Shown here: positions 1 through 53,625 of the stretch, piece after piece
Numbering within the stretch: the first letter of the stretch is position 1
Layout of the letters: the number at the start of each line of letters is the position of its first letter
Assembly: GCA_008632985.1 (NCBI GenBank)
Contig: QPGO01000332.1
Coordinates: 1 to 53,625 of the forward strand
DNA from: Psammoneis japonica
Taxonomy: Eukaryota
DNA length: 53,625 nucleotides
Reading direction: 5' to 3'
Notes under the pieces: model-generated
Told to the model about the DNA's origin: nothing
The model's input: the letters and a program-made list of their open reading frames with translations, nothing else
Database searches by the model: none
Translations under genes and position numbers: made by a program

Positions 1-1060
1 GTGGCAGCACTGTGTTGGGGGGCTCTCAAGCAGATCTTCTTGTTCAGCACAAATGAGAGAATCTGGCTGCTTGCGCACCCAGGCAGTTGAGGCGTGGAAG
101 CAGTTGGTGCTCATTCAGGGTGCTTCACAAGATTGCTTTAATTGGTTGACAAGCATTGTTGAGAGGATGGTGGAAGGATCCTGCAGCAGAGTCTTCCTGG
201 AAGAAATCACCAAGAAAGAAGATGGGCTCAGCACTGACAGTGCACTGATGATGCCCGGAAGAAATTGAGCAACAAGTTGTCAGTGTGGCACTGCCACTGG
301 AAGGTGCCAAGGAACTTTGGTGTCTTGAAAGACCTGCTCACTGGCAACAAGGCACTGTGGTGTTGGATGTGCTTGCGGAGCCACCAACGCAAGAAGCCTG
401 AGGGTGCAAGCTTTGTGCAAAGCAAGCAAGAAAAAGCAAGTCAAGTGCTGGAAATGTGACAAGGTCAGGCATGTGAAGAAGGACTGTCCTTTGCTCAATG
501 GCAACAATGACCATTCTTCAGTGGAGAGTCAAGTGATGTGAGCAGTGCGGCAGTTCACGGAGCAGTCGAAACGGCATTGGATGGCATGGTTTCCAACTGC
601 CATGCTCCTGTGCTTGGCACACATTGTGCCAATCAATTGACAGCCCATGCAAAGAAGTGTGTTGGAACATTGGGGCACAAGGTGGTTTTCATGGGACAAA
701 CAGAAAACATTGCAATGAAGAAGACTCGCCGATCGCCATTGATGACACGTGACGAAAATTTGCGCTCGCAGGAGCTCATGACAAGTTGCGGGTCTTGTGC
801 TCACTTTTTAGCTTCTGCACCCCATCATCCTCATGGCAACAGTGGTCAACAGCAGCATTGGGAATGTGTTTTTATGCCACATGGTGAGTTCGGGAGATCA
901 GCAAGGTTGGGCGCTTGCCAGTCTCTGCAAGCTCCTGCGAAATCCCAACAACAGCCAAAGTCCACAAGTGTGTGCTGTGTGCTGGCTGGTGTTAAGTGGC
1001 AGATTCCTGTGAAGAAATCAGAAGAGCATCCAGGGTTGGGGCAAGTAGTTGAGCTTACAC
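1..1060 (+). mobile_element. Degenerate LTR-retrotransposon (gag) fragment
   Basis: 446-490 encodes the CCHC zinc knuckle CWKCDKVRHVKKDCP. Gag-like reading frames are broken, and the DNA is TG/CA-rich and TpA-poor. The right boundary is approximate. Confidence 0.6.
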
Positions 1061-1291
1061 CATGGTTTGGACATGCACTTTAGTTTCGAAGATGAGCGCG
1101 GCTTCGCTGTTCAGTTTTTGCTTTCCACAAACACATGCATTCATTTTAAAGTTTACAAAATGGGTTATGTTGTCTAATCTGACAGCCGCAAGCTCATGGG
1201 ACGACACCGACCGCGGACGGACCAGCAGAGGAAACAAAAGATTTCAGACATCATCAAGTTTGATGCACATCACAGAACAAAAAAACTGACA

Positions 1292-3296
1292 ATGGCGTCG
1301 TCGTCGTCGTCCAGCAGAGTGATGTTTCAAGGCGTTCAGCAGCAGCCAATTCGTGTTGCATGTGTGGGTGGAGGACAATTGGGTCGAATGATGGCGATGG
1401 AGGCTCCACGCTTAAACATTGAAATGAAGTTCCTCGACCCATCAGGCTCTGCTTGTCCTGCGGCTCAAATTGTTCCGTCGGATCGAATTCTAAAAGGTTC
1501 TCTCAAAGACAAAGAATGCATAAGCAAGTTAGCAGAGGACTGTGATGTAGTGACTGTCGAAATTGAACACGTTGGAGTGGAATATCTGAAGGAACTGGAA
1601 AACGCGGGAGTCAATGTTCAGCCATCCAGTGGAGTGCTTGGAATTATTCGCGACAAGTATCTTCAAAAGGTATATCTTACGCTTCGACGTGCATAAGTAC
1701 ATGGTTATTCACATTTAACGTTACCATCTAACCCTTCCTTTGCTCTTATGAATAAAACCTTGACTTACAGCAACACTTTGCGTCTCGAGGAGTCCCGTTA
1801 CCGCCGTTTATGGCTACAAGCTCGGAAGCAGAAATTAAACAAGCGGCCGAGTCTCTCGGATTGCCGCTCATGCTGAAATCTCGTACTGGCGGATACGATG
1901 GTAGAGGAAATGCTGTATTGAAGGACCTTGGTGGTATAGAAGAAGCACTTTTGAAATTGGGGTGCTCGTCGCAAGCCACGACGACGTTTGACTTGTATGC
2001 TGAAGGGTGGATCGATTTCGATTGCGAAGTAGCCGTCATGGTGTGCAAGTCAAGCAGTGGACAGGAAAAATCCTGTACGTACCCCGCGGTCAATGCCATT
2101 CAAGAAGACTCCATCTGTCGTGTCGTCCTAGCACCGGCAAGAAACGTATCCGAGGAGATCCGGATGGAATGCGAGCGGATCGCGAAGCAAGCCATTGACT
2201 CACTTGGCAACGGCGCGTCGGGGGTGTTTGGTGTTGAACTCTTTGTTACCAAGCAAGGAAACGTATTGTTGAATGAAGTTGCACCACGACCACACAATAC
2301 GGGGCACTATACGCAGGATGCGTGTGTGACATCTCAATTCGAAAACCATTTAAGGGGAGTGTGCGGATTGCCATTGGGGTCCACCACGATGATTGTCGAA
2401 GCGGCCGCAAGTAAGTTTTACGTTTCTTTGGACGTGGGCTGTTTTCATAATATCTGCTTTGATTCAGTTTGCCGACTGATGTCGTCTTGCTTGTATGATT
2501 TGATGACGGGCTTTCAGTGGTGAACGTGTTGGGTGCTACTACTTCCATGGAGGACACGCTGAGAAGTTCCAACGCAGCCCTTTCAATGCCAAGAGCTGTC
2601 GTGCACTGGTACGGGAAGGGATATCGTGCCGGACGGAAAATGGGGCATATAAATTTGACTGCAGATTCTCATGGAGAATTAGATACTTCAATGGCGGAGC
2701 TTCTAGCTGTGGAAGGCATACCCGTCTCCCTCATGCCCGGTGGGAAATTGTACAACTCTCCGGTTGTCGGTGTCATTATGGGTTCGCAAAGCGACTTGCC
2801 CACCATGCACGCTGCGGTTGACATGCTGAAAAAGTTCGGAATATCCTACGAAGTAGACATTGTGTCGGCTCATCGAACTCCTGATAAGCTTGTTTCGTAT
2901 TCACGTGGTGCCGCCGGCCGTGGACTTCGAGTCCTGATTGCTGGTGCCGGAGGGGCGGCTCACTTACCAGGTATGGTAGCAGCCATGACACCACTACCGG
3001 TGATTGGAGTTCCTGTCAAGACATCAACTCTCAGTGGCCTTGATTCGTTATACAGCATTGTACAAATGCCTCGTGGGATTCCTGTCGCGACAGTGGCTAT
3101 TGGAAATGCCATGAATGCAGGGCTTCTTGCGGTCCGAATCTTGTCCAGCAGTCGACCCTCCCTGCGCGAAAAAATGAAGGAGTATCAAAATGAGATGACT
3201 GAAATGGTGAATGATATGAGCACGAGACTACTCGATATGGGGAGCGAGGAATTTCTCAGTCAAATGGATAGCAAGAACAAATCAGTAAACGTTTAA
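1292..3296 (+). CDS. ADE2: Phosphoribosylaminoimidazole carboxylase, PurK-PurE fusion (3 exons: 1292-1669, 1771-2410, 2518-3296)
   Basis: PurK motifs [51 protein letters not shown]. PurE motifs [49 protein letters not shown] introns 1670-1770 and 2411-2517 join in frame. Confidence 0.95.
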
Positions 3297-3634
3297 TCAT
3301 TCTATATCTCGATACACGGAGTGTCGATTATCGGAAAAGACAATCATACTGCCTTATCTACACCGTTTCCAATCTCTATTATTTCTCTCCCGAAGTACAC
3401 GGCATTGATCAAAGAAGTTAAAGAGATTTGTGGCATTTCTAAATCGCGGTCAAAATTCAGTTCGGGGTGGGTTGAGCAACACTTTGATCGACTTTGCTCC
3501 CGGGAAAGATAGCGCACCGTTGCTGCGATACGATCAAGTTGAAAAGAAAATGAGGGACTGGATTCGATGAGTCCCACACGTTCTTAATCGTGCCAAATCG
3601 AGAAACTCGTACGTGTGCTTCGAATGTTGCGTGG

Positions 3635-5257
3635 CTAGAAGCAGTGCTGCTCCTCTAAACAGCAGCCGCAAACCAACACATCGCAATCCAGTCTAGCGTC
3701 ATCCAAGATCAAGTCCGTGCCATTGCAGAATCCTGCTGGGAACGGAGAACCCACTTCAAAGTCATTGCCTTGAATATGCAATGATGCTGATGGGGGATTT
3801 CAAGAGCAAGTTCTTGTTTGAAAAAGCAGAAATAATGGGAGAGCAAACAACACAAAGTCATAGTCGCACTACTTACACAGCCTTCCTTGAGCAAGGATTT
3901 CGTCGATTTCCCCTTCAAATTTGTTATTATCAAGCCGCAAATCTTTGAGACCTGCAATATCGTGAAGAGCTTGGGCTGGAACCGTACCCGTCAGCATGTT
4001 GCTCCCCAGCCACACTGTCTCCAAGTCGGACAACAAGGCGATATCATTGGGTAGGGATCCCCGCAAATTTTCGTCCTGCAAGTCCAACTCGATTATCCGA
4101 CTAATGTAGGTTACATTGTCGGGGTCTTGGCAGAAAACTCCCTGCCAACCGCAAGCATCCAACTGCGTGAGCCAACCGCGACTGTTGGTCCAATTCGAGC
4201 CGTTTGTAGCATAATACAAACATGCCAGTGCATATCGACTGACTAACTCAGGCTCGTTCGGTCCCAATTCAAGTGGATCCTCAAACAACGCCCACGATAG
4301 AGCCCGAACACTCGAACTCTGAGATTCGTCCTCCCACATGTTCAGATAGAAAGTGGGATCGTCTGGTAGGTTCGAAAGTGACTCTTGTGTGGAAGAAAGT
4401 TTCATCAGAGCGTTCCGTATGGCGGATGATACGCCATCCGAGTCCTCTCGTTCGGTGATCGTGCTCGGAGACAATGTAGGTGCACTATTCTCTGTAGTAG
4501 GTTTGGGGGTAGTGGGAGCACTACTATCGTTGTTTCTTGCCGTCGAAAACACCACAACAACCACAACTCCAGATATAATCAATGCTGCAGCTACCGCGAC
4601 GATAAATATCATTTTTCTCGAGATTGGTCGTTTCATAAAGAAAACACTAGTGGTTTCGTCACCTTTGGTTTGCCCATGCGCAAGACTAACTCCAGCTGCT
4701 GCAGCTACTTGAGCACATGCTTCTTGAGTCGCACTACCACCATGCCGTTGCTTTTTTAATTGAAATTCCTTTGAATAGGGCCTTTCTTGTGGAGATATGA
4801 ATCCCGTATTTCTTCGTTCCATTTGTTGTCCAGTTACCGAAAAGGCTCCGGGAGTATCGCTATTCATGTTTTGAGCCGTTTGGCGGTTCAGTTGTGGAGG
4901 TGCAGGCACATAGGAGTCACTGTCGTCGGGTACGAGCGCTGGTGGTGGTGGAGGTACTGCGTTGTTGTTGTTGCCAGAATCATGTGGAGAAGACTGTTCG
5001 TTGCGAGCTAGCTTCTTACTTGTCTTTCCCGAAAGGGGCTTTATCTTTTCAACAGAGGCTACTCTGTCACGAACAGTTTCATCGTTCCTTTCTGTGCATG
5101 ATTCAGAATTGACAAGAGGTTCGTGTGTGGATGCATCGTCTTCAGCTGTTGCTTCTGTGTTACCGTTGTGACGAGGATCATTAGAAGTTTCAACAACCGA
5201 TTGCTCCTCCCAAAACTCTTTTTCCCGTGGTAGCGGTTCTCTCAATCTCTCAGACAT
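3635..5257 (-). CDS. Single-pass membrane leucine-rich-repeat protein (exons 5257-3877, 3786-3635)
   Basis: Low-complexity N-terminus with PGAF motif, TM helix (IFIVAVAAALIISGVVVVVVF), LRR N-cap (RYALACLYYATNGSNW...WL...CGWQGVFC) and LRRs. The GTAAGT...CAG intron 3876-3787 joins to a C-terminus ending LDCDVLVCGCC...C*, typical of the diatom LRR family. Confidence 0.85.
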
Positions 5258-5990
5258 GCTTCATTAGAGCGTAGTGTTTATTTTGAACACCAATTCAGAA
5301 AAGAGTTGTCACATGTGCAATATAACAACACCGTAGTGCTAGCTCCTACTCGTAACATAACAATGAATGAGGTTCACGTCACGCCGTCACGCGCACGCGA
5401 GCCGTTTCAAATGTCGGTTGAAACGCAAGTTGGGCACTTCGAACCGAATTTGAGAACTCACTCCGACGTAGTACTTGGTCTACGCAGGTCTACGTAGATT
5501 CGAAAAATTTGGGGAAAAGCCTGAGGTCAGCTGGAGGGTCACAGCAAAAACAAAACGCCGCGGTCGCGACAGAAAAATAATGAAGAACGCGCTGGGGTTG
5601 GGAGGGATCAAAGCGGGTTTTCGCCACCTTCGGCCTTTCGATACAGTTTGTTCTTTGTCACACGTTGAATGAGAGGATCCTGGCAGAGGTCGACGTGTCA
5701 TCCTACGGAATGTGTACAGCAGTGGATCCCCCCTCGGTCTGATTAGAACTAAGTACTTTGCATGTTCCTGGGATGACGGAATCTTCAACGAGTTTCGTGA
5801 CCATACAGGAGAGCAGGTGTCCGTGTTTCGTGTTTCGTGAAACAGAGGACGGATTGATCAATTCCGTCGCTACGGTAAACTCCCGACGAGCTTGCAGTCT
5901 ATGCCTCTTGGCTTTATAATATGAAAAATGAGATTGTTTATATATACTTATATGAAAAATGAAACAGTTAAGCTGCACTGCACTCGAGAG

Positions 5991-6611
5991 CTACGAATCA
6001 AACTCCGATGCGACAATGTCGTCGTCGTCATGAACTATTGTTGTAGCGCTTTCCCCACATTCTGGAAGATCAAACACCGAAGTAACTGAATGAGGAGAAA
6101 GTAGATGGTCGCTCGCACTTCCTCGATATGAGGTCGCATTTCGAGACCTTTCAATGTTCAGATGAGATCCAAACGGACGACGGGGTCTTGGCTTCAGTCT
6201 TACAAGCTTCAGAGTAGAAGATTCTGCTCGTTGTCTTGCTGATGAATTAAAACTCTTTGTCTTAGGATGATCAATGCTCTGTCCTTGTTCATTGAAGTCC
6301 GCCTTGGTGGCGAGCAACAAGGAATCTGTTTCCAATCTCTTCCCTCTCTCGAGGCGACCTTGTCCTGCGTGTAGGTCAGAGCTGGAAATAGCTGGATTGG
6401 GACACTCCGCAGAGAGATGCTCTGCTCTTCTGCTCCCCTCAAGTTCTAGAGGTGAAACAAGAACGAAATCGTGACAAATCTTCTGTTTCTTCGCCATCTT
6501 CTGCACTGGGGCCATTGATTCTTCAACATGATTCGGTGAAGCCTTAGGATGGGGATCTTCAAAGCATGCCATGACTTTCAGGTGGGAATGTGCACCGAGT
6601 TTGATTTTCAT
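5991..6611 (-). CDS. Hypothetical protein (~206 aa)
   Basis: Uninterrupted ORF in gene-like DNA with normal TpA/CpG. First ATG at 6611. No recognisable domain. Confidence 0.45.
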   Translation of the reverse strand: MKIKLGAHSHLKVMACFEDPHPKASPNHVEESMAPVQKMAKKQKICHDFVLVSPLELEGSRRAEHLSAECPNPAISSSDLHAGQGRLERGKRLETDSLLLATKADFNEQGQSIDHPKTKSFNSSARQRAESSTLKLVRLKPRPRRPFGSHLNIERSRNATSYRGSASDHLLSPHSVTSVFDLPECGESATTIVHDDDDIVASEFDS

Positions 6612-6949
6612 TGTTTCAAACAAGTGAGGAGAATAATGCCGTTGCTATTCCTTTCCTATTTCCGCGTTGTTCGGATTGTGAGGGCGAATTCACGCAACGC
6701 TTCTGCCACACGACCGTTGCGCGGTTCAAGGTCGGTCAGCGGTTTTCTTCCGCATGACCGACTTGCTTCGGATTGTGTCCACGAGTTTCTTGGTAAGATA
6801 GACCTCGCATGTTGAAATGTACCGAGAAACTCTAATGGAAAATGGCGGGAAACTTTCGTTCCTAAATGAGATCATAAGCCCTTGTAACGGATGAGATAAA
6901 CGGCTGTGAATGTTCCGTTGTATCCGTTTCATAGTGAAATGCCAGATAG

Positions 6950-9900
6950 ATGAATGTCGTCACAAAGAAAAGTGCGTCATTCAAAATATTTCGAATCTTT
7001 TCTGACGCACGGCTGGGACAGGTACAAGTTCTACAGCACCACATGCTGTGGGCACAATGCCAAGACCCAAGTGCAACACACCTTTTTTCGTTCCCTGTGC
7101 CACTCCGAGGAGTCGGAGAAGGCGATCGAAGCGTTCGTGAAGTGGGTGCTAGAGTGGAGAGAGAGCTGCCAAAGATTGGGCTCCAGCACGGGAGCACACA
7201 CCAGCACAGTCTCTCGCCTGAGCACAAACAGCGGCGCAACTCTCGGAGTTTCCACAACATTGCAACCACATGTCCTGTGAAACTCAAGGCATCTTGTCAA
7301 GAGGCATTTTGAGGAAAGCGACCTGCTGAAGGAAAAATGCAGACAAGAGTCGACTGAGCAGATTGGATTCTCAACAGGGAAGAGACACCACCTCTGCTGG
7401 GCTGCTGGAAACTCGCTGGGGAGCTGACTCCAGATGTGAACTCCTTTGACAGTTCATCAGTGCCACTTGTGCAAACCTTTCCAACTTCACAAAATGTTTT
7501 GGTTTGTGCAGCATGAAAGAGTGAGGCAGTGCTGCAAGTGCAACAACAATCTCTTGTTGGGCCTGGGCCAGAGTCACAAGTCAGTCTTTCTGCTTGTTTG
7601 TTTGCAGACGTGATCAATGAATTTCTGGGCAGCGGGCACATCCATGCAGCCAGCTGCATTTCAAATCACCCATGCAGGCATTTCCCAAAGCTTTGTCTTG
7701 CAGATGATGACAGGCTGGTGCTCGCCATCATTGCAACACTGCGAGTCTGTTCTCGACATCTTCGTTGTCACAGAAGCAATGTTGAGGCAGTTTGTCGCCA
7801 TTTTTCTTTCTTTGGGATCCCAGCCTTTGTTGACTTGTGCGCTGTTCTTGGTGGATCCCAGTCCATCATCTTCCCAGCAACCAACTGTGATTCATCCATC
7901 AACGCTGTTGGGATCAGATTCCTTGACAAATGTGTGGGGGACATGCTTGCACGCAGGTTGGCTGTGAATGGGAGGTGGCGTCCAAGTTTTCATGAGCACA
8001 GTGAGAAGACCAAGGCCAACGATCACTCCACAGGAGCAGCTCATGTCTCGGTGGCAGAATTGACATGACTTTGTTCATCAGCTTCTTTTGTTTTGTGGTG
8101 TCTTTGCCAGCGGGACAATGCATGTGCAGTGTGTGGCTGAGCCAACGGATGCAGAGCTCGTGGGTTGCCACTTCAGGTGAGCGCAAGTGCAACAAAAGCA
8201 TTTGATCATCACTGGGTCAATCAACAAAGAGTTGCTGACCAACATCTGGCACATCCAGCATCTCTTGCCTCTCATGAATTGATCTGCATCAATCATCACG
8301 AAAGGCAAAAAAGGGGTGACATTGCTGGTCATGACTGTGAGTCTTGCGACAACCTTGTTTGGACAGATGACAGATGCTCCCATGGCAAAAGTTTGATTTG
8401 AGCATGCATTTGTGTCGCAAGTTGTGATGGCATGGAGCACGGCATGCAGCGCAACCATCAACCACCCCCAGTGTGTCTGCAGTTTGCAGGGGACATTTGT
8501 CTGGTGTGGCTTTGCAAGAATGGGTTAAAACGGCATTGAAACAATGATGTGGGGTGGATGCAGCACTTGCTTTTTTGAGATGAAACCTTTCTTGACTCTC
8601 AAGCAAGCCCCTGCAAGCAGTTGCTGGCTGCTCATGACTCCTTAGATTGAGAAAGGAGGGAGACACACCCAACAGCCTCTGAGAACCCCATGAGGAGATG
8701 TTCATGCTCAGGCTGCAAACTGGCTGTGCTCATTGGCAGACTCCAGGCTGGCTGGTTGGTGGCACTTGCCAGCCCTCTCTCTGGAGAGCATTTCTTGAGG
8801 ATGGTGGGTGGTGCAGGCTGGCAAAAAGTGATGCAATCAAAGGAGCCATCAGAGGGGGTTGCATGAAAACCTTGGAGCCCACACAGTTGGACTCCTGCAC
8901 CTCACATGCTCTAAAAACCAATGCAGCTGAGACAGCCAAGCCTTCAGCAAGACAATGGAACATCGCCAATGATGGACAGAGCCATGTGGGCATGTTGTGG
9001 CCACCCCATCTCTTTGGAGCACACAGGACCTGGTTTGGCAGGTGGTGCTTTGAAAGGAGGCCAACTGCCTCAAATGTCACTGACAGTCATTCTCTAGATG
9101 ATGGGTGCTTGCTCTGACAAAGAGTTTCAGGAGCTCACCTTTGATTTGCAAGACAGCAACAGAAACAAGCCCTTGCTGAACCTTTCAGTTCACCTTGCTG
9201 AGTGGTCATGCAGGCTTGCATGCAAGGAATTTGATGAACTGCTGCTTGTGATTTTTTCTCTCCCTGTGTTCTTTGCCGCCTCTGTCAGCACTTTCCTCAC
9301 GGAGCATTTCTCTGGGTGAGAAGGCAAGTGGCAGAGTGTTTTGGCAAGGCATGGCCCTTGGATTCCCTGCAGAAGGTGACCCTCATCTTCTCTTGAAATG
9401 TCTGTTGGAAGATTTTCATTTTCTTGTCCAGCACCAACATGGTCACTTTGCTGGGTTGCCAGCTGCACATCTTCCATCTCTGGCACCTGCTCTCAACATG
9501 GTGCTCAACAACCCCCACAAAAGCTCTGAACTTTTCCATTTGCTTGCAGAGCACTTCCTGAAACAGAAGATGTGCGTGCACATCACAAACATTCCTGAGA
9601 TGTTTCAAGCACACTGGCACCAGCCCAAAGAAAACCAAGAACCCCTCAAAGATGATGCCAAGAGAATTGAGCTCTGTGTCTTTTGTGTGGGGCCAATGGC
9701 CTTGCTGTGTTGCTCAACCCGTGCTTGTCAGGATCTCAAGTGTTTGTTTCTGTGGTGCCGCTGGAGTCTGCAGCTGCCAGTGTGGATCACATGGAAACAC
9801 ACAAGCTTGCAAATGGAAAGAAGGTGTTGCTGCTTGAGCAAAATTCAGGCAACCAAGCAAGCTCTTGGAAGTTCAAGATTCTTGGTGGCCAAGCATTAAA

Positions 9901-10980
9901 TTCAATCAAGCTTTTGAGTCTCAACTCCATTTAAGAGTGTTTCACTGGACCTTTGGCCAAACAGAGATGCCTGTCAAAGAAAGCTGTTGGCTGGCAAAGG
10001 TGCAGAAGAACATCAGGGCTCCATGTCTGCAAGAGTGTGCCTGCTGCCATGTCTTTGAAAATGGTTTGAAAGTGCTCCAGTGCTGCACGCAATGCCATGA
10101 GTCCTTCCACTGTTCACATTCCCACCAGCAGATTCATTGTTGGAAGGCTGAGTGAAAGTTGAGCCATTCTCCTTCAATGGCCAGGCAACAATTGCCAAGA
10201 AGTTTCTGGTAAAAAGTGCACCTCCTTCTCATGGGTCTTGCAAGCAACACAAAATGGCTCTTCACATGGAAAAATCCAGAGGTCATTGGGTCTTGTGCAC
10301 CATTGTTTTCAACCTTTTTACAACACAAAATGGCAACAAAACAGAGTTGAGCATGGCAGCAAAAACTGTTTTGGCAGTGGGGCCAGTTGCATGTGGGGGC
10401 TTGAGCTGCCAGCCTGCAGCATGTTTGTGCTCCACATGTCCATTTGTGCAAGAAGAAGGCACCACTGGCCCTGCTGCAGAGATGATGACAATGATGACAA
10501 CAACAACAACAGCAGCAGCAACAATGCTCAAGGACATTTTGTTTGCAGCCTGTCCAGATGCTTGTGTCAAGCAGGCTGGGGGGAATGAAACCAGGCACAT
10601 GGGCCCACTTCTCAAGCTCTTCTGTGGCCACCCTCTGATGCTGAGCCTCAATGAGGATGTGGAGAAAAAGGCAGCCAATGGCACTGCCATCTAAAATTAA
10701 GGAGTTGAGCTAAAACAAGGTGTTTCTTTGAATGACTTGGAGTTGATGAGGGTTGGTGGTCAGTGGGTGAGATCAGCCTGTGTTTCGCGCATTTAGTCCA
10801 TCATCTTGAGGCACCATGAGAAAAAGGCAGGAGTGCAAATGTGCCTGCTGCACATGGCTCCAAGAGGAGAGAGACACCTGTCAACTTTCCTGTCCCTGCA
10901 GTGGGTTTTGTTGACAAGACAACTCCAAGAATTGGCCAGAGGATCCAGATGACCCAGCTCCCGGTTTTGTGCAGCAGCAG
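6950..10980 (+). mobile_element. Degenerate PIF1-helicase-encoding (Helitron-like) element, plus strand
   Basis: 10600-10690 LKLFCGHPLMLSLNEDVEKKAANGT matches the PIF1 'LKL..G.PLML..N.DV....ANGT' region. About 10930-10975 IQMTQLPVL matches the pre-motif-V QFPV segment. Many frameshifts; TpA and CpG depleted. Boundaries approximate. Confidence 0.55.
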
Positions 10981-13900
10981 ATTCCACATTGTGTGTTTGT
11001 TGTCCCAACATGGGCACATCTTCTTTGCACAAGGTCACAAGTTGTTTGGCAAAACCCTTGTTCTTTTCTTTGTTGTGCAAGACTTCACAAATTGCTCCAG
11101 GGAGGAAGAGCTTCTCCAACAGCCTTTCAGCATGGGCTCTTCATCCCTGAGCAAAAGGCAGCAATGCCGTGCACATGACTGGTTCTGCGTGCCTTGTTGA
11201 TGAGTGTCCTTTCAGCTTGAAAGATGGTGCTTCCTGTCTTCCAAGATGCTTGCAGAGCAGAATCTGGAGCTTGCATCTCAGTCCAGCTGGGAACATGAGT
11301 GAAGATTGACTTGGTGAGATTTTTGAATTCAAGGACTGTTTTGTGTGCACGATCTGTTGGAAGAATCCTTGCCAAAGCTCTTGCAGGGTGCTTCAACCAA
11401 AACATGACAAATGAGGTTAAAGCAGGGCTGCAGACAACAGTGGAGGATGTCCCCAAGCCTGAGGAAGCTGCGCTGAAGCTGTGGCAGAAGTTGCTGAGAT
11501 GTTGCCCATGAAAGTGCCAGATTCACAGAGGTGACACAGAGCAACGTGTCTAAGGCCACAAGCAACTCTGCCAAAACTTGTCCGACATCATCTGTCAAGA
11601 ACAACACATCTGAAAATCTCAAGCACAGCACATCTTTGGGTTTTCTGCACTCCCTGTGGCTGAGACTGAGTTGAAGCCAACTGTGTGTTTCGCCCACCAC
11701 CCTCATCCATCTGAGCTGTCAACAAAATGGCAGGGCCTCAAGATGCTTTTTTGTGTCTGCTGTTCTGTGTCCTGCAAAAGATTTTCCACATCCTGGGCCA
11801 CCTGTCATGCAAACAGATTTGGCAACAGCTCCAGCATTTGCAAGACACTTGTCCAAAGCATTGTCCATTGTGTTCAGCATCTGACACTGATCTTCAAAGA
11901 ACTCTTGACTTTGTTCATCTTGACCAAAATGCGCTGTGACTTCATTGCAATTTGAAGGGCTGTTGATTGTGGCTCCCCCAGCACTGTGCCTTTTGGTGGC
12001 AAAGTGATGCCACTCACATGCTGCAATGGAGTTGTCAACACACAACACAAGCTGGGCTGCAGAGCACTGCAATGGTCACTCAAGTCATCATCCACCTGAT
12101 GAACCAAGTGACTTTGTGCAGCAGAAAGAGCTTCTTCCAATGTTGGGCAATCATTTGCCATGCCAACACATTCTGTCAAAACTTTGAGATCCTCCAGGTG
12201 CACATGTGAGATGCTCTGTGGTGCATCATTGCAGCTGCCTTCAACAGCTTTCTTCCTCTCAGCCAAGAGCCAACAGCTTGCTTTTGTCAAAGCTTGTCTC
12301 TGATCTCTGCTGGCAAACAGCCATGCTCATTGTTTTTTTTTGCCCATGCTCACAACAAGATGCACAGGAAAAGCTTCAGGTCTGATGGGGCCAACAACAT
12401 CAAGCCACACTGCAGGAAGATCATTTCATTCATTTGAAGTGCAGAGAAACAGGCACTCACAGCTGGCTGACAGCACCCTGTTTCTTGACATCAAAATGAG
12501 CCAGGTGGAGCATTGGCCAAGCAACACATTTGTTGGTTGAACACACCCTTGACTTGTGTTCTTGTTGAGCATGTGTTTGCCAGCGACATGTCCAAAATCT
12601 TTGTAGGGTGATGTTGCCATGCAATCAATCAACTTGGAAAGAGCAGTGACTTGCAATCTGCTGCCACAACTCACTCCATCAACCTGCATTGTTTTGAATG
12701 ATGGCTGTCTGATGCCTGATCAAAGTGCAGCTGGGCCAGGTTGAAGGTGCAAGATCTGCTGCTGCTGCTGCTGCCTCTGTGAACCATCAAAAGCTTTTGC
12801 TCCCCAACAAACCTCAACTCTGGTGGTCAAATTGCAAAAACAGTCCCAGAGTGAATCAATCAAAAATCTGAAAGCAGCTGGCCCTTTGGCACAAGCAACT
12901 CAGTGAGTGGGAGCATGCACCCTCTAACAAGAAAGACACCAAGAAGCTGCAAAGACATGCAGCCAGTGTTTGCAGCTGGGTGTGACATGTGACAGCTCTG
13001 CTGCTGAAATCCCTCAGCTCTCTTGCACAAGCAGGAAGATCTGCAACTCCTTCCTTTTAAAATTTCTCAACCCTTGGCCACCTGTTAAAAGATGGGTGCA
13101 CTTCTGCAGCAGCTGCCACAGAGATGCAATCACATTGGCCGGTTGTCCGTGTGCACTTGCAGATGCCCCAAAATTGTCAACATCATTTCCACCAGCCCAG
13201 CTGCGTGCTGTTTCCATTGGCTCTCACAGCACCATGATGTCTTGCACTTTTCCATTTCTTGTGCAGCAGATGAGTGCAACTTTGTTGGCACTGGACAAAT
13301 CTTCCATGGCAACCTCCTCAAAACAAGACTTGCACTGCTTTCCTGCAGCAACTCCTGCCTGTGCTCAACTGCGCTCATCAGCGCTCACAGTGATTTTGCC
13401 AAATGGAAAGAGATGCTCTTGGCTTTTTGCAAGATGTGACATGAAAATTGTGCTGCTCCCACTCAGCTCTGTTCACCATGGCAAAAGCATTGCTGCTGTT
13501 TGGATCAATGACCCACTTCTTTGTGCTGCTCAAAAGCTGCCGCCTTGTGTCAGCCTCATGCTTGTCTTGAACACCTCTTGCTGCCAAACCATTGTCTCAA
13601 CTTGTTGACCCTGAAATGATCTCTTTGGTTGTGAGAAAAAGCAGCAAAAAGGGTGCATTGTTCATTGCTTCTTGCCACAGGTGTCAGCTGACCACCAAAT
13701 GCAGGATGGCAATCAACCACATCCTTTTCCTTGATGCAGTGCAAAACCCCAGCTCAGCATGGCTTGAGAACAACAAAATGAGATCTGAGAAAGAGTGCAT
13801 GAGATGTTGTGGGTCAGCAGAGCAAAGCAAGCCAGAGTCTGTTGTTCTTGCCTGTGTGTGGTCCTCCACAGTGGAAAATCTGTTGTTGGAAGTGAACATG

Positions 13901-16080
13901 CTCCTGGCCAACAAGTTGCTGGGAAGAGGGCCAGCAACACGCGCCTCACTGTCAAATGAGCCCCAAAGCACAGAAGGGAGCATTCTCAACTCTGAATGCA
14001 CAAGGCAGTGGAGCAGACTTTCCAGCAGCAGCCAACATTGCTCTCCGCAAAATGTTGTTCTTGGCAGTCATTGTGCCTGCCACTTTGTGCTTCAATCTTG
14101 TCAACAAACTTCCACAGTTGTCAAGAGCAATGCAGCCTGGTGCATCAGTTCTGAACACACATTCAAAGGACAGAGCTTCTTTGTCCACTTTGGAAACATC
14201 AAGAAACACACAGTCACAAAGTCCAAAATAAAATCAGCAACACAAAACCCAAAAATGTTGCCAAGCTGATCAGTGTTCTCAAAGTTTCCATCAGGATTGA
14301 ATTTGAACTCATTGTTTGCACCAAAGCTGTTGCCCAAAATTTCCTCCAAATTTGTGTTGCCCTCATCTAACATGCTGGTGCCAGCTGCAGTTGATGCAAT
14401 TGATGTTGTTGAAGATTTGCCACTGAACAATCCAACATCCATCCAGTCATCATTGCTGCCTCTTAAAGCCTCATCTTGCCCTGTGCCATCATCCAACAAA
14501 CTGCTGCCACTCCACAAATCACCATTGTTTCTTTTGCTGTCATTTCAAGGTGCACCACCAGCAGTGCCAAAATGCCTTTCTCACCACTTGCTGAAATTTC
14601 CTTGCAATGGTGGGCACAAACTTGCATTTCACATTTGTCTGCAGGATGCTGCTCAATTGCTCAAAACTGGGCTTTTTAGCACAATCATTTTCACAGCAAT
14701 CAAGTCTTTTTTAAAATGGCAAAACCACCAATGAAACATCATCGCATTGACAGCACACCTTCATTTGTCTGTGGAGTGACACCAGACAGCATTTTTGCCA
14801 CAAAGGCACAAATTGACTGCCATCACTTGTTTTGCAGCTGTGGCAACTGCTGCCACACCGACCAAAACAACTGCTGCCATTTGAGAAACATCTTGCCTCT
14901 GCAATGGCTGGCACACACCAACCCCATCCATTGCTTGTTCACACTGTCCCACACTGACATGCTGGTGTGCCAAAGAAGCTCTCATTTGTGACCATCACTT
15001 TGGACTTGGTCCAGCAATGGCGGGGGCTTGAGCTCCAATGTTGGCATGATTTGCAGAAGATGTTGTTTCTGACTGTGGACTTTGAGCACAAATGCTGTGC
15101 CTGAGCTTGATGCAGTGTTCAAAGCCACTTCTGAACATTGAGTCCATCTGAAGTCCTTTGCTGCACAACACCAGCTTTCATCAAACTCTTCTCTCTTCTC
15201 ACACAGGACAAAATTTCTCACAAAAAAGTGATCTTTGCCAAACCTTTGGAAGGGGACTCTGGAAGACATGTCTTGTCCTCTGCAGCGCAAAGAAGCCAAC
15301 CTTGCCACGTGGCACTGGGCTGCACCCCACTGTCAGTCAACTCCCACAAACAAGGCATGCAAGCAACAAGCATGGCTGCTGATGAAAAAAAGAAGTGTGT
15401 TGTGCGCTTTTGACTCTTGCAATGCTGGCAATGCCAGAAGCTCCTTGCCACATTCTTTGCTGAAACAAGGATGAAGCTCACTCAACAGTCCAGGCCAATG
15501 GCTCTTGAAAAAGCTTGTGCAGCACAGTGCCGCTGGCACCAGCTGTGCGCACAAGAACAGCAGAGAGCCAGCTCTTTAGCTTCACAGGTTTGTGAAGTTT
15601 TGGCACACCATGCAAAGTCATGTGTGCAGTTCCAGCCTGAGCTTTGTTGACATGTGCTGGCAACTCAGGTTTGTCAGAGTCCTTCAGCACCTCCTTGTCA
15701 TCTTTCGAGATGACAACATCCTCTCCTGTGTCTTCTTTTCCCTCCATCTCTGCTGAGCACGCAGCAGTGAGTGCCGAGCTGACGACTCTCAAATGTCACA
15801 GCTTCCTGCTCTTGTCTTGACAAATGAGCTGTTCTCAAAGGTCCCAGTTGGCATTGCCAGGGCTTTGTCTGGGGGTGTCGCTGTTCAAAGTGTTGCCCTT
15901 TTTGACTGCAACAGGAAGTGACCTTCCGCCAGGCAGCAGCGGCAGCCTGCCAGAGCCACGCCATGTGCAGTCTACCGATGCGACAGACAAGCAGACAAAA
16001 CACAAAACAACACAACGAACCCAGAACTACTGTAGGTAGGGTGAAGTGATGGGTCACCCCTTCAGCCCTTCAGATTTAGA
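10980..16080 (-). mobile_element. Degenerate PIF1-helicase-encoding (Helitron-like) element, minus strand
   Basis: Walker A MTGGPGCGKSF (~11780-11810) and Walker-B-like DVLFLTDDVGQVLAELLVALDTLL (~11550-11610), then KLFLPGAICEVLHN. Possible 5' A|TC end at 16080 (weak). Confidence 0.6.
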
Positions 16081-16175
16081 TGGCGCTCATATAGGAAGAC
16101 GGAAGACCATCATCAGCACAAAGAAAACACAAGTTATTGGAACATATGGTCTAATAAACAGCTGAAAGCGGATAA

Positions 16176-17038
16176 ATGACTCCTCCCACTTATACATCAC
16201 GACGTGTCCAGACTGTCATGTTTGTCCGACATGGTGTGGCACAGCATAATGTTTGCGATGAAGTCACGGGACAGATGCCAAACTTGTGCGATCCGAGCTT
16301 ATTGGACCCGGCTCTGACACTTCATGGGAAACGACAAGCGCTTGATGCAGGTGACCGAATCAAAAAGTGGCGGAGAACAAGAAATGAACAAAACCCAATA
16401 AGTCTTGTTGTCACGTCGCCATTGACACGATGCATTCAAACGGCTACTCTCATGTTTCTTCCTGGTGAAATTTACGCTACGACAAGTTCCAAGCTTGATG
16501 CTGATGGCAATGCAGAACCAACAATTGTTTGCGTCGAGGCAGTTCGGGAAGCATATGGACAACATTACCCCGACAAGAGAAGAAATAAGTCGTTTCTAAT
16601 GGTGCGTGTGTTTTGCTACAGTGTCATGCTGTCAACAGAGCAATGGCCTTTTCCGGTAGTACTTGGAAATGATGATGTAAACAACTCAACTTTTGTCATT
16701 GCCCCTTATTTTTCGAATGCTAGTCACATTGGCGCAACGTACAATGGGATCCAAACATGCCAGAACAAGATGAAGACTGGAATGCCTATACACGGGAGAC
16801 CAAACAGGATGTTGTGGCACGAGTTCAACAAGTTTTACAGTGGTTGTCCACACGGCAGGAAGAATCTATCGTCGTAATATCACACGGAGTGTGGATTGAA
16901 TGTTGTTTGGAATCGTGTTACCCAGCTGCGTTGTCAAACGGGCAACGAGTCATGAATTGTGATGCGTTCATTGGGGACCTATGCTCCGAGAATGGTGTCT
17001 TTTTGTCTTTGCAAAACGTGAGGCGCCTCGGGGTCTAG
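16176..17038 (+). CDS. Histidine phosphatase / phosphoglycerate mutase-like protein (exons 16176-16601, 16724-17038)
   Basis: Catalytic RHG (FVRHGVAQHN), D..LT..G..QA, VVTSPLTRCIQTA, and IVVISHG in exon 2. Intron 16602-16723 (GT...TAG) joins in frame. Confidence 0.9.
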
Positions 17039-17344
17039 CGAAAATTTGTCTAGCATGTGTTGGAGCAGACGGATTGGAGGTGACAACGGTAACACACGGT
17101 TGCTTTATATAATAGAGATACCTACCTCATATGAGTCGAAGGGAAGGTTTAGTTGGAAGCATCGGTTTCATCCGCAGAAGAGCCCCTGCCATACTTTCAA
17201 ATGGATCTTGAAGAACTCCAGCTTGAAGCTGTTGCGATCCTCTTGTCTTACATTCTAGCCAAGCTACTGCTCAAACCTCAGAAGGCTTTTGTGTCCATAG
17301 TTCTTGCTTGCTGGTACGTGGAGCTTGTTAGTTCTGGGACCAGG

Positions 17345-17665
17345 TGTTGAATAAGTACTGCATCCCTTGACACGTTAACTGGACAGCTAAGCAGAGTATC
17401 CAATATGCTCCATCCGGCGACACTCGCAGCAGCATCAATGCGCATAATATGTAAAAGACCGGAAACAAGAGTATTAGCCAACCTATTCGTGGAATCGAGA
17501 CTGAAGATTGTCTCAAGCCAAAATATCCCCATTAATGTCATCATTGCTACCAAAGCCCATTATCCATATTGCCAGGGAGGCATCAAAAGCAGGAACGTGA
17601 GAATTTCTTGGTGCAGCCCATTGCTAACGGGCGGTTAAGCACGTGACGAGTAGGAGATTGGACAC
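17345..17665 (-). pseudogene. Partial, frameshifted duplicate of the ThrE-like gene at 18893-20784
   Basis: Aligns by eye to 19655-19955 (e.g. AATAAGTACTGCAT, GCAGAGTATCCAA, AAGCCAAAATATCCCCAT). Retains WILCLAVQ.T.QGMQYLF but carries several indels. Confidence 0.8.
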
Positions 17666-17872
17666 GGCTTACAGCAAAGACAATAGCTTAACGCACTCTC
17701 GGCCACCTTACAATCTTTCCCTGACTTCAATTGTCCTCAACGAATCGATCTCACATGCTGTGAGAGTGCGGTTTTGGTGTGAAGCGCGTGCTTGCCTTGA
17801 AACGCCGCCGAAGCAGCGCAAGCATTTATATATCCATCGCCCCTCTTGTTTAAAAGAAGAAGAGCATCAACA

Positions 17873-18654
17873 ATGGTCATTGACTACAGCCGATGGGATA
17901 ACATTACGACGTCGTCAGAGGAAGAGGAGGATGACGAGGAAGCAGTGCAGAGAGGTTCCACGGCAGCTGGAGAGACAGGACGACTCATCTCAGTAGGTGC
18001 ACCAGCGGCTTCCACAATGATCCGTCTTGATGACTTTACAGGTAGTAGGTCTACGTTGACTGATATCCAGCTGGCAGGTATCCCAAAGATTGTGCTGCTC
18101 GTTCGCAGCACGAACCGTGATCATATCTTGGGCAAAATGATCTCGAATGATCTGGAAGATGCCCGTCCCCTTGGACCCTATGGAATTTCTCTTCCCGTAC
18201 GCTTCATTAATGATTCGGTGTCCTTTGCAAGCTTCTTTCCTGGATTTGGAAACGTGGGAACTATACAGATAGCTGCATCGTTGCTGCTCTTGAGTACCGC
18301 GGAGTATCTTTCCACTTATGGAGCACGCGAAGACTTCAAGGATAGCATGTGTGGTGTTCCATATGACGCACAGTTTCGAGGGATTTTCTTTCCACCGACG
18401 AAAGCGCGCTGCATGTTCGTTATGGTCAGGAGAGACAGGCTCTTTACCAGCACGTGGCCGGGCCTGAGTTCAAGGAGTGCAAGATGGGTCCGATGTGTGG
18501 TGGGCCTGTTGTTCTCGTACAAGCCAGAATGAGGACATCAGCATGGGCGGATGTGGAAGAGTATAACATGGAGACCATCAATGTTGAGGTTGATGATATC
18601 CCGAGAATCGTGACAGAGCTTTTGAACGTTCCTGCTGATGAATTTGCTTACTAA
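17873..18654 (+). CDS. Hypothetical protein with a Cdc37-like N-terminal motif; probable frame switch near 18365-18400
   Basis: Starts MVIDYSRWDNITTSSEEEEDD. The first frame is open to 18532; an overlapping frame (...ALHVRYGQERQALYQHVAGPEF...DEFAY*) ends at 18654. Confidence 0.5.
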
Positions 18655-18892
18655 GACACCTGGGTGTAGAGCCAACTATGCAGGTAATATCATCAGTCAT
18701 TTACCGCTATTGTTGTTACCTGGTACTTGGTCCCAGCGCCCATGTATATCTCTTGACAACCGGAATCAGGCACCACAAATCTCTTACAACTAGAGTCGAT
18801 CGCACTATCTTATCTCTATGTCGACTGACTGCTTGGTACCGATATTCGCTGCGATAGCGTGACTTCGACAAGCTCTTGTCACCGCAGCGACT

Positions 18893-20784
18893 TCAAACTT
18901 GTTCTGGTGTTTCGCATCTCGTACTGCTAGCGCTCACGGGAGACGTCGTCGGCGCGTTACTATCTAGTTTGGAACCAAGAAACTCTGGTGGATGATCTTT
19001 CTTGTCGGGACAACATCGGTCACCCTTGTAATCTGGCAATTTCGAAAAAAGCCACAGCAAAACAAACGCAAGCTTGACTCCAAGAACCAGCCCAAGGCCC
19101 AGCACAATTATAGCCGTAAGATAAAATTCATCGATATCCTCGGAGGCATCAGCGTCCGCATTTGAACTCTGAACTGCATCAATAATGGCAACAAACGCCG
19201 AAAGAAAGACCCTGGATCCTGGAACCAACAAGTACAAGGCAGGTAGCAGGCAAAACCACAGATCCGAGCGCTGGTACTGGTATTGCTCTTCGTTTTCTCC
19301 ATCACTACGCACCGCAGTACTTGCAGCATCCGTCTCGGTGTTGTTGCTCTTTGTCATGTCTACCGCGGCGACGAATCGAGCTTCTGGAACAGTAAGAAAA
19401 CTCTCGTCGGCGTGCGGTGTCTGAGATCGTTCATGGTGACTTGCTGTAGGTTCAAATAGCATGTGTTCGCCGCAAACGCAGTAGTGATCAGAACATCGTC
19501 CATTTTCTTTTTTGTAAAGGTAGGACCCTAATGAATGACATCATTGATCCGCATTGGAATCGATTCGCTATTGCAATAGCATAATGCGCCACCATGGTGC
19601 ACGCAAAAGACGAAGCAAGACTTGTAATAAAGACAGGTTGATCAAGCGGGCCCTGAAATAAGTACTGCATTCCTTGACCGGTAAACTGAACAGCCAAGCA
19701 GAGTATCCAATGCTCCGGAGATACTCGCAGCTGCATCAATGCGCATACGCACAAGACCGGAAACAAGAATAGGAGCCACCCTTCGTGGAATCGTGATTGA
19801 AGATTATCACAAGCCAAAATATCCCCATCAATGCCATCATTGCTACCAAAACCCATGATCCAAATTCCCAACGAGGCACCAAACGCAAGAACATAAGAAT
19901 TTAGCACAGCCATTGCAAATCGCGTCAAGCCCGTGACGAGAAGGAGATTGGACATTTCATGCAAGCTCACAACAAAGGCAACTCCGTAGTAGAACCAAAT
20001 CATGGTTGCCATGACAACCGCTGGAGCACAAACATAGTCCGGCCATAACCGATATGCCGCCAATGCAATCATGGATGAAAACAGGGTAACCATTAGGTCC
20101 TGAATCGTGGCAAGCTGCGGATACAACTGGCAGAGGTAGTGAATCACACCAGCCGCCAAACCCGCGACAAAGGCTACGCCCATGTCTGCGGCAGTCCCAT
20201 CAAAAGGCATGCTGCTGCAGCACTCGACAATAACGGTATGACTAGAATTCTTCCAGGAAAAGTCCGGTAGGAGAATTCGAGTTTGATAAGTGCTCGAGAC
20301 ATTCTCGTCTGTTTCTTTTTTTTTTTCTTGTTTGCTCCAACATTAGTTGATTCCTACGAGTCGAACTTGTCATTTCCAAATGATTCAAACGTTGCAAACC
20401 CTGTTGAGTCGACAACGTTCCGTGCATGACACCCAGTGCTATGCGGCTTGTTTCGTGCATGGCTCGTCCATCAAAATCAACAGGAACTCGGTACGTTGCC
20501 GAGACGAGTCCGTGCTGATAGGTCCAATGCACCACATTGACCGATAGGTTCACATCCAATTCGGGTATCCCCAAAATATGACTCAGTTCCTCGACGAAAC
20601 TTATCGTTAAAAAGGTGGCATACGCCGACGCGTGCATGGCGTGAACCAGTCGCACAATAAAAAGAATGGAAATAATGTCATCCTGTGAGATGTTTTCATT
20701 ATTTGTTGTTGCGATCGACTGTAATCTAACAGCCAATCGCAATATTTCTTCAGGAAGTGGTATTTCCAAACAAGAGGCCTCCAT
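18893..20784 (-). pseudogene. ThrE/DUF1212-type threonine/serine exporter-like membrane protein split by three frameshifts
   Basis: N-domain FIVRLVHAMH...GLQRLNHLE, then a second frame LEFSYRTFPGRILVIPLLSS, then the multi-TM ORF 20210-19488, then ORF 19462-18893 with the C-terminal LPALYLLVPGS motif. Breaks near 20315 (T run), 20215 and 19505 (T run). Confidence 0.7.
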
Positions 20785-21135
20785 AATGGCATCGGATGAC
20801 TGTACTACTGTAGTTGCGAAGAATGGGGCGGCTGATTGCTGCCTGCCGCTCGCATCGCCATTGAGCAGGCAGAAGGCTTTTTTTGTTGGCGGGAGATAGC
20901 TTGTAGGTAGTACTGAGAATACGTAGAATTGTACAGGCGTTACTCCGACCCAATGGATATGATATCTTAAAGGACGAATAAATAAAACAAAGTTAAGACC
21001 TTCATATGCCATAGGCGAGTGTGCTTTATTTCCTCCGTGTACTGACGTCACCGGCGCGCGCCCTGCCTACCTCCAACATTTTCAGAGCGAGAACAAGAAG
21101 AGCTCAAAAAAAAAAAACATACGTGAGGAGCGACA

Positions 21136-22144
21136 ATGGGGGTGGAAGTGCCGTCGTCGACACCCTCCGGGTTCAAACGGCGTAGAGGAGAAATCCTTGG
21201 AGGAATGACTTTTCTCACAGTAGTGTACTTTGTTATTTATTACCTTTTTCAGGATTCGGTAAGAGAATGAATACCTCCTGTGGATGAATGATGCGAAAAA
21301 ATAATGAGTGAGACGAGAAAATTGCTCATACTTTTCCGTTTCGCTTTAATTTTTCTGTCACCGCTGTCTGATTTTAAAACGACGCTATCGCTGTATATGA
21401 CTGTGACAGGGCTCATTCCTTCGACCTGCGGACCACGTCTGTCAATCGCCTGATGAACCATGCTCTCGTCCGGACTTGCTTGGTTTTCAAGTTTGCTCGG
21501 GAATCATGCAAGTTTTCATGGGCATGACGGGGTTTTTGTCGTGGCACTATTCGAAACGAGCACATACAGCAGTCCCTGCAACACCAGAGGGACGTTTGTT
21601 TGGCTACCTACAAGACGCGGACAGACTCAACGCCGGAATTTTTGTCTATCAAATGTGGGATTTTCTGGCCTCACTGTTCATCCCCGAGCACGCTACGGCC
21701 ATTTTTCTGGGGCATCATCTTTTGGCAGCGCTTACAGCCTATTGGTCGTTGGAATACCAATATATGCATCATTATGCCATTTTCTTTGGAGGCTGTTCGG
21801 AAATCAGCAGCATCTTTTTGGTGTTTTGTGATTTCGATGTGTACTTTCCCGCCAGTCGGGGTTCTGTTTGGGGTGCTTTCATTACATTTTGCCAAGCAAC
21901 ATTTACGTTGACATTTCTCTACTATCGCGTGATTGGATGGTGGCAAGTGAGCTACAATCTATGGTCGGATGCGTTGCACGTGCTAAGAAAACAAGATACG
22001 GCGGAAAGCTACAGACCGGGAAGCACACGGTTCATTGTTGGATTCTTGGCCATGGATGTACTCCTTGGCCTTTTGCAAATCTATTGGTTTGGATTTGGCA
22101 TTCTACCAAAAATTGCAGAGATTATGGCTGATGAAGGCTCTTGA
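21136..22144 (+). CDS. TLC (TRAM/LAG1/CLN8) domain membrane protein (exons 21136-21258, 21410-22144)
   Basis: Motifs YQMWDF, FLGHHLLA, SEISSIFL, FLYYRV, LQIYWF. The GTAAGA...CAG intron 21259-21409 is phase 0. Confidence 0.85.
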
Positions 22145-22949
22145 GCTTCCTTCTTCGTTTCTAGACTGGAATTTAAGAATATTATCGGCGCTTCTGACAA
22201 CAAACTACCGGTACTATTTGTAGCATACTCTAGCTTCCTTCTTCTCGTTGATACTGTTTCGCATCATGATAAGTTTTGGGCTCCCTGTGCATTGATGCGA
22301 CAACGTTGTTTCCGAGGTAAAGGTAGTTGCATGAGATGCATTGCAATTGAAGGGGAAAGTGAGGTGTCCAAGTCTCTGAGCTGCCTTCTCTCCTCCCCAG
22401 GTTACCGTAACTTTCTTTCTCACCACGCACGGGGTGAGTTCTTCCCATGGTGGTGGGGGGCAAATTTATTTCCACTTCCCACCTTGGTTTTTTAGCCCTA
22501 CCGTATTTCAAATTACAAATCATTGCTACTCGTGACTCGGATTTTTCCCGACTCGGGATTCCATGAGAGAGTAACAATTGCCCCAAAATATATGGTAGGG
22601 CAATAGTTGGGCAATTGATCAAGTTTCGGGCGGACGGATGGTCATCAGGCCGGCAGCATGGTCGACTTCGCAGAAGCAATAAGATGATCATCATTCATCG
22701 CCCGCTGTATTCGTTCTTTGTTGCTCTCTAGCGGTTCGAGTTTAGGTGGGCAAAACACTTGACAGTTGCAGAAAAACGTCTTTTGTTGAGGAAGTGCTGT
22801 TGTCAGAAAAGAGAGTGGTCTGTGAAGGCAATATTTGTGTTTGTTTTCGCTATATACCGTACGAACAACAGGTATTTTTCGTAAGATTCACTACATTGTC
22901 TACGTGACTTGCGACTGCAGCACTTGTGTCGAGACTGCAATTCAATACT

Positions 22950-25645
22950 ATGGATATCCGCCTGGAATCCGTTGTCCAGCGGCTTCCGGCTCTTGTCTAT
23001 GTCTATTTCGTCAATCACACGACCGGGTAAGGGCCTCATCTGTATGGTCATCGAAATAAATTTCTCAGCTGTTCACTTTTGTTCTCACGTGCAATGTTCC
23101 ATTTTCCTACTACCCGGCGCTGCATACAACCGCAGAGAGTGCGGCTTTCATTTTGTGTCTGATTATTGTAAAACAATGTTTGGATACACACCGCAGCAAG
23201 TGTATGAAGATGGGAACCTGCTGGTGAATGCCATTGTCGAAGAAGAAGCCGAGGGGTATGCTGCTGCTGTGATTGAGAGCATGACAAACTTGACTCCCTT
23301 TGATCGAATGGGACATATGCGTCGGTCCGATGGACAAATCATGGATGTTCACTATCAGTCCATGCCACGTTTGATTGAAGAGAAAAATCCAAAGGACGGA
23401 TCGGTGACACAAATCACCGTGTGGGATGGAGTGGCATGCGATGTCACGGCCAAGAATGCAAACGACCTTCACAATCGCGTGACTGTGGAACAAACGGTCC
23501 GTGATTCGATGCAACCCATTTTTGAAATTGATACCCGTGGGAACATTAGCAAATGGAACAGTGCCATGTCCTCCGTCACGGGATATACTCGTGAGGAAGC
23601 TATCGGTCAACCCGTCGTGTCGTTCATGCCGGACGAAGAGCGAGGAAAGTTTTGTAGCTTTGTCTCCAAGGCGGTTAGTGAATTAGAGGATGAACAGCAG
23701 CTTCAGACATTTGACTGTGTGTTTGAATCGAAAAAGGAACGCAAACATGTGTTTCTGCATGCCAAGTGTACGTGCAGTAGAGATGCTAACCTGAGTCGGA
23801 TGGGACTTTTGTGCTGCTGCCAAGACATTACCAAAGTGAAAGAGGCTGAGAAGCAAAAGGATGATGCTCTCAAATTGGTGGATGCAGAGAGAGGTCTTAC
23901 AGAATGGCTTAGTCACGAGGTTCGGAATCCCCTCTCGGTGGCGATGGAGGCTGCTATCGCACTCCAAGACGGAGAAGACGACCAGGAAAACTACACGGAG
24001 CTTATCTGCGAATCGATTCGCTACATTGTTGATCTACTAACCAATATGCTGGATCTCAACAAGTGTATGGATGGAAAGATTGCCCTGTACCCTTCAAAAA
24101 GCCGAGTTCGCGAGGATGTATTGATTCCTACTTGCAAAATTATGTCGGTGCGAAACGACAAAGTGAAACTCCTCTTGGAAGATGGCGAGGAAGTGGAGGG
24201 CATGGTTGACAAGCTGAGATTGAGACAAGTGATTACGAACTTGGTTGCCAATGCCCTCAAATTTACCAAGGAGGGGTTTGTCAAAGTCAATCTTGAAAAG
24301 ATTGTTGGCGAGAAGCAATCTACAATGCGAATATCAGTGGCCGACTCCGGCTGCGGGATAGACCCCGCTGACTACAAGCTATTGTTCTCAAAGTGGGAGT
24401 CAATTGGATCGCAAATAAATGGTGCTGGCATTGGACTCTGTTTGAGCTTGTCCCTTGTGAGGGCCATGGGCGGTACCCTTTCCCTCGACAAAGACTACGC
24501 GTCGGGATTTAAAAGCAATAAAGGTGCACGATTCATAGTCGAGCTCCCTCTCTCGTCAATGCTTTCCGTGGATGGCTCCAATCTGAAACTTCCAGCTTCA
24601 GAAACGCTTTCAGCCGCAGTACTGGCTCGAAACCAATCCAAAAGGCCGCTGAGTGGCGACGACGTTGTCAACAAACAGGCAAAGAAGAACAAGACTTGCA
24701 ATTCGAAAGCAGAAACTACCCATCTGCGTGGAAAGTATCAATTGTTGATCGTGGACGATGACAAAATGGGCCGTAAGTTGCTCACCAGGCGCTTTCAGCG
24801 ACTTTTTCCGGATGCCACAGTTACGGAGGTTGCTAGTGGCGAGGAAGCTCTGAGAGAAGCCGAGAAAACAACGTTTGACATTATTACGGTCGATCATTTC
24901 ATGTCAGCCGACGGTATGAATGGCACAGAAACCATCAAGGCGCTTCGAAACCGTTTCAAAGATGCTTGTATTGTGGGTATCTCGGGCAACTCAAAGCGAG
25001 AGGAACACTTGGGGGCAGGTGCACAGGATTTCTTTCAAAAGCCAATTCCCAAAGACGACATCTTATTGGACCGGCTCATTACCAAGATCTCCCCACCCAG
25101 TGGATGGAAAGTGTTGTGTGTTGACGATGTTGCTGTTAATGTTCGAATGTTGTCCAGGAGACTTTGCAAAGTTGCATCTCCACACTTTACATCGCTGGAA
25201 GAAGCATCGAAGGTACGTTGTTGCTGTCTTTTTGACGTTAACATATATTCAGGCTTCTGCTGCTGACTCTACCTTTGTGTGACGCGAATAGCGATGGGAC
25301 GTAACGACGAGGTCAACAGGAGAGGAAGCCATAGAAGTATTAAAGAAACAATGGTTTGATCTGGTAATTGTCGATCAACATTTGGGAGAAGGTCCAAGTG
25401 GTGCGAATGTCGCAAATTTTGTTCGAGAACAAGCTGTAAACAGAGACGCTGTGATTGTGCTAAACAGTGGATCGGTTCTTCGAAACCAGTTTGTCGACAA
25501 GCCCTACAATGTGTTTTGGCCCAAACCTCTTCCAAGCACTGAGCAGATGCGTCTCGACTTGTGTCGCGAACTTGTGGCATCGACCAATCGGAACCATGCG
25601 GGTGAGTTAGACGGCAAGGACGACGAGAAGAAGTCATGTTTGTAG
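22950..25645 (+). CDS. Hybrid sensor histidine kinase PAS-PAS-HisKA-HATPase-REC-REC (exons 22950-23026, 23136-25212, 25292-25645)
   Basis: PAS motifs (FGYTPQQV; WNSAMSSVTGYTREEAIG), H-box WLSHEVRNPL, N-box RLRQVITNLVANALKFT, G1 VADSGCGI, G2 GAGIGL. Receivers: LIVDDD...DIITVDHFM...KP and LCVDD...DLVIVDQHL...KP. Both introns join in frame. Confidence 0.92.
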
Positions 25646-25703
25646 TTAAAATAGAATTCCAGTAAATAATTGAGGTTAGTTTTTGCGCTTGCTTTTCTAG
25701 ATT

Positions 25704-26741
25704 CTAGCCAAACTTGATATCGCAACTCATGGGGTAATGGTCACTGAGACTATTCCCACCAGCATCTGTCGGCGTCAGATACTCACAGATGGAACCTTTT
25801 CCCGGTGGGACAGCGGTGTTACTCGTATCGTGCAGGATATGATCCAAGGCACGTTGAGTATCGGTGATTTCCCCCGGAATGCCGGCGAGAATCAGATTGT
25901 TGTTGAGTGGGTCAAACGAATATTTCGTACTGCTGGACTTTAGCTCAAGATCATCAGCCTTATCAACATTGTCGCATAGAGCTCGGGTGTGTTCACCTTG
26001 TCTTCGTTGAAATCTCCAACCATGAGCACGAGTTCATTGTCTATATCCTGATCATCAATGAAGGTACGCATTGCCTCATACTGACGCCGACGAACATTGT
26101 GATTTTGAACCAAGAACCATGTGTGGATATTAAACACATTGATCATGACCCCATCCTTGTCAATTCGGGCGTACGACACACCCTCATCCAAACGACACTC
26201 GTTAGGAAGACCACATGCATCCCGAAAGGCTCTAAATTCATGCTTCACAATGGGACATTTGGAGTAAAGTGCCAAACCAGACCCTGATGATCCACGATCG
26301 TCGTAAATGTAGTGACAGTAACCCGCCGCAATCATGGCATCAAGGACTGTACCTTGTTCGGTCCACATTTCCTGAAGAGCCACAACATCGTAGGCATCAC
26401 CGGGAGATTGGGCAAACCATTCACCGATCCGAGCAGCTCGATCTCCCAGTGCCCAAATGCCATCTATTGCTGTCCGAATTAGGTTGAGGTTGTAGCTCAT
26501 TACGAGCACAGATGCAGCATCTGGAGTGCCAGCCGCGCACTTGTCGGATGTTGTGCCATGTTGGAAGGTATGATCCTCTTCGTCGCCATCCACACACACG
26601 CGGCACCATGCATCTTTGTCACATGCATCATTGGCAAAGAGTTTCCGAACACAGCAACTGCTTTCGCATTGGCTGCTCTTGGAGCATTCGCTGCCGTTGG
26701 GAAGCAGCGTTTTGAGCAGTGGTGGCAGTGGGAATCATCAT
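25704..26741 (-). pseudogene. Secreted EEP-family (neutral sphingomyelinase-like) phosphodiesterase, disrupted by Copia insertion and a 1-bp frameshift
   Basis: Motifs MSYN, DVVALQE, SGLALYSK, FNIHT, VGDFN; after a frameshift at ~25965, LDHILH and LSDHYP, with stop at 25704. A Cys-rich N-terminal segment precedes the catalytic domain. Confidence 0.85.
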
Positions 26742-27088
26742 TGTGGGAAAGCAGCCAGAATTCTAAGATTCGTCTGCACTTTCAGTGATTAAAAGCTGCA
26801 ATTGCGATGCAACAATCAATCAGCAACTTTGTTGCACCAAAAGTTGAGAGGTGACAATCAGTGCGTTAGAAAGATTATGAGCAGTTTTTATGAGCAGATG
26901 CAGCTGCCATCTAAAGGAAACGCGAAGTTAAACAAGCGCGAAGCTAGGAACAAACATCGCATCCGTGACTCGGCTTCCGCGGGATTCGAGACTGAGCATC
27001 GCACACGGGGTTCGAATCTTGGATCTCTGACTTGAATCGTGGAGGTCCGATGTTGTTGTAAAAACATGCAAACATGAACATTGTCACA
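26742..27088 (-). repeat. 3' LTR of Copia element
   Basis: Direct repeat of 33505-33851, differing at 7 sites. Confidence 0.97.
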
Positions 27089-27131
27089 CTCCCTTCAACA
27101 ATGTCGGGTGGAATGATGACTCGAAAACGTC

Positions 27132-30100
27132 TTGCCACTTAAGGAGCGATTTCCTGTGTTTGACAAAGAGATTCTGTGGTGGAGGTTTGGCGAAAATGTC
27201 TGCAATCTGATCCGCCGCATCAATTGGCAGGATTGACACGAGACCTTTGCGAACATGGTCTTTAAAGTGGTGAAGAGTGAGGTTGAAGTGTTTTGTCCGA
27301 GGACGCATCTTGGGCAATCTCGCGATCTCCAATGCTCCAGAATTGTCTTCAAAAGCCTTGCAATGTACGACTGGTGTCTTGGAAGGGACATCATGACCGT
27401 GATCCATAAATTCTTGAATGAGGTTCACAATTGGGATGGCGCTTCGAAGACTTTCCGAAAGAGCGACAAACTCAGCTTCAGCAGTGCTGAGCGCGATCTG
27501 AGTCTGCAGCTTGGACGTCCAGACAATCGGACATCCTGCATGGGTGATGACAAACCCAGTTCGAGATTTGGAAGTGCCGACGTCATCGGGTGCAGTCAGC
27601 TTATTCCAATTGCCCACAAAGTCCGCGTCGGCATGAACTTCAAGGGACTTGTCCATTGAGGGCTGCAGTGTGATGCCTTCAGTTCTGGTTGACCTCAGGC
27701 ACTCACAGAGCCATGGCACGGCTTCACCGTGAGAAACCTTGGGATCAGAAGAAAAGCGTGCAACTTGGTGCACCGCGTAAGCGACATCTGGTCGAGTGCT
27801 CTTCTCCAGAAAATTGAGCTTGCCGATGATGGATCGGCAATGAAAGCTCCCTTGGAAAGCAGGCTCACTCATGTGCCTGTGGAGGATCTTGGAGGAAGGA
27901 GCAGGAGCAGACTTGTCTGGCAGTCTCTTTGGAATGTTGGCCATCTCCAGCATCTGATTGACAAGGTGAGGTTGGGCAAGTTTCATTCTGCCATCTGGTG
28001 GTGTCTCGACGTTGACACCGAGACAGTCGTCCAGAGTGCCTTGACCATCAATGTCAAAATTCTCATCTCTGACATCCTGCATCGCCTTGTCAACAGCAGA
28101 CTTGTCAGGGGATGCAAAGATGCCGTCATCGACACAATGAATGAAAATGACATTGCCGCGAAAATGCAGGCACTCATCAACCGCCGATTGTACGAAACCA
28201 ATCCTTGACAATCCATCACGCAAGTGTTCTTGCCATGCTCTCCCTGCTTGCTTTTGTCCATGTAAGTTCTTGAGCAACTTCAGAACATGAGTCTCACCAT
28301 TGCCATGTTTTGTTTCAATTCCTGCAGGTAACTCCATGTGCACATCACATTCGATGTCGGCATGCGGGTGCGCCAGAACGAAGTCGACTTTGCGTGCACG
28401 CCACTTCTTAAGAATGGCAATGATCAGCAGGAGCCGGACAGTGAACCAGAAGACCACGGCAGAGCAGGTCTGGAAGTAGTTGACAGCATACTCTTGCTTT
28501 CCGCCGTGCACATTAAGTCGGGACTTCCATTTGAAGACGGCTTGGGTCTTAAGGCATTCGCACAACCAGCGCACAGTAGCGCAATGTCGGACAGACGACT
28601 GTCGTGCTTTTTTTGCGATTTGCGCGACAAATTGCCGTCGACGCCGACGATGACGATGACATTTTTCTGATTGTCTTACAGAACGACTTTAAAATATGCA
28701 CTTAATAGCGTTATCAATAATGCTCTTAAGAACATCAATACGTAAAGAAAGCTACCCGGACGAGCTCATAATCGTTCGATAATTGAATGCATCAAATGAC
28801 AGTCAAAAAACAGAGCTCAGTATTGGTATGACGTTTTGCGATTGAACGAAGGCTGCTCCTGGTCTATTTCATGACTTGATATGTTCGTAAATTTAATAAT
28901 CTAAATGTCTATAACGCTCAAAAACTCCAGGACACGTCGATGTCGTCGCTATCATTACGACAACGCACCGCCGTCATGTCGCCGATTTTTAGCGATGCTC
29001 GTGTAGCGCGCACGAAGTTTCCAGTACAAAAAAAATTCAGAATGTCAAATCGTCTTGCCATCCATCAGCTCGTTGTGCGAATACGTTAATGTCTCTTTTG
29101 CGCTTCATAGACCACACCGAAGGGAGAACATCAACATCGTCAGGTACGTCCTCTCTTGGAATGAGTGTCCAATGTTTCCTTTCAATGTGATCATTGACCT
29201 CCTTAACACAGGCCTTGATAAATTCGTCTCTGTCAGGTTCACGCATGGCCTGATCAAAGTGCATGGTGCCGGGGTCCGAGCTCGCCAGAAAAGAGATGGG
29301 TGAGTCCACATCGTCCTGCAGTTTGTAATCATCCTCGTGCATCGCATCATAACATGCCTCTGCCTCTGCATTGTAGGAGACAATGCCTTGAGCCCATTGC
29401 AGTTGGCTCTCGCGCATCCTTTCGGTCGGGCGTCGTTGTCGGCCGGACCCACTGGCACTGGGTTGACCCACAGTGCGCTGTGGCTCAGATGGTGCATCAG
29501 AATCATCTGGAGGCGTGCATGGCATTTCATCATCCGGTTGGGCATTGTCAAATGAGTCATCAGTGGTGGACGTGTCAGCAGGATGCAGCAGCTGAGACGG
29601 GACATCCGAGCTCGGCTCAGGTGGTTCCGTTGTGGCAGGGACTGATCCCTCAACCGGTGCGTCACTTGATTTCCCAAAGATGTTGAAAGTGCTCCTTGTC
29701 TTGAGTTGTCTGAAACCTGCAATGCCTTGCCATTGTGAGAATGTAGGAGGATTCCCAGCAAAAGGGCGAACGGTCTCAAAGAAGTCGTCAAATTGTGCGT
29801 GAAATTGCGGCGACACGAGTCCGGTCTGCAAGTTCAAAACCAAGGCAACTGAACCTGCATGTCTTGTTGATGGTCCCAAATTGATTCCCAACTTTGCCCT
29901 TGGGTCCCACTTGGGCAGCCTGCCTCCTCCCTGCAACCGGTTGTGCAAGGCGTAGACGGGACAGCCGAAGGTGTGGTGTTGTTTGAGATTGGGCTGGACC
30001 TTGACGGACGAGAAACGTTCCAGCGGAGAAGAGCCATCCTCGTGATTCGGCAAGTGATTCTTGATCTCGTTTGAGTTCCTGAGAGCGCTTGGCCACAAGT

Positions 30101-31888
30101 TCAACTCAACAGCCGTTGGCCATCTCACTTTTGCATGCAGGAGTTGCTTCCGAGATTGCTCTTGGAGGTCCCTCACTCTTTTCTCCGCGATGCCGTTTTG
30201 GAAGTGGGCGTTGACCCCACAACAGGATGTTGTTTGCTGTTGCTTCTTGACATCTTGTATGAAAGCATTGTCAGCAAATCTTCCATTGTCGGCGTGGTGG
30301 TGTTGAACACGGACGTGCATCCGGCGTGCGAATGCCTCGAAAGCGTGCTTGGCTTCGAGCGTCTCGGCTGAGGCAAGTCCTTTCTGCAAACACATGCATC
30401 CCAATCCGCTGAAATGATCAACAAAATTGTCGCTGCTCGATGCCTTTGTTTCGTAGGTCTCCCTTTGAGCTGTGGGATCAATCCAGGAGTGGGACTCTCG
30501 AGCTGGTCGACGGATGCGGCTTCTCCAGGCGAAGTTGCCAAGTGGATTCGTCGGTTCCGCTTGGACTTGGAGCGCCATGGTCGTTTCGTCATGGCACCGT
30601 GTGGGCAGCCGGCACATTTTGGGTTGTGTGCCTTTGTGAGGTGTTTCGGTAGAATGCCTGGGGCGGCCAATGGCTTTGTCATTTTGAATGACATGTGGCC
30701 CAGGCGGCAATGCCAACGCAACAGTTCACCCTGGTCATCTGTGGCAGCAAGGGCGTCATCATTTGGTGTGATGTTGATGGGTTCCGGCAAGTCCTGCTGT
30801 GCCTCCGGTGTCGTGAAATCTCTTAGGTTTTCCTCGTCTGAGTCTGAACGACTTGCTCCGTCTGTTGGCTCAAATGAGACAGGAGCATCCTCATCAGCAG
30901 TGTTGCGTGCGTCTTGCGTCTCGGAAGGACGTGTCTCGGATGGACTTCTGAAGACGTCTGTGTCAATTGCAGCCTCGTCATCATTCGCAATGCTCTCGTC
31001 ATCTGGTGGTATGATGTGAGCTTGACAGGCCACGTGCTCGATAGTTTCGACATCGGTTTGTCCTTCGACAGCGGCTGCAAAGGTCCGGCATTTGTTGGAA
31101 CCGGGTGCGGAGCGCATCTTGGCGACATTAGAGTTGGCGGACCATGGAATCAGGCGATGGCACTTGTGCTGGTCCCACATCAGCAACAGTCCGTCGTCCC
31201 CAGTCCAAGATGCGGTTCCGTGAGGCTCTGGCGTGTGGTCATTAGCTTGTTGGCTCCATTGCTGCGGGCAGAGAAGACAATGAGGTAAGTCCGGTGCGAG
31301 CAGCGCGTCTCGAATTTTGATGCTGTGCACTCGTCCCATGTCGTCCTCAATTGCCCACTGCACTGTTCCTTCTCCCTTAGCACGCAAGTGGCCCTTGACA
31401 CCGAGTGCCACTTTGTTGGATTTGCGAAGAGGACCAATGAAGTGTGCCTCGTTGTTGGACATGGTGCAGGAAGAATGTGAGTCGACACCGATTGCGAATG
31501 AGTCCGAATCGTAAGTGGGCTCCGTTCGCTCGGGACAGTGTGGTGTGGTTGAGTTGTACGCTCCAACCGTCTTGTGTCGCGCAATGACACAGTGAGCCTT
31601 CTTGGTGGCCACTCTGGAGCGGTGACCTGGCCTCGTCGACGTATGATGCCGTGCACAGTGCCTCGTTGGCCGTCGCTGGTAAGTCTTAACTCGTCTTGTG
31701 CCCAGTTCAGCCAGGACATGTGAGATGACCCACTCACCCAGCGTCATTACGGCATGTGACAGGCGCTTACACTTTTCTGAAGGAAGGGATAGCATCATGA
31801 ACAGCAGCATGATCCAGATCGACACTGCACATTTCATGACGCCAGCGACCGCTGTCAGGAGCACTGACACAGTGACGGCCATCTGCAA
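27132..31888 (-). pseudogene. Copia pol (protease, integrase, reverse transcriptase, RNase H), mutated, frameshifted near 30425 and interrupted by a MITE
   Basis: Motifs IGVDSHSS, WHCRLGH, HADNGRF, QNGIAEK, WSMKRKRD, LKNLHGQKQAGR, CVDDG, TRPD, ADADF, EDNSGA, ADIFAKP. Confidence 0.93.
28553..29085. mobile_element. 533-bp non-autonomous DNA transposon (MITE) with TTAA target duplication, nested in Copia RT
   Basis: TTAA at 28549-28552 and 29086-29089. ~15-bp imperfect TIRs GGCATTCGCACAACC / CGTTGTGCGAATACG. Excision restores KRDIKTQAVFKWK. Confidence 0.9.
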
Positions 31889-31924
31889 GGACAGCAGCAG
31901 TGTCAGAGTGAACCTGCAGAGCAG

Positions 31925-33430
31925 TCACTCTTGATCCACTTCGTTTAGGATGGTAGAGATGGCACTTGCGAAGGAGACTTTCTTGTCCGACGTGTCTGTG
32001 GATGGAGCAGACTGTTGCTTGCAGAGTCTACAGCCTTGGTTGCCCGGATCATCAGGTGAGTGTATGACCCAAGCAGTGTGATGTGGGCACCAGTGATAGT
32101 CGCGATTGTTGACGCGCTTGTGACAGCACTGATGACCGTTCACTGTCTTCTTAGGAGCGTCCTCCTTGGGCGGGACTTTCTTCCAGGCTTCGTCCGCTTT
32201 CTGTCTCTGACGTGGAGTGGTCTTGGTCTTCCTTGACCGTGTGCTTCTTTCCTTGGTTGAACCAGCCTTGGCCTTCAAAGCTTTAGATGGCTGAAGGTTC
32301 TGATCCTTGATGGAGTCTACCTTGGCTGCAAGCGCGACGATTTGCTCTTCAGCCGGTGACAGTGCTCCCCACTTCTTCTCGCGCTTGAGGTCAGCACATT
32401 TGTTCAGTGCCAACGTCATGATTTGCGTCGGCATGAATTCCTCACCGTCGTCGCACCTGTCCTTGTGCAACATGATGTGCTTGACGAACACTTCGTCAGC
32501 AGCTGCGGCGCATCCTTTGAATGGGTTCATGACAAGGTCGTCGCACTGCTCTCCTCTAGCTTGGAGTCCGTCAACGTTGAGCTTGGCGCACTTGTTGAAC
32601 TCTTCGATGTCCGAGTCAACAGCCGCCATGTGCGTGTCCAGGCTTGACAAGTTCTCGCGGAAGTAGTTGGTGGTGGAGCGTGTGTCAACGATGGCCTTTT
32701 GCACAAGCAGCTTGAAGAATGGTGTGCCGATTTGATTTCCATTGATCGTGTGGGAATCTATCTCAGCCAATGTCTTGTCTCTTGCTTCCTCCGTAAGGGA
32801 TTGAGAGATCGCCTCGGCCATCTGCACATTGTTCTGTGCTTGTCGCGTAGGTGGATTCGCGAAGGTGTTCGCGTGGGTTCTAACATCCTGTAGAGTGAGC
32901 AGTCCGTACTCGGAGATGAGATCTCGTGGAGTTCCATTCGCGTCGGGAATGGCGAGCATGTCTCCTGCCCCTGTTTTCCATCCTGCCTCGGCAGCTCGTT
33001 GACTGAGTGTCTCACAAAACCGTTTGAGACCTTCTGAATCGCCGTTGAACTCGTGCGGCAGCGGCACAGTGGCTGCGTTCCAAAGCTTGAGGCCTTGCGA
33101 TGTGCCGCAGTCGATGAAGTTGTTGGGACGGTGTTGACCTGGAGTCAACGCGAAGATCGGCAGTGGTGGCACAGGTGCCAGTGGTGGTCCACCTGGCGGG
33201 ACTCCACCTGGTGGGACTCCACCTCCGCCTCCTCCTCCACCTCCTCCGCCACCTCCTCCTGGAGGCACACCGGGAGGAATGACTGGGGGAGGTGCAGGAG
33301 CAACTGGAGCGGCTGCAGGAGCAGGTGCTGTTGCCGGAGCAGCAGCAGTGGCAGGAGCTGCAGCGGGTGCAGCAGTGGGAGCTGCAACAGAGGCAGCCAG
33401 AGCAGCCGCGGTTCGTGTCTGCGTGACCAT
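31925..33430 (-). CDS. Copia gag protein (501 aa)
   Basis: Pro/Ala/Gly-rich N-terminus, FALTPG motif and C-terminal WCPHH..W..H....C knuckle variant, lying just downstream of the 5' LTR. Confidence 0.85.
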   Translation of the reverse strand: MVTQTRTAAALAASVAAPTAAPAAAPATAAAPATAPAPAAAPVAPAPPPVIPPGVPPGGGGGGGGGGGGGGVPPGGVPPGGPPLAPVPPLPIFALTPGQHRPNNFIDCGTSQGLKLWNAATVPLPHEFNGDSEGLKRFCETLSQRAAEAGWKTGAGDMLAIPDANGTPRDLISEYGLLTLQDVRTHANTFANPPTRQAQNNVQMAEAISQSLTEEARDKTLAEIDSHTINGNQIGTPFFKLLVQKAIVDTRSTTNYFRENLSSLDTHMAAVDSDIEEFNKCAKLNVDGLQARGEQCDDLVMNPFKGCAAAADEVFVKHIMLHKDRCDDGEEFMPTQIMTLALNKCADLKREKKWGALSPAEEQIVALAAKVDSIKDQNLQPSKALKAKAGSTKERSTRSRKTKTTPRQRQKADEAWKKVPPKEDAPKKTVNGHQCCHKRVNNRDYHWCPHHTAWVIHSPDDPGNQGCRLCKQQSAPSTDTSDKKVSFASAISTILNEVDQE

Positions 33431-33504
33431 GGCAACAGCAGAGTAAAGTGGAATCGAGAGCTTAAGATCGATTGACTTAACTTGTAGATTTCGCAGAGGA
33501 AGCG

Positions 33505-33851
33505 TGTGGGAAAGTAGCCAGAATTCTAAGATTTGTCTGCACTTTCAGTGATTAAAAGCTGCAATTGCGATGCAACAATCAATCAGTGACTTTGTTGCAC
33601 CAAAAGTTGAGAGGTGACAATCAGTGCGTCAGAAAGATTATGAGCAGTTTTTATGAGCAGATGCAGCTGCCATCTAAAGGAAACGCGAAGTTAAACAAGC
33701 GCGAAGCCAGGAACAAACATCGCATCCGTGACTCGGCTTCCGCGGGATTCGAGACTGAGCATCGCACACGGGGTTCGAATCTTGGATCTCTGACTCGAAT
33801 CGTGGAGGTCCGATGTTGTTGTAAAAACATGCAAATGTGAACATTGTCACA
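33505..33851 (-). repeat. 5' LTR of Copia element
   Basis: Direct repeat of 26742-27088. Confidence 0.97.
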
Positions 33852-33913
33852 ATCATCATGCCAACAAAGACCACAACGGCCGACAACAACATGGGGCACA
33901 CTCCTTGCTGCAT
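33852..33913 (-). pseudogene. Displaced 5' end (signal peptide) of the EEP gene
   Basis: MQQGVCPMLLSAVVVFVGMM joins in frame to IPTATTAQTLLPNG once the Copia and one TSD copy are removed. Confidence 0.8.
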
Positions 33914-35176
33914 TGAGAACTTTGTGTTGTCATTGTGAATGATGATTCGGCATGGGTTCAGGGTCATGGTCCAAGCACTGCAGCAAAAGGCCTTGCATTG
34001 GTTGGATCGAAACGCCACCTTGGTTTGTGTTCTTGTGTGCTGCGTTTCACGTTTCACTCTGAGCTGTTTCTCTTTGCGGTCGACGCAAGGGCGGCGCCGC
34101 ACAAAGCAGCGCACCGCACGCAACTGACATGCATCCATCGAGGGACTGGCAGTTGTCTTGGTGCTCTGGTTTGCTCCAGGTTTGCAAATTGGAAAAGGGG
34201 CATCTTATGCAGTCACCCCACCAGCATGCATCTTGTCTCAGTGAGAAGCAGATGGGTGGCACCACAGTTTTAAAACTGATTGCACACAACAGCCAGCCCT
34301 CCTGCCTGCTGCTGATGCAAAACAAATCTCCGTGCAGAGGTTAGACTCCTCAACAAAACTCAAGGGGACCCACAACTTTCTCATTGGTGGAAGGCAAGAG
34401 TGCCTACAGACCTGCACATTGGTTTGCTTGTGCGGTCACTTGTTGCTTTAACAATTGGCAAAATTGAGTGTGTGTGAAATCCTCTGTGATGACGCACACA
34501 CACGTGTGTGTGTGCCTCTGGGTTGTTGTTCAAAGTTGTCTGGATGGCTGCAAGAGGGACGAATGGTTGCAGGCAGGAGACAAAAAACATGGTTTCTTGG
34601 AGGCCACGTGTGGAGTGGCCTTGATCTCACAAACCAAAACAGAGCAAGCATGATGAAGGAATTGATCTTTCACAAGTTTTGTTGCACCAAGGTTGATGGC
34701 CAACTCATCACACAACATGTCAAAAGCACACACAGCCCGTTGGGACAACAGCATTGTTGGGTTTGTTTGCAAGAGGCGGTTCATTGACAGGGGGGGTGTT
34801 CAGGTGCTGCCAAGGTGTGGATGTTGTGACCAGCTTTGATGCTCAAGTGTGACCCTCATGGTGTGCTGTCTTGCCAAAACGAGTGGCAAAAAGGCCCGGC
34901 AGGCTGGTCATTGTGCCGGACCCAGATGTGGTCAAAGAGGTGCTTTTGGCCACTTGGCACAATGTCTTCAACTGTGGATGGCAAAAACACAAAAGTCACT
35001 GTTTGGTCACAATTGCAACCCTTGTTTTGCATCTTTGACTTGCTGATGGGTGTCTTTGCTTTCACACACATGTGCAGGCCATGTGAGGTCAGTGCAGGCT
35101 GACAAGACATTCATGATGATGTCTTGGTCATTTGGTGGGCAGTGCTGTCCACTTGTCTGGGTCTCATGCTCACTGC

Positions 35177-38100
35177 TGACAGAAATTGAAGGCAAATGGC
35201 AAGAATTCAAACAACAACTCCTCACTGCTGTCTAAATGGCAGATGAGTCTCTGCTCAGAGACCGTCACAGGAGCCAAAAGACGTGTGAGTCGGTACAATC
35301 AGGCTGCTGTCATCATTCTTGTGAGCCTTGTGGCTCGAAAGCAAACCACATCGCGCGCGAACGCGCGGAACTGAAGCACACAAAACTGTGCGCGGTGAAC
35401 TGAACAGCACGCAACATTTTGCGCGCACCCAAATCCTGTTCAAATCCTGTCACTCCCCAGTTTGCTTGAGGGGTCACAGAAACAGATTCGACTTCGGATT
35501 GACTGAAGAACTTTGGAGTCAAAGCACCAAAACATGAGGAGACAAGAAAGGATCAAGATCCTGGAGCAACGTTGCATTCTCCAAGTGGGTCATCTTGAGA
35601 TGAGCTGCGTCTCCCCAATTGCAGATGCCATTGTGCTTTTCAAAGCTCAAGGCACACTTGGGATCTTGTGGGATTCCACATCCGCACTTGCAATGGAAGG
35701 AGCAAAGCTTGGTCTGGTTGACAATGTTGAAGGGCGGGACAACATCACAGGACAATGCAAACAAGTTGAAATCGCCCTCACTTCCTGAGCAAAGGTCGTA
35801 AAGACTGACAGCCGTCTGTTGGTTCTTGGAACGGTTGCCACACTGGGCTGCTGCTAGAAAAACAGAGCAATGCTCGAGCAGGGTGGCATGGCGGTTGCAC
35901 AACTCGGGGAACAGAGCAAGCATGAGTTCAAAGGCACAAGCAGCGGTCTTGTGTTCCACCAATCTGACTGCAAACTCAGCTGCATCTCCTGAGAGACTGA
36001 TCCAATTGGACAAACGAGTCTCAAGGTGCAAGCCTTCGGGGATCGGATTGGAGCAAGATGTCTTGTGGTGCAAGACTGCAGATGTCTGGTTGGGGCAACC
36101 AGCCCCGTGCTGCAAGACTTCTGGAATCCAAAAGGACTTGCCAGTCTTGTGACACGAGTCTTCGGGGATCTAATCAGGAGGCCAAGTCTTGAGGTGCGAG
36201 ACTTGGGGGATCCAATCAGGAGGCCGAGTCTCATGGCGCAAGACTTGAGGGATCCAACCAGGAGGCCTGGTCTCGAGGTGCGAGACTCGGGGGATCCAAC
36301 CAGGAGGCCCAGTCTCGAGGCACGAGACTTGAGGCATCCAATCAGGAGGCCTGGTCTCGGGGTGCGAGACTTGGGGCATCCAATCAGGAGGCCCAGTCTC
36401 GAGGCACGAGACTTGAGGCATCCAATCAGGAGGCCTGGTCTCGGGGTGCGAGACTTGGGGCATCCAATCAGGAGGCCCAGTCTTGAGGTGCAAGACTTGG
36501 GGCATCCAATCAGGAGGCCCAGTCTCGAGGTACGAGACTTGAGGCATCCGATCAGGAGGCCCAGTCTCGAGGTGCGGTGCAGGGAGGATCCGAGGCCTGG
36601 TCTCAAGGTGCAAGACTTGGAGGATCCAAAGACAACGAAGCTGCTTGGATGTCCTGAACTCCTCATCTGATGAACTGGTTGAACTGTTGTGAACAGATTC
36701 AATGATGGGAAAAGGAGGCTCCCCATCAGGAGATGCAAGAAGCAAGTTGTCATCTCCATCACTTCCCAAACGAAGGCTGTGAAGGGTGACAGCGGTCAAC
36801 ACGTGGAGGTTGGCAGCACGTGGTTTGCGGGGTGCAAAGGCTGCAGCTTTGGAAGCCATGGGTGGAGTGTCCCAACTGGTCTCGAAGTGCAGGCCTGCGC
36901 AAGGGTTGCAATCCTGCACTGGGCCGAGGTTGCTTGCAGGCGGGTTGGTCAAGACATGCGGGGCGCGACTGACACCAGTTCTGGGGGACACCTGAGTGGC
37001 GGCACAGTGCAAGGCTGGTGTCAAAATGGCACCGAGTTCACCTGGTTTGGATGGCAAGGGACTCGGCACAGGTGCGGAGGGTGCTGCGCCAGTGGCTGGA
37101 GAGGTCAAGTGGTCCGGACCAAGGCGGCAGTTGCGAAATTCCTCGGGTGTGAGCAACTGGGGTTCATTGGTCACATCATCACCGTTGCAAACTTTGACAA
37201 AGTAGAAGCTGATCAAAGCGGCTAGGAGGTTTCTGTGGGTGCGTGGCAAAGGCACTGCATTGGCGCCGTCTCTGCAAGCAGGTCGGTGGGAGGGTGCATT
37301 CCAATTTATGGGACAGGGCAGAACAAAGAGGGCTGTCATCGTCTTGATTGAGCACAGTGCCTAGAATGCATTCAAAGCTTTTGGCTTGTTGCTGTTGCGT
37401 GAGAACCATGACGGAGGATGGTGCAGCAGAAACAAAAGACAGGAACCAATCTAGAGCGCGATCTTGGCTCGGAGTTTTGACTTGGAACTTGGCTTGAAAA
37501 AGACTTGACTTGAGCTAGACTTGACTTGAAATCTTGGACTGTCTTAAAATCAGAAGTCGCCGGGTTGTGCTGTCCGTTTTGCAGTTGAGTGCCAAACTTC
37601 CCATCCGGTCCGTAGAGTTGTGCTGGCACGTCCGAACCCACGGCTGGCGGCGCTTTGGGTTGCTCACAAGCGGAGTGGCGGGTTGCAAACCCCTGCAGGT
37701 GAGCTGACCAGGGGTGGACAAGACCCCCAAACCGTTCTCATTTTACATCGGTTGGATTTCCCGATCAGGCTGGCCAGTTGATGCAGGCGTTGGGCGCTGT
37801 GGACGAAGGAACCAACGCAGAAAAAAAACACCCTCGCCCCAACGCAGGCTGCAATCACGGCTGCTTGCTCTCACAGTCATCCTCATGGACCCAGTGGAAC
37901 TGCAGAGCACCAGCAGTCTGGGCAGATCAGGCACAATGGACTCGGTGTGCTTGTGGAGTGGTGGCAAAGCCGCAGTCCAAAGAGTGGGTTCAAGTTCTTG
38001 GCCGTGAAGATGTGTGTGTGTGCATGTGTCTTCAGCAACGCAGATCCTTGAATGTGCAGGGTTCTTGACCGTTGACCGTTGAATGGGTGCATGAAGGGAT

Positions 38101-38648
38101 GAGGATCAAGGATGGACTTGGATGCAACCGATGAATGTGTGTCTTCAGCGACAAAAGGCAGTGTGGTCAATCCAGATGTCCAGCGGCAAGGAGACTTGAT
38201 GGCGACGTTAACTTCCTGCCGATGCCTGGCATTGAATGCGCGCAGACTTGCCGATGTACGTAGAACACACACGGAGGTCCACGCAGAATTGAAAAGCGTC
38301 ATCGGCAAATCAACGACGATGATGGCGGTTGCTCAATGGGTTGACAATGAGCAGACTGTCAATCTGACAGAAATTGAAGGCAAATGGCAAGAATTCAAAC
38401 AACAACTCCTCACTGCTGTCTAAATGGCAGATGAGTCTCCGCTCAGAGACCGTTGCAGGAGCCGAAAGACGTGCAAGTCGGTGCAATCGGGCTAGGGCCC
38501 TACTGTCATTATTCTTGTGAGCCTTGTGGCTCGAAAGCAAACTGCATCGCACGCGAACGCGCGGAACTAAAGCACACAAAACTGTGCGCGGTAAACTGAA
38601 CAGCGCGCGACATTTTGCGTGCACCTGAATCCTGTTCAAATCCTGTCA
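35177..38648 (-). mobile_element. Non-autonomous gag-only LTR retrotransposon (3.47 kb)
   Basis: LTRs at 35177-35452 and 38365-38648 with TGACAG...CTGTCA ends, TSD ACTGC (35172-35176 and 38649-38653), and PPT GGGGAG at 35453-35458. Gag-like start MVLTQQQQAKSFECILGTVLNQDDDSPL at 37409. No pol motifs seen. Confidence 0.9.
36165..36627. repeat. 42-bp tandem repeat (~10-11 units) inside gag-like ORF
   Basis: Unit ~GGGGCATCCAATCAGGAGGCCCAGTCTCGAGGTGCGAGACTT, encoding the 14-aa repeat LETGPPDWMPQVS(Y/H/C) on the minus strand. Confidence 0.95.
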
Positions 38649-40329
38649 ACTGCACTGGATGCTGCATGCTGCCCAGCCCAAGTGGCAGCAGCAACCAAAA
38701 ATCAAAGCACAGTGGAAGATTGAGGTGAGGCTCTTCCAGCCAATGAACTACAAGACAAGATGCCCCCCTGGTGCCTGCCAATGGAAGTGATGTCAAGAAG
38801 TCAAAGGGTGTGGGGCACACCCCTGTGGTGCACAGCCAGAAGCTGCAGCAGCAGCAACAATGCCCAAGCTTTTTGCTGGTGATGCTGCACTCAACAACAG
38901 CACATTGTTGGCAAGGCCATTCTTGCAAGTGCAAAAGTTGTTGTGGAAGCAAGGAAAAGAAAACAGATCAAGGCAGCACTTGTCTGTGTGTGTGTGTGTG
39001 CAACTTGGCACTTTTTTGTGAAACACCAACAGTGTGGAGATGATGATTTGGCATGGGCTCAGGGTCATGGTCCAAGCTCTGCAGCAAAAGACCTCGTCAG
39101 TTGGATTGAAATGCCATTTTGGTTGCATTGGTTTCACTTTTCACCACTGTGTGAGAGCTGCATTGGCTGTGGGGTGGTTCTCCACTGTTCTGTTTTTGTT
39201 GCTGTCAATGCAAGGGCAGCAGCATCACACAAAGCAGCCATCGTTCTCCACTCTAGAGCAGAGAGCATTGGAACAAAATGGGGACTTTGAGTTGTCTTGG
39301 TGCTGGTCAACCACTGGCTCGCATCTTGTCTCAGCAAGAAGATGGGTGTGACAGCACTGCAGATCCAAAACTGATTGCATGACAGCCCTGATGAAAATCT
39401 GGAGGTTTGCCTTCACCAGATTCAGGTGAACCCACAACTTTGTCATGTTGGTGAAAGGCAAGAGTGCTTGGGGTCCTGTGAATTGGGCTGCTTGCATGGT
39501 CATTTCTTGCTTCAACAGTTGGCAGAATTGAGTGTGTGTGCTCCTCTGATGTGTGGATTGTTTTTCAAAGCTGGACAAAAATTGTTGGACAAACCATGGT
39601 CACCTGCAGACACCAAACATGGTTTCTTGGAGGCCAGCACTTGCAGAGAGCAGTCTTGATCTTGCAGACAAAAGCAGAGAAAGCATCAAGCTGGTGCATC
39701 AAGGTTGGCTAATTTGTCGCACAACATGTCATGAGCACTGCCAGCTGGGGTGACAACATTGCTGGGTTTGTCTGCAAGAGGTGGATCATTCTTGGCTGGG
39801 GGGTTTCACGTGCCACCAAGGCATGGGTGTCAGCCATGACCAACTTTGATGCTCAAATGTGGCCCTCCTGGTGTGTGGTCTTGCCAAAAAGAACAATGAA
39901 AAGTTGAGGCTGGTCATTGTGCTGGATGCAGTCAAAGAGGTGCTTTTGGCCACTTGGCAATGTCCTCAGCTGTGGGTGGCAAAAAGACAAAAGGCAGGCT
40001 GATGAACCATTTGTGTTGATTTCTTGGTCATTTGGTGGGCAGCATTTTTGTCCACTTGTCTGGCCTCAGGATCCCTGGACACATCATGCTGTCCAGCACA
40101 AGCAGCAGCAGCAGCCAAAAAATCAAATCGCATGCTGAAAAGATTGAGGCAAGGTTCCGCCGCAGCCAATGAACACCAAGACAAGATGCCCCCCTCGTGC
40201 CCACAAATGGAAGTGAAGACAAAGAATGCAGCACTCTTGCACACACTTGCACACACTGCCCTCCTCAGCCAAGTGCATTGTCAGCCACTTCATTGCTCTA
40301 GAAGGAAAATGCACATCCCACCTCCCCAC

Positions 40330-43300
40330 CAATGATGGTGCTGCCATCAAGATCCAGCAACCACATGTTGGCCAAAACTCTGTCACTTTTTGACATCCTG
40401 CTGCTCCACATCATTTCATCCATTTCCTCTCTAGACCCAAGTGAATGTTGAAAGTTTAAGGATCTGACATGCCCACATCAACAAATGGCACAAAAAGACT
40501 TGTGCTTTGCAGAACATTGGTCCAAATGGGCCACTGCGACCACTGCAAGCTCTTGCAGTCACTCACAGGCCTTTGGACATGGCGGGGCGATTTTAGGGAA
40601 AAAGATGGCAACCCTGCAGCAGGGCCCCACATTGTGTGACACTGCACATGAGCAATGCAGTGCTTGGGCCATGGGTGCACATGCTCTTGACTGCTGCACA
40701 GAGAGTCTGTGTGGCACGATCACAGGACCCCCCCCAATGCCCCACTGCATCCAAAGCCCTGGTCACTGACATCAACACTGACAAAATGGCAGGCAAAATG
40801 AAAATGCAAGTGGAACAAAAGCACACACAATTGGGAATCACCAGGACACCTGTCACAGCACACTTGCCTGGCCACCTTGCAGAGGCAGCTCTGAGTCACC
40901 CTGCTGAGTTTCATGGTCTCAAAAGTGTTGCCAGCAGTTTGTGGCATCTGCACATCCAAGAGGAGGTGAGGAGTCCGGCAAAACAACCCCCCTTCTCTCT
41001 GTCTCACCCAGCACAAAGCCCAGACTCACAGCTGCACTGCCAAGATGTGACATCTTCCAAAATGAGGTGTGTGACATCATGTCTCAGATGGCAAAGACAG
41101 TGTGGTTGCATTGCGGGAAGAAAAGGTTGGTGAAGACCAGATGCCACCAGTGTGCATGAACAAGGCAACACACAATGAACACTTGCAAGGCATGCAAGCT
41201 TCATCAAAATGGCCCCAAAACTCAATCAGTCACAGCGTGCTTTATTTTGCTCATGCACAGTGCTGTCAGAAATTGGGGTGGCAAAAAAAATGACGTGCCA
41301 TCATTGTGCACTGACCAAGACCCCCCAAAAAGACACTGAGTGCATCACAAATCCATCTTGTTCAAATTGGGTGCACCAGTGGATGCAAAGTGGAGAGAAG
41401 CACAAGGCTCTCTCAAACGGATGTGCTGTGGTGGTGCAAGTGTGCAAATGCCATCAAAAAGACACCAATGTTGCAGACACAATGACCGGCTGCACCAGAT
41501 GATTGACTTTGCAGGGTGCAACAAAAGCCACAATGATCTTTGGCAAATGGGAAAAGGATGCCAAACAAGAAAACATGGAAAGAACTTGCCACAGCAATGT
41601 TGTTGACCATTCAGATGTCACCCGGACAGCACAGCAATTGAGTCACAAGTCAACAAGGCACAGAGCTGTTTGTGCTGTGTGTGGCAACCAAAGCCCCCCC
41701 CAGGAAACCAAACCCATGCACCAACCTCTTCACTTGTGGCAACAACAGAAAAAGAACCTGCATGAAAAATGCATTGGCTCCATGATGTTTGCCATGTCAA
41801 AATGCGTCAAAGTGCAGTGTGCCATTTTCCATGCCAAATCAGGAATGTTTGGGTCCAATTGACTTGTTCAATCACTGTGCAATCCAAGGTCTGATGATTC
41901 TCCAACACATCCAGCAACAAGACTTTGCAATGGTCCCAGCTTGTCGTGCTGGCTGAGTGCTCCTCAGCTGTTTCAAGGAAGCTGAATGCTGGCCTCGTGC
42001 TGCTTGTCACAATCCGTTTTGCCAAAACAAGACTTTTGTTTTGGCCAGCTGCCATTTGGCCCCTCTTTCAAATGTCTCCACCACCAGTGCCACCAACAAA
42101 CAGAAGCTTGCCCATTGCACAAATGTTTCTGCAACATGCGAGACAAACATTCTTTTGCCATTGGACAACACAGACACTGGCGCCCTGTCTGTCCATCTTG
42201 CATGTTTACAATCAGGGACTGCAGCACATTGCAAAGCCTCCCATGCAGATGCAGATCCGATGCTGTGTGCTCTTGCAACTCCAGAATGTCTTTCATCTGT
42301 CTCCAGCCCTCATTCTGACCAAACTTGTCCACATGGAGTGCAAGAACATGAGCTCAGAGTTTTTGGCATGCTGCAGCCCTTTGGATGATTTGGCTCAAGC
42401 TGTTTTGCCAACTCCATCATTTTGACAGCATGTGGCAGATGCATCCCAAGGTCCCTGCATTTCTGGTGACATCAAAGTCCACATGTTGCCAGCTGCCGGC
42501 ATGAGTTTTTGTTCTCAAGCACATGTTTCAAAGCTGGAGGTGCAGCTGATGAATTGAAAACACCCATTTTTCAGTCAAGTCAAGAACCACAACTTTGTCA
42601 CACAACTCACCAGGGAAGCAAATCTGAGTTGCTTTTGTCATTGGTCTTGTTTCATCCAGATTGCACTCCAAGTTGAGACCACAAATGGCCTCACTGTCAA
42701 GATTGGAAACCTTGTTGGCCATGCTGAGGGCCCAGTTCTTGACCTCAGTTTTGGTTGAGAACACAACAAACTTGTCTTTTGCCAAAGCGGCCCAAAAAGC
42801 CCATCTGAGACTTGCACTGCCATGGCTTTATGTTCTTGTGCAGTTCTTGAAACACATTGGGCCACAAACTGTGGTCTCCACCACCATTGCCTTCAGCCCT
42901 TTTCAGCTCAGCAGCCCTGCTCTTGGTTTGTGCAGTTTGGCAGAGTGCAAAATGTGGCCTGAGCTCATCATTTGATTTTGTGTGGGAAAACAATTAAAGT
43001 TGACCTTGCCCTCATTTGACAGGGAATCACACATTGAGAGGAACTTTTTTCTTGCTTGCTTTGATGCTGGCACCATTTTGGCAAACTCAAATGAATGGTT
43101 GCTGCTCTCTGAGTTGTCAGGGTTCAAATGGAAGCTTTCCTGAAAATGTGACTCACAAATGTTCACAACTTGGCAAGGGAAATTGTAAAGCCACAACAGC
43201 GTCAGTGCAGCGCAGCATGTTTTTTAAAATGTCAAGCTGCAACAAGAGATGCACCTGCAGAAACACCTTTTCAGGAGACATGGACGGTTTCAACAGCACA

Positions 43301-45950
43301 CCATTGCACTCATGCCAGCAGACTGAAACAAAAAAAGCTGCAGGACAAAATCACCATCTGACGCAAGAGCTTTTTGGCCTGCCACCTTGTCAGAAAGCAT
43401 GTCATCCCCTTCCTCCTGGCCTCATGGTGCCATCTCATTTCTCGCCATTTCTGCAGCTGCCCTGAGATTTTCCAAGGCCTGAATTTGCTTTTCCTCTTTG
43501 CTTTTTTGCTTGCCAATCAATGTTTGCTCCAAAGCCCTGCACCTTTCCCTTGCTCTGGCCACTTGCTGCTCCACTTTGACTGCTTTCTGATGCTTGATTT
43601 CTTGTCTGGCATGTGCTTCCACTGCCATTGCCACCAGCAAATTATTTTGCTTTCATGCCATCTCTTCTTCAAGCATCATGCTCAGCCCCTGGTGGGGTTC
43701 CTTCTTGTCTCCTTTGATGTGAGCCACTCTTCTGTCAGAGCCTTTTCTGCTGCCACCGCTGCCAGTTCTGGTGCCTGTGGTGATGGGTGCTGTCATGGTG
43801 TGTTCATGCCAACATTGCAACACCCAGGTTGCTTTGGCAGCATCCTTTGCATTTGGCCATGTCACACTGCAACCAAGCCTCAACAACAAAATTTAAAATG
43901 GGATTTGCAATGCATGTGAAGCAAGGCACAGGCTTGTTGCTCCTGAGTGGTGGGGCACAAGATCAGATGGCATCTCTTGCTTTGACCACTGCACAACACA
44001 ATGTTTGTTGAGGGGATGATCTTTGTGGGTTTCTTCATCAAAGGCTTGAGGATCAAAAGTGAAGCATTCTGTGGAGGGTCATCTGGTTGTGCATGAATCC
44101 ATGCACCAGCATGTCAAAATGTCTGTCATTGTGGCCAGTTGGTTTTGTCTTTGATTGTCAATTGCCTGATGCTGGCATTGCTCTTGACTGGCATGATGAC
44201 GACCAATCTTGTGATCCTGCATGTTGACTTGAAAGACGACTTTTCCAAAACAATCTTGTCACCATGTGTTGCTCTCACCACATGGCTTGCATCATTGATT
44301 TCTGCTTCATGTGCATCTCCACCTCCCTCTGTTTGCAACATGAACAATGGTGTGCCTCCTTTGCTCCAGTGTCCAGCGGGAAATGATTGTCCCATGTGTG
44401 GCAAACATTTCCTTCCAACTTGTCTTCAACATCACCTCAGAACTCATCTGAGATGCAAACTTGCCTTTTCTCAACACATCTGTGTTTCAGGCAATGAATC
44501 AGCAGGCATTCACAGCAAAGTGGCATCATCAGAGGAGCCCAAAGATCCTCCCATTGAAATGGCTGCAACTGGGAACAGTTTGTCTCACTCAAATGTTGCA
44601 CCTGCTCCACAAGTTCACTTGCAACACAACCCTTGGCCATTGAAATCCAATCATGCTGTGGCACTGGTGCAACAGTCATGTTTTCCCCTTGAGACACCAC
44701 CATTTGGCCAGGCACCAACAATGTTCCAGAGTGTGCGTTCCCAGACAACAATGGATCGGTGGTTTCTGAAACATTTGGTGACAGCAGGTCTCTTCTTGTT
44801 TCTGACATGTTTGCCACTGATGTCAACTCAGGTTCTTTTGTTGTGCTGGATTGAATTGAGCCCCATTTTGCTGATGATGATCTTGTTGTCTGTCTAATCT
44901 TGACATTCCTTTTGAGTTGCTGTTGTCTCAGGTCCTCTCCTCTGGCAAACAGTTTCAGGTTGACAGGCTTTTGGTCGATGAGAGAAACAGAGGGAGTGAT
45001 GGCAGCATTTCACCACAACAGATGCATGGCAAAACTGATGTGCTGTTGTCAGGTGCAGCTTTCTCCACTTGCTCAGCTTGGGCAACCACCATGTTGATGC
45101 AGTCCACAGGACACGGTGGCAACAGGCACAGCTCTCAACCGGCTGGCGCAGCAGTCACTGCTCAGGGAGCAACAACACCAGCCATCCTCTTCATCTGTGT
45201 CATCGGATCAAACTGGAAGCAAAAACTGTGGCCATGCCACTGCTGAATCAAGCTTGACAAGCATGAGCAGTTCCACCTCTGCACAGCTGGGAACTCAGAA
45301 AAAGAAACACAGAAGCCATGGCAGTCATCTTGGAGTGCAAGTTTTTGATGGTGCAATCTGAATCACAGCTTTTTGAATCCATGCTTTGCATCTGGAATGG
45401 TGACAAAAAATTGTGGATCTCTCAGCCCTTCCTGTTTCTGGTTGTCAAAAGAGAAGGATCCCAACCCGGCTCATGAGATCCCACTGCAGCCTTGGTTGCA
45501 CCATGCAGGCAGAAGGTGGAGTGGACCCAACTGATTGCAGGGTCAACAGGAAGGCCACTTTTGTCATTTTGTCATTGCAAATGATGTGAAGTGAGCTGCC
45601 ATCACAATTTTCTGGGACCGTTCTTGTTCTTGTGTTTGCCACAGCAGGTGAAAATTGATTGGGGATGAGCAAAACATGCGGGGGGGGGGCAACAACAAAA
45701 CACGCACAAAAACAACACACAGGAAAACTTGCATGACAGTTGTCACTGATGTGCAAATGGCAAGTGCAACTGCAACAGGAGACATCAAAGAAAATGCTTC
45801 TAGTGTGGAGAGATGACAGATGGCCATTTTCAATGAATCTCATGGTCTTTTGACTGGGTTGGATGGGCAAAAACAAAAGATCGTCATCATTTCTGTCTGT
45901 CTGCAGTTCATCTGTTGGAATGATGCCGGCAGATGCAACTTAGACAGATG
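40330..45950. mobile_element. Highly decayed unclassified repeat(s), including a 3'-5' exonuclease-like remnant
   Basis: TpA and CpG are nearly absent. Minus strand 42560-42780 ICGLNLECN...ATQICFP...VVVLDL resembles a DEDD exonuclease ExoI region (weak). Confidence 0.4.
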
Positions 45951-45984
45951 CTCAAGACCCATCACACTTGTGGTGGGAAGCCAG

Positions 45985-46817
45985 GTGGAGGGGTGCAATT
46001 TTGGGGTGTAAAAACACGCGTCCCTTAAAAAACATTGCAGCCAACAAATCTGGCACCAGACAGAGACATGCATTTTGTGTCATTGACCACTCAGTGGTTG
46101 GTGATTGCAGACTTTTTCATGTTGGTTTGTCAGTTTGTTGCCATTTGAAAGTGTGTCCCTTGGATTTTGGAATGGCATGGGCTCTTTAGTGTGCAAGTGA
46201 ATCACTCGAATTTGTGGAATGATCATTGAGGACATTGTGGTTCATGGGGACTTCCTAAAAAATTGACAAATTCTCTGCGATGGGTGCGTGGAACTGTTTT
46301 TCAGTGGAGCTCGAAAATGCTGTAAAAGATGCATTCCAGCTCTGGGTGGGACCGCACACTGTGATGCTGAACTCATGGATGCACCAAACTGTGACATCGA
46401 CAGTTTTTTGGATCGTGCCGCATGTCGTGCACGTGGAAAGGTGTGTGACTTTTGTGAAAATGTGTGTCATTTTGTGGCACACTCATTGAGCAATCTGTCC
46501 AACAGCTTTTGACATTTTTTGTTGCAGCACAACAGAATTGTGCAGGGCAGGCACATTGTTTGCAAAAATGTTGAGTGGTGAGAGGCACAATTGCACCTCA
46601 AACTTGGCAGTTTGTTTGATGTTGAAGACAAACATGTCCATTGATTTGCTCACACTGCGGAGCTGGCACGCAAAATTCCAGCGATTTGATGTGCGCAAGG
46701 TTGCAGCGGAGCCGCCAAATGCCATGGTGTTTTGATGCAGTCTCATGAATGTTTCTTGCCATGACTTCCAGCTTGTGTCAACAATTGATTTGCGATTTAC
46801 AGTCATCCAATTTCACA
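45985..46817. repeat. Relic related to the MITE at 48163-48871
   Basis: 46691-46820 aligns with 48557-48760. 45990-46020 (GGGGTGTAAAAAC) matches the MITE subterminal repeat. Confidence 0.55.
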
Positions 46818-49800
46818 CTTTCTCGTTCATCCTTTGGTCGACCTGGATCGGGAGGCTGGGTGGTGGGGACAGGTGGTCAGGAGTGGAGAGTGCTTCACCA
46901 GTGCGCCATGACGCCTCTCCAAATCCCAAGCTGGACAGCAGGGCCAGAGGGCGGGAGAGGTGGGAGCGATTAAAACCATCAAGTTGTTGCTTTGCTCTTC
47001 GGAAGAATGAGAGGTGCAACGGGGAAAACAATTGTCCCGAGGTCAGAGGGTCATTTTCAACGGTTTTTCTGTGGGGTGACGATGACCAACGGTCACAGGC
47101 CCCTCTCGTCCGTTGGACTTTTCAAGGACAGCGGCTGCCACCACTTTTCTCATTCATCCTTCGGTCAACCCGGATCAGGAGGCCAGGCAGTGGGGACAGG
47201 TGGTTGGGAGTGGAGAGTGCTTTGCCAGTGCACCATGATGCCTCTCCAAATCCCAAGCTGGACGCCAGGGCCGCCAGCGCCTCCCAATGAAAACAACGTG
47301 GAGTCGGAACGGGCCACGAGGCTTGGGTGGGTGGGTGGGCCCGGCTGGCGGGCTGGTGGTGAATCACGGGGGTTCTGGATGAAGGGGAACCTCTGCGTTG
47401 GGGTGGAGGACAAAGTCTCCACCTGCCAGCATGCGTCTGGCAAAGTTGCGCATGATGGGTTCTGCCTGGAGATGAAGGTGACAAAGCATCTCATCCGATC
47501 GCCACCAGCCCAAGAGCCGGATGACGTCAGTGTCAACACGGGTGCAAAGCAAGGCCATGGCGCCGGCGGCGCGGAGACAACGGGCCAAAATGTCGGAAGG
47601 GTTGAAACCCAGGTTGGCAGGGCGCCAATGGCAACGACGGCGGTGCGCAGCACGGAGGAGATGTCCGCCGGTGAAACACGATGCCATCGATTGTTGGCAA
47701 AATGAACTCCCAACGGGGTGTCTGGGAGCACGCCATGAGCGCAGAGGTGTTTGACGCGTTCAACAAGAGCAAGGACAGGGCAAAGTTGTGGGTGGCCGCA
47801 GCGGCCTAAACCGACAACTTCGCCGCGGACGCCGTTCTTTTGATCGGTGAACGCAAGTGTTACGAAGGTGGCGGCATCAAGTTGGGCGTCAGTGGCTGTC
47901 CAAATGTCAAGGTAAACACCGCCCAAGGAGAGCCGTATGTCAGCTGGGCGGAAGGGGGTGGTGTCAGACGGGGTGGCGGTGTGTTCGCCAGGCCGAAGGA
48001 GAAAAAAGTGAGCCAGCGCAATCATGCTGGCAATGGCCTTGGTTCCTGTGTGGGGTGTGAAGGCGGCAGCGTGGAGGATCCAAAAGAGGATGGCAACGGG
48101 GACCAGTTTGACCCGGTCGGGTGGAGGATCCTCTTTCTTATAATGGCAAATTTGTTGGCTGAGACCCGTCGCAGGCATGTAATTTTTGCCTGCAATTTTT
48201 AGCAAGCGCCTGGAATTTTTTGTACAAAAACAGACTCATCATCGTCCATGATGGCAACAAACATCAGAATGTTGAACAACAATGGCAACCAACAATCAAC
48301 GACGAACTTCAACCAGCAAGAGATGCAAGAACTCGTTGATGGCGAACTGTTGTGACACATGTGTGAAAGAAACAATGGCGAAAAACGATGAGATTGCCAT
48401 TGTTAACGGACAACAAAATGAAGGCAAGTTCATGCCATTTCAGAAGAAAAACACGTCATGTGGTCGCTGAAACCTTGGCCACGGATGCAACAGCAACATG
48501 TGATGTTAATCACGTCATTGCAAATGGACCAGACTTGTCAGAACAATGATTTCATGTGTGCAAGGTTGCAGCGGAGCCGCCGAATGCCATGGTGTTTTGA
48601 CGCTGTCAACAGAATGTTCAGCTTCGTGCACACATGAGTTAATTAAAATTAGAGATGTGGAGTCATACCTGCTTCGATGTCAACAATTTTTGAGGAACAC
48701 ACATTCCATGAATGTGTCATTCCTCGCAGAATTACAGACATCCAATTTCACACTCTCGCAGTCGTGAGAAAATCTGGTGTGATTTTGGGGTGTAGATTTG
48801 CGCGATGCGCGTTTTTACACCCCCAAATTACACCCCGAATTACACCCCAATTTCCACGACTGCAACGGGTCTGAGGCGGAAGTCCAACTGGCCTTGGGAT
48901 GTGTGTCTGGGGTCTGGGGTCCCCATTGCCAAGAACGTTTGCCCAACTGAACGCACGGCATCCTCAGCGGTGCGTGCGTGGACGGGATTTCCGCGGGGGG
49001 CGATGGCGCCAGTCCGGCACCGATGCAGGAAGACTTGAAGGTAGACGATGGGGTTGGGAACATCTTCGAGGAGTGGGTCGAAAACCAGTTGGGTGCTGAA
49101 GTTGGACCAGAGACTCCAGTGGGAATCGGCGGCGGAGGAACATGAAGCAGTGACACCATGGGCAACGGCGTGTTGCGCAGCACTGAGATCACGAATGAAC
49201 GCAGCGCGGGTGGTGGGGTCCACATTCACCAGGAGGAGATCTGTGGACAAGTGGAGTCAAAATGGTGCAAGAAATCAGAGTTAGAGAGGCGCTGCATGCG
49301 AGAAGCATCGTCTGCTGCACTGTTGAGGGGGCCGGGTGCACAGTCGTGGAGGCCAGTGTGATGGTGACAGCGTTGGTGGTGGGCTTGGCCCCGGAGGAGA
49401 TGGGAGGCCAGTTTGATGGTTGTGCTGGCTCCTTTGCGTTGCTGAAACATGGTGCCGAGGTTGTCGGCATGGGAAAGGAAAGTTCATTCCCTGATGTCGC
49501 AGCAATCCGCCATGGCACAGGACTGAATGAAGCTGCCTGTGAGCTCAAGGTCAGTGTTGGTGATGGGACCCTTGGGGTTTTCGCAGGTGCCAAGGCTGGC
49601 GGTGATGTCCTTGGGAAAGGGCATCTGCCACACAATGGGGTCCAGGCATGTGTGAGGGTGGATGCGTCCGGTGCCAGTGCGGAGTTGAGTGGCTCGTGGT
49701 GTGGCTGTGGGAGTTGGCAGTGGGACGCCCCCGGCACCATGGCCGGCTGCATCGTGACAACCCCCAACAGTGGGCTCCAACAGGACTGGCTCTTGAATGC

Positions 49801-52800
49801 GGGTGGGGTGTGCATCGAGCGTCGTACACAGGTCTCGAAAGTCATCGAGAATGGCGTGCACATTCTCCGCAAGCCGGAGGCGTGCGTCGGGTGTGGCATG
49901 GCAGAGATTCTCCTGCAGAACAGAGAAGAGTCCTCGAGCTCTGGGCAAGGCAATGGCGAGCAAACGCAATTCGCCCAAGAGCTTCTGGCAATCAAGGACA
50001 GTGGTGCGGCGGCGGCTCCGGGGAAAGTCCTGGTGCAGTGTGTGGCAAAGGCGTTCTCGGCGGCGTGGTGTCAGCCGCAAGGTCATCGACTGAGTGTCGA
50101 TCAACCAACCGAGGACCTCCTTCTGTGTGGTCCACGTTGCATTGCCCTTGCGGAGCTTTTTGATGGACATGGGCTCCTTGCGAGTGGGCGAGTTGTGGAA
50201 ATCGGTGGGGCGGAAGATGTCGTCGATGGCGTGCATGACAACTCGGTGTACATTGCCGCGGGCAGTCTTGTCGCCCTGGGCTGCACCGATGAAGTCGTCA
50301 ACACAAATGTCGATGCATGCTAGATGCCAACATTTAGAATGGTTTGGGTGTGGGTCGGATTGGGCTGGAATGGGGATGGAGAGCGCCGGGTCTGGTGGTG
50401 GCGTCGGTTGATGTGTCGGCGGATGGCTCTCAGCGAGTCGCTCCAATTGGTGTGGCGGTGCTGTGACATTGTGGAGCAAGGCCTGATTGGATGAGTCAGC
50501 CACAGTCTTGGTGCCTGCACTGAAGATTGGTGGCGAATTAGCCCAGCCCATGGGCAGGCATGTCGGCATTGCCACAAGGCGTGGCTCACCTGGCAATTGT
50601 GGGAAGGAGACACCCAACAGAGGTGCACGATCTTCAGACAGGAAAACTCGGCAGAAACCATCCGACAGGTCTATCTTCATGAGATGGACTCACCCCTTTT
50701 TTTGGTTGGCGAGGAGAATGTGCCAAAGTGAACGGTCCAATGCTCGGCCGAATTGCATGGCCCCCATGGGGGCACTGGGCTGCATGGCTTGATTGACCCC
50801 AAAGCAGGAGCAATCAACAATGGGACGGGGCTGTCTGGCATGTTGGGGTGCCACGCCTGTTGGACTGAGGTGCAGACCGGGAACGGTCTTCACCTCCTCA
50901 TGCGGCAACACAACCCAAAAACCTTTTGCAATGTAGCCGTGCATGTCTTCGCGCAAAAAGTCGATGTGCTCCCAAGCGGACTTGTGTGGTCCCCTGGCGA
51001 CACTTGCTTCTAGCTCTTCAGCCGTCCACCGGGCATTGGCGACCATGATGGGCGCTCCCCGTGTCTGACAATGGCGCAAAAGCCTGTGGGCTGGATGCCC
51101 TGCGGCTTTGCAGAGCTGACCCCAGTCCCCTCTCTTCCTGCGATGGCGAAGGAGGTAACTGAGACCTTTTTGACGAAGTGCAAGTGCATCCTTAAGAATT
51201 TGCTTGCCCAGTTTGTCCAGCTCAGAGTTGGCAATGGTTTGCCCATGGAGGGTGGGACGACCATGGCTCTGCTGAGCACGTGGATTCTCCACCTGTGGGG
51301 GTGGCGGGCCTGGAGCCGTCACCGGCTCCAGATGAAAAGGCTCTCAGCAGTCGGTCCCCGAACCGATGCTGCTGCCAAATTCTTGTTCAGTTTTCCAATG
51401 CTCCGTGGCCCATTTGAGGAGCGAGGACTGCTCTGCGTTGGTGTGGCGTCCATGGTGGTCATTGCGGGATCCACAATTGGTGTTGCATTGCCTCTTGATG
51501 TGGCAGGGAAGGCAACGGGCAGTGCCATTTGAGTCAACGGGCAAGGCAATGTTGTTGCGAGCGCAGCGCTGCTTGACATCACGCAAGCGGACGTTTGGGC
51601 GATCACGAACGGAAGAAAAACGGTCATCGCAGTTTTCATTGTGAACAATGGAATTGTCGCCCGGAGTCTGAGCTTGCCCAGCAGGTGAGGGTGCAGGTGC
51701 TTGGGCTGATCCCAGATGCTGAAGCGGTCCCGTCGAGCTGTGTGTCGGTGGGCCTTGAGGTCGAACGGCAATTGGCAGCGGACGTTGCCAATTGCCCTTG
51801 GCCGCCTCGTAAATGACATTCTTGGGCGTGAACAGAACGGGATTGTGCATGGACTCTTGATCTTTAAACCAATGATGGATTTCGATCTGAACACAGCGCT
51901 GGAAATCTGCGGGCAGCGCAGGGTGACACGTCATCTGCAGCGCAAGATCATTGGTGCAAACGTCCAAGGAGTGGCGCAGGTCCATGAGACAACAGACGAC
52001 CGGGGGTGGGCAGCGCCTGAGGCCGCGGACAGGACCACCCAGAGTCCATCAAGTGAGTGTTGGACAGCCTGCACAGTGGCAGCAACCTTCGCATCGTCCG
52101 GTGCTTCAAGAACCACAGTGTCGGACAAAGATGGCGTGCCCATGCCACCATGAATCTGGTGGCACAGAGCCACACGGTGTGCCATCTGTTCCACCTGTTG
52201 AGGAGCAGTGAGGCCGAAAATGAAAGGGTTGACACCTTGAGCGAGGTCATCTTTGTTGTGTCCGGCCAATGAGAGTTGGGCGAGCTTGGTGACCATGCTC
52301 ACTGAGATTGGAATCTCAAAACAGACGCTTTGTGCCTGACGTTGCTCATCCACAGTGTTCTGCACTGTGGCGATCCGTCCCGTCTTGGGCGCAGCAGCCA
52401 AACGTTGCCACAAGGGCAGCAGCTGGTTCTCTTGATGCACCTGGCACAATCACATGAGCTTTGTAACCCCGTGTTCTCCACAGAACTGCACCGGTGTCTT
52501 TCTGCGATTGGCTGCCTGCTGGCGGGCCTGGGCATCCAAACGCTGTTGCTGTTGTTCCGCGGTGAGATCGTCAACAGCGCGAATGACCGGCTGAAAATTG
52601 CGGTCCTGGCATGGCCGGTGCCCCAAATCCAGGGAGATCGTGTTGTGTGCATTGGTCGAAAAAACGAATCAGGTGCTCGTTGGGTGGTTGGGGGAGAGTG
52701 GGGTCACTCGGTGCAAACCGCCGACTCCTTGCCATCAACTTGCATCGTGACACATGTGACACGAAGAAAATCCAGAAGTGCCCGGCAATCGGCCACTCTG

Positions 52801-53300
52801 TTTGCCACGTCAAGCGCTCCACACACGCGTGTGTGCACCTCCTTGGGGGTCAACGGTTCTGGTGGAGTGACTTGACCAAATCAAATGGCACGAACATGGT
52901 CCCTCTAGTCCGCACCTCCTCCGAGTCCACGTCGTGTGCTGCTGCAGCAGGATGCAACCCATGTGTGGAGAGGTCGTTGGATGACAAGGAAGAGTCAAGT
53001 GCCCGATGAGCTGTTGAATGCAAATTTGCATTCCCAGAGTTGCTCCTCCTCCCGACCACTTTGACGCAAGCATTGGGTGACAGGTTGGGTCCCGATGCAC
53101 CTTGTGACGCCAAGTTTGACATTTCGCAAGCAACAGAGAGACATTGTGGATTACGATTTAAGTGACCGAGCATGCGCTGGAAGGAGCAATGGCAACAGGG
53201 ACAATTGATTGCGTCTTCACCCTTGTTTTCGGACTGCGGCAGTTCCATTTTGGTGTTTTTGTGGAAAGAAACGATCACGCATCGGCGAGAACAATTCTGC
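46816..53300 (-). mobile_element. Tyrosine-recombinase retrotransposon (DIRS group, Ngaro/PAT-like split direct repeats); 5' end not resolved
   Basis: Gag-like ORFs 53278-51344 (CLPCHIKRQCNTNC...DH). RT/RNase H 51322-49230 (KIDLSDGF, LPMGWANSP, CVDDF, DAAGHGAGG, TNTDLEL). YR 49250-47364 (FFLLRPGE, LRAAGAMAL, GWWRSDEMLCHLH). ~130-bp direct repeats at 47142-47272 and 46816-46945. Confidence 0.88.
48163..48871. mobile_element. 709-bp MITE (PIF/Harbinger-like) inserted in the tyrosine recombinase ORF
   Basis: 12-bp TIR GACCCGTCGCAG / CTGCAACGGGTC and 3-bp TSD TGA (48160-48162, 48872-48874). Excision restores LDFRLSQQICHYKKEDPPP. TACACCCC subterminal repeats at 48780-48850. Confidence 0.88.
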
Positions 53301-53625
53301 GAATGGACGCGGCTGAGGTTTGGTCATGTGGACGGTGTGTGTTGTCAGGGTGGGCAGGATGCAAGACACAAAATTGGCGCAAAAATGGCGATCATTGATC
53401 ATTTTGCATCAATGAATGCTTTTGCAGTTGCCTGACAAAAGGATGCGTTGGGACAATTGAACACTTTCAGGTTGTGCAACAAATGAGAATGCAAAAACTT
53501 GCCAACGGAAAGGGAAGAGCAAGTTAGAACACAGTCTTCGGAACATTTTGTGATCACCGCTCACTGTCAATTCGTTGACTTGCGCACGCAGTGAAAAGGC
53601 TCGGGTTGTCCCATGTCCGTCAGTT

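Follow-up and report, generated by a model that had tools for sequence, protein, structure and literature searches.

A stretch of 53,625 nucleotides from Psammoneis japonica, hereafter the window, contains long blocks from which TA dinucleotides have almost vanished, lying beside genes of ordinary composition. This pattern is very probably the outcome of DNA hypermutation directed at TpA, with a preference for a pyrimidine 3' of the adenine, combined with CpG decay. A process that erases TpA has previously been reported in one unrelated alga only; here it is near-complete in a pennate diatom. The evidence comes from one window of one assembly, in which the features outside a Copia retrotransposon are the following:

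1..900: second TA- and CG-poor block, at the window edge, with 3 TA in the first 900 bp
1196..3296, forward strand: ADE2-type gene (PurK-PurE; Pfam ATP-grasp, PurK_C and AIRC), internal control and taxon marker
7040..15960: focal block, poor in TA and CG by composition counts
22909..25266, forward strand: hybrid histidine kinase gene of normal composition (Pfam PAS, HisKA, HATPase_c and Response_reg), a control
33855..53625: further TA-poor DNA with internal repeats (TA observed/expected, o/e, 0.01–0.28)

The ADE2-type gene has a normal composition, with 37–38 TA per kb, and its named relatives, at 72–81% identity, are raphid pennate diatoms. The named relatives of the histidine kinase gene are diatoms as well. 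The host is a diatom and, judged by homology, most probably a pennate one.

The 8,921 bases of 7040-15960 (a block of about 8.8 kb) retain 25 TA: nine TTAA, six CTAA, four TTAG, two CTAG and one each of GTAA, TTAC, GTAG and ATAA. A preliminary description of this DNA had reported a few dozen TA in about 9 kb, nearly all of the first four types, which agrees with our count of 21 YTAR among 25; the nine positions it listed are all TA of the types it gave (the one listed as 9898 lies at 9897). It had also noted that ATAT, GTAC, ATAC and GTAT are missing and that runs of A are intact. Each of these tetramers indeed occurs 0 times in the block, against 70, 50, 40 and 43 times in genic DNA, for which we used 1100-7040 and 15960-26700 of the same window (16,682 bp) as a baseline. 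The o/e of TA is 0.04 in the block and 0.58 in the flanking genic DNA, while that of AA is 1.27 against 1.14, and CA and GA are likewise undepleted; of the four steps ending in A, only TA is lost. TG and CA reach 1.83 and 1.78. The state is uniform along nine successive 1-kb windows (TA o/e 0.03–0.09, TG/CA o/e 1.5–2.1) and has no strand bias, with 577 TGY and 559 RCA. Both edges are sharp: on the left the final ordinary TA lie at 7023 and 7032 and are followed by a single CTAG at 7150, and on the right ordinary TA resume at 15973, after a TTAG at 15577. The block is also stripped of CG (o/e 0.16 against 0.96 in genic DNA), which the preliminary description had passed over, as it had the presence of the same state at 1-900 and across most of 27000-53625. 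Pfam scanning of the block (33 ORFs of at least 90 aa and 104 ORFs of 45–89 aa) found no domain above cut-off; neither terminal nor tandem repeats and no recognisable gene were found, and its longest ORF is not protein-like (recognition 984).

The surviving TA sites are strongly skewed towards YTAR. In the focal block they make up 21/25, compared with 99/670 in genic DNA (Fisher p=1.4e-13, odds ratio 30) and 3,351/16,400 in 80 unrelated Copia loci (p=1.8e-11). The skew recurs in 1-900 and 38700-46200 pooled (16/24, p=2.9e-8) and in the TA-poor blocks that retain CG (47/119, p=4.7e-9). The equal depletion of all NTAN tetramers that the preliminary description had named as speaking against its reading is not what the window contains: about 41% of the genic YTAR density is left in the focal block and about 1% of the other classes. 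Its wording that YTAR is spared goes too far, as these sites are slowed and not spared. We fitted a model with separate rates for a pyrimidine or a purine at position +1, acting independently on the two strands, and compared it with a one-rate model. The two-rate model is better in all three block sets (chi2 62.9, 39.2 and 47.6, 1 df), with pyrimidine/purine rate ratios of 7.6, 4.9 and 3.3, if the lost DNA is taken to have had the same NTAN proportions as genic DNA elsewhere in the window. Rates fitted for individual +1 bases in the focal block are 4.12 for T, 3.07 for C, 0.8 for G and 0.2 for A, and in the partly mutated blocks 2.22 for T and 0.93 for C. T is thus at least equal to C, and a specific preference for TAC is not supported. 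A strand would accordingly mutate about 3–8 times faster when the base 3' of A is a pyrimidine (T>=C>G>A). As the rate of each strand is set by its 3' base, RTAY would be the first to go, and YTAR, which reads TAR on both strands, would persist longest.

The survivors alone cannot distinguish a TAY rule from a rule requiring a purine two bases upstream. The latter is ruled out by the products, which are TGY and RCA and not TGR and YCA. The gains per kb over genic DNA are +17.5 for YTGY, +15.2 for RCAR, +0.5 for RTGR and +6.4 for YCAY. From the same table, the TAY rule with an even split of CpG losses leads one to expect 17.7, 15.9, 5.8 and 6.1, respectively; without the TAY rule the expected gains are 11.9, 10.8, 10.8 and 11.9. 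Only 24% of the TG and CA of the focal block stand in a Y..R context; back-mutation from TG/CA, considered as a source of YTAR and rejected, would yield 24% YTAR and not 84%. About half of the TG/CA gain in the block is supplied by CpG loss, a contribution absent from the preliminary description. This second, slower process would convert CpG into TpG or CpA, the same two end dinucleotides, and may be driven by methylated cytosines in the repeats, as expected for diatoms. Methylation-driven CpG decay fits both the CG o/e of 0.16 and the CG|TG sites at which copies differ.

Further evidence comes from a Copia element, which has normal genes on both sides and comprises:

26742..27091, reverse strand: Copia LTR, left in the window, 97% identity with 33505-33854
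27092..33504, reverse strand: internal part, TA-depleted with CG largely retained (Pfam RVT_2, gag_pre-integrs, SH3_retrovirus and Pol_BBD)
27084..28574, reverse strand: reverse-transcriptase ORF, providing a codon record against 120 homologues
28549..29089: MITE-like insertion of 533 bp, unmutated, with a TTAA duplication and 22-nt terminal inverted repeats
33505..33854, reverse strand: second Copia LTR, pairing with 26742-27091

The outer edges of the element are marked by a duplication of ATCAT on both sides. Its interior on either side of the MITE has a TA o/e of 0.14 and a CG o/e of 0.72–0.79. TA being already so low in a young element that keeps most of its CG, the TA process is much faster per site than CpG decay. 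The summed contig depth of the interior is 1,100–2,200, compared with about 60 for single-copy genes, and none of 80 related Copia loci falls under a TA o/e of 0.35. Among 26 listed of about 1,021 Copia differences, the window has CA or TG where other contigs have TA in 8 and CG in 9.

The process was at work after the LTRs had formed. The two LTRs differ at 7 sites, of the types TA|CA (3), CA|TG (2) and CG|TG (2); CA|TG differences may derive from CG as well as from TA. A second repeat pair, 35176-35452 and 38364-38648, has 16 substitution sites, each of TA or CG type, including 7 CG|TG/CA differences against 2 in the LTR pair. The 23 substitution sites of the two pairs include 0 other transitions and 0 transversions. 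Changes from AA to AG as frequent as those from TA to TG, the other outcome that the preliminary description had set against its reading, are likewise not seen (0/23). The repeats lie in DNA that is not uniform: 38700-46200 is poor in CG as well as TA, 46800-53625 is GC-rich with CG retained, and 83 scanned ORFs of at least 95 aa in 33855-53625 contain no credible Pfam domain.

The eight repeat-pair events that can be polarised directly show no significant bias for the 3' base (3/18 pyrimidine against 5/46 purine opportunities, p=0.68), and at mixed-class sites in the pairs 2/4 are mutated on the strand that the rule disfavours. Exhaustion of the fast sites before duplication might explain the unbiased events. 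TA sites surviving in the young Copia are weakly enriched in YTAR (18/61 against a Copia baseline of 20%, p=0.08), and on its coding strand YTAY outnumbers RTAR (27 against 6, p=0.012), an asymmetry not expected under the simple model.

The reverse-transcriptase ORF records the mutations at the codon level. Of 13 conserved Tyr columns in the comparison with 120 homologues, 2 keep Tyr, 5 have Cys (TGY), 3 His (CAY), 2 Phe and 1 Leu, whereas conserved Lys (13/13), Trp (6/6) and His (7/7) are intact. Changes from Tyr to His occur solely after a purine, and those from Tyr to Cys follow a pyrimidine in 4/5. Conserved Ile, Met and Thr codons preceded by T, which form T|A-Y across the codon boundary, have A changed to G in 8/8. 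Other changes are GTA to GCA, CTA to CCA, ATA to ATG twice, and T|ATY to T|GTY. The integrase ORF is a poor replicate (0/4 conserved Tyr kept, 1 His), its alignment degrading past residue 488. Reading frames stay open, since converting TA into TG or CA eliminates TAA and TAG and cannot add a stop in frame. The preference for 5'-TAY-3' on either strand claimed by the preliminary description thus holds for the survivors in three block sets, for the products and for the reverse-transcriptase codons, and is not significant in the directly polarised pair events.

The process is confined to certain elements: neighbouring genes have escaped it, and so has a younger insertion. The MITE, whose arms at 28549-28570 and 29068-29089 are 86% complementary, is an insertion that other Copia copies skip (28549-29085). 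It contains 30 TA and 46 CG, has a TA o/e of 0.70 against 0.14 in both flanks, and includes all four NTAN classes. The hypermutation may serve as a defence, inactivating DNA of mobile or foreign origin. Such DNA is established as the target for the Copia alone; the label of transposable element in the preliminary description fits this neighbour, while 7040-15960 itself has no domain, terminal repeat or tandem repeat.

Taken together, the changes are very probably A:T to G:C transitions from TpA to TpG or CpA, made at the DNA level, bounded by the element and hitting both strands with about equal weight, with the focal block as their end state. In chemical terms, adenine at 5'-T-A-Y-3' in DNA could be enzymatically deaminated to hypoxanthine. 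As the agent we tentatively infer a deaminase of the CDA-fold zinc type; a Pfam scan of the 27 ORFs of at least 150 aa in the window found no deaminase domain. An adenine deaminase is favoured over the main rival, oxidation of thymine, in which a TET/JBP-type dioxygenase would convert the T of 5'-R-T-A-3' in marked elements to 5hmU or 5fU, which would then be taken for C or replaced by it. T-A-Y on one strand is R-T-A on the other, all sequence results are strand-symmetric, and A>G and T>C are indistinguishable in them. SAR comprises dinoflagellates, diatoms and chlorarachniophytes alike, which favours this route; 5hmU opposite A is only weakly mutagenic, which counts against it. Dinoflagellate TET/JBP homologues make 5hmU that marks transposable elements, and earlier work cited in the same study found that the thymines replaced were preferentially those of TA and TC (PMC11572971). 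On the other hand, the available text of the study of a comparable process in Bigelowiella natans mentions neither hydroxymethyluracil nor JBP (Mettrop et al., bioRxiv 10.64898/2026.01.13.699255, 2026). On balance we consider the thymine route unlikely. A different objection concerns the preference itself: the YTAR excess could reflect ancestral make-up, TA that arose later or protected tetramers (TTAA, CTAG). The baseline is assumed, the direct pair events are unbiased and the Copia survivors differ little from the Copia baseline. However, two separate baselines give the very low probabilities quoted above for the focal block, the three block sets concur, back-mutation gives too little YTAR, and both the products and the split of Tyr into Cys or His by the preceding base are independent of the survivors, making this objection improbable.

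Error-prone repair synthesis at heterochromatic repeats, with a Pol eta-like polymerase placing G opposite T at TA, would draw on the WA hotspot of Pol eta, which includes TA. It appears quite improbable given that AA is undepleted, that the two young repeat pairs contain no AA>AG or other non-TA, non-CG change, and that near-saturation (96% of TA lost) with nothing else changed does not resemble polymerase error. A-to-I editing of an element's RNA by an ADAR-like enzyme, fixed by reverse transcription and insertion, could be suspected on two grounds: a second run from this sample contains spliced contigs that map onto the Copia, and U is preferred on the 5' side of ADAR sites (Discussion of bioRxiv 10.64898/2026.01.13.699255). 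The LTRs and the strand pattern already contradict this reading: a single RNA template cannot yield an insertion whose two LTRs differ at TA, and both strands are mutated, as seen in the coding-strand changes Tyr>His, GTA>GCA and CTA>CCA beside Tyr>Cys and in the even TGY and RCA counts. ADAR favours G 3' of its target, and the 3' neighbour here is Y. Where the transcript-like contigs differ from the window, T or A in place of its C or G predominates (C>T 58 and G>A 63; in the opposite direction, A>G 20 and T>C 8). In B. natans, moreover, integrated DNA present in one copy acquires the changes while the cells grow clonally (bioRxiv 10.64898/2026.01.13.699255). RNA editing is therefore very improbable. 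Hardly any probability attaches to the absence of a mutation process, in which case the block would have been poor in TA and CG from the start, as foreign DNA or under constraint, or would be an error of sequencing or assembly. The sole run containing 7040-15960 is probably the assembly's own source. For the Copia, however, this reading is already contradicted: its state is derived, as conserved residues, LTR differences and other copies with TA attest, none of the 80 related loci is as depleted, an unmutated MITE lies within the mutated element and the flanking genes are normal.

Among known systems, RIP of Neurospora and other fungi is similar as heritable, element-bounded hypermutation of repeats through transitions in a dinucleotide context that leave a diagnostic skew. 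Its chemistry and outcome are the opposite, since RIP turns CpA into TpA and enriches TA (PMC7296669), while the diatom process consumes TA and yields CA/TG. Stop codons are a product of RIP; in the diatom, TAA and TAG are lost and no new stop arises. Fungal RIP was rejected as an explanation, TpA enrichment being absent. CpG decay as expected in diatoms, where methylation of transposable elements in Phaeodactylum depends on DNMT5a (PMC9998398), explains the loss of CG and the CG|TG copy differences but cannot remove TA. The 5hmU of dinoflagellates, also of the SAR lineage, is a modification aimed at T in TA (and TC) and concentrated on repeats, but it is an epigenetic mark, with no T>C hypermutation reported in the available text (PMC11572971).

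TadA, ADAT2-ADAT3 and TadA-derived base editors resemble the inferred activity in their obligatory T (U) 5' of the target A and their favoured 3' pyrimidine. The preliminary description had likened the pattern to the TA/TAC preference of TadA-type deaminases more than to ADAR or Pol eta. A T 5' of the altered A is also what the window displays, only TA being lost. The natural TadA site is U-A-C-G in the tRNA-Arg anticodon loop, whereas here T at +1 is at least equal to C. To our knowledge, natural activity of TadA/ADAT-type enzymes on chromatin DNA has not been established.

The closest parallel is B. natans, in which 230/231 de novo mutations in two integrated viral regions of mutation accumulation lines were A>G or T>C, all at TpA; the study proposes an ADAT2-like deaminase and names an ADAT2 homologue (bioRxiv 10.64898/2026.01.13.699255). 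Its host is a chlorarachniophyte (Rhizaria) and ours a diatom (stramenopile); its targets are integrated NCLDV and virophage DNA, and the recognised target here is an LTR retrotransposon, beside blocks without recognisable origin. There, mutations were seen in real time, at a rate of about 1e-7 to 1e-6 per site per generation in clonal propagation, whereas here they are read from sequence alone. The TA o/e of 0.04 is near saturation, against 0.45 in their NCLDV region, and the focal 1-kb windows lie far beyond the cut-offs of the preprint (TpA <=0.43, CpA+TpG >=1.52). CpG loss is superimposed here, and the term CpG is absent from the available text of the preprint. The words trinucleotide, context and flanking do not appear in its main text as available; a +1 rule may be visible in its Figure 2B or Table S2. 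The two systems agree in that A>G and T>C changes at TpA alone lead to TpG or CpA, in the coupling of TpA loss with CpA+TpG gain, and in a process local to particular DNA within a normal genome, which is inserted DNA there and, here, inserted DNA in the case of the Copia. Reverse-transcriptase and DDE domains are enriched among the TpA-poor genes of B. natans (bioRxiv 10.64898/2026.01.13.699255). Activity is patchy or episodic in both, affecting 11/15 lines there and leaving an unmutated MITE within a mutated Copia here.

The block at positions 7040-15960 retains 25 TA dinucleotides in 8,921 bases, an observed/expected (o/e) ratio of 0.04 against 0.58 in the genic DNA of the window. The survivors stand in TTAA (9), CTAA (6), TTAG (4), CTAG (2) and in single copies of GTAA, TTAC, GTAG and ATAA; the tetramers ATAT, GTAC, ATAC and GTAT, found 70, 50, 40 and 43 times in 16,682 bp of genic DNA, are absent. 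The YTAR context (Y, pyrimidine; R, purine) accounts for 21 of the 25 sites, compared with 99 of 670 genic TA (p=1.4e-13) and with 3,351 of 16,400 TA in a second baseline of 80 unrelated Copia loci (p=1.8e-11). AA is not depleted (o/e 1.27 in the block, 1.14 in genic DNA). The scarcity of TA, the YTAR-type survivors, the four missing tetramers and the intact AA, all noted in the preliminary description, are confirmed, and the depletion lies far beyond chance. The edges of the block are sharp, with ordinary TA up to 7032 and again from 15973. Two further points were absent from that description: CG has also been stripped from the block (o/e 0.16 vs 0.96 in genic DNA, with TG up to 1.83 and CA up to 1.78), and the same state also extends over positions 1-900 and most of 27.0-53.6 kb. 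The GC dinucleotide stands at 1.36 in the block vs 1.02 in genic DNA and AT at 0.76 vs 0.98, as expected if TAC and TAT were both converted.

Features of the window:
1.1-7.0 kb and 16.0-26.7 kb: ordinary genes of a eukaryotic window
26742-33854, minus strand: Copia element (Pfam RVT_2, gag_pre-integrs and SH3_retrovirus)
28549-29089: MITE-like insertion of 533 bp inside the Copia element, with a TTAA duplication and 22-nt terminal inverted repeats, missing from other copies

The ordinary genes include ADE2-type PurK-PurE, ThrE-like, TLC-domain and PAS/histidine-kinase/receiver genes. Raphid pennate diatoms (Cylindrotheca, Seminavis, Nitzschia, Bacillariaceae, Mayamaea, Amphora and Epithemia) are the named relatives of the ADE2 part, sharing 72-81% identity with it; the histidine kinase has Corethron and Seminavis, and the Copia reverse transcriptase Thalassiosira and Cyclotella, as its named relatives. 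Bigelowiella proteins are absent among the named relatives of these three. On these protein similarities we regard a pennate diatom as the host. Within the histidine-kinase open reading frame (ORF), one contig from each of two sequencing-run contig sets (X1 and X2) skips 792 nt at 23937-24730, with GT..GT ends; the skip could mark a deletion allele or an internal PAS repeat that was collapsed.

The YTAR bias recurs in other TA-poor DNA, with 16 of 24 surviving TA in 1-900 plus 38700-46200 (p=2.9e-8) and 47 of 119 in the TA-poor blocks retaining CG (p=4.7e-9). The focal block keeps 2.4 of the 5.9 YTAR sites per kb of genic DNA (~41%), and 0.4 of 34.3 per kb (~1%) for the three other classes together. 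The loss is thus unequal among tetramer classes, as proposed in the preliminary description, but YTAR sites have been slowed and not spared. In our model the two strands are struck independently, and the base 3' of an A sets its rate. The cumulative hits before Y and R were 3.49 and 0.46 in the focal block, 2.71 and 0.55 in 1-900 plus 38700-46200, and 1.39 and 0.42 in the CG-keeping blocks, and two rates improved on a single rate with chi2 gains of 62.9, 39.2 and 47.6, respectively. With four rates, T at the +1 position is at least equal to C, followed by G and A (4.12, 3.07, 0.83 and 0.23 for T, C, G and A in the focal block); in partly mutated blocks the fit (T 2.22, C 0.93, G 0.60, A 0.29) beats two rates by a chi2 of 33.1 (2 df). 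An origin of the survivors as new TA, formed by back-mutation of TG and CA, would make 24% of them YTAR, not 84%.

The survivors fit equally a preference for a 3' pyrimidine and one for a purine two bases 5', and the products of mutation separate these rules. We predicted the product gains by our own arithmetic, as the lost TA of each class plus half of the lost CG. The observed gains fit well the prediction of the TAY rule, in which the A of TA mutates faster when its 3' base is Y, on either strand; the exception is RTGR, which falls below it.

Gain of product tetramers in the focal block over genic DNA, per kb: observed; predicted with the TAY rule; predicted without it
YTGY: +17.5; 17.7; 11.9
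RCAR: +15.2; 15.9; 10.8
RTGR: +0.5; 5.8; 10.8
YCAY: +6.4; 6.1; 11.9

Survivors and products together uphold the core of the proposed TAY preference, in the softened form of a per-strand rate preference of T-A-Y over T-A-R of about 3-8-fold, ordered T≥C>G>A, with T at least equal to C. The few directly polarised events do not confirm it. Eight events can be polarised in two repeat pairs where one copy keeps TA, and their 3' neighbours are A (4), C (3) and G (1). Per opportunity this gives 3 of 18 for Y vs 5 of 46 for R (p=0.68), and two of four mixed-class sites were struck on the disfavoured strand. YTAR already accounts for nine of the 16 TA sites in these repeats; exhaustion of the fast sites may thus have preceded the separation of the copies.

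The direction of change is recorded in the Copia element. Its long terminal repeats (LTRs) of 350 bp each are 97% identical, and ATCAT is duplicated at both ends. The LTRs differ at seven sites, three TA|CA, two CA|TG and two CG|TG, with no other kind of difference; the ancestor of a CA|TG difference may have been either CG or TA. All 16 substitution sites in the repeat pair 35176-35452 / 38364-38648 are of these same kinds, in contrast to a genic duplicate (17350-17664 / 19657-19954), which shows the usual mix, including 21 transversions. Both LTRs of an insertion stem from one RNA, and the differences between them therefore arose in DNA. This contradicts RNA editing of the ADAR type, as does the striking of both strands, which are balanced in the focal block (577 TGY vs 559 RCA, p=0.61). 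In the run that contains the window, summed contig depth is 1,100-2,200 over the Copia element vs ~60 on genes, indicating a multi-copy family. Transitions make up 797 of 1,011 contig changes relative to the window, and among 26 listed Copia differences (of ~1,021 in all) the window has CA or TG where other copies have TA in eight and CG in nine.

We compared the reverse transcriptase of the Copia element, codon by codon, with 120 homologues. The 13 conserved tyrosine columns keep the residue in two cases and otherwise read Cys (TGY, 5), His (CAY, 3), Phe (2) or Leu (1), whereas conserved Lys (13/13), Trp (6/6), His (7/7) and Gly (19/20) are retained. Changes of Tyr to His occur exclusively after a purine (3/3) and those to Cys mostly after a pyrimidine (4/5), a split predicted by the per-strand rule. 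Where a T precedes a conserved Ile, Met or Thr codon, all eight sites now encode Val or Ala (T|A-Y to T|G-Y), and further changes are ATA to ATG (twice), GTA to GCA and CTA to CCA. The LTR differences, the changed conserved residues and the other copies reading TA contradict a non-mutational origin of the Copia composition. The integrase ORF is a poor replicate of this record: its homologues are too distant, and the frame changes after residue 488.

The context rule is less distinct in the Copia element. Outside the MITE-like insertion 18 of 61 survivors are YTAR, where the share among Copia relatives is 20% (p=0.08). The coding strand carries 27 YTAY and 6 RTAR (p=0.012, the Copia baseline being 60:40), and the plus-strand products comprise 316 TGY vs 269 RCA (p=0.057). 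The focal block lacks this strand asymmetry, which could stem from transcription, perhaps that of an antisense transcript of the Copia family.

The X2 contigs, which come from the same sample, appear to be transcript-assembly-like, judging from intron-sized skips in genes. They give no cover at 13855-15855, and a further contig set, X3, aligned nowhere in the window; none of these observations has a bearing on expression. Over the Copia gag-integrase region (29138-33067) the X2 contigs match at 94-96% identity but leave out 13 segments (70-115 nt each). At least six of these have GT...AG borders on the plus strand, in the orientation opposite to the Copia ORFs. The donor is GGTAAGT at some sites and GGCAAGT at several. 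Removal of the 13 segments shortens the minus-strand ORFs from 583, 546 and 501 aa to at most 266 aa and leaves no long plus-strand ORF (maximum 278 aa), which argues against a plus-strand coding gene. With the minus-strand frames broken and no long plus-strand frame, the transcript resembles a non-coding antisense RNA of the Copia family that has been spliced.

The MITE-like insertion contains 30 TA (o/e 0.70) in all four NTAN classes and 46 CG (o/e 1.86), while its flanks have a TA o/e of 0.14. An unmutated insertion within a mutated Copia element shows that the depletion belongs to the history of the element and not to the chromosomal neighbourhood. The process either acts in bursts or targets particular sequences. 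The target choice of the insertion is piggyBac-like: it landed in TTAA, among the few TA tetramers that survive hypermutation. In the Copia element TA stands at 0.14 while CG is still at 0.72-0.79, so the TA process is much faster per site than CpG decay. The focal block, which has lost both, looks older than the Copia element.

The focal block has no terminal or tandem repeats, and self-BLAST found no second copy of it within the window. None of its 137 ORFs (33 of at least 90 aa and 104 of 45-89 aa) has a Pfam domain above the cut-off, the sub-threshold matches (E 0.003-0.07) all falling below it, and the longest ORF is not protein-like (protein Atlas recognition 984, best score 0.79). Changes of TA to TG or CA remove TAA and TAG and make no new in-frame stop; the long ORFs are thus a by-product. 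For annotation this means that hypermutated DNA is full of long meaningless ORFs, such as the 33 of at least 90 aa without a family in this block. At 13953-14708 a 726-nt contig of depth 39 differs by 66 letters and 54 gaps, alongside an identical contig of depth 40, where nearby genes differ from their contigs by ~0.5-1.3%; it may represent a strongly diverged allele or a paralogue. A Pfam scan of 93 ORFs in the other TA-poor blocks gave one match, which is spurious. Self-BLAST revealed a tandem-like internal repeat at 36111-36629 (period ~84 nt, 75-84% identity between copies); the surrounding TA-poor, GC-rich DNA has very long ORFs (up to 396 aa) on both strands without a family match. The region 46800-53625 (GC 57-60%, TA o/e 0.04-0.24, CG o/e 0.7-0.86, ORFs up to 401 aa without a Pfam family) is either a younger hypermutated element or a set of real genes with extreme TA avoidance.

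The changes show a process that acts on DNA, on both strands and within element bounds, converting TpA to TpG or CpA with a preference for a 3' pyrimidine, accompanied by CpG decay. The CpG loss would fit the methylation of transposable elements described in diatoms (PMC9998398). Mutagenesis at WA of the Pol eta type is contradicted by the undepleted AA. The chemistry may be an enzymatic deamination of dA to dI at T-A-Y, to which we give nearly an even chance. Its main rival, oxidation of the T at R-T-A by a TET/JBP-type dioxygenase, seems to us unlikely; it has a precedent in dinoflagellates, where 5hmU is described as marking repeats and replacing T preferentially in TA and TC (PMC11572971), and no sequence analysis of any kind separates thymine oxidation from deamination. 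More broadly, and tentatively, since we regard it as rather doubtful, these elements might record an enzyme-driven DNA defence shared between chlorarachniophytes and diatoms, perhaps even across SAR as a whole. It would recognise 5'-R-T-A-Y-3', a degenerate palindrome, in mobile or foreign DNA that carries a mark, and convert it to TG/CA, in bursts and stopping exactly at element borders, until the element is dead, with a natural DNA adenine deaminase or a thymine dioxygenase as the catalyst. If true, this would be the first natural DNA adenine deaminase in eukaryotic genome defence, or a relative of the dioxygenase responsible for 5hmU at TA in the repeats of dinoflagellates. Should a natural DNA adenine deaminase be behind the process, it would be directly relevant to base editing. 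The rule of T-A-Y over T-A-R, visible in both survivors and products, narrows the candidate enzymes and supplies substrates for oligonucleotide assays.

Our full-text literature searches returned no report of TpA-only hypermutation in diatoms, nor elsewhere beyond Bigelowiella natans. Among metagenome loci related to the Copia reverse transcriptase, the best 80 of 568 have TA o/e of 0.35-0.92, none extreme; the search patterns contained Tyr and these best 80 were kept, which selects against hypermutated copies, so this is no evidence of absence. The sole prior report of TpA-only hypermutation of inserted DNA is a 2026 chlorarachniophyte preprint, which presents it without a mechanism (bioRxiv 10.64898/2026.01.13.699255). 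According to this preprint, mutation-accumulation lines of B. natans gained 231 mutations in two integrated viral regions, 230 of them A>G or T>C changes and every one of these at TpA; the authors further describe 124 TpA-poor, CpA+TpG-rich clusters and propose an ADAT2 candidate. Its main text makes no mention of trinucleotide, context, flanking, CpG, diatom, hydroxymethyluracil or polymerase.

The process in P. japonica is of this same kind, first described only very recently; it occurs in another major lineage, acts on a retrotransposon and carries a usable specificity rule. The B. natans system concerns integrated viral DNA in a chlorarachniophyte, whereas in this pennate diatom the signature reaches near-saturation and the process acts on an LTR retrotransposon. 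Compared with fungal RIP, which makes TA, the proposed defence would be a mirror image that destroys TA and never creates stop codons.

What the first reader, a model, noticed from the sequence alone, without database searches (positions are those of the whole stretch)
25704..26741. The TpA mutator appears to leak from the Copia into the adjacent host gene
Seen: the EEP gene reads SKCPI where the family usually has S(K/R)YPI, and LDHILHD where LDYIL is typical. TpA is nearly absent from ~26500-26741 next to the LTR, yet Tyr persists further away (SYN, AYD, HYIYD, SDHYP). The kinase just beyond is unaffected. Inference: the process spreads in cis over about 1 kb, as expected if it follows silent chromatin.
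Basis: partly seen in the sequence, partly recalled or inferred. Interest (0 to 1): 0.75.

Follow-up and report, generated by a model that had tools for sequence, protein, structure and literature searches.

The report
TpA mutator spills past retrotransposon edge
In this diatom-like genome, a process that rewrites TA to TG or CA in transposons also reaches single-copy host DNA beside them, but at this gene, which the retrotransposon has split in two, the spill is clear only for about 250 bases and the two residues first quoted do not prove it.

Summary
Partly confirmed. The Copia sits inside the EEP gene, not beside it (TSD ATCAT); the gene is also frameshifted. TA loss is real next to the LTR: 1 TA in 26502-26741 against 10 and 6 in two insertion-free paralogues. 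Beyond that there is no net loss (32 vs 32 and 37), so 'about 1 kb' is unsupported here. SKCPI is a window-specific Tyr>Cys, but the first His of LDHIL is shared with both paralogues, and TA-type amino-acid changes (3 of 28) are no commoner than in the paralogues (4 of 66).

The general idea holds at other copies of this Copia. One allele pair shows 24 of 41 TA lost, all in one direction, within 1.22 kb of single-copy amidohydrolase DNA. An insertion-free allele shows 4 of 7 lost within 286 bp, then 0 of 61. A third pair shows no leak. Within copies, CpG decay is 6.5-fold higher in TA-hit tracts, as expected for methylated chromatin.

The mutator matches a 2026 Bigelowiella preprint; the leak parallels RIP leakage. 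The scan noted both before, on other DNA of this genome.

The parts
25704..26741 (-). 3' remnant of a secreted EEP (PF03372) gene with a Cys-rich N-terminal domain; cut from its 5' end by the Copia
   Evidence: paralogues L002 (80%) and L003 (70%)
26502..26741 (.). TA-stripped stretch next to the LTR: 1 TA (10 and 6 in paralogues), CpG normal; includes Tyr>His (26571) and Val>Ala (26624)
26256..26257 (-). SKCPI: TAT>TGT relative to both paralogues, 486 bp from the LTR; not separable from background
25831..25832 (-). LYD>LHD, Tyr>His at a position invariant in 12 of 12 homologues, 911 bp from the LTR; the preceding His (LDH) is shared with both paralogues
25962..25963 (.). 7-nt deletion relative to both paralogues, shifting the frame; also present in an X1 contig
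26737..26741 (+). left copy of the 5-bp target-site duplication ATCAT
26742..27088 (-). 3' LTR (347 bp, TG...CA); 9 differences from the other LTR, 7 TA-type and 2 CG-type, none of another kind
27089..33504 (-). Ty1/Copia interior (Pol_BBD, gag_pre-integrs, SH3, RVT_2); with the LTRs, 210 of 291 family TA sites are converted along the whole element
28549..29085 (.). 537-bp repeated element nested in the Copia, with TTAA at both ends; keeps all 31 TA
33505..33851 (-). 5' LTR
33852..33856 (+). right copy of the TSD ATCAT
33857..34250 (-). 5' piece of the EEP gene (signal-peptide codons, ATG at 33892 or 33913) and upstream DNA; 0 of 10 paralogue TA kept, 7 changed to TG/CA; CpG rho 0.63
34251..53625 (.). 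older TA-poor, partly CpG-poor repeat block that began a few hundred bases upstream of the gene before the insertion
22885..25645 (+). convergent PAS-histidine kinase-receiver gene, two GT..AG introns, ordinary TA content

Best explanation
A young Copia inserted into the signal-peptide codons of an EEP paralogue that was already diverging fast (shown). After insertion, a TpA-specific A:T>G:C mutator hit both strands independently (shown from LTR pairs and copy comparisons). It works in kb-scale tracts that coincide with CpG decay, so probably with methylated silent chromatin (co-location shown; chromatin inferred). Here the tract covers the whole element and the gene's 5' piece, wedged between the element and an older silent block, and runs about 250 bp, perhaps weakly to 500 bp, into the 3' remnant (inferred from paralogues). 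Tracts are set by position, not by whether the base hit is repeated, so they can enter single-copy host DNA (shown at two other insertions). Differences further out, including SKCPI and LHD, may be leak or ordinary pseudogene drift. The likeliest chemistry is adenine deamination to hypoxanthine, as proposed for Bigelowiella (not tested).
For: Locus: 1 TA vs 10 and 6 in the first 240 bp. Against L002, window-lost:paralogue-lost counts toward the LTR are 2:5, 3:1, 5:1, 6:0, and 7:0 on the far side (distance test p=0.0013). Polarised by both paralogues, transitions are 6 of 42 TA bases vs 24 of 447 other non-CpG bases (p=0.035). All 9 LTR-LTR differences are TA- or CG-type.
Genome: C388 vs C139 left flank (only these two matches; amidohydrolase): 24 of 41 TA lost, 24:0 in direction, within 1220 bp; 0 of 282 beyond. 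C388 right flank vs insertion-free C74: 4 of 7 lost within 286 bp, 0 of 61 at 499-2336 bp. CpG loss 38 of 964 in TA-hot vs 4 of 637 in TA-cold parts of the same 6 copies (p=2e-5), while non-CpG C>T/G>A is equal, 32 of 26811 vs 43 of 38947. No strand coordination, 985 of 1918 vs 972 expected.
Against: No insertion-free allele of this gene was found; paralogues at 70-80% are noisy. Three of the 16 apparent window losses are probably L002 gains by the family residues, and four are ambiguous. The polarised gradient is not significant (p=0.13; 0.025 only with the ambiguous sites), and window vs L002 TA rates are 6/42 vs 2/34 (p=0.21). Six of six TAC Tyr codons 249-570 bp from the LTR survive, though these contexts are 70-81% lost inside the element. 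The remnant shows no CpG excess (12 vs 10). Three far-side changes are shared with an old duplicate at 39040, so may predate the insertion. C153 vs insertion-free C191 shows no leak (2 of 18 lost within 500 bp, 1 reverse). The flank-vs-edge correlation falls to p=0.10 once this locus and one repeat flank are removed. Both positive allele tests come from one contig, C388, whose TSDs do not match.
Confidence: 0.6

Rival explanations
1. One reading: the mutator fades from the LTR over the whole 1-kb remnant and made SKCPI and LHD.
For: Nine polarised TA>TG/CA changes lie from 118 to 911 bp; 9 of 33 sites against about 11% expected (p=0.007). A reach of at least 1.22 kb exists at C388.
Against: No net TA deficit beyond 240 bp (32 vs 32 and 37). 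TA-type share of amino-acid changes 3 of 28 vs 4 of 66 (p=0.42). The window copy also gained TA at 4 distal sites. Six of six TAC Tyr codons are kept at 249-570 bp.
Confidence: 0.15
2. The gradient comes from the older silent block, which lay a few hundred bases upstream of the gene before the Copia arrived; the Copia merely cut through an existing gradient.
For: Loss is complete on the block side (0 of 10 kept) and fades along the gene in the uninterrupted order. Three changes are shared with an old duplicate of the upstream DNA. Conserved Tyr codons survive, as if selection still acted.
Against: 33852-34250 keeps CpG (rho 0.63) while the block beyond has lost it (0.20), the mark of recent TA loss. 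L003 lies about 400 bp from a similar block and its TA drop is abrupt at the block edge.
Confidence: 0.12
3. No leak at this locus: a Cys/Ala-rich, naturally TA-poor domain plus drift of a decaying paralogue.
For: L003 also has few TA there (6). The window copy has twice L002's amino-acid changes (28 of 198 vs 13 of 183, p=0.03). Only 2 to 4 proximal sites are firm losses.
Against: 1 TA in 240 bp is below all 711 host windows. The proximal asymmetry against L002 is 11:1 within 500 bp (p=0.003, a post-hoc cut). The far-side piece keeps none of 10 TA.
Confidence: 0.13

Closest known systems
TpA hypermutation of integrated NCLDV and virophage DNA in Bigelowiella natans (Mettrop et al., bioRxiv 10.64898/2026.01.13.699255; read parts 1-3 of 5; supplements not seen)
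   Same: TpA>TpG/CpA on both strands, confined to regions of foreign or selfish DNA, uneven between lines or copies.
   Different: Here the targets are multi-copy retrotransposons in a diatom-like genome, with added CpG decay. The preprint's main text has no 'flank', 'spread', 'leak', 'adjacent', 'diatom' or 'boundar', although it extends its viral region by about 21 kb on mutation rate and lists 24 likely host Pfams among TA-poor genes.
RIP leakage in ascomycetes (Leptosphaeria AvrLm6 region, PMC2973834, three passages read; it cites at least 930 bp of leakage in Neurospora)
   Same: A repeat-centred mutator reaches single-copy DNA for up to about 1 kb, in some alleles only.
   Different: Opposite chemistry: RIP is C>T (and, from recall, creates TpA from CpA); this destroys TpA. 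Repetition alone is not enough here: several near-identical copies are almost untouched (8-15 of 291 sites).
DNMT5-dependent DNA methylation of young transposons in Phaeodactylum tricornutum (PMC9998398, abstract only)
   Same: Offers the likely source of the CpG>TpG/CpA decay that co-locates with the TA tracts.
   Different: Concerns methylation and silencing; the abstract reports no TpA mutation.

Membership tests
Bigelowiella-type TpA hypermutation | A:T>G:C changes concentrated at TpA | tested here: met
   Across 19 Copia copies, 2007 TG/CA and 9 CG outcomes at 291 TA sites, with only 2-9 other outcomes per copy
Bigelowiella-type TpA hypermutation | Both strands hit | tested here: met
   891 TG and 1116 CA; no strand runs
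Bigelowiella-type TpA hypermutation | Confined to regions of foreign or selfish DNA | tested here: met
   TA rho near 0-0.2 in repeat blocks, about 0.35-0.85 in gene-rich DNA; limited spill into flanks
Bigelowiella-type TpA hypermutation | Not constitutive: active in some lines only | tested here: inconclusive
   Copies range from 8 to 254 of 291 sites and a nested insert is untouched, but age differences could also give this
Bigelowiella-type TpA hypermutation | About 1000-fold raised de novo rate in mutation-accumulation lines | not testable with these tools
   needs an experiment
Bigelowiella-type TpA hypermutation | Candidate ADAT2/3-like DNA adenine deaminase | not tested
   no search made; ADAT2 is near-universal (recalled), so presence alone would say little
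RIP with leakage | C:G>T:A transitions | tested here: not met
   dominant change is TA>TG/CA
RIP with leakage | Triggered by sequence duplication | tested here: inconclusive
   Targets are repeats, but near-identical copies and a 99%-identical nested insert escape, and tracts cover only part of many copies
RIP with leakage | Leak into adjoining single-copy DNA over about 1 kb | tested here: met
   1220 bp and 286 bp at two C388 flanks; absent at C153; about 250 bp at this locus
RIP with leakage | Premeiotic timing and a RID-type methyltransferase (recalled) | not testable with these tools
   timing needs crosses; no enzyme search made
Ty1/Copia LTR retrotransposon | Paired TG...CA LTRs, 5-bp TSD, polypurine tract, integrase region before RVT_2 | tested here: met
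EEP superfamily (PF03372) | Pfam hit above the curated cut-off; GDFN and SDH motifs (motifs recalled) | tested here: met
   49.8 bits vs 24.5; motifs present but in two frames

The most novel reading that the evidence does not exclude
The TpA mutator is aimed by LTR-driven transcription rather than by homology: tracts start downstream of an LTR promoter and can therefore rewrite a single-copy host gene remnant for over 1 kb without touching the LTR or the near half of the element. Mean conversion peaks 0.6-2.1 kb in from the element's 5' end (0.53-0.57) and is lowest near the 3' end (0.03). At C388 the remnant downstream of the 3' LTR lost 24 of 41 TA while that LTR lost none of 13 further sites. 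This would be a transcription-guided DNA adenine editor in diatoms that also diversifies host genes.
Probability: 0.2. Interest if true: 0.8.

Novelty: new variant of a known kind. Interest (0 to 1): 0.5.

Why it matters
TpA hypermutation turned up in print for one alga only in my searches, with no account of how it is aimed or where it stops. Allele pairs here show that it reaches single-copy host DNA and co-locates with CpG decay within the same transposon copy. That turns the targeting question (homology, chromatin or transcription) into a test with 5mC and RNA maps, and means genes near silenced elements can lose Tyr and Val codons quickly, as with RIP leakage in fungi. LTR-based dates in such a genome will read too old. 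This EEP locus is a weak example: the gene is dead and the signal is short.

Tried and rejected
Empty allele of the EEP locus: the genome search gave only two paralogues. Three runs of one sample were laid on 22800-26900; no listed contig showed an uninterrupted allele, but X1 may be the source of this DNA, contigs drop rare variants and some rows were not shown, so this is no evidence. No RNA holder was listed. An X2 contig spliced at two GT..AG introns covers the kinase; lack of X2 cover on the EEP gene is not used as evidence.

The apparent frameshift at 26710 was rejected as real: the X1 contig lacks that base.

Allele searches for flanks C44R, C5L, C5R and the kinase found only the query. 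C139R found only a nested repeat. C21R proved to be a repeat and was dropped from the host-like set. C153L has no counterpart in C191; that alignment is meaningless. C244L vs C118L gave 2 of 7 lost within 250 bp among 7 substitutions, too few to use.

The flank survey (16 host-like of 22 flanks; 20 of the family's flanks were fetched at 5 kb or more) gave rho -0.55, p=0.03 at 0-500 bp and nothing further out, but p=0.10 without this locus and C21R: a hint only.

Strand-coordinated (processive single-strand) mutation was tested and not seen. The sharp outer edge at 1220 bp in C388 is not taken as the mutator's limit, because other differences also fall to 4 in 7.7 kb there, so it may mark a homogenised or collapsed stretch. 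The Fisher test used 57 for the C388R count; the list holds 61. One search crashed and was replaced.

Paper searches found no report of TpA mutation in diatoms or of its leak into flanks; only open-licence PMC and bioRxiv were searched, and the preprint's supplements could not be seen.

Full report
Setting. The contig alternates gene-rich DNA (TA observed/expected about 0.35-0.85) with blocks almost free of TA and rich in TG and CA (1-1400, 7000-16000, 26500 onwards). The named homologues of the gene are diatom or MMETSP proteins, so I call the genome diatom-like.

Anatomy. Two 347-bp LTRs at 26742-27088 and 33505-33851 enclose a Copia interior on the - strand. ATCAT is duplicated on both sides. 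The EEP gene is therefore split: most of it lies at 25704-26741 and its signal-peptide codons and upstream DNA at 33857 onwards, where they align with paralogue L002. A 7-nt deletion near 25962 shifts the frame and is also in an X1 contig, while the extra base at 26710 is not. The gene is a pseudogene. Two insertion-free paralogues exist: L002 (80%, one open frame) and L003 (70%, with frame breaks of its own).

The quoted residues. Among 12 homologues that cover the site, the SKxPI position is His in 9, Phe in 2 and Tyr in 1; both paralogues have Tyr, so Cys is a window-specific TAT>TGT. In LDHILHD the first His is shared with L002, L003 and P0001, so it is not a product of the insertion. The second His replaces a Tyr found in 12 of 12 homologues. 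At positions where the other two paralogues agree, the window copy has 28 amino-acid changes, 3 of them TA-type; L002 has 1 of 13 and L003 3 of 53 (p=0.42). The window copy changed twice as fast as L002 (p=0.03), mostly by non-TA changes. Since its two LTRs differ at no non-TA, non-CG site (9 differences), most of that divergence predates the insertion. The quoted residues are thus compatible with leak but do not show it.

How far TA loss reaches here. In 26502-26741 there is 1 TA against 10 and 6; in 25704-26501 there are 32 against 32 and 37. Against L002, 16 of its 41 TA read TG or CA in the window, and 7 of the window's 34 TA read TG or CA in L002; by bins toward the LTR the ratio is 2:5, 3:1, 5:1, 6:0. 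With L003 and the family residues as outgroups I judge 9 of the 16 to be window losses, 3 L002 gains and 4 ambiguous (my reading). The 9 show no significant gradient (p=0.13), though they exceed the background transition rate (p=0.007 to 0.035). Six TAC Tyr codons at 249-570 bp all survive, in contexts that are 70-81% lost inside the element. Three of those changes are shared with an old duplicate at 39040 and may be older.

The family as a test bed. Of 20 copies fetched, 18 had both LTRs in the stretch; with the window copy that makes 19. At 291 TA sites, conversion ranges from 8 to 254. It comes in tracts of one to several kb, mostly in the 5' half, and the window copy is one of three hit end to end (210). 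Outcomes are 891 TG and 1116 CA, with no strand runs, and TAC is the preferred context (0.38 vs 0.12 for TAA). In six copies with both hot and cold parts, private CpG losses are 38 of 964 in hot and 4 of 637 in cold parts (p=2e-5), while other C>T/G>A changes are equal (C444 and C333 left out). The simplest reading is that TA tracts are the methylated tracts; DNMT5-dependent methylation of young transposons is known in Phaeodactylum (PMC9998398, abstract).

Leak at other insertions. C139 and C388 carry the same insertion in an amidohydrolase gene whose flank matches nowhere else. C388 has lost 24 of 41 TA within 1220 bp, with none in the reverse direction, and 0 of 282 further out. The adjoining LTR is identical in both, and the outer edge may be a homogenisation boundary, so 1220 bp is a minimum. 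C388's other flank, against insertion-free C74, lost 4 of 7 TA within 286 bp and 0 of 61 from 499 to 2336 bp; further out, in a divergent block, 5 against 2. C153 against insertion-free C191 shows no leak (2 of 18 within 500 bp, 1 reverse), in line with its untouched outer LTR sites, but a detached patch at 1.9-2.9 kb (10 against 1). C388 is one of four copies with mismatched TSDs, so both positive tests rest on one possibly chimeric contig; a 24:0 TA pattern is nonetheless not what sequencing error gives.

Mechanism. Shown: post-insertion TA>TG/CA on both strands, in tracts, co-located with CpG decay, able to enter single-copy DNA. Inferred: the tracts are silent-chromatin domains; here one spans the old block's edge, the gene's 5' piece and the element, and ends about 250 bp into the remnant. 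Borrowed from the preprint and untested: adenine deamination. Rivals for this locus are a full 1-kb leak (0.15), an older gradient from the neighbouring block (0.12) and drift with no leak (0.13).

Comparison. The signature matches Mettrop et al. (bioRxiv 10.64898/2026.01.13.699255; parts 1-3 of 5 read), whose main text does not discuss flanks. It works like RIP leakage (PMC2973834, passages) but fails RIP's defining base change. Six paper searches found no report in diatoms. The scan's notes had reported the mutator many times in this genome and a leak at two other loci; they gave me the preprint, and I did not check their loci.

Verdict. Observation partly right; interpretation right in kind but overstated for this gene. 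New variant of a known kind, interest 0.5.

Noticed in passing
window 28549-29085: A 537-bp repeated element with TTAA at both ends, nested in the heavily hit Copia, keeps all 31 TA; none is lost against six copies at 92-99% identity, which have lost 0-25. Either it is newer than the last mutator episode or position alone is not enough.
   Followed up: partly
L034 (C444), L043 (C118), L047 (C388), L048 (C362): 4 of 19 full-length copies have mismatched TSDs. C444 joins the left flank of C118/C244 to a right flank 99.9% identical to this window's. Ectopic recombinants or assembly chimeras.
   Followed up: partly
Copia family, L034-L053: TA conversion peaks 0.6-2.1 kb in from the element's 5' end and is lowest near the 3' end; LTRs are often less hit than the interior, and many left-LTR changes are shared with the right LTR, so probably inherited from a parent copy.
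   Followed up: partly
L065, 1.9-2.9 kb from the C153 LTR: Detached patch of TA loss (10 against 1 relative to C191) with no leak next to the LTR itself.
   Followed up: no
window 33939-35175 plus 38649-38796, and 39040-40222: Old tandem duplicate of the DNA upstream of the EEP gene (146 transversions in 1219 aligned bases, 35 TG/CA swaps); one copy is interrupted by another LTR element at 35176-38648.
   Followed up: partly
L003:2900-4039: The second paralogue also lies about 400 bp from a TA-free block, with an abrupt border, and has frame breaks near both ends.
   Followed up: partly
L055, 1.0-1.25 kb from the C388 LTR: Small deletions cluster at the outer edge of the mutated flank (11 gap columns); repair scars or poor polishing.
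   Followed up: no
run X2 laid on window 22800-25622: Listed as DNA, but its 2752-nt contig skips two GT..AG introns of the kinase, so it looks like a transcript assembly.
   Followed up: no
window 36018-36647: Eleven overlapping matches at 42-nt spacing: a degenerate 42-nt tandem array inside the nested LTR element.
   Followed up: no

Follow-up and report, generated by a model that had tools for sequence, protein, structure and literature searches.

What process could remove tyrosine codons from a diatom retrotransposon and leave its reading frames long? The question is raised by the window, the whole stretch of 53,625 nucleotides of Psammoneis japonica contig QPGO01000332.1 analysed here, which contains a Ty1/Copia LTR retrotransposon with paired LTRs ending in TG..CA, a 5-bp duplication, the order gag-PR-IN-RT-RH and an RVT_2 domain. 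LTRs, 5-bp duplication, domain order and RVT_2 are shared with diatom CoDi-type Ty1/Copia elements as described in the accessible part of Maumus et al. 2009 (PMC2806351), in which the terms TpA and deamination are absent; the closest named protein relatives are from Thalassiosira and Cyclotella. The element is made up as follows.

26742-33851, minus strand: Ty1/Copia element with 347-bp LTRs and the 5-bp target duplication ATCAT
26737..26741: left copy of the target-site duplication ATCAT, identical to the 5 bases at 33852-33856
33852..33856: right copy of the target-site duplication ATCAT
26742..27088, minus strand: 3' LTR, 347 bp, TG..CA ends, aligned to 33505-33851
33505..33851, minus strand: 5' LTR
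27084..28688, minus strand: RT/RNase H ORF with CVDD replacing YVDD, extending into the LTR (Pfam RVT_2, E 6.5e-26)
27132..27134, minus strand: former pol stop codon, CAA here and TAA in other copies
29037..30725, minus strand: integrase C-terminal ORF, in a frame differing from that of the upstream ORF (Pfam SH3_retrovirus)
30173..31924, minus strand: protease/integrase N-terminal ORF with WHCRLGH (Pfam gag_pre-integrs and Pol_BBD; Tyr 0.7%)
31925..33544, minus strand: gag ORF from the ORF list, with TGA at its end (Tyr 0.7%; no match in a Pfam search)

A first-pass annotation had read conserved Tyr codons here as changed to Cys or His, and the motifs it quoted are all present on the minus strand: CVDD, LHGQKQ, DCLG, CRSIIG, HADAD and IFAKPP in ORF 27084-28688 and WHCRLGH in ORF 30173-31924. 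Its count of 3 Tyr in the RT/RH ORF, which has 535 codons, also holds, and Tyr makes up 0.6-0.9% of the four Copia ORFs (0.6% against 4.2% in the comparison with 80 relatives). At 13 columns where those relatives conserve Tyr, the Copia keeps Tyr at 2; Cys stands at 5 of the others, His at 3, Phe at 2 and Leu at 1. At the nucleotide level, the element contains 109 TpA compared with 408 +/- 14 after mononucleotide shuffling, and the observed/expected ratio (o/e) of 0.27 for TpA, compared with 0.85 for CpG, bears out the earlier view that TpA loss here is distinct from CpG decay. The description of the element as otherwise intact does not stand: most other copies have 1 extra base after 28999 and after 30422 (an A at the latter), so that two putative 1-bp deletions fit the frame changes between the ORFs. 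TGA stops interrupt the sense-frame ORFs, and every ORF-ending stop in the element is TGA. The change of the RT active site from YVDD to CVDD should inactivate the element, and the copy is predicted to be dead through Tyr loss, the two deletions and the TGA stops together.

The direction of change was read from other genomic copies and from protein outgroups. The sequencing runs come from one sample, possibly the source of the assembly, and their contigs represent paralogues rather than independent confirmation of the window. The window departs from the other copies by 659 transitions and 119 transversions. Site-by-site examination of the best-supported 40 of 788 places of difference found window CA or TG against TA in the others at 19 and the reverse at 0; a further 10 were CG changed to TG or CA, the change that putative methyl-CpG decay would give. 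At position 27134 the window has G and the other contigs (2) have A in 726/726 depth, so other copies carry TAA where the Copia has CAA, as proposed for the pol stop. The polarised RT codon spectrum comprises 35 resolved single-base changes, including 14 A>G (10 in TpA, all TAY) and 6 T>C (5 in TpA), which places 15/20 of the A>G and T>C changes within TpA. A>T at TA (Tyr to Phe) was seen twice, and such changes are not direct products of deamination. Tyr is kept in at least about 70% of the conserved columns by 118/120 protein relatives; one protein, P0002, has a Cys/His pattern at the same columns that differs from that of the Copia and appears to be an independent instance of the change.

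These comparisons bear on whether any special process is needed at all, or whether an artefact of sequencing or of the assembly, GC-biased gene conversion (gBGC), biased mismatch repair or a family already carrying Cys and His could account for the pattern. TA and Tyr in the other copies and in 118/120 relatives support the polarity from TA to TG/CA and refute an ancestral Cys/His state. Though gBGC likewise favours AT to GC, the changes are specific to TpA rather than general and are accompanied by GC>AT at CpG, and contigs span both element junctions with 0-3 differences. We find this family of explanations barely credible.

The depletion extends well beyond the Copia, over the following features.

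7250..15900: saturated block, TpA o/e 0.03-0.07, CpG 0.08-0.17, TG/CA 1.75-1.9, edges at about 7000-7250 and 16000
26500..26741: stretch poor in TpA on the left flank of the Copia (2 TA and 56 TG+CA in 26500-26749)
33857..35175: mutated block of older age on the right flank of the Copia, 0-4 TA per 250 bp, paralogous to 39038-39993
35176..38648: second element bounded by LTRs (35176-35452 and 38364-38648), containing a 42-bp tandem array
38700..46200: saturated block, TpA o/e 0.02-0.10, CpG about 0.1
48869..50965, minus strand: second retroelement with RVT_1-type RT and a CVDD active site, located by tblastn of diatom relatives

Affected DNA has TpA o/e of 0.03-0.27 and TG/CA of 1.4-1.9, whereas genes in the window have TpA o/e of 0.5-0.7 and CpG of about 1. 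The drop to 0.03-0.07 in the blocks occurs within 250 bp, and an 8-kb depletion to 0.03 that is bounded so sharply lies far beyond compositional drift. The first block (8651 bp) retains 24 TA and 67 CG and the second (7501 bp) 21 TA and 53 CG. All affected DNA is apparently transposon-derived or repeated within the window. Sharp-edged confinement to transposon DNA is supported, with the two saturated blocks counted as putative transposon DNA: a Pfam search of 7250..15900 gave no match, and the longest ORF of 38700..46200 gave just 2 weak repetitive matches. The claim that DNA elements are affected alike goes too far, as the elements identified are just two retroelements and no protein could be recognised in the saturated blocks.

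Next to the Copia, TA counts rise to 9-12 per 250 bp left of 26500, near which the flanking ORF has its first Met, and the stretch 26500..26741 is probably the end of an older mutated block split by the insertion. On the other side, the block 33857..35175 is 89-97% similar to 39038-39993 when coded as purine/pyrimidine and lies at single-copy depth (55-70). The Copia would be a half-mutated insertion within an island that is older and close to saturation. Around the second retroelement TpA o/e is 0.08-0.19 and CpG 0.7-0.8; among 60 homologues the relatives have FVDD (22) or YVDD (19) and CVDD occurs in the window copy only, apparently an independent case of the same change.

The LTR pairs indicate when and on which molecule the changes arose. 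The Copia LTRs are 100% identical in purine/pyrimidine coding, and their 7 difference sites are all TA/CA, CG/TG or CA/TG, hence 7/7 of the {TA,CG}/{TG,CA} type. In the second pair (35176-35452 vs 38364-38648), 16/16 differences are of this type with zero transversions, compared with 25 transversions among 49 differences in a control pair of genic paralogues. Because no other kind of difference separates the members of either pair, the process acted on DNA after integration, in agreement with the DNA-level action first proposed. Both strands are equally affected, also as proposed: the window has C against T at 193 places and G against A at 189, and products are symmetric in the first saturated block (TG 979 vs CA 984) and the second (TG 866 vs CA 889).

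This evidence weighs on an ADAR-like route, in which retrotransposon RNA has adenines edited to inosine, is then reverse-transcribed and integrates in its edited form. Such edits would pass to both LTRs alike, and an apparent spliced antisense transcript of the Copia family makes double-stranded RNA possible. ADARs prefer a 5' U, as stated in the Discussion of a preprint (Mettrop et al., bioRxiv 10.64898/2026.01.13.699255), and this preference fits TpA; ADAR and APOBEC3 editing both have in common with the window deaminase-type clustered transitions that cripple retroelements. Both, however, work ahead of integration and on a single strand, of RNA or of cDNA, and APOBEC products are G>A or C>T, unlike the A>G seen here. 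In the window, A>G (14) and T>C (6) both occur on the sense strand, the same type of change separates LTRs after integration, and large adjacent blocks without sign of retro-origin are saturated with the same signature. RNA editing is largely refuted by this strand symmetry, and we regard it as very improbable.

Sequence context gives a further clue to the chemistry. Survival was measured as surviving TA over all TA+TG+CA+CG per context, assuming a gene-like starting tetranucleotide composition. In saturated blocks this gave 0/1916 for RTAY, 12/2190 for half-sites and 74/1956 for YTAR, compared with 388/1738, 338/1985 and 182/1714 in genes. YTAR sites (TTAA, CTAA, CTAG) survive best, and the counts suggest a target bias of about six-fold toward 5'-TAY-3'. 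The rule is not absolute, as 6 of the 19 polarised TA sites among the best-supported 40 of 788 are TAR and YTAR sites hold 2 of the 3 TA/CA differences that separate the two Copia LTRs. Decay of the methyl-CpG type runs alongside, with CG-type differences in all LTR pairs and young repeat pairs and CpG o/e of 0.08-0.17 in the oldest blocks. It accounts for CG to TG/CA in the window and cannot yield TG/CA from TA; in the Copia, as in the 46-53.6 kb block, TpA loss has gone further than CpG loss. CpG decay accompanies TpA loss at a slower pace.

A modified base at TpA could also underlie the pattern, either 5hmU made by a TET/JBP-type enzyme and mispairing with G, or N6-adenine methylation at a site containing TA, where the modified base is later miscopied or deaminated. 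Like CpG, TpA is its own complement, as would suit a symmetric modification, and either strand is affected; the half-site rule, with R preceding or Y following, is reminiscent of a methyltransferase-type recognition site. Dinoflagellates have 5hmU enriched at TpA, which also counts in favor of this route. The products at YTAY are biased to YTGY, however (YTGY 1289 vs YCAY 820 in saturated blocks), which points to the single-strand context around A and matches a deaminase reading one strand. We consider base modification improbable.

The first-pass annotation knew of no description of such a process. The same TpA-only signature has so far been reported once, in the 2026 preprint on an unrelated alga cited above, and our literature search for TpA hypermutation in diatoms found no report. 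In its accessible text, Mettrop et al. describe A:T>G:C hypermutation restricted to TpA in viral DNA integrated into the Bigelowiella natans genome by direct rate measurement, with a de novo rate raised about 1000-fold and active in some lines only. Reverse transcriptase and DDE domains are over-represented among its TpA-poor coding sequences, and the authors propose an ADAT2-like deaminase; the targets are a giant-virus and virophage insertion, the main one being single-copy. The likeness lies in almost exclusive A>G and T>C, limited to TpA and on both strands; the window likewise has transitions, TpA giving TpG/CpA, and confinement, with CpG transitions mixed in. B. natans is a chlorarachniophyte (Rhizaria) with a measured rate, in contrast to a footprint in a diatom (stramenopile), and its viral insertions show modest depletion (Rho 0.45) compared with putative transposon DNA reaching o/e 0.03 here. 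The preprint's main text has neither extended context nor the word CpG (its supplements may hold context data), as opposed to the TAY preference and CpG decay in the window.

What aims the process is less clear-cut. Fungal RIP is a DNA-level transition hypermutation that inactivates transposons and leaves skewed dinucleotides in sharp-edged blocks, as here. RIP, however, is a C>T process that acts chiefly on CpA, which becomes TpA; it yields stop codons and AT-rich DNA after a duplication trigger before meiosis. The window runs in the opposite direction (TpA to CpA/TpG), with stops removed and GC slightly up; instead of TpA excess and new stops, TpA is depleted and the Copia ORFs all end in TGA. 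A RIP-like trigger with chemistry unlike that of fungal RIP, in which duplicated sequence itself is detected and mutated, would suit a multi-copy Copia family (summed depth about 2000 vs 60 for flanks), affected DNA that appears transposon-derived or repeated within the window, and the diatom DNMT4 enzymes, related to fungal RID and of unknown function according to the accessible part of Hoguin 2023 (PMC9998398). Against it, the best-supported family contigs keep TA at 19 of the best-supported 40 of 788 places, so many family copies are unmutated; depth over the saturated stretch 34018-35000 is that of a single copy, and the main target reported in B. natans is also single-copy; and the Copia lies within an older mutated island, consistent with a regional trigger. 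The earlier label of repeat-targeted is not supported, given the TA-bearing copies and the already mutated surroundings. A chromatin or regional trigger fits at least as well, and we judge a homology trigger somewhat unlikely.

We consider it likely, from the patterns in this DNA, that diatom nuclear DNA here carries the footprint of a DNA-level hypermutation of TpA to TpG/CpA, confined to transposon-rich, presumably silenced DNA, acting on both strands and after integration, and preferring TAY. Under this proposal, A:T to G:C transitions would turn TpA into TpG or CpA on either strand and continue once an element has integrated, with YTAR sites relatively spared because A before a pyrimidine (5'-TAY-3') is preferred. 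Since these changes would create no stop codons and destroy TAA and TAG, frames would stay long and Tyr would become Cys or His. CpG decay, which is to be expected where diatom transposons carry cytosine methylation, would proceed in parallel and more slowly. The chemistry may be that an enzyme deaminates adenine in DNA, leaving hypoxanthine that is then read as G, and by analogy our leading guess at the enzyme is an ADAT2/TadA-type DNA adenine deaminase aimed at foreign or heterochromatic DNA, as proposed for B. natans. A bolder reading, which we offer tentatively as possible rather than probable, is that diatoms have a dedicated system deaminating adenine at 5'-TAY-3' in silenced or foreign chromosomal DNA, able to erase all transposon TpA as a genome defence beside cytosine methylation; shared with chlorarachniophytes, it would be old within the SAR supergroup.

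To our knowledge, a natural enzyme editing adenine in chromosomal DNA has yet to be characterised; present adenine base editors are laboratory-evolved TadA. As some diatoms can be transformed and are amenable to knock-out, the enzyme would become findable, and the TAY-versus-YTAR rule offers a concrete in-vitro test. The footprint also matters for annotation, yielding long false ORFs and hiding transposons from protein searches (no Pfam match in 16 kb of saturated DNA), and it invalidates dating by LTR divergence. If the proposal is true, TpA hypermutation would be a mode of genome defence present in a second group, one that is dominant ecologically and tractable to genetics, rather than a quirk of one chlorarachniophyte.

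The hypermutation signature of the Copia element is real and striking: 109 TpA dinucleotides were counted against 408 +/- 14 in shuffles (observed/expected, o/e, 0.27), with a CpG o/e of 0.85. The element runs in the order gag, protease/integrase, RT/RNase H, carries the Pfam domains gag_pre-integrs, Pol_BBD, SH3_retrovirus and RVT_2 in its ORFs, and is bordered on both sides by a 5-bp target duplication (ATCAT). The nearest relatives of its RT share at most 66% identity, the few named ones coming from the diatoms Thalassiosira and Cyclotella. The left flank consists of ordinary genes (purK/purE, histidine phosphatase, ThrE, a TLC protein, a hybrid histidine kinase and an Exo_endo_phos protein), and the purE/purK host gene beside the element is 75% identical to a diatom-transcriptome protein, its sole named match; the host is accordingly taken to be a diatom.

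Features of the Copia element
26742-33851, minus strand: Ty1/Copia LTR retrotransposon, with LTRs and Pfam domains
26742-27088 and 33505-33851: its LTRs, 347 bp each, with TG..CA ends
31925-33544, minus strand: gag ORF
30173-31924 and 29037-30725, minus strand: protease/integrase ORFs
27084-28688, minus strand: RT/RNase H ORF
29139-29231, 29656-29745, 31283-31378, 31511-31592, 32054-32152 and 32388-32500: segments skipped by contigs of sequencing run X2

Every motif quoted in the first-pass annotation is present in these ORFs. Alignment with 80 relatives gave 239 conserved columns, including 13 Tyr columns at which the element keeps only 2 Tyr and otherwise has 5 Cys, 3 His, 2 Phe and 1 Leu. 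Tyr content is 0.6-0.9% in the four Copia ORFs versus 4.2% in relatives, and 118 of 120 relatives kept nearly all conserved Tyr. The exception is P0002, an NCBI protein on a 47,284-base contig, which is 64% identical to the Copia RT and contains 0.8% Tyr. Of its 14 Tyr columns 3 are still Tyr, 6 are Cys and 3 are His, in a pattern unlike that of the window, so that it represents a second, separately hypermutated element related to Copia.

The Copia family is multi-copy, with a summed depth of ~2000 over the element versus ~60 on unique flanks. Contigs placed on the window carried an extra G after 28999 in 630 of 1106 depth of other copies and an extra A after 30422 in 4747 of 7070; because most other copies are one base longer at these points, the window copy is read as having two 1-bp deletions (28999 and 30422), which fit the frame changes between its ORFs. 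Judged by its sequence, this copy is dead, with CVDD at the RT active site, Tyr lost throughout, the two deletions and in-frame TGA stops. Contigs of X2, one of the coded runs of a single sample, reach a depth of 400-500 versus 50-66 on the flank and omit segments of 82-113 bases within the element. These have GT..AG ends and GTAAGT or GTGAGT starts on the plus strand, antisense to the Copia ORFs, and look like introns removed from an antisense transcript of this Copia family, X2 resembling RNA contigs and not being recorded as RNA.

The direction of change was read from contigs of three runs of that sample, placed on 25000-35000 at 80% likeness; the runs are possibly the assembly's own source, and their contigs reveal paralogues and form no independent replicate. 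From window to other copy, the differences were C>T 193, G>A 189, A>G 144, T>C 133 and 119 transversions in run X1, and C>T 55, G>A 58, A>G 16 and T>C 5 in X2. Among the best 40 of 788 difference places, 19 had CA (11) or TG (8) in the window versus TA in the others, with none reversed, while 10 had CA or TG versus CG, with 3 CpG reversals and 8 other changes. The loss of the pol stop, proposed from sequence alone, is borne out, as the codon after Trp is CAA in the window and TAA in other copies (position 27134). Protein outgroups polarised 35 resolvable single-base RT codon changes, comprising 14 A>G (10 in TpA), 6 T>C (5 in TpA) and 15 scattered over seven types, and the polarity reconstructed in this way agrees with that of the contigs.

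Paired repeats place these changes in DNA, after integration. Coded as purine/pyrimidine, the Copia LTRs match at 100%; as plain sequence they differ at 7 sites, of which 3 are TA/CA, 2 are CG/TG and 2 are CA/TG doubles. The LTRs at 35176-35452 and 38364-38648 form a second pair, whose 16 differences consist of 5 TA-type sites, 7 CG-type sites and 4 doubles, with no other kind. Another young pair, the third (at 46818 and 47145), has 15 differences, 13 of them of the {TA,CG}/{TG,CA} class. A control pair of genic paralogues near ThrE-like ORFs (17349-17665 and 19656-19955, ~300 bp) had an ordinary substitution spectrum: of its 49 differences, 25 were transversions and no more than 11 fell in the TA/CG-type class. 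Products are strand-symmetric in the two largest blocks (TG 979 versus CA 984, and TG 866 versus CA 889). Together, the LTR-pair divergence and the strand symmetry rule out editing of RNA or of a single cDNA strand as the main cause, and the core of the first-pass reading, in which mobile DNA is mutated from TpA to TpG/CpA at the DNA level, is upheld.

The signature extends over a regional island. Genes in 2-kb windows have a TpA o/e of 0.5-0.7 and CpG of ~1, and the mutated blocks have edges one 250-bp step wide (near 7000-7250 and near 16000).

TpA-poor blocks of the window (values are o/e)
7250-15900 and 38700-46200: saturated blocks; TpA 0.02-0.10, CpG ~0.1, TG/CA 1.75-1.96
46250-53625: third TpA-poor block; TpA 0.08-0.19, CpG 0.7-0.8
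48869-50965, minus strand: RVT_1-type retroelement inside the 46-53.6 kb block; 60 homologues

TpA-poor DNA lies on both sides of the Copia element, over 240 bp leftward (26500-26741) and in the right flank, from which we infer that Copia inserted into a block already mutated and divided it. The leftward stretch could be taken as leakage into the flanking gene; we prefer to see in it one end of the divided block. The sequence from 26500 to the window end thus forms one island whose older pieces are more depleted; in its younger pieces, TpA loss is ahead of CpG loss. Pfam searches of 74 + 141 ORFs (215) from the saturated blocks gave nothing credible, a full HMMER search with the longest block ORF (44097-44894) returned 2 weak repetitive matches and no real homologue, and tblastn of 32 retroelement proteins on the window matched the two known elements only. 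The LTR-bounded element at 35176-38648, which is without a recognisable protein, contains a 42-bp tandem array of ~15 units (36018-36647).

A:T>G:C transitions create no stop from a sense codon and destroy TAA and TAG. Because TAA and TAG are nearly absent from 7000-16000 and 34000-53625, long ORFs fill these stretches and overlap one another in all six frames (the whole window has 88 of at least 130 aa), and the same loss explains why the sense-frame ORF-ending stops in Copia are all TGA. Such blocks would mislead gene callers.

Within the saturated blocks, TpA survival depended on the flanking bases.

Surviving TA/(TA+TG+CA+CG) per flanking context, both strands pooled (R, purine; Y, pyrimidine)
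RTAY: saturated blocks 0/1916; genes 388/1738
YTAY or RTAR, each: saturated blocks 12/2190; genes 338/1985
YTAR: saturated blocks 74/1956; genes 182/1714

The 49 TpA left are mainly TTAA, CTAA/TTAG and CTAG. Provided that the blocks started with gene-like composition, survival is ~0% for RTAY, ~3% for half-sites and ~36% for YTAR, values that, on the same proviso, would fit an A in 5'-TAY-3' mutating ~6x faster than in TAR. The excess of YTGY over YCAY products in blocks (1289 versus 820; 662 versus 559 in genes) agrees with a TAY preference, and the mutated strand of the 19 polarised sites, from the best 40 of 788 places, read TAY at 13 and TAR at 6. Two Copia LTR differences sit in YTAR sites; the TAY rule is a preference and not absolute.

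The RVT_1-type retroelement, with one named homologue among its 60 (from the diatom Cylindrotheca), has CVDD as its catalytic motif in the window copy only, the relatives having FVDD (22) or YVDD (19). Most of its remaining changes (V>I, D>N, R>Q and R>H) are of the kind that CG>CA produces. As a Tyr test this second RT family is weak, since its relatives are Tyr-poor (mean 1.2%) with one conserved Tyr column. The relatives from metagenome and diatom data (P0121-P0169) are all Tyr-poor (0-2.5%, mean 1.2%), which may be a family trait or may mean that many deposited copies are TpA-mutated.

Direction, dinucleotide, strand symmetry, post-integration action, regional confinement and context bias are shown by the data. 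As to the chemistry, A>G would arise most simply if adenine were deaminated to hypoxanthine, which is read as G. The context lies on one strand, with T preceding the A and Y following it, and would suit an enzyme reading a flipped-out base. The tRNA adenosine deaminases target A34, directly 3' of U33. Action on DNA has been reported for ADAT2 of trypanosomes and amphioxus, according to Mettrop et al. (bioRxiv 10.64898/2026.01.13.699255). A modified-base route through 5hmU or 6mA at TpA may also account for the changes. Pol eta, another candidate raised at first pass, has a WA motif and is rejected, because the 4 A>G codon changes outside TpA include no ApA site and the young pairs had no purine transition outside YpR. 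As for the trigger, we lean towards chromatin or region over homology sensing, because many family copies retain TA and the window copy, in an old island, does not.

The first-pass annotation knew of no precedent, but the same signature is described in mutation-accumulation lines of Bigelowiella natans (Mettrop et al., bioRxiv preprint, April 2026, 10.64898/2026.01.13.699255). There, a giant-virus insertion and a virophage insertion together received 231 of 302 new mutations; a single one of the 231 was neither A>G nor T>C, and those two types occurred at TpA without exception. The rate was ~6e-7 per site per generation, and 11 of the 15 lines had the process active. Coding sequences poor in TpA showed an enrichment of RT and DDE domains, and the authors name an ADAT2-like candidate (10.64898/2026.01.13.699255). 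The accessible text of the preprint does not mention diatoms, stramenopiles or CpG. Full-text literature searches for diatom reports of TpA hypermutation found none. In the portions available, a diatom Copia paper (PMC2806351) does not mention the signature, and a Phaeodactylum tricornutum mutation-accumulation paper mentions neither it nor transposable elements and gives the usual GC>AT bias (PMC6604790). Diatom DNMT4 enzymes are related to RID, with function unknown (Hoguin et al. 2023, PMC9998398). We rate the finding as a very recently described kind of hypermutation, now in a new lineage; what it adds are footprints at saturation level, a context rule (TAY versus YTAR) and the occurrence of CpG decay alongside.

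Follow-up and report, generated by a model that had tools for sequence, protein, structure and literature searches.

Dinucleotide-specific mutation of repeats and mobile DNA

RIP, as it is known from Neurospora and other ascomycetes, kills repeats by dinucleotide-specific transitions that leave the reading frames partly open, and it also mutates single-copy DNA located beside or between repeats. Where one mobile element is nested in another, the nested one is the younger of the two, and this is the basis of nested-insertion dating.

A hypermutation specific to TpA has been described for giant-virus and virophage DNA integrated in Bigelowiella natans (Mettrop et al., bioRxiv 10.64898/2026.01.13.699255). 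According to the parts of this preprint considered here, the changes are almost exclusively from T/A to C/G at TpA, they are regional and target foreign or mobile DNA but not the surrounding genes, and the process is non-constitutive and found in a subset of lines. The word "diatom" has no occurrence in the preprint text to which we refer, and a literature search on TpA loss in diatom transposons or on an A-to-G counterpart of RIP gave nothing relevant among the titles listed.

The locus described here is a Copia retrotransposon with a nested 533-bp element, both located within a stretch of 53,625 nucleotides of Psammoneis japonica (contig QPGO01000332.1), to which we refer as the window. The almost exclusive change at TpA and its regional restriction to mobile DNA are shared with B. 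natans, and a non-constitutive process as reported there would fit an insert that escaped by late arrival. The two cases differ in that the target here is transposon DNA, in that a fossil pattern is read instead of a mutation accumulation, and in that the focal element was apparently not hit.

Compared to RIP, the direction is reversed, as RIP converts CpA to TpA whereas here TpA is converted to CpA or TpG. A tie of the present process to meiosis or pairing would be conjectural. The signature of RIP (C-to-T at CpA and an excess of TpA) was not found, TpA being depleted and CpA/TpG enriched, with the direction of change taken from Tyr codons and from the majority reading of the family. As for nested dating, the order of events is read in the usual way, except that the clock is a targeted hypermutation and not neutral divergence.

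The host Copia and its loss of TpA

The host element and its surroundings comprise the following features:

26742-33851, minus strand: host Copia LTR retrotransposon, TpA-hypermutated, 7.1 kb, with RVT_2, gag_pre-integrase and SH3_retrovirus matches
26742-27088, minus strand: low-coordinate LTR of the Copia (TG...CA), sharing 97.1% identity with its high-coordinate partner
33505-33851, minus strand: Copia LTR at the high-coordinate end
26737-26741 (left) and 33852-33856 (right), no strand: Copia target-site duplication ATCAT
26570-26741, no strand: TA-free zone in non-Copia DNA adjoining the LTR, 5' coding part of an Exo_endo_phos gene

The loss of TA is regional, since mobile DNA is affected and genes are spared: the observed/expected ratio (o/e) of TA is 0.19 in the Copia interior (60 TA in 5875 bp) and 0.04 in two dead blocks, compared to 0.58-0.59 in genic stretches. 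Three comparisons bear on its cause. The two LTRs differ at 8 sites in 347 bp (3 TA/CA, 2 CG/TG, 2 double CA/TG), with no differences of other kinds. Among the variants listed (40 of 397), 22 of the 39 in the Copia flanks have CA or TG in the window (12 CA, 10 TG) where other copies have TA, with TA holding at least 70% of the depth in 13 of these 22, and not one of the 39 shows the reverse, namely TA in the window and CA or TG elsewhere. Lastly, at the 26 alignment columns with Tyr in at least 60% of 40 relatives, the window encodes Tyr 6 times, Cys 7 times, His 6 times, Phe 4 times and other residues 3 times, so that, of the 19 informative Tyr codons that are conserved, 13 have become codons for Cys or His. 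Taken together, these data sets agree with changes almost exclusively from TpA to CpA or TpG, on both strands.

Because the LTRs differ by TA or CG versus CA/TG, because family variants read TA, and because Tyr has turned into Cys or His, these comparisons demonstrate, at the level of the sequence, that the Copia lost its TA by real mutation after integration. RNA-stage editing before integration was considered as the sole cause and rejected, since there are differences between the two LTRs and since CA as well as TG occurs as a product.

The process also reaches beyond the repeat. In the 172 bp that precede the low-coordinate LTR (26570-26741) there is no TA, where 7.1 would be expected (P=8e-4), and the CG o/e is 0.77; within this part of the Exo_endo_phos gene, the window has His at a column that holds Tyr in 7 of 9 homologues. 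Judged by these sequence features, TA loss spreads at least 170 bp past the LTR into gene DNA, which argues for the targeting of a domain, in the manner of a spreading chromatin state, over strict homology.

Not every TA context is equally affected. TTAA accounts for 14 of the 46 TA remaining in the two dead blocks compared to 27 of 661 in genes (p=3e-8), and mutation is weakest at TA with a 5' pyrimidine and a 3' purine (YTAR), with TTAA words tending to survive; nine of them are left in the Copia interior. Since YTAR, and TTAA above all, survives, transposons that seek TTAA would retain landing sites in DNA that is otherwise free of TA. The sparing of TTAA and the spread into non-repeat DNA could both be useful for finding the enzyme.

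A TTAA-flanked element inside the Copia

The pol of the Copia is broken in the N-terminal part of the RT by the nested element, for which the following features can be given:

28553-29085, plus strand: non-autonomous TIR element (MITE), 533 bp, with an AT-rich core and CpG-rich subterminal parts, 30 TA and 46 CG
28549-28552, no strand: left TTAA of the target-site duplication (one TTAA only in empty-site contigs)
29086-29089, no strand: right TTAA of the target-site duplication
28553-28570, plus strand: left terminal inverted repeat (TIR), 15 of 18 positions matching the right end
29068-29085, minus strand: right TIR, containing a TA at 29082 in RTAY, the context most prone to mutation, 4 bp from the end
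28586-28645, no strand: left subterminal cluster of GTCG/CGAC words
28936-28978, no strand: right subterminal cluster of GTCG/CGAC words

An earlier note, made from the letters alone, had described this element as a MITE with TTAA on both sides, with GG at the start and CG at the end of its plus strand and with TIRs that differ at one site (CA versus TA). All of this is seen in the sequence, the difference corresponding to the mismatch at position 3; the ends proper also mismatch at positions 1 and 15 of 18. Including the TTAA, the inverted repeat spans 22 nt and is 86% complementary. The element has no open frame of more than 68 amino acids, and among the 111 window ORFs that reach 120 amino acids, none gives a Pfam match to a transposase. 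It is thus short, carries TIRs and a target-site duplication, has an empty-site counterpart and is without a transposase gene, as is expected of a MITE. An Rfam search with the element gave a single match, which was rejected (18.9 bits at a gathering score of 38, E=0.76), and its predicted single-strand fold (z=-1.5) contains, as the only pairing seen, that of the ends. The GTCG/CGAC words that cluster in the left subterminal part may be transposase-binding sites.

Two superfamilies can be imagined for the element, namely piggyBac, for which the consulted part of the source gives TIRs of 12-19 bp that start with C[C/A/T][C/A/T] (PMC5381638), and Kolobok, for which it gives a TTAA target and RR as terminal letters (PMC6004289). 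Of the two ends of the MITE, the left starts with GGC and the right, taken inward, with CGT. With regard to piggyBac, the TTAA duplication and the TIR length agree and the start does not; with regard to Kolobok, TTAA and the left GG (RR) agree, while the right end reads CG inward, although the consensus ends of the family may differ. The earlier view that the ends do not resemble the CC...GG of piggyBac was borne out; of the Kolobok-like RR...YY that it considered possible, the RR is seen at the left end. In having a TTAA duplication, short TIRs, a small size, no coding capacity and apparently many copies, the element resembles non-autonomous piggyBac or Kolobok elements such as the T2-MITEs of Xenopus, and its ends differ from such elements in fitting neither rule cleanly (PMC5381638, PMC6004289, in the parts consulted). 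On the basis of its sequence, the element may belong to either piggyBac or Kolobok.

That the MITE is an insertion can be read from two public sequencing runs, X1 and X2 (the latter covering 17 of 30 bins of the stretch); a third run, X3, yielded no sequence that aligned to it. One contig of each run joins 28548 directly to 29086, skipping 537 bases with four letters that fit either side, and more diverged X1 contigs also bridge the site without the MITE. These joints demonstrate, as far as contig sequences go, an insertion with TTAA duplication that is separate from the Copia.

The element further appears to belong to a multi-copy family with mutable copies. At position 28608, 24 X1 contigs carry a letter different from that of the window, and the summed depth of the stretch peaks at the MITE ends, where depth is not to be equated with copy number. 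In consensuses of MITE relatives built from loose contig ends, TG or CA was found at 4 of 5 sites that are TA in the window and CA at 2 CpG sites, both in alignments by eye, one of them with a 1-nt offset. A 244-nt X1 contig over 28782-29025 shows 2 differences from the window and may represent the same locus instead of another copy. Within the window, sensitive blastn returned the self-match as the only match, and a scan with a degenerate end pattern at 1 mismatch returned the two MITE ends and one chance match at 35890. Metagenome matches to the 18-letter end pattern (20 loci) were rejected as relatives, as their likeness ends at 18-30 nt, which by a rough estimate is about what chance would give. 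An autonomous partner did not turn up in the window or among these loci.

In its dinucleotide content the MITE departs clearly from its host. Its o/e values are 0.70 for TA (30 in 533 bp), 1.06 for CA, 1.11 for TG and 1.86 for CG, and its ratio of TA to CA plus TG is 30:71 compared to 60:1051 in the Copia interior (Fisher p=8.5e-13) and 441:1655 in genes, than which it is slightly richer (p=0.046). It had been claimed to be rich in TA in all contexts; the words quoted as examples (AAATATGC and others) are present, and the contexts (RTAR 10, YTAY 7, RTAY 7, YTAR 6) are distributed as in genes (chi-square p=0.58). If the MITE had lost TA at the rate of the host Tyr codons (13/19), at most 2 losses among its 32 TA sites would be expected with P=3e-13. 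The LTRs give a lower post-integration loss of about 0.15-0.29 per TA site, and at 0.15 the same outcome has P=0.12, so that the contrast between MITE and Copia is weak on that measure alone. Taken together, the absence of a CA/TG excess and of CpG loss demonstrates, on the level of composition, an unmutated MITE with few if any TA losses.

Mutated host Tyr codons are located 83 bp to the left (28464-28466) and 170 bp to the right (29259-29261) of the MITE, whereas 4 bp inside it the TA at 29082 is retained in spite of its highly mutable RTAY context. The mutation state is thereby seen in the sequence to switch sharply at the borders of the insert.

Order of events and competing explanations

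From our point of view, the MITE is probably young, one of the copies of a multi-copy family, and inserted into a surviving TTAA after its host had been mutated. We infer the following order. The Copia would have integrated first. At the DNA stage, it would then have undergone the TpA-to-TpG/CpA hypermutation whose traces characterise those parts of the window that derive from transposons. As TTAA words would tend to outlast this process, the MITE, a non-autonomous cut-and-paste element presumably moved by a transposase encoded elsewhere, could later have entered the interior at any of its nine remaining TTAAs, and may since then have undergone little or no mutation, retaining its TA and CG. 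The intact TTAA duplications were rejected as evidence on timing: TTAA is a spared context, and intact duplications are thus uninformative in this respect.

The earlier note had proposed an arrival after an episodic wave of mutation. Late arrival agrees with the lack of CA/TG excess and of CpG loss and with mutated host sites as close as 83 and 170 bp; the episodic wave did not gain support, as a single unmutated insert fits episodic and steady activity alike, and an insertion late in the course of steady activity would explain the data no less well. Many nested inserts, each dated against its host, could separate the two.

The MITE itself is ordinary, and its value is that of a clean internal control and, most likely, a time marker for a TpA-erasing process in P. 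japonica. As a control, it shows that neither regional composition nor assembly accounts for the scarcity of TA in the Copia, that the process has had no detectable action since the insertion, and that the mutation state is able to switch over a few bases.

An improbable alternative is that the MITE was present during the mutation and exempt from it, as would be the case if targeting relied on homology or on a Copia-derived guide RNA and an unpaired loop escaped together with the adjoining host DNA. The change of mutation state at exactly the MITE borders would agree with this, and so would the retention of host TA, which is highest around the insert: 9 TA lie within 150 bp on either side compared to a mean of 3.0, the maximum along the Copia and a value reached in 0.5% of sliding windows (Fisher p=0.002; p=0.007 excluding the target TA). 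The Tyr residues of QEYAVNY, which had been pointed out as retained beside the MITE, are indeed kept in the minus-strand ORF (codons 28488-28490 and 28476-28478, with Tyr in 65% and 85% of 40 relatives).

However, four of the nine surviving TTAAs of the Copia interior sit in the TA-rich patch around the MITE, so that the patch can be explained by target choice. When TA is counted within 350 bp of each of these TTAAs, the nine values are 4, 5, 12, 15, 14, 13, 12, 4 and 4, and the 14 of the insert's own site is unremarkable. Conserved Tyr codons are affected alike near and far from the insert (4 kept and 6 mutated within 300 bp, 2 kept and 7 mutated farther away, p=0.63). Given the ascertainment by target choice and the outcome of the Tyr-codon test, TA retention near the MITE was rejected as decisive proof of protection.

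The idea of an unpaired loop is modelled on the homology sensing of RIP. As RIP reaches single-copy DNA, a loop would be unsafe even under a RIP-like model, and since the TA loss spreads past the LTR into non-Copia gene DNA, a 533-bp insert with target DNA on both sides should have been reached as well. Moreover, the MITE family is itself repeated, its relatives appear, by eye, to be mutated where the window copy has TA, and the CpGs of the MITE are undecayed too, which pairing would not explain. The protection by a heterologous loop that the earlier note had entertained is hence not supported. We regard it as similarly doubtful that a mutator was guided by homology or small RNA to the Copia, with the insert interrupting the targeting and shielding about 150 bp of host on each side; if this were true, nested inserts would reveal the rule by which a new eukaryotic A:T-to-G:C mutator of genome defence selects its targets.

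Patchy mutation, in which an unmutated patch happens to span the MITE and its near flanks irrespective of the time of insertion, is less probable still. The fraction TA/(TA+CA+TG) per 300-bp bin does vary along the Copia, from 0 to 0.12, but no host bin comes near the 0.30 of the MITE, and with mutated Tyr codons 83 bp and 170 bp away, such a patch would need nearly the same borders as the insert.

Compared to all of these, late insertion into a mutated host is also preferred over the least credible case, an assembly chimera or gene conversion that placed an unmutated segment in the Copia: among the contigs listed none spans a MITE-Copia junction, but the TTAA duplication is exact, the TIRs lie exactly at the borders, and the empty-site forms differ by precisely the MITE plus 4 bp, the 537 skipped bases being the length of a clean insertion.

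Insertion of the element into the Copia

The features on which the argument rests are:

28553-29085: the element, a 533-bp non-autonomous element (MITE) with TTAA at 28549-52 and 29086-89
28586-28645: CpG-rich subterminal cluster of GTCG/CGAC words at its left end
28936-28978: CpG-rich subterminal cluster of GTCG/CGAC words at its right end
26742-33851, minus strand: the host, a 7.1-kb Copia with RVT_2, gag_pre-integrase and SH3_retrovirus matches
26742-27088 and 33505-33851: the Copia LTRs, 97.1% identical, starting with TG and ending with CA, flanked by ATCAT

The element lies in the N-terminal part of the Copia reverse transcriptase (RT). Together with one TTAA it amounts to 537 bp (3 x 179) and thus leaves the frame number of pol unchanged; the upstream pol frame runs 49 bp into the element before it meets a stop. 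X1, X2 and X3 are runs of the one public sample that holds this stretch, with 0.46 of its words present in X1, and their contigs were aligned to 27600-30000 at a likeness of at least 80%, X1 giving 554 aligned contigs. One X1 contig and one X2 contig join 28548 to 29086, and at this 537-base skip four letters can be assigned to either flank, the mark of an empty site that carries one TTAA; more diverged X1 contigs also bridge the site without the element. These empty-site contigs prove that the element is an insertion.

Its ends form a 22-nt inverted-repeat pair, TTAA included, with 86% complementarity, and with the TTAA left aside 15 of 18 positions match, the exceptions being 1, 3 and 15. 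Position 3 is the CA versus TA difference already seen in the earlier note; it may reflect the one TpA hit in the element or, alternatively, a family trait. The core is AT-rich and the longest open frame in any frame is at most 68 aa. No transposase family was matched by any of the 111 ORFs of at least 120 aa in the window, an Rfam search of the element gave no match above threshold, and single-strand folding paired only its ends (z = -1.5). By its TTAA duplication the element would fall into piggyBac or Kolobok, whose ends begin with C[C/A/T][C/A/T] (PMC5381638) and RR (PMC6004289), respectively. Its left end is GGC and its right end, read inward, CGT, so that it may belong to either superfamily.

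TA loss in and around the host

Dinucleotide content, as counts and observed/expected (o/e) ratios
Element: TA 30; TA o/e 0.70; CG o/e 1.86
Copia interior: TA 60 in 5875 bp; TA o/e 0.19; CG o/e 0.78
Copia LTRs: TA o/e 0.33
Two genic stretches: TA o/e 0.58-0.59
Two dead blocks (TA-erased; 7500-15900 and 39000-46500): TA o/e 0.04; CG o/e 0.13-0.15

That the element is rich in TA in all contexts, unlike its host, is borne out by these values and by TA:(CA+TG), which is 30:71 for the element and 60:1051 for the Copia interior (p = 8.5e-13); the element's CA and TG o/e are 1.06 and 1.11. Its TA contexts (RTAR 10, YTAY 7, RTAY 7, YTAR 6) are like those of genes (p = 0.58), whereas those of the host's surviving TA are not (p = 2e-5).

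The LTRs of a retrotransposon are identical when it integrates. The present pair differs at 8 sites only, among them three TA/CA, two CG/TG and two double CA/TG differences. Among the 39 Copia-flank variant places listed (40 of 397 variant rows), the window has CA (12) or TG (10) at 22 where other copies read TA, and TA holds at least 70% of the depth in 13 of these 22; none of the 39 has the reverse pattern. In an alignment with the best 40 of 1015 relatives (52-64% identity), 26 columns carry Tyr in at least 60% of these relatives; the window has Tyr in 6, Cys in 7, His in 6, Phe in 4 and other residues in 3. Judged from these comparisons, the host lost its TA by mutation after integration. 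Sense-RNA editing as the sole cause is ruled out, since both CA and TG products are present.

Surviving TA stands in YTAR at 35 of 46 places in the two dead blocks versus 95 of 661 in genes, and within TTAA at 14 of 46 versus 27 of 661 (p = 3e-8). As TTAA is spared, intact TTAA duplications are uninformative on insertion timing, and targets for TTAA-seeking elements persist in TA-erased DNA. The dead blocks, in whose long open frames no Pfam match was found, have lost nearly all TA and CG; the Copia has lost TA and retained most CG, so that TA loss seems to precede CpG decay. Within the Copia (27089-33504), surviving TA is strand-biased (RTAR 27 vs YTAY 6), as are the plus-strand products (TG 598 vs CA 453), which suggests a preference of the mutator for one strand. 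Elsewhere, the genic part contains a 315-bp repeat pair (17350-17664 and 19657-19954, 81% identical), and a TA-poor block contains a tandem-like repeat set at 36111-36629.

Beside the left LTR, 172 bp of non-Copia DNA (26570-26741; CG o/e 0.77) contain no TA versus 7.1 expected (P = 8e-4). They encode the first stretch of the conserved region of an Exo_endo_phos gene. At a position held by Tyr in 7 of 9 homologues the window has His, and at one that is Tyr in the closest homologue it has Cys; deeper in the gene, all Tyr invariant among homologues are retained. This leak may stem from the Copia or from the older dead block beyond the Copia target site; in either case TpA mutation extends past repeated sequence. 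As the process is not limited to repeats, it should also have affected a 533-bp insert with target DNA on both sides. The gene (25943-26741) abuts the LTR by 8 bp and, because its homologues have about 20-45 more N-terminal residues, the Copia probably sits in its 5' end. To the right of the Copia, 33857-34100 (244 bp) has no TA and a CG o/e of 0.78 and thus shares the mutation profile of the Copia itself; CG o/e drops to 0.25-0.31 at 34100-34700.

Order of events and possible shielding

The most likely order is that the Copia integrated, that TpA hypermutation then struck it and its surroundings, and that the element inserted last, into a surviving TTAA. The host retains about one third of its informative Tyr codons, while the element would have lost at most a few of at least 30 TA sites; two or fewer losses in 32 sites have P = 3e-13 at the host's Tyr rate and P = 0.12 if the far lower rate from the LTRs, 0.15, is used. 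This rough dose argument favours late insertion, as the earlier note had proposed. On its further idea of an episodic wave, a single insert does not discriminate: it fits a past burst as well as steady activity to which the element has hardly been exposed.

The alternative, that the element was protected as an unpaired loop under homology-dependent targeting, predicts higher TpA retention beside it. Locally this is found: 9 host TAs lie within 150 bp either side of the insert versus a mean of 3.0, the maximum of the Copia interior, a level reached by 0.5% of its sliding windows (Fisher p = 0.002; p = 0.007 excluding the target's own TA). Target choice explains this peak, because the element lands only on TTAA, and of the 9 TTAAs left in the Copia interior 4 sit there (28408, 28513, 28549, 29203). 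The nine TTAAs have 4, 5, 12, 15, 14, 13, 12, 4 and 4 TAs within 350 bp, the insert's 14 being unremarkable. Nor do conserved Tyr codons indicate shielding (4 kept and 6 mutated within 300 bp; 2 kept and 7 mutated farther away; p = 0.63); mutated ones lie at 28464-66 (83 bp left) and 29259-61 (170 bp right), and the element keeps a TA of the most mutable kind of context 4 bp from its end. Loop protection is further disfavoured by the TA loss beyond the repeat and, weakly, by the element's relatives. Summed contig depth, which is not copy number, peaks at the element's ends within 27600-30000, and 24 covering X1 contigs carry another letter at 28608, so the family to which these ends belong is multi-copy. 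At 28668, 29000 and 29029, loose ends mark relatives with the same ends and different interiors. Compared by eye, those beyond 28668 agree at 20 of 30 letters and have TG where the window has TA at 28690 and 28695; before 29029 (1-nt offset), all 4 mismatches in the last 27 letters are CA, two of them at the TAs 29004 and 29025 and two at CpG sites. This hand-made comparison weakly suggests that the relatives are mutable.

TpA hypermutation has one printed precedent, in another lineage: in Bigelowiella natans the process was seen in some of the lines but not in others (Mettrop et al., bioRxiv 10.64898/2026.01.13.699255). The available text of that preprint does not mention diatoms, and no diatom report was found in the literature searched. 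New here are the dated unmutated insert, the ascertainment caveat of TTAA target choice and the spreading argument.

A Copia contig with short skips

One 838-nt contig of X2, a run that is only presumed to be DNA, tracks the Copia over 28328-30000 without the element and also skips 29144-29236, 29300-29376, 29657-29746 and 29844-29913. Three of these four short skips fit GT..AG on the plus strand, antisense to the Copia ORF; the contig resembles a spliced antisense transcript from family members with less mutation.

Follow-up and report, generated by a model that had tools for sequence, protein, structure and literature searches.

Transposon DNA in the window, by which we mean the whole 53,625-nucleotide stretch of a diatom-like nuclear genome analyzed here, has undergone context-specific transitions in the chromosome, on both strands. 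TpA has been converted to TpG or CpA (A:T to G:C) and CpG to TpG or CpA (G:C to A:T), so that both self-complementary YpR steps disappear. Divergence between sister LTRs is consequently limited to YpR sites, and ages estimated from it are too high. The scope of this evidence is one 53.6-kb window. The explanation that we consider probable is that transposon DNA is edited in the chromosome on both strands at TpA and CpG, with adenine deamination and 5-methylcytosine decay as the cause.

The most direct evidence comes from two LTR elements. The first, LTR-A, has a total size of 3.47 kb and comprises the following features:

35177-35452, minus strand: left LTR, 276 bp, TG..CA, located by repeat search and alignments
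38365-38648, minus strand: right LTR, 284 bp, with 8 additional bases at 38492-38499
35172-35176 and 38649-38653, no strand: left and right copies of the 5-bp target-site duplication ACTGC
35453-38364, no strand: interior, TA o/e 0.11, CG o/e 0.56
36155-36576: 42-bp tandem array in the interior

Both terminal sequences have the LTR form TGACAG..CCTGTCA, and ACTGC lies directly outside them, within the 4-6 bp range of target-site duplications. Because a Pfam search found no family at cut-off in the four interior ORFs, LTR-A is a non-autonomous LTR element. No tRNA-complementary primer-binding site was recognized in it; its minus orientation is suggested by one feature, a purine run (GGGGAG on the minus strand) that adjoins the left LTR and was read by eye. 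The LTR family is very abundant, with a summed depth of 245,000-338,000 in a public sequencing run versus approximately 55 for single-copy flank, and an exact 25-nt word from the LTR had 0 matches among metagenome contigs.

When aligned, the two LTRs of LTR-A differ at 20 nucleotides in 276 columns, 100% of them transitions, and these group into 16 YpR sites: four TA vs TG, one TA vs CA, five CG vs CA, two CG vs TG, and four CA vs TG. There are no transversions and no changes outside YpR, and the single indel is the 8-bp CTAGGGCC at 38492-38499. The alignment thus reproduces exactly the counts made by eye in the preliminary description of this DNA (16 sites, of which 5 involve TA, 7 CG, and 4 CA vs TG, plus the 8-bp indel).

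The second element occupies 26742-33851:

26742-27088, minus strand: Copia LTR, 347 bp, the 3' LTR in element orientation
33505-33851, minus strand: Copia LTR, 347 bp, the 5' LTR in element orientation
26737-26741 and 33852-33856: target duplication ATCAT
27089-33504, minus strand: Copia interior in four ORF pieces (gag; protease-integrase; integrase C-terminal part; RT-RNase H)
28549-29089, no strand: MITE-like insert within Copia, with 22-nt inverted arms that are 86% complementary and TTAA at start and end

RVT_2 lies downstream of integrase, which together with the LTRs and the ATCAT duplication places the element in Ty1/Copia. Pfam matches were obtained to RVT_2 (1.5e-25), gag_pre-integrs (1.5e-8) and SH3_retrovirus (4e-6), and tblastn showed collinearity with a 1481-aa homologue; of eight Copia homologues searched against the window by tblastn, the three whose matches were read hit the known Copia only. 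The Copia LTRs differ at nine nucleotides, which form seven sites (3 TA/CA, 2 CG/TG, and 2 CA/TG, as described earlier), again with no transversions and no changes outside YpR; the one transversion in the alignment is beyond the LTR end.

Columns within YpR/YpR dinucleotides make up 52% of the aligned columns in the LTR-A pair and 49% in the Copia pair, so the probability that all sites fall in YpR by chance is 3e-5 for LTR-A (16/16) and 7e-3 for Copia (7/7). As a control from the same window, a genic repeat (17350-17664 vs 19657-19954) shows 23 transitions and 25 transversions, against which ratio the absence of transversions among 29 differing LTR nucleotides has P = 5e-10. Elements from elsewhere also behave normally: in metagenomes, the LTR-like pairs of related Copia elements at 25 loci sum to 72 transitions and 63 transversions, with 32 of the 72 transitions in YpR, and 77 related Copia loci have TA o/e of 0.37-0.98 versus 0.14-0.21 for the Copia interior here. 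Because these controls have a normal spectrum, the YpR pattern is specific to the transposon DNA of this genome. LTR ages are inflated, as had been proposed, and substantially so: none of 309 non-YpR columns differs (upper bound approximately 1%), versus overall divergence of 7.3% for LTR-A and 2.6% for Copia.

LTR pairs do not reveal the direction of change, and the preliminary description had looked to the protein motifs for it. We compared the Copia pol with 80 homologues over 482 conserved columns and found 80 mismatches, 34 of them explicable as single transitions: TA>TG 17, TA>CA 9, CA>CG 3, CG>CA 1, other 4, and TG/CA>TA none. The total is 26 changes of TA to TG or CA and 0 in reverse, which bears out the direction read from the protein. 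At 21 conserved Tyr columns, Tyr is kept in three and replaced by Cys in six and by His in six; the Tyr of the reverse transcriptase catalytic box reads Cys. The opposite replacement, Tyr in place of a conserved His or Cys, occurs in none of 26 and 9 columns, respectively. The three coding changes of CA to CG count against our main explanation.

A second polarization used the element families themselves, taking positions inside the transposon parts where the window departs from a family majority, defined as 60% or more of the depth in the public run. Among the positions listed, 30 had such a majority: CG>CA 6, CG>TG 3, TA>TG 4, TA>CA 4, TG>CG 2, TG/CA>TA 0, and other 11, so that TA>TG/CA stands at 8 against 0 in reverse and CG>TG/CA at 9 against 2. 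The two reverse changes, TG>CG at 33796 and 35944, count against the main explanation. The 11 others (three TT>CT, one TC>CC, one GA>GG, and six more that are mostly transversions) are mostly in the interior, where contig coverage is low. In the left LTR of LTR-A, the changes relative to the family are TA>TG at 35373 and 35397, TA>CA at 35347, CG>TG at 35252, and CG>CA at 35276, 35301, 35409, and 35413. Among the positions listed, two of the five TA vs TG/CA sister sites and one of the four doublets are polarized at a family support of at least 95%; site 35314 is ambiguous (C 57%, T 43%). Together, the polarizations support TA and CG as the ancestral states and TG/CA as the products, in agreement with the earlier proposal that TpA and CpG converge on TG/CA.

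Two other sources of polarity were tried and dropped. Units of the 42-bp tandem array differ from the column majority by 32 transitions, 23 of them in YpR, and 10 transversions, but an 84-bp higher-order structure means that the column majority is not ancestral. A comparison of flanking context beyond the dinucleotide between edited and retained TA was confounded by codon structure, because Tyr codons force C or T at position +1.

The CA vs TG doublets also bear on direction. Double hits on TA plus CG predict 3.6 such doublets in LTR-A, where four are observed; if CG alone were the source, 0.44 would be expected (P = 0.001). The Copia pair exceeds the simple model, with two doublets observed and 0.19 expected (P = 0.016), which counts against the main explanation; either the rate therefore differs among sites or some factor lies outside the model. 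The CG-alone calculation belongs to an alternative in which cytosine deamination, RIP-like or plain, turns C to T at CpG and CpA (CG>TG/CA>TA), TA is the product, and CA vs TG marks a CG hit twice. All of the LTR differences are YpR transitions, directionless by themselves, and to that extent they suit this alternative. We nevertheless regard it as extremely unlikely: besides the doublets, TG/CA>TA is seen 0 times against 26 opposite changes in pol and 8 among the family positions listed, TA is depleted in transposon DNA, and GC is not lowered. The possibility that CA/TG is ancestral at the TA sites, raised in the preliminary description, is thereby refuted within the window.

The composition of the window is bimodal: transposon DNA is altered and the genes are normal. 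TA o/e is 0.04-0.2 in transposon DNA versus 0.6 in genes over the 53.6 kb, with a GC content of 0.48 in repeats versus 0.47 in genes. This deficit of TA is a third indication of direction and agrees with the two polarizations. Outside the two elements, the altered regions are as follows:

1-1000, no strand: erased block at the window start, TA o/e 0.07, CG o/e 0.32
7251-15750, no strand: erased block, TA o/e 0.04 (24 TA), CG o/e 0.13, CA 972 vs TG 960, GC 0.482
33857-35171, no strand: erased old repeat, the insertion target of LTR-A, TA o/e 0.06, CG o/e 0.34
38654-46250, no strand: erased block, TA o/e 0.04, CG o/e 0.12, CA 900 vs TG 879, GC 0.480
46251-53625, no strand: TA-depleted, CG-retaining repeat region, TA o/e 0.11, CG o/e 0.74, GC 0.55

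The young elements (Copia, LTR-A, and the repeats at 46-53 kb) are TA-poor with CG still present, as in the Copia interior, where CG o/e is 0.72-0.79. The old relics (7251-15750 and 38654-46250) are stripped of TA and CG alike, at an unaltered GC content, and their similar CA and TG counts display strand symmetry. Neighboring genes are untouched. TpA loss is approximately 3-6 times faster than CpG loss. The insertion target of LTR-A continues at 38665-38796, has a second copy at 39040-40222, and shows single-copy depth in the public run. Within the CG-retaining region, an internal repeat (46819-46945 / 47146-47272) differs by 16 transitions and one transversion, and all 16 transitions are in YpR. 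No protein family was recognizable in the block at 7251-15750, and Pfam matched none at cut-off among 40 ORFs from the erased and TA-poor blocks, the best being a weak RVT_1 match below cut-off (17.7 bits) at 49484-50689 on the minus strand. The MITE-like insert within Copia is unedited (TA o/e 0.70, CG o/e 1.86), which counts against the main explanation.

Blocks as extreme as these raise the question of artefact or native composition: modified bases might have been misread in sequencing or assembly, or the elements might be poor in TA and CG by origin or selection. The only run containing the stretch may also be the source sample; a run search found the stretch in one study, with LTR pieces only in X2 and X3, and that public run is possibly from the same sample as the assembly. 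We give this reading almost no credence. A 1,380-nt contig from the short contigs of the public run spans the erased flank at 33823-35202 and differs from it by three letters, so the pattern is not a base-calling artefact. The LTR copies also differ from each other, which systematic misreading would not produce. Conserved catalytic and structural Tyr have become Cys or His, and the 77 related elements are richer in TA; low TA is therefore derived and damaging, rather than native or selected.

The preliminary description placed the mutations in the chromosome after insertion, and this holds: the LTRs are true sisters with target-site duplications, and both strands have changed within a single LTR, a pattern that editing of one strand of cDNA or RNA would not give. 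Editing before integration, whether of the RNA transcript or by cDNA deamination during reverse transcription, would leave the chromosome merely to inherit the pattern. Some observations lean that way: TA depletion is far greater in the Copia interior than in its LTRs, and relative to the family both LTRs of LTR-A share a TA>TG and a CG>TG change (35402 and 35420), which means that part of the damage predates insertion. Chromosomal editing of a parent copy explains such damage equally, however, while sister LTRs copied from one template would be identical, and changes of TA to CA on the sense strand (9/26) are impossible from editing of sense RNA. Relics that are now single-copy, without recognizable coding capacity, are fully erased. 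Pre-integration editing is thus very unlikely. The Copia LTRs still have seven TA common to both copies, and the interior has lost most conserved Tyr, which counts against the main explanation; for the same reason, much of the damage seen there probably came with a parent copy that had been edited before, rather than arising at 26742-33851.

As to mechanism, we infer that the TpA component belongs to one kind of process with the TpA-only hypermutation that integrated viral DNA undergoes in Bigelowiella natans, and its likeliest cause would be an enzyme that deaminates adenine in TpA where chromatin is silenced or foreign. Targeting might moreover follow chromatin state, rather than sequence homology, since TA loss extends a few hundred bases beyond block edges and a single-copy relic has been erased. 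For the CpG component, deamination of 5-methylcytosine would be the simplest source, because diatom transposons are CpG-methylated, by DNMT5a according to PMC9998398. The CpG component may be a second, independent process.

Alternatively, one pathway might erase both palindromic YpR steps, with a single ADAT2/TadA-type deaminase or complex of dual A and C activity acting on symmetric TpA and CpG in marked chromatin, without separate 5-methylcytosine decay. TA and CG are lost in the same blocks, to the same products, strand-symmetrically and with GC unchanged, and the available text of a 2026 preprint (bioRxiv 10.64898/2026.01.13.699255) refers to ADAT2 enzymes able to act on both A and C in DNA as deaminases. 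The losses are separable, however: the Copia interior and 46251-53625 combine TA o/e of 0.11-0.21 with CG o/e of 0.72-0.79. The B. natans hypermutation, as far as the same text goes, is A/T>G/C only, with CpG unmentioned, and methylated transposons can lose CpG by decay without a dedicated enzyme. On balance we find a single pathway rather unlikely.

Oxidation of pyrimidines is a further alternative, and a quite improbable one. A TET/JBP-type dioxygenase would oxidize the 5-methylpyrimidine of TpA (thymine to 5hmU/5fU, able to pair with G) and of 5mCpG, so that TpA would undergo T>C and CpG would undergo C>T. In both targets a 5-methylpyrimidine precedes a purine, both yield CA/TG, and 5-formyluracil mispairs with G. 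Neither the window nor the literature, in the portions available, points to thymine modification in diatoms, and the struck strand is indistinguishable in sequence because TpA is symmetric. A dinoflagellate 5hmU reading was dropped, as the named relatives of the histidine kinase are diatom proteins.

Beyond the proposed deamination of adenine and decay of 5-methylcytosine in this genome, we put forward a broader idea only tentatively. Diatoms could carry a dedicated genome-defense editing system, chemically opposite to RIP, in which adenine is deaminated at TpA in chromatin-marked mobile DNA, possibly with the same machinery acting on CpG cytosine, until neither palindromic YpR step is left and with GC constant throughout. 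Such a system could be old and widespread in the SAR supergroup, because a chlorarachniophyte displays the TpA signature, as do 2 of 80 public Copia polyproteins that come from other assemblies. If so, transposon dating and ORF prediction would be systematically distorted in those genomes.

In the literature searched, we found no report of this TA/CG-loss signature in diatoms; the available part of PMC2806351 makes no mention of dinucleotides, point mutation, or deamination. Mutation that targets transposons and is biased toward A:T>G:C has hardly been described, the single report found being the 2026 preprint, which concerns viral insertions in an alga of the Rhizaria. That LTR retrotransposons of a diatom-like genome bear the TpA signature, alongside CpG loss, points to a wider defense-like system in a major phytoplankton group with genetic tools, which makes the enzyme question testable. 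The constant GC would hide the signal from RIP indices. The loss of TAA and TAG leaves dead elements with very long open reading frames in each of the six frames, and these are called as genes.

Among known systems, RIP of fungi resembles the pattern described here in its dinucleotide context and restriction to transitions, its confinement to repeats and mobile elements, sharply delimited from genes, the inactivation of coding capacity, and the divergence of sister LTRs after insertion. At TA the direction is reversed: RIP creates TpA out of CpA/TpG and brings GC down, whereas here TpA is destroyed with GC unchanged, and the fungal hallmarks of C>T at CpA with TpA up and GC down in repeats are absent. 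Many diatoms have RID-related DNMT4 genes, to which the available part of PMC9998398 assigns no function. Decay of methylated CpG shares the change of CG to TG/CA (9 to 2 among the family positions listed) and is likewise strongest in the oldest repeats, but it covers the CG part only, and a CG o/e as low as 0.12-0.13 is extreme for a stretch of 8 kb. Editing by ADAR/ADAT (5' U preference) and APOBEC is similar in its A>G changes with a 5' T/U neighbor, its clusters on repeat-derived nucleic acid, and its defense-like outcome; those enzymes act on RNA or single-stranded cDNA before integration and mark one strand, whereas in this window the changes fall on both strands and set sister LTRs apart.

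The closest counterpart is in Bigelowiella natans, where, according to the available text of the preprint (bioRxiv 10.64898/2026.01.13.699255), mutation-accumulation lines revealed that integrated DNA of giant viruses and virophages is hypermutated specifically at TpA. That host is a rhizarian, the one here diatom-like (stramenopile), and the targets here are LTR retrotransposons and unclassifiable repeats rather than viral insertions. Our evidence is comparative (sister LTRs, family majority, protein consensus), whereas that from B. natans is experimental, and the available text mentions neither diatoms nor CpG. CpG is also lost in place here, which leaves GC-neutral blocks without TA and CG; mutation is accordingly not almost only A/T>G/C, since CG>TG/CA accounts for 7 of the 16 LTR-A sites and 9 of the 30 family positions listed. 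Depletion is deeper here, with TA o/e of 0.04 versus a Rho of 0.45 for the B. natans viral region. In both organisms TpA becomes TpG and CpA on both strands (here 26 of 34 pol transitions and 8 of the 30 family positions listed, with none in reverse), and foreign or mobile DNA is the target while ordinary genes are spared, as the block map and the 23 transitions and 25 transversions of the genic repeat show for our one window. Both run counter to the usual GC>AT bias, and the trace left in the long term is likewise a deficit of TpA with an excess of CpA+TpG, in clustered 1-kb windows and in RT/DDE-type coding sequences.

The composition of the window is sharply bimodal at the pyrimidine-purine (YpR) dinucleotides TA, CG, CA and TG. 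Genic regions, mobile elements and "erased" blocks, by which we mean stretches stripped of both TA and CG, are listed below with observed/expected ratios (o/e).

Features of the window
1-1000, shorter erased stretch
1501-7000, genic, PurK/PurE-type gene: TA o/e 0.58, CG o/e 1.03, GC 0.473
7251-15750, erased block: TA o/e 0.04, CG o/e 0.13, GC 0.482; CA 972, TG 960
16001-26500, genic, ThrE gene and hybrid histidine kinase: TA o/e 0.60, CG o/e 0.92, GC 0.470
26742-27088 and 33505-33851, LTRs of a minus-strand Ty1/Copia element, target duplication ATCAT; interior TA o/e 0.14-0.21, CG o/e 0.72-0.79, GC 0.50-0.55
28549-29089, MITE-like insert of 0.5 kb inside the Copia element, exactly at a gap in its protein match
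33857-35171, shorter erased stretch, an old repeat hosting the LTR-A insertion
35177-35452, left LTR of LTR-A, 276 bp, starting TG and ending CA
38365-38648, right LTR of LTR-A, 284 bp, starting TG and ending CA; LTR-A interior TA o/e 0.11, CG o/e 0.56, GC 0.54
38654-46250, erased block: TA o/e 0.04, CG o/e 0.12, GC 0.480; CA 900, TG 879
46251-53625: TA o/e 0.11, CG o/e 0.74, GC 0.549

In both large erased blocks CA and TG are about equal, each with an o/e of 1.8-1.9, and across the four erased stretches TA o/e is 0.04-0.07 and CG o/e 0.12-0.34 with GC unchanged. No Pfam family was recognisable in 40 ORFs from the erased or TA-poor blocks, 25 of them in the two large blocks. Some regions are poor in TA while holding CG and others have lost both, which places the loss of TA before that of CG. 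TA depletion also extends approximately 250-500 bp past the CG-erased cores (bins 1251-1500, TA 2 and CG 15; 7001-7250, TA 3 and CG 14; also 15751-16000) and past the Copia LTR edge (26501-26750, TA 2 and CG 13), which looks like spread from a chromatin domain. The dead repeats at 35854-37360 and 49189-50689 carry long overlapping open frames on both strands, the longest reaching 401 aa; loss of TA also removes the stops TAA and TAG and leaves TGA as the only one, so gene callers will over-predict there.

LTR-A is flanked on both sides by the 5-bp duplication ACTGC. A protein family search of its 2.9-kb interior returned none, and we therefore consider the element non-autonomous. The interior contains a 42-bp tandem array (36144-36576) with an 84-bp higher-order alternation, and at one column pair the units show all four YpR states (TG, CA, CG and TA). 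In contigs of one public study the summed depth is 245,000-338,000 for the LTR-A LTR and 3,800-6,100 for its interior, against about 55 for single-copy flanking DNA; the family is huge, and most of it is made up of solo LTRs or fragments of LTRs. Of this stretch, two very small runs from that sample contain little besides the LTR-A LTR. The Copia element has RVT_2 and integrase-associated domains between its LTRs. Amid this edited element the MITE-like insert, whose 22-nt inverted arms (86% complementary) start and finish with TTAA, is unedited (TA o/e 0.70, CG o/e 1.86) and must be either exempt or very young.

The differences between sister LTRs are confined to YpR sites. The preliminary description had counted 16 sites plus an 8-bp indel in LTR-A, seven sites in Copia and no transversions, and our alignment gives the same numbers. 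The LTR-A pair has 20 differing nucleotides in 276 columns, all 20 of them transitions, forming 16 YpR sites (five TA vs TG/CA, seven CG vs TG/CA, four CA vs TG), with the single 8-bp indel. In the Copia pair, nine differing nucleotides form the seven sites (three TA/CA, two CG/TG, two CA/TG). Neither pair has a transversion or a change outside YpR. Since YpR sites occupy about half of the columns, the probability of YpR-only placement is 3e-5 for LTR-A and 7e-3 for Copia. As a control we used a genic repeat near the ThrE-family gene (17350-17664 vs 19657-19954; 0.3 kb, 84% identity), whose spectrum is normal, with 23 transitions, 12 of them at YpR, and 25 transversions; against it, the absence of transversions from the 29 nucleotide differences has P = 5e-10. 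An outside control was drawn from metagenomes, where 77 loci carry related Copia elements. The 25 LTR-like pairs found there, 14 of which are short 100%-identical ends and probably assembly overlaps, sum to 72 transitions (32 at YpR) and 63 transversions, so the YpR-only pattern is not general to Copia LTRs.

Four lines of evidence, namely composition, protein, family majority and doublets, agree in showing that TA and CG are ancestral and TG/CA derived, the direction proposed beforehand. A RIP-like process is expected to raise TA and lower GC. Transposon DNA here shows the opposite, with TA nearly absent and GC unchanged, and together with the lack of any TG/CA>TA change this excludes a RIP-like direction within the window; artefact and native composition of the elements are likewise excluded within it.

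For protein polarisation we compared the locally well-aligned part of the Copia pol pieces with the best 80 of 120 listed public homologues (P0121-P0200), leaving out the misaligned gag piece. Conservation is at least 70% in 482 columns; 80 of these are mismatched, and 34 of the mismatches are explained by one transition: TA>TG 17, TA>CA 9, CA>CG 3, CG>CA 1, TG/CA>TA 0 and other 4. Conserved tyrosine is kept in only three of 21 columns, replaced by Cys in six and His in six, and the RT catalytic box, which we take to be YxDD, has Cys in place of Tyr. No change to Tyr was found at the 26 conserved His or nine conserved Cys columns.

The family majority (at least 60% of depth) was taken from contigs of the public study on 33400-36000 at 80% likeness, with thousands of copies' worth of sequence voting per LTR-A LTR site; that it represents the ancestral state is an assumption, and the run is possibly the assembly's own sample. 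In 30 listed transposon rows where the majority differs from the window, we found CG>CA 6, CG>TG 3, TA>TG 4, TA>CA 4, TG>CG 2 and other 11; CA/TG was never ancestral at a TA site, either here or in the pol columns. Among the rows listed, the majority is CG (91-98%) at LTR-A sister differences 35252, 35276, 35301, 35409 and 35413, and TA (95-96%) at 35373 and 35397. The doublet at 35347-8 is TA in the family (T 97%; TA in one contig end), and at 35314 the family is divided between C (57%) and T (43%). In the Copia LTR, the family has TA at 33708 (97%), while 33796 runs in reverse (family TG 96%).

Doublets, sites with CA in one copy and TG in the other, fit decay of both dinucleotides. Per-copy hit probabilities in LTR-A, estimated by setting single against shared sites, are p(TA) = 0.71 and p(CG) = 0.20. 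In general, loss of TA outpaces that of CG 3.4-5.6-fold. The four doublets observed compare with 3.6 expected if TA and CG both decay (P = 0.48) and 0.44 if CG is the sole source (P = 0.001). For Copia, decay of TA plus CG predicts 0.19 doublets and two are seen (P = 0.016), a sign that sites differ in rate. LTR-A splits the old repeat (33939-35175 and 38665-38796), which is a tandem or LTR-like arrangement, since an uninterrupted second copy lies only about 250 bp downstream (39040-40222). The four aligned pieces of the two copies hold 22 doublets; the 15 in the pair 34360-34998/39422-39996 are as expected for saturation of both copies.

Because sister LTRs are copied from a single template, the differences between them must postdate cDNA synthesis. 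Editing before integration would have acted on that shared template, and changes are found on both strands within a single LTR. A relic that is now single-copy by public run depth is fully erased. For these reasons, and because TA loss runs past element edges, we consider a process acting on chromatin domains in the chromosome more likely than editing of RNA or cDNA, in line with the earlier proposal of mutation after insertion. Some damage is older than the LTR-A and Copia insertions, since two changes from the family state, TA>TG at 35402 and CG>TG at 35420, are common to the two LTR-A LTRs and the Copia interior is far more TA-depleted than its LTRs; editing of the parent copies accounts for this most simply.

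In this one window, the changes occur in TpA and CpG contexts, run in one direction, are strand-symmetric, are restricted to mobile DNA and affect TA before CG. Such changes probably result from deamination of adenine in TpA steps of marked chromatin, with 5mC deamination at CpG. Rival explanations are one dual A/C deaminase pathway, mispairing of oxidised thymine with G, and editing before integration. The suspicion that LTR divergence overestimates age is borne out here: none of 309 non-YpR columns differs (95% upper bound approximately 1%), while the LTR-A pair diverges by 7.3% and the Copia pair by 2.6% over all columns, so ages based on overall divergence are inflated in the window.

Among the neighbouring genes, the one for the hybrid histidine kinase (22885-25266) encodes a protein whose relatives reach 59% identity; those with a named source, at 39-40%, are diatom proteins, namely an MMETSP entry (taxid 216773, Corethron hystrix) and one with an 'Sro' identifier, presumably Seminavis, and on this ground we regard the host as diatom-like. 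The PurK/PurE (AIR carboxylase) gene at 1756-3296 is spread over two frames that overlap (1756-2523 and 2499-3296); a short intron, a frameshift or an error in the assembly may be responsible. The ThrE-family gene (19488-21066) is in two separate frames.

Our literature searches turned up no account of this TA/CG-loss signature in diatoms. Across the 80 public Copia homologues the median number of conserved Tyr columns changed to Cys or His is 0, but two carry the Tyr>Cys/His signature: P0121, with 13 of 24 columns changed (Cys 11, His 2), and P0136, with ten of 24 (Cys 6, His 4). Elements of other organisms therefore bear it as well. The process is thus probably not unique to the P. japonica genome. 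According to excerpted text of one study (PMC9998398), DNMT5a is responsible for CpG methylation of diatom transposons, and many diatoms have RID-related DNMT4 genes of unknown function. The closest known case is TpA hypermutation in Bigelowiella natans, described in a preprint whose excerpted text mentions neither diatoms nor CpG (bioRxiv 10.64898/2026.01.13.699255). That text reports two integrated viral regions in mutation-accumulation lines that mutate approximately 1000-fold faster, nearly always from TpA to TpG/CpA, as well as enrichment of RT and DDE domains among TpA-poor coding sequences, and it proposes an ADAT2-like adenine deaminase.
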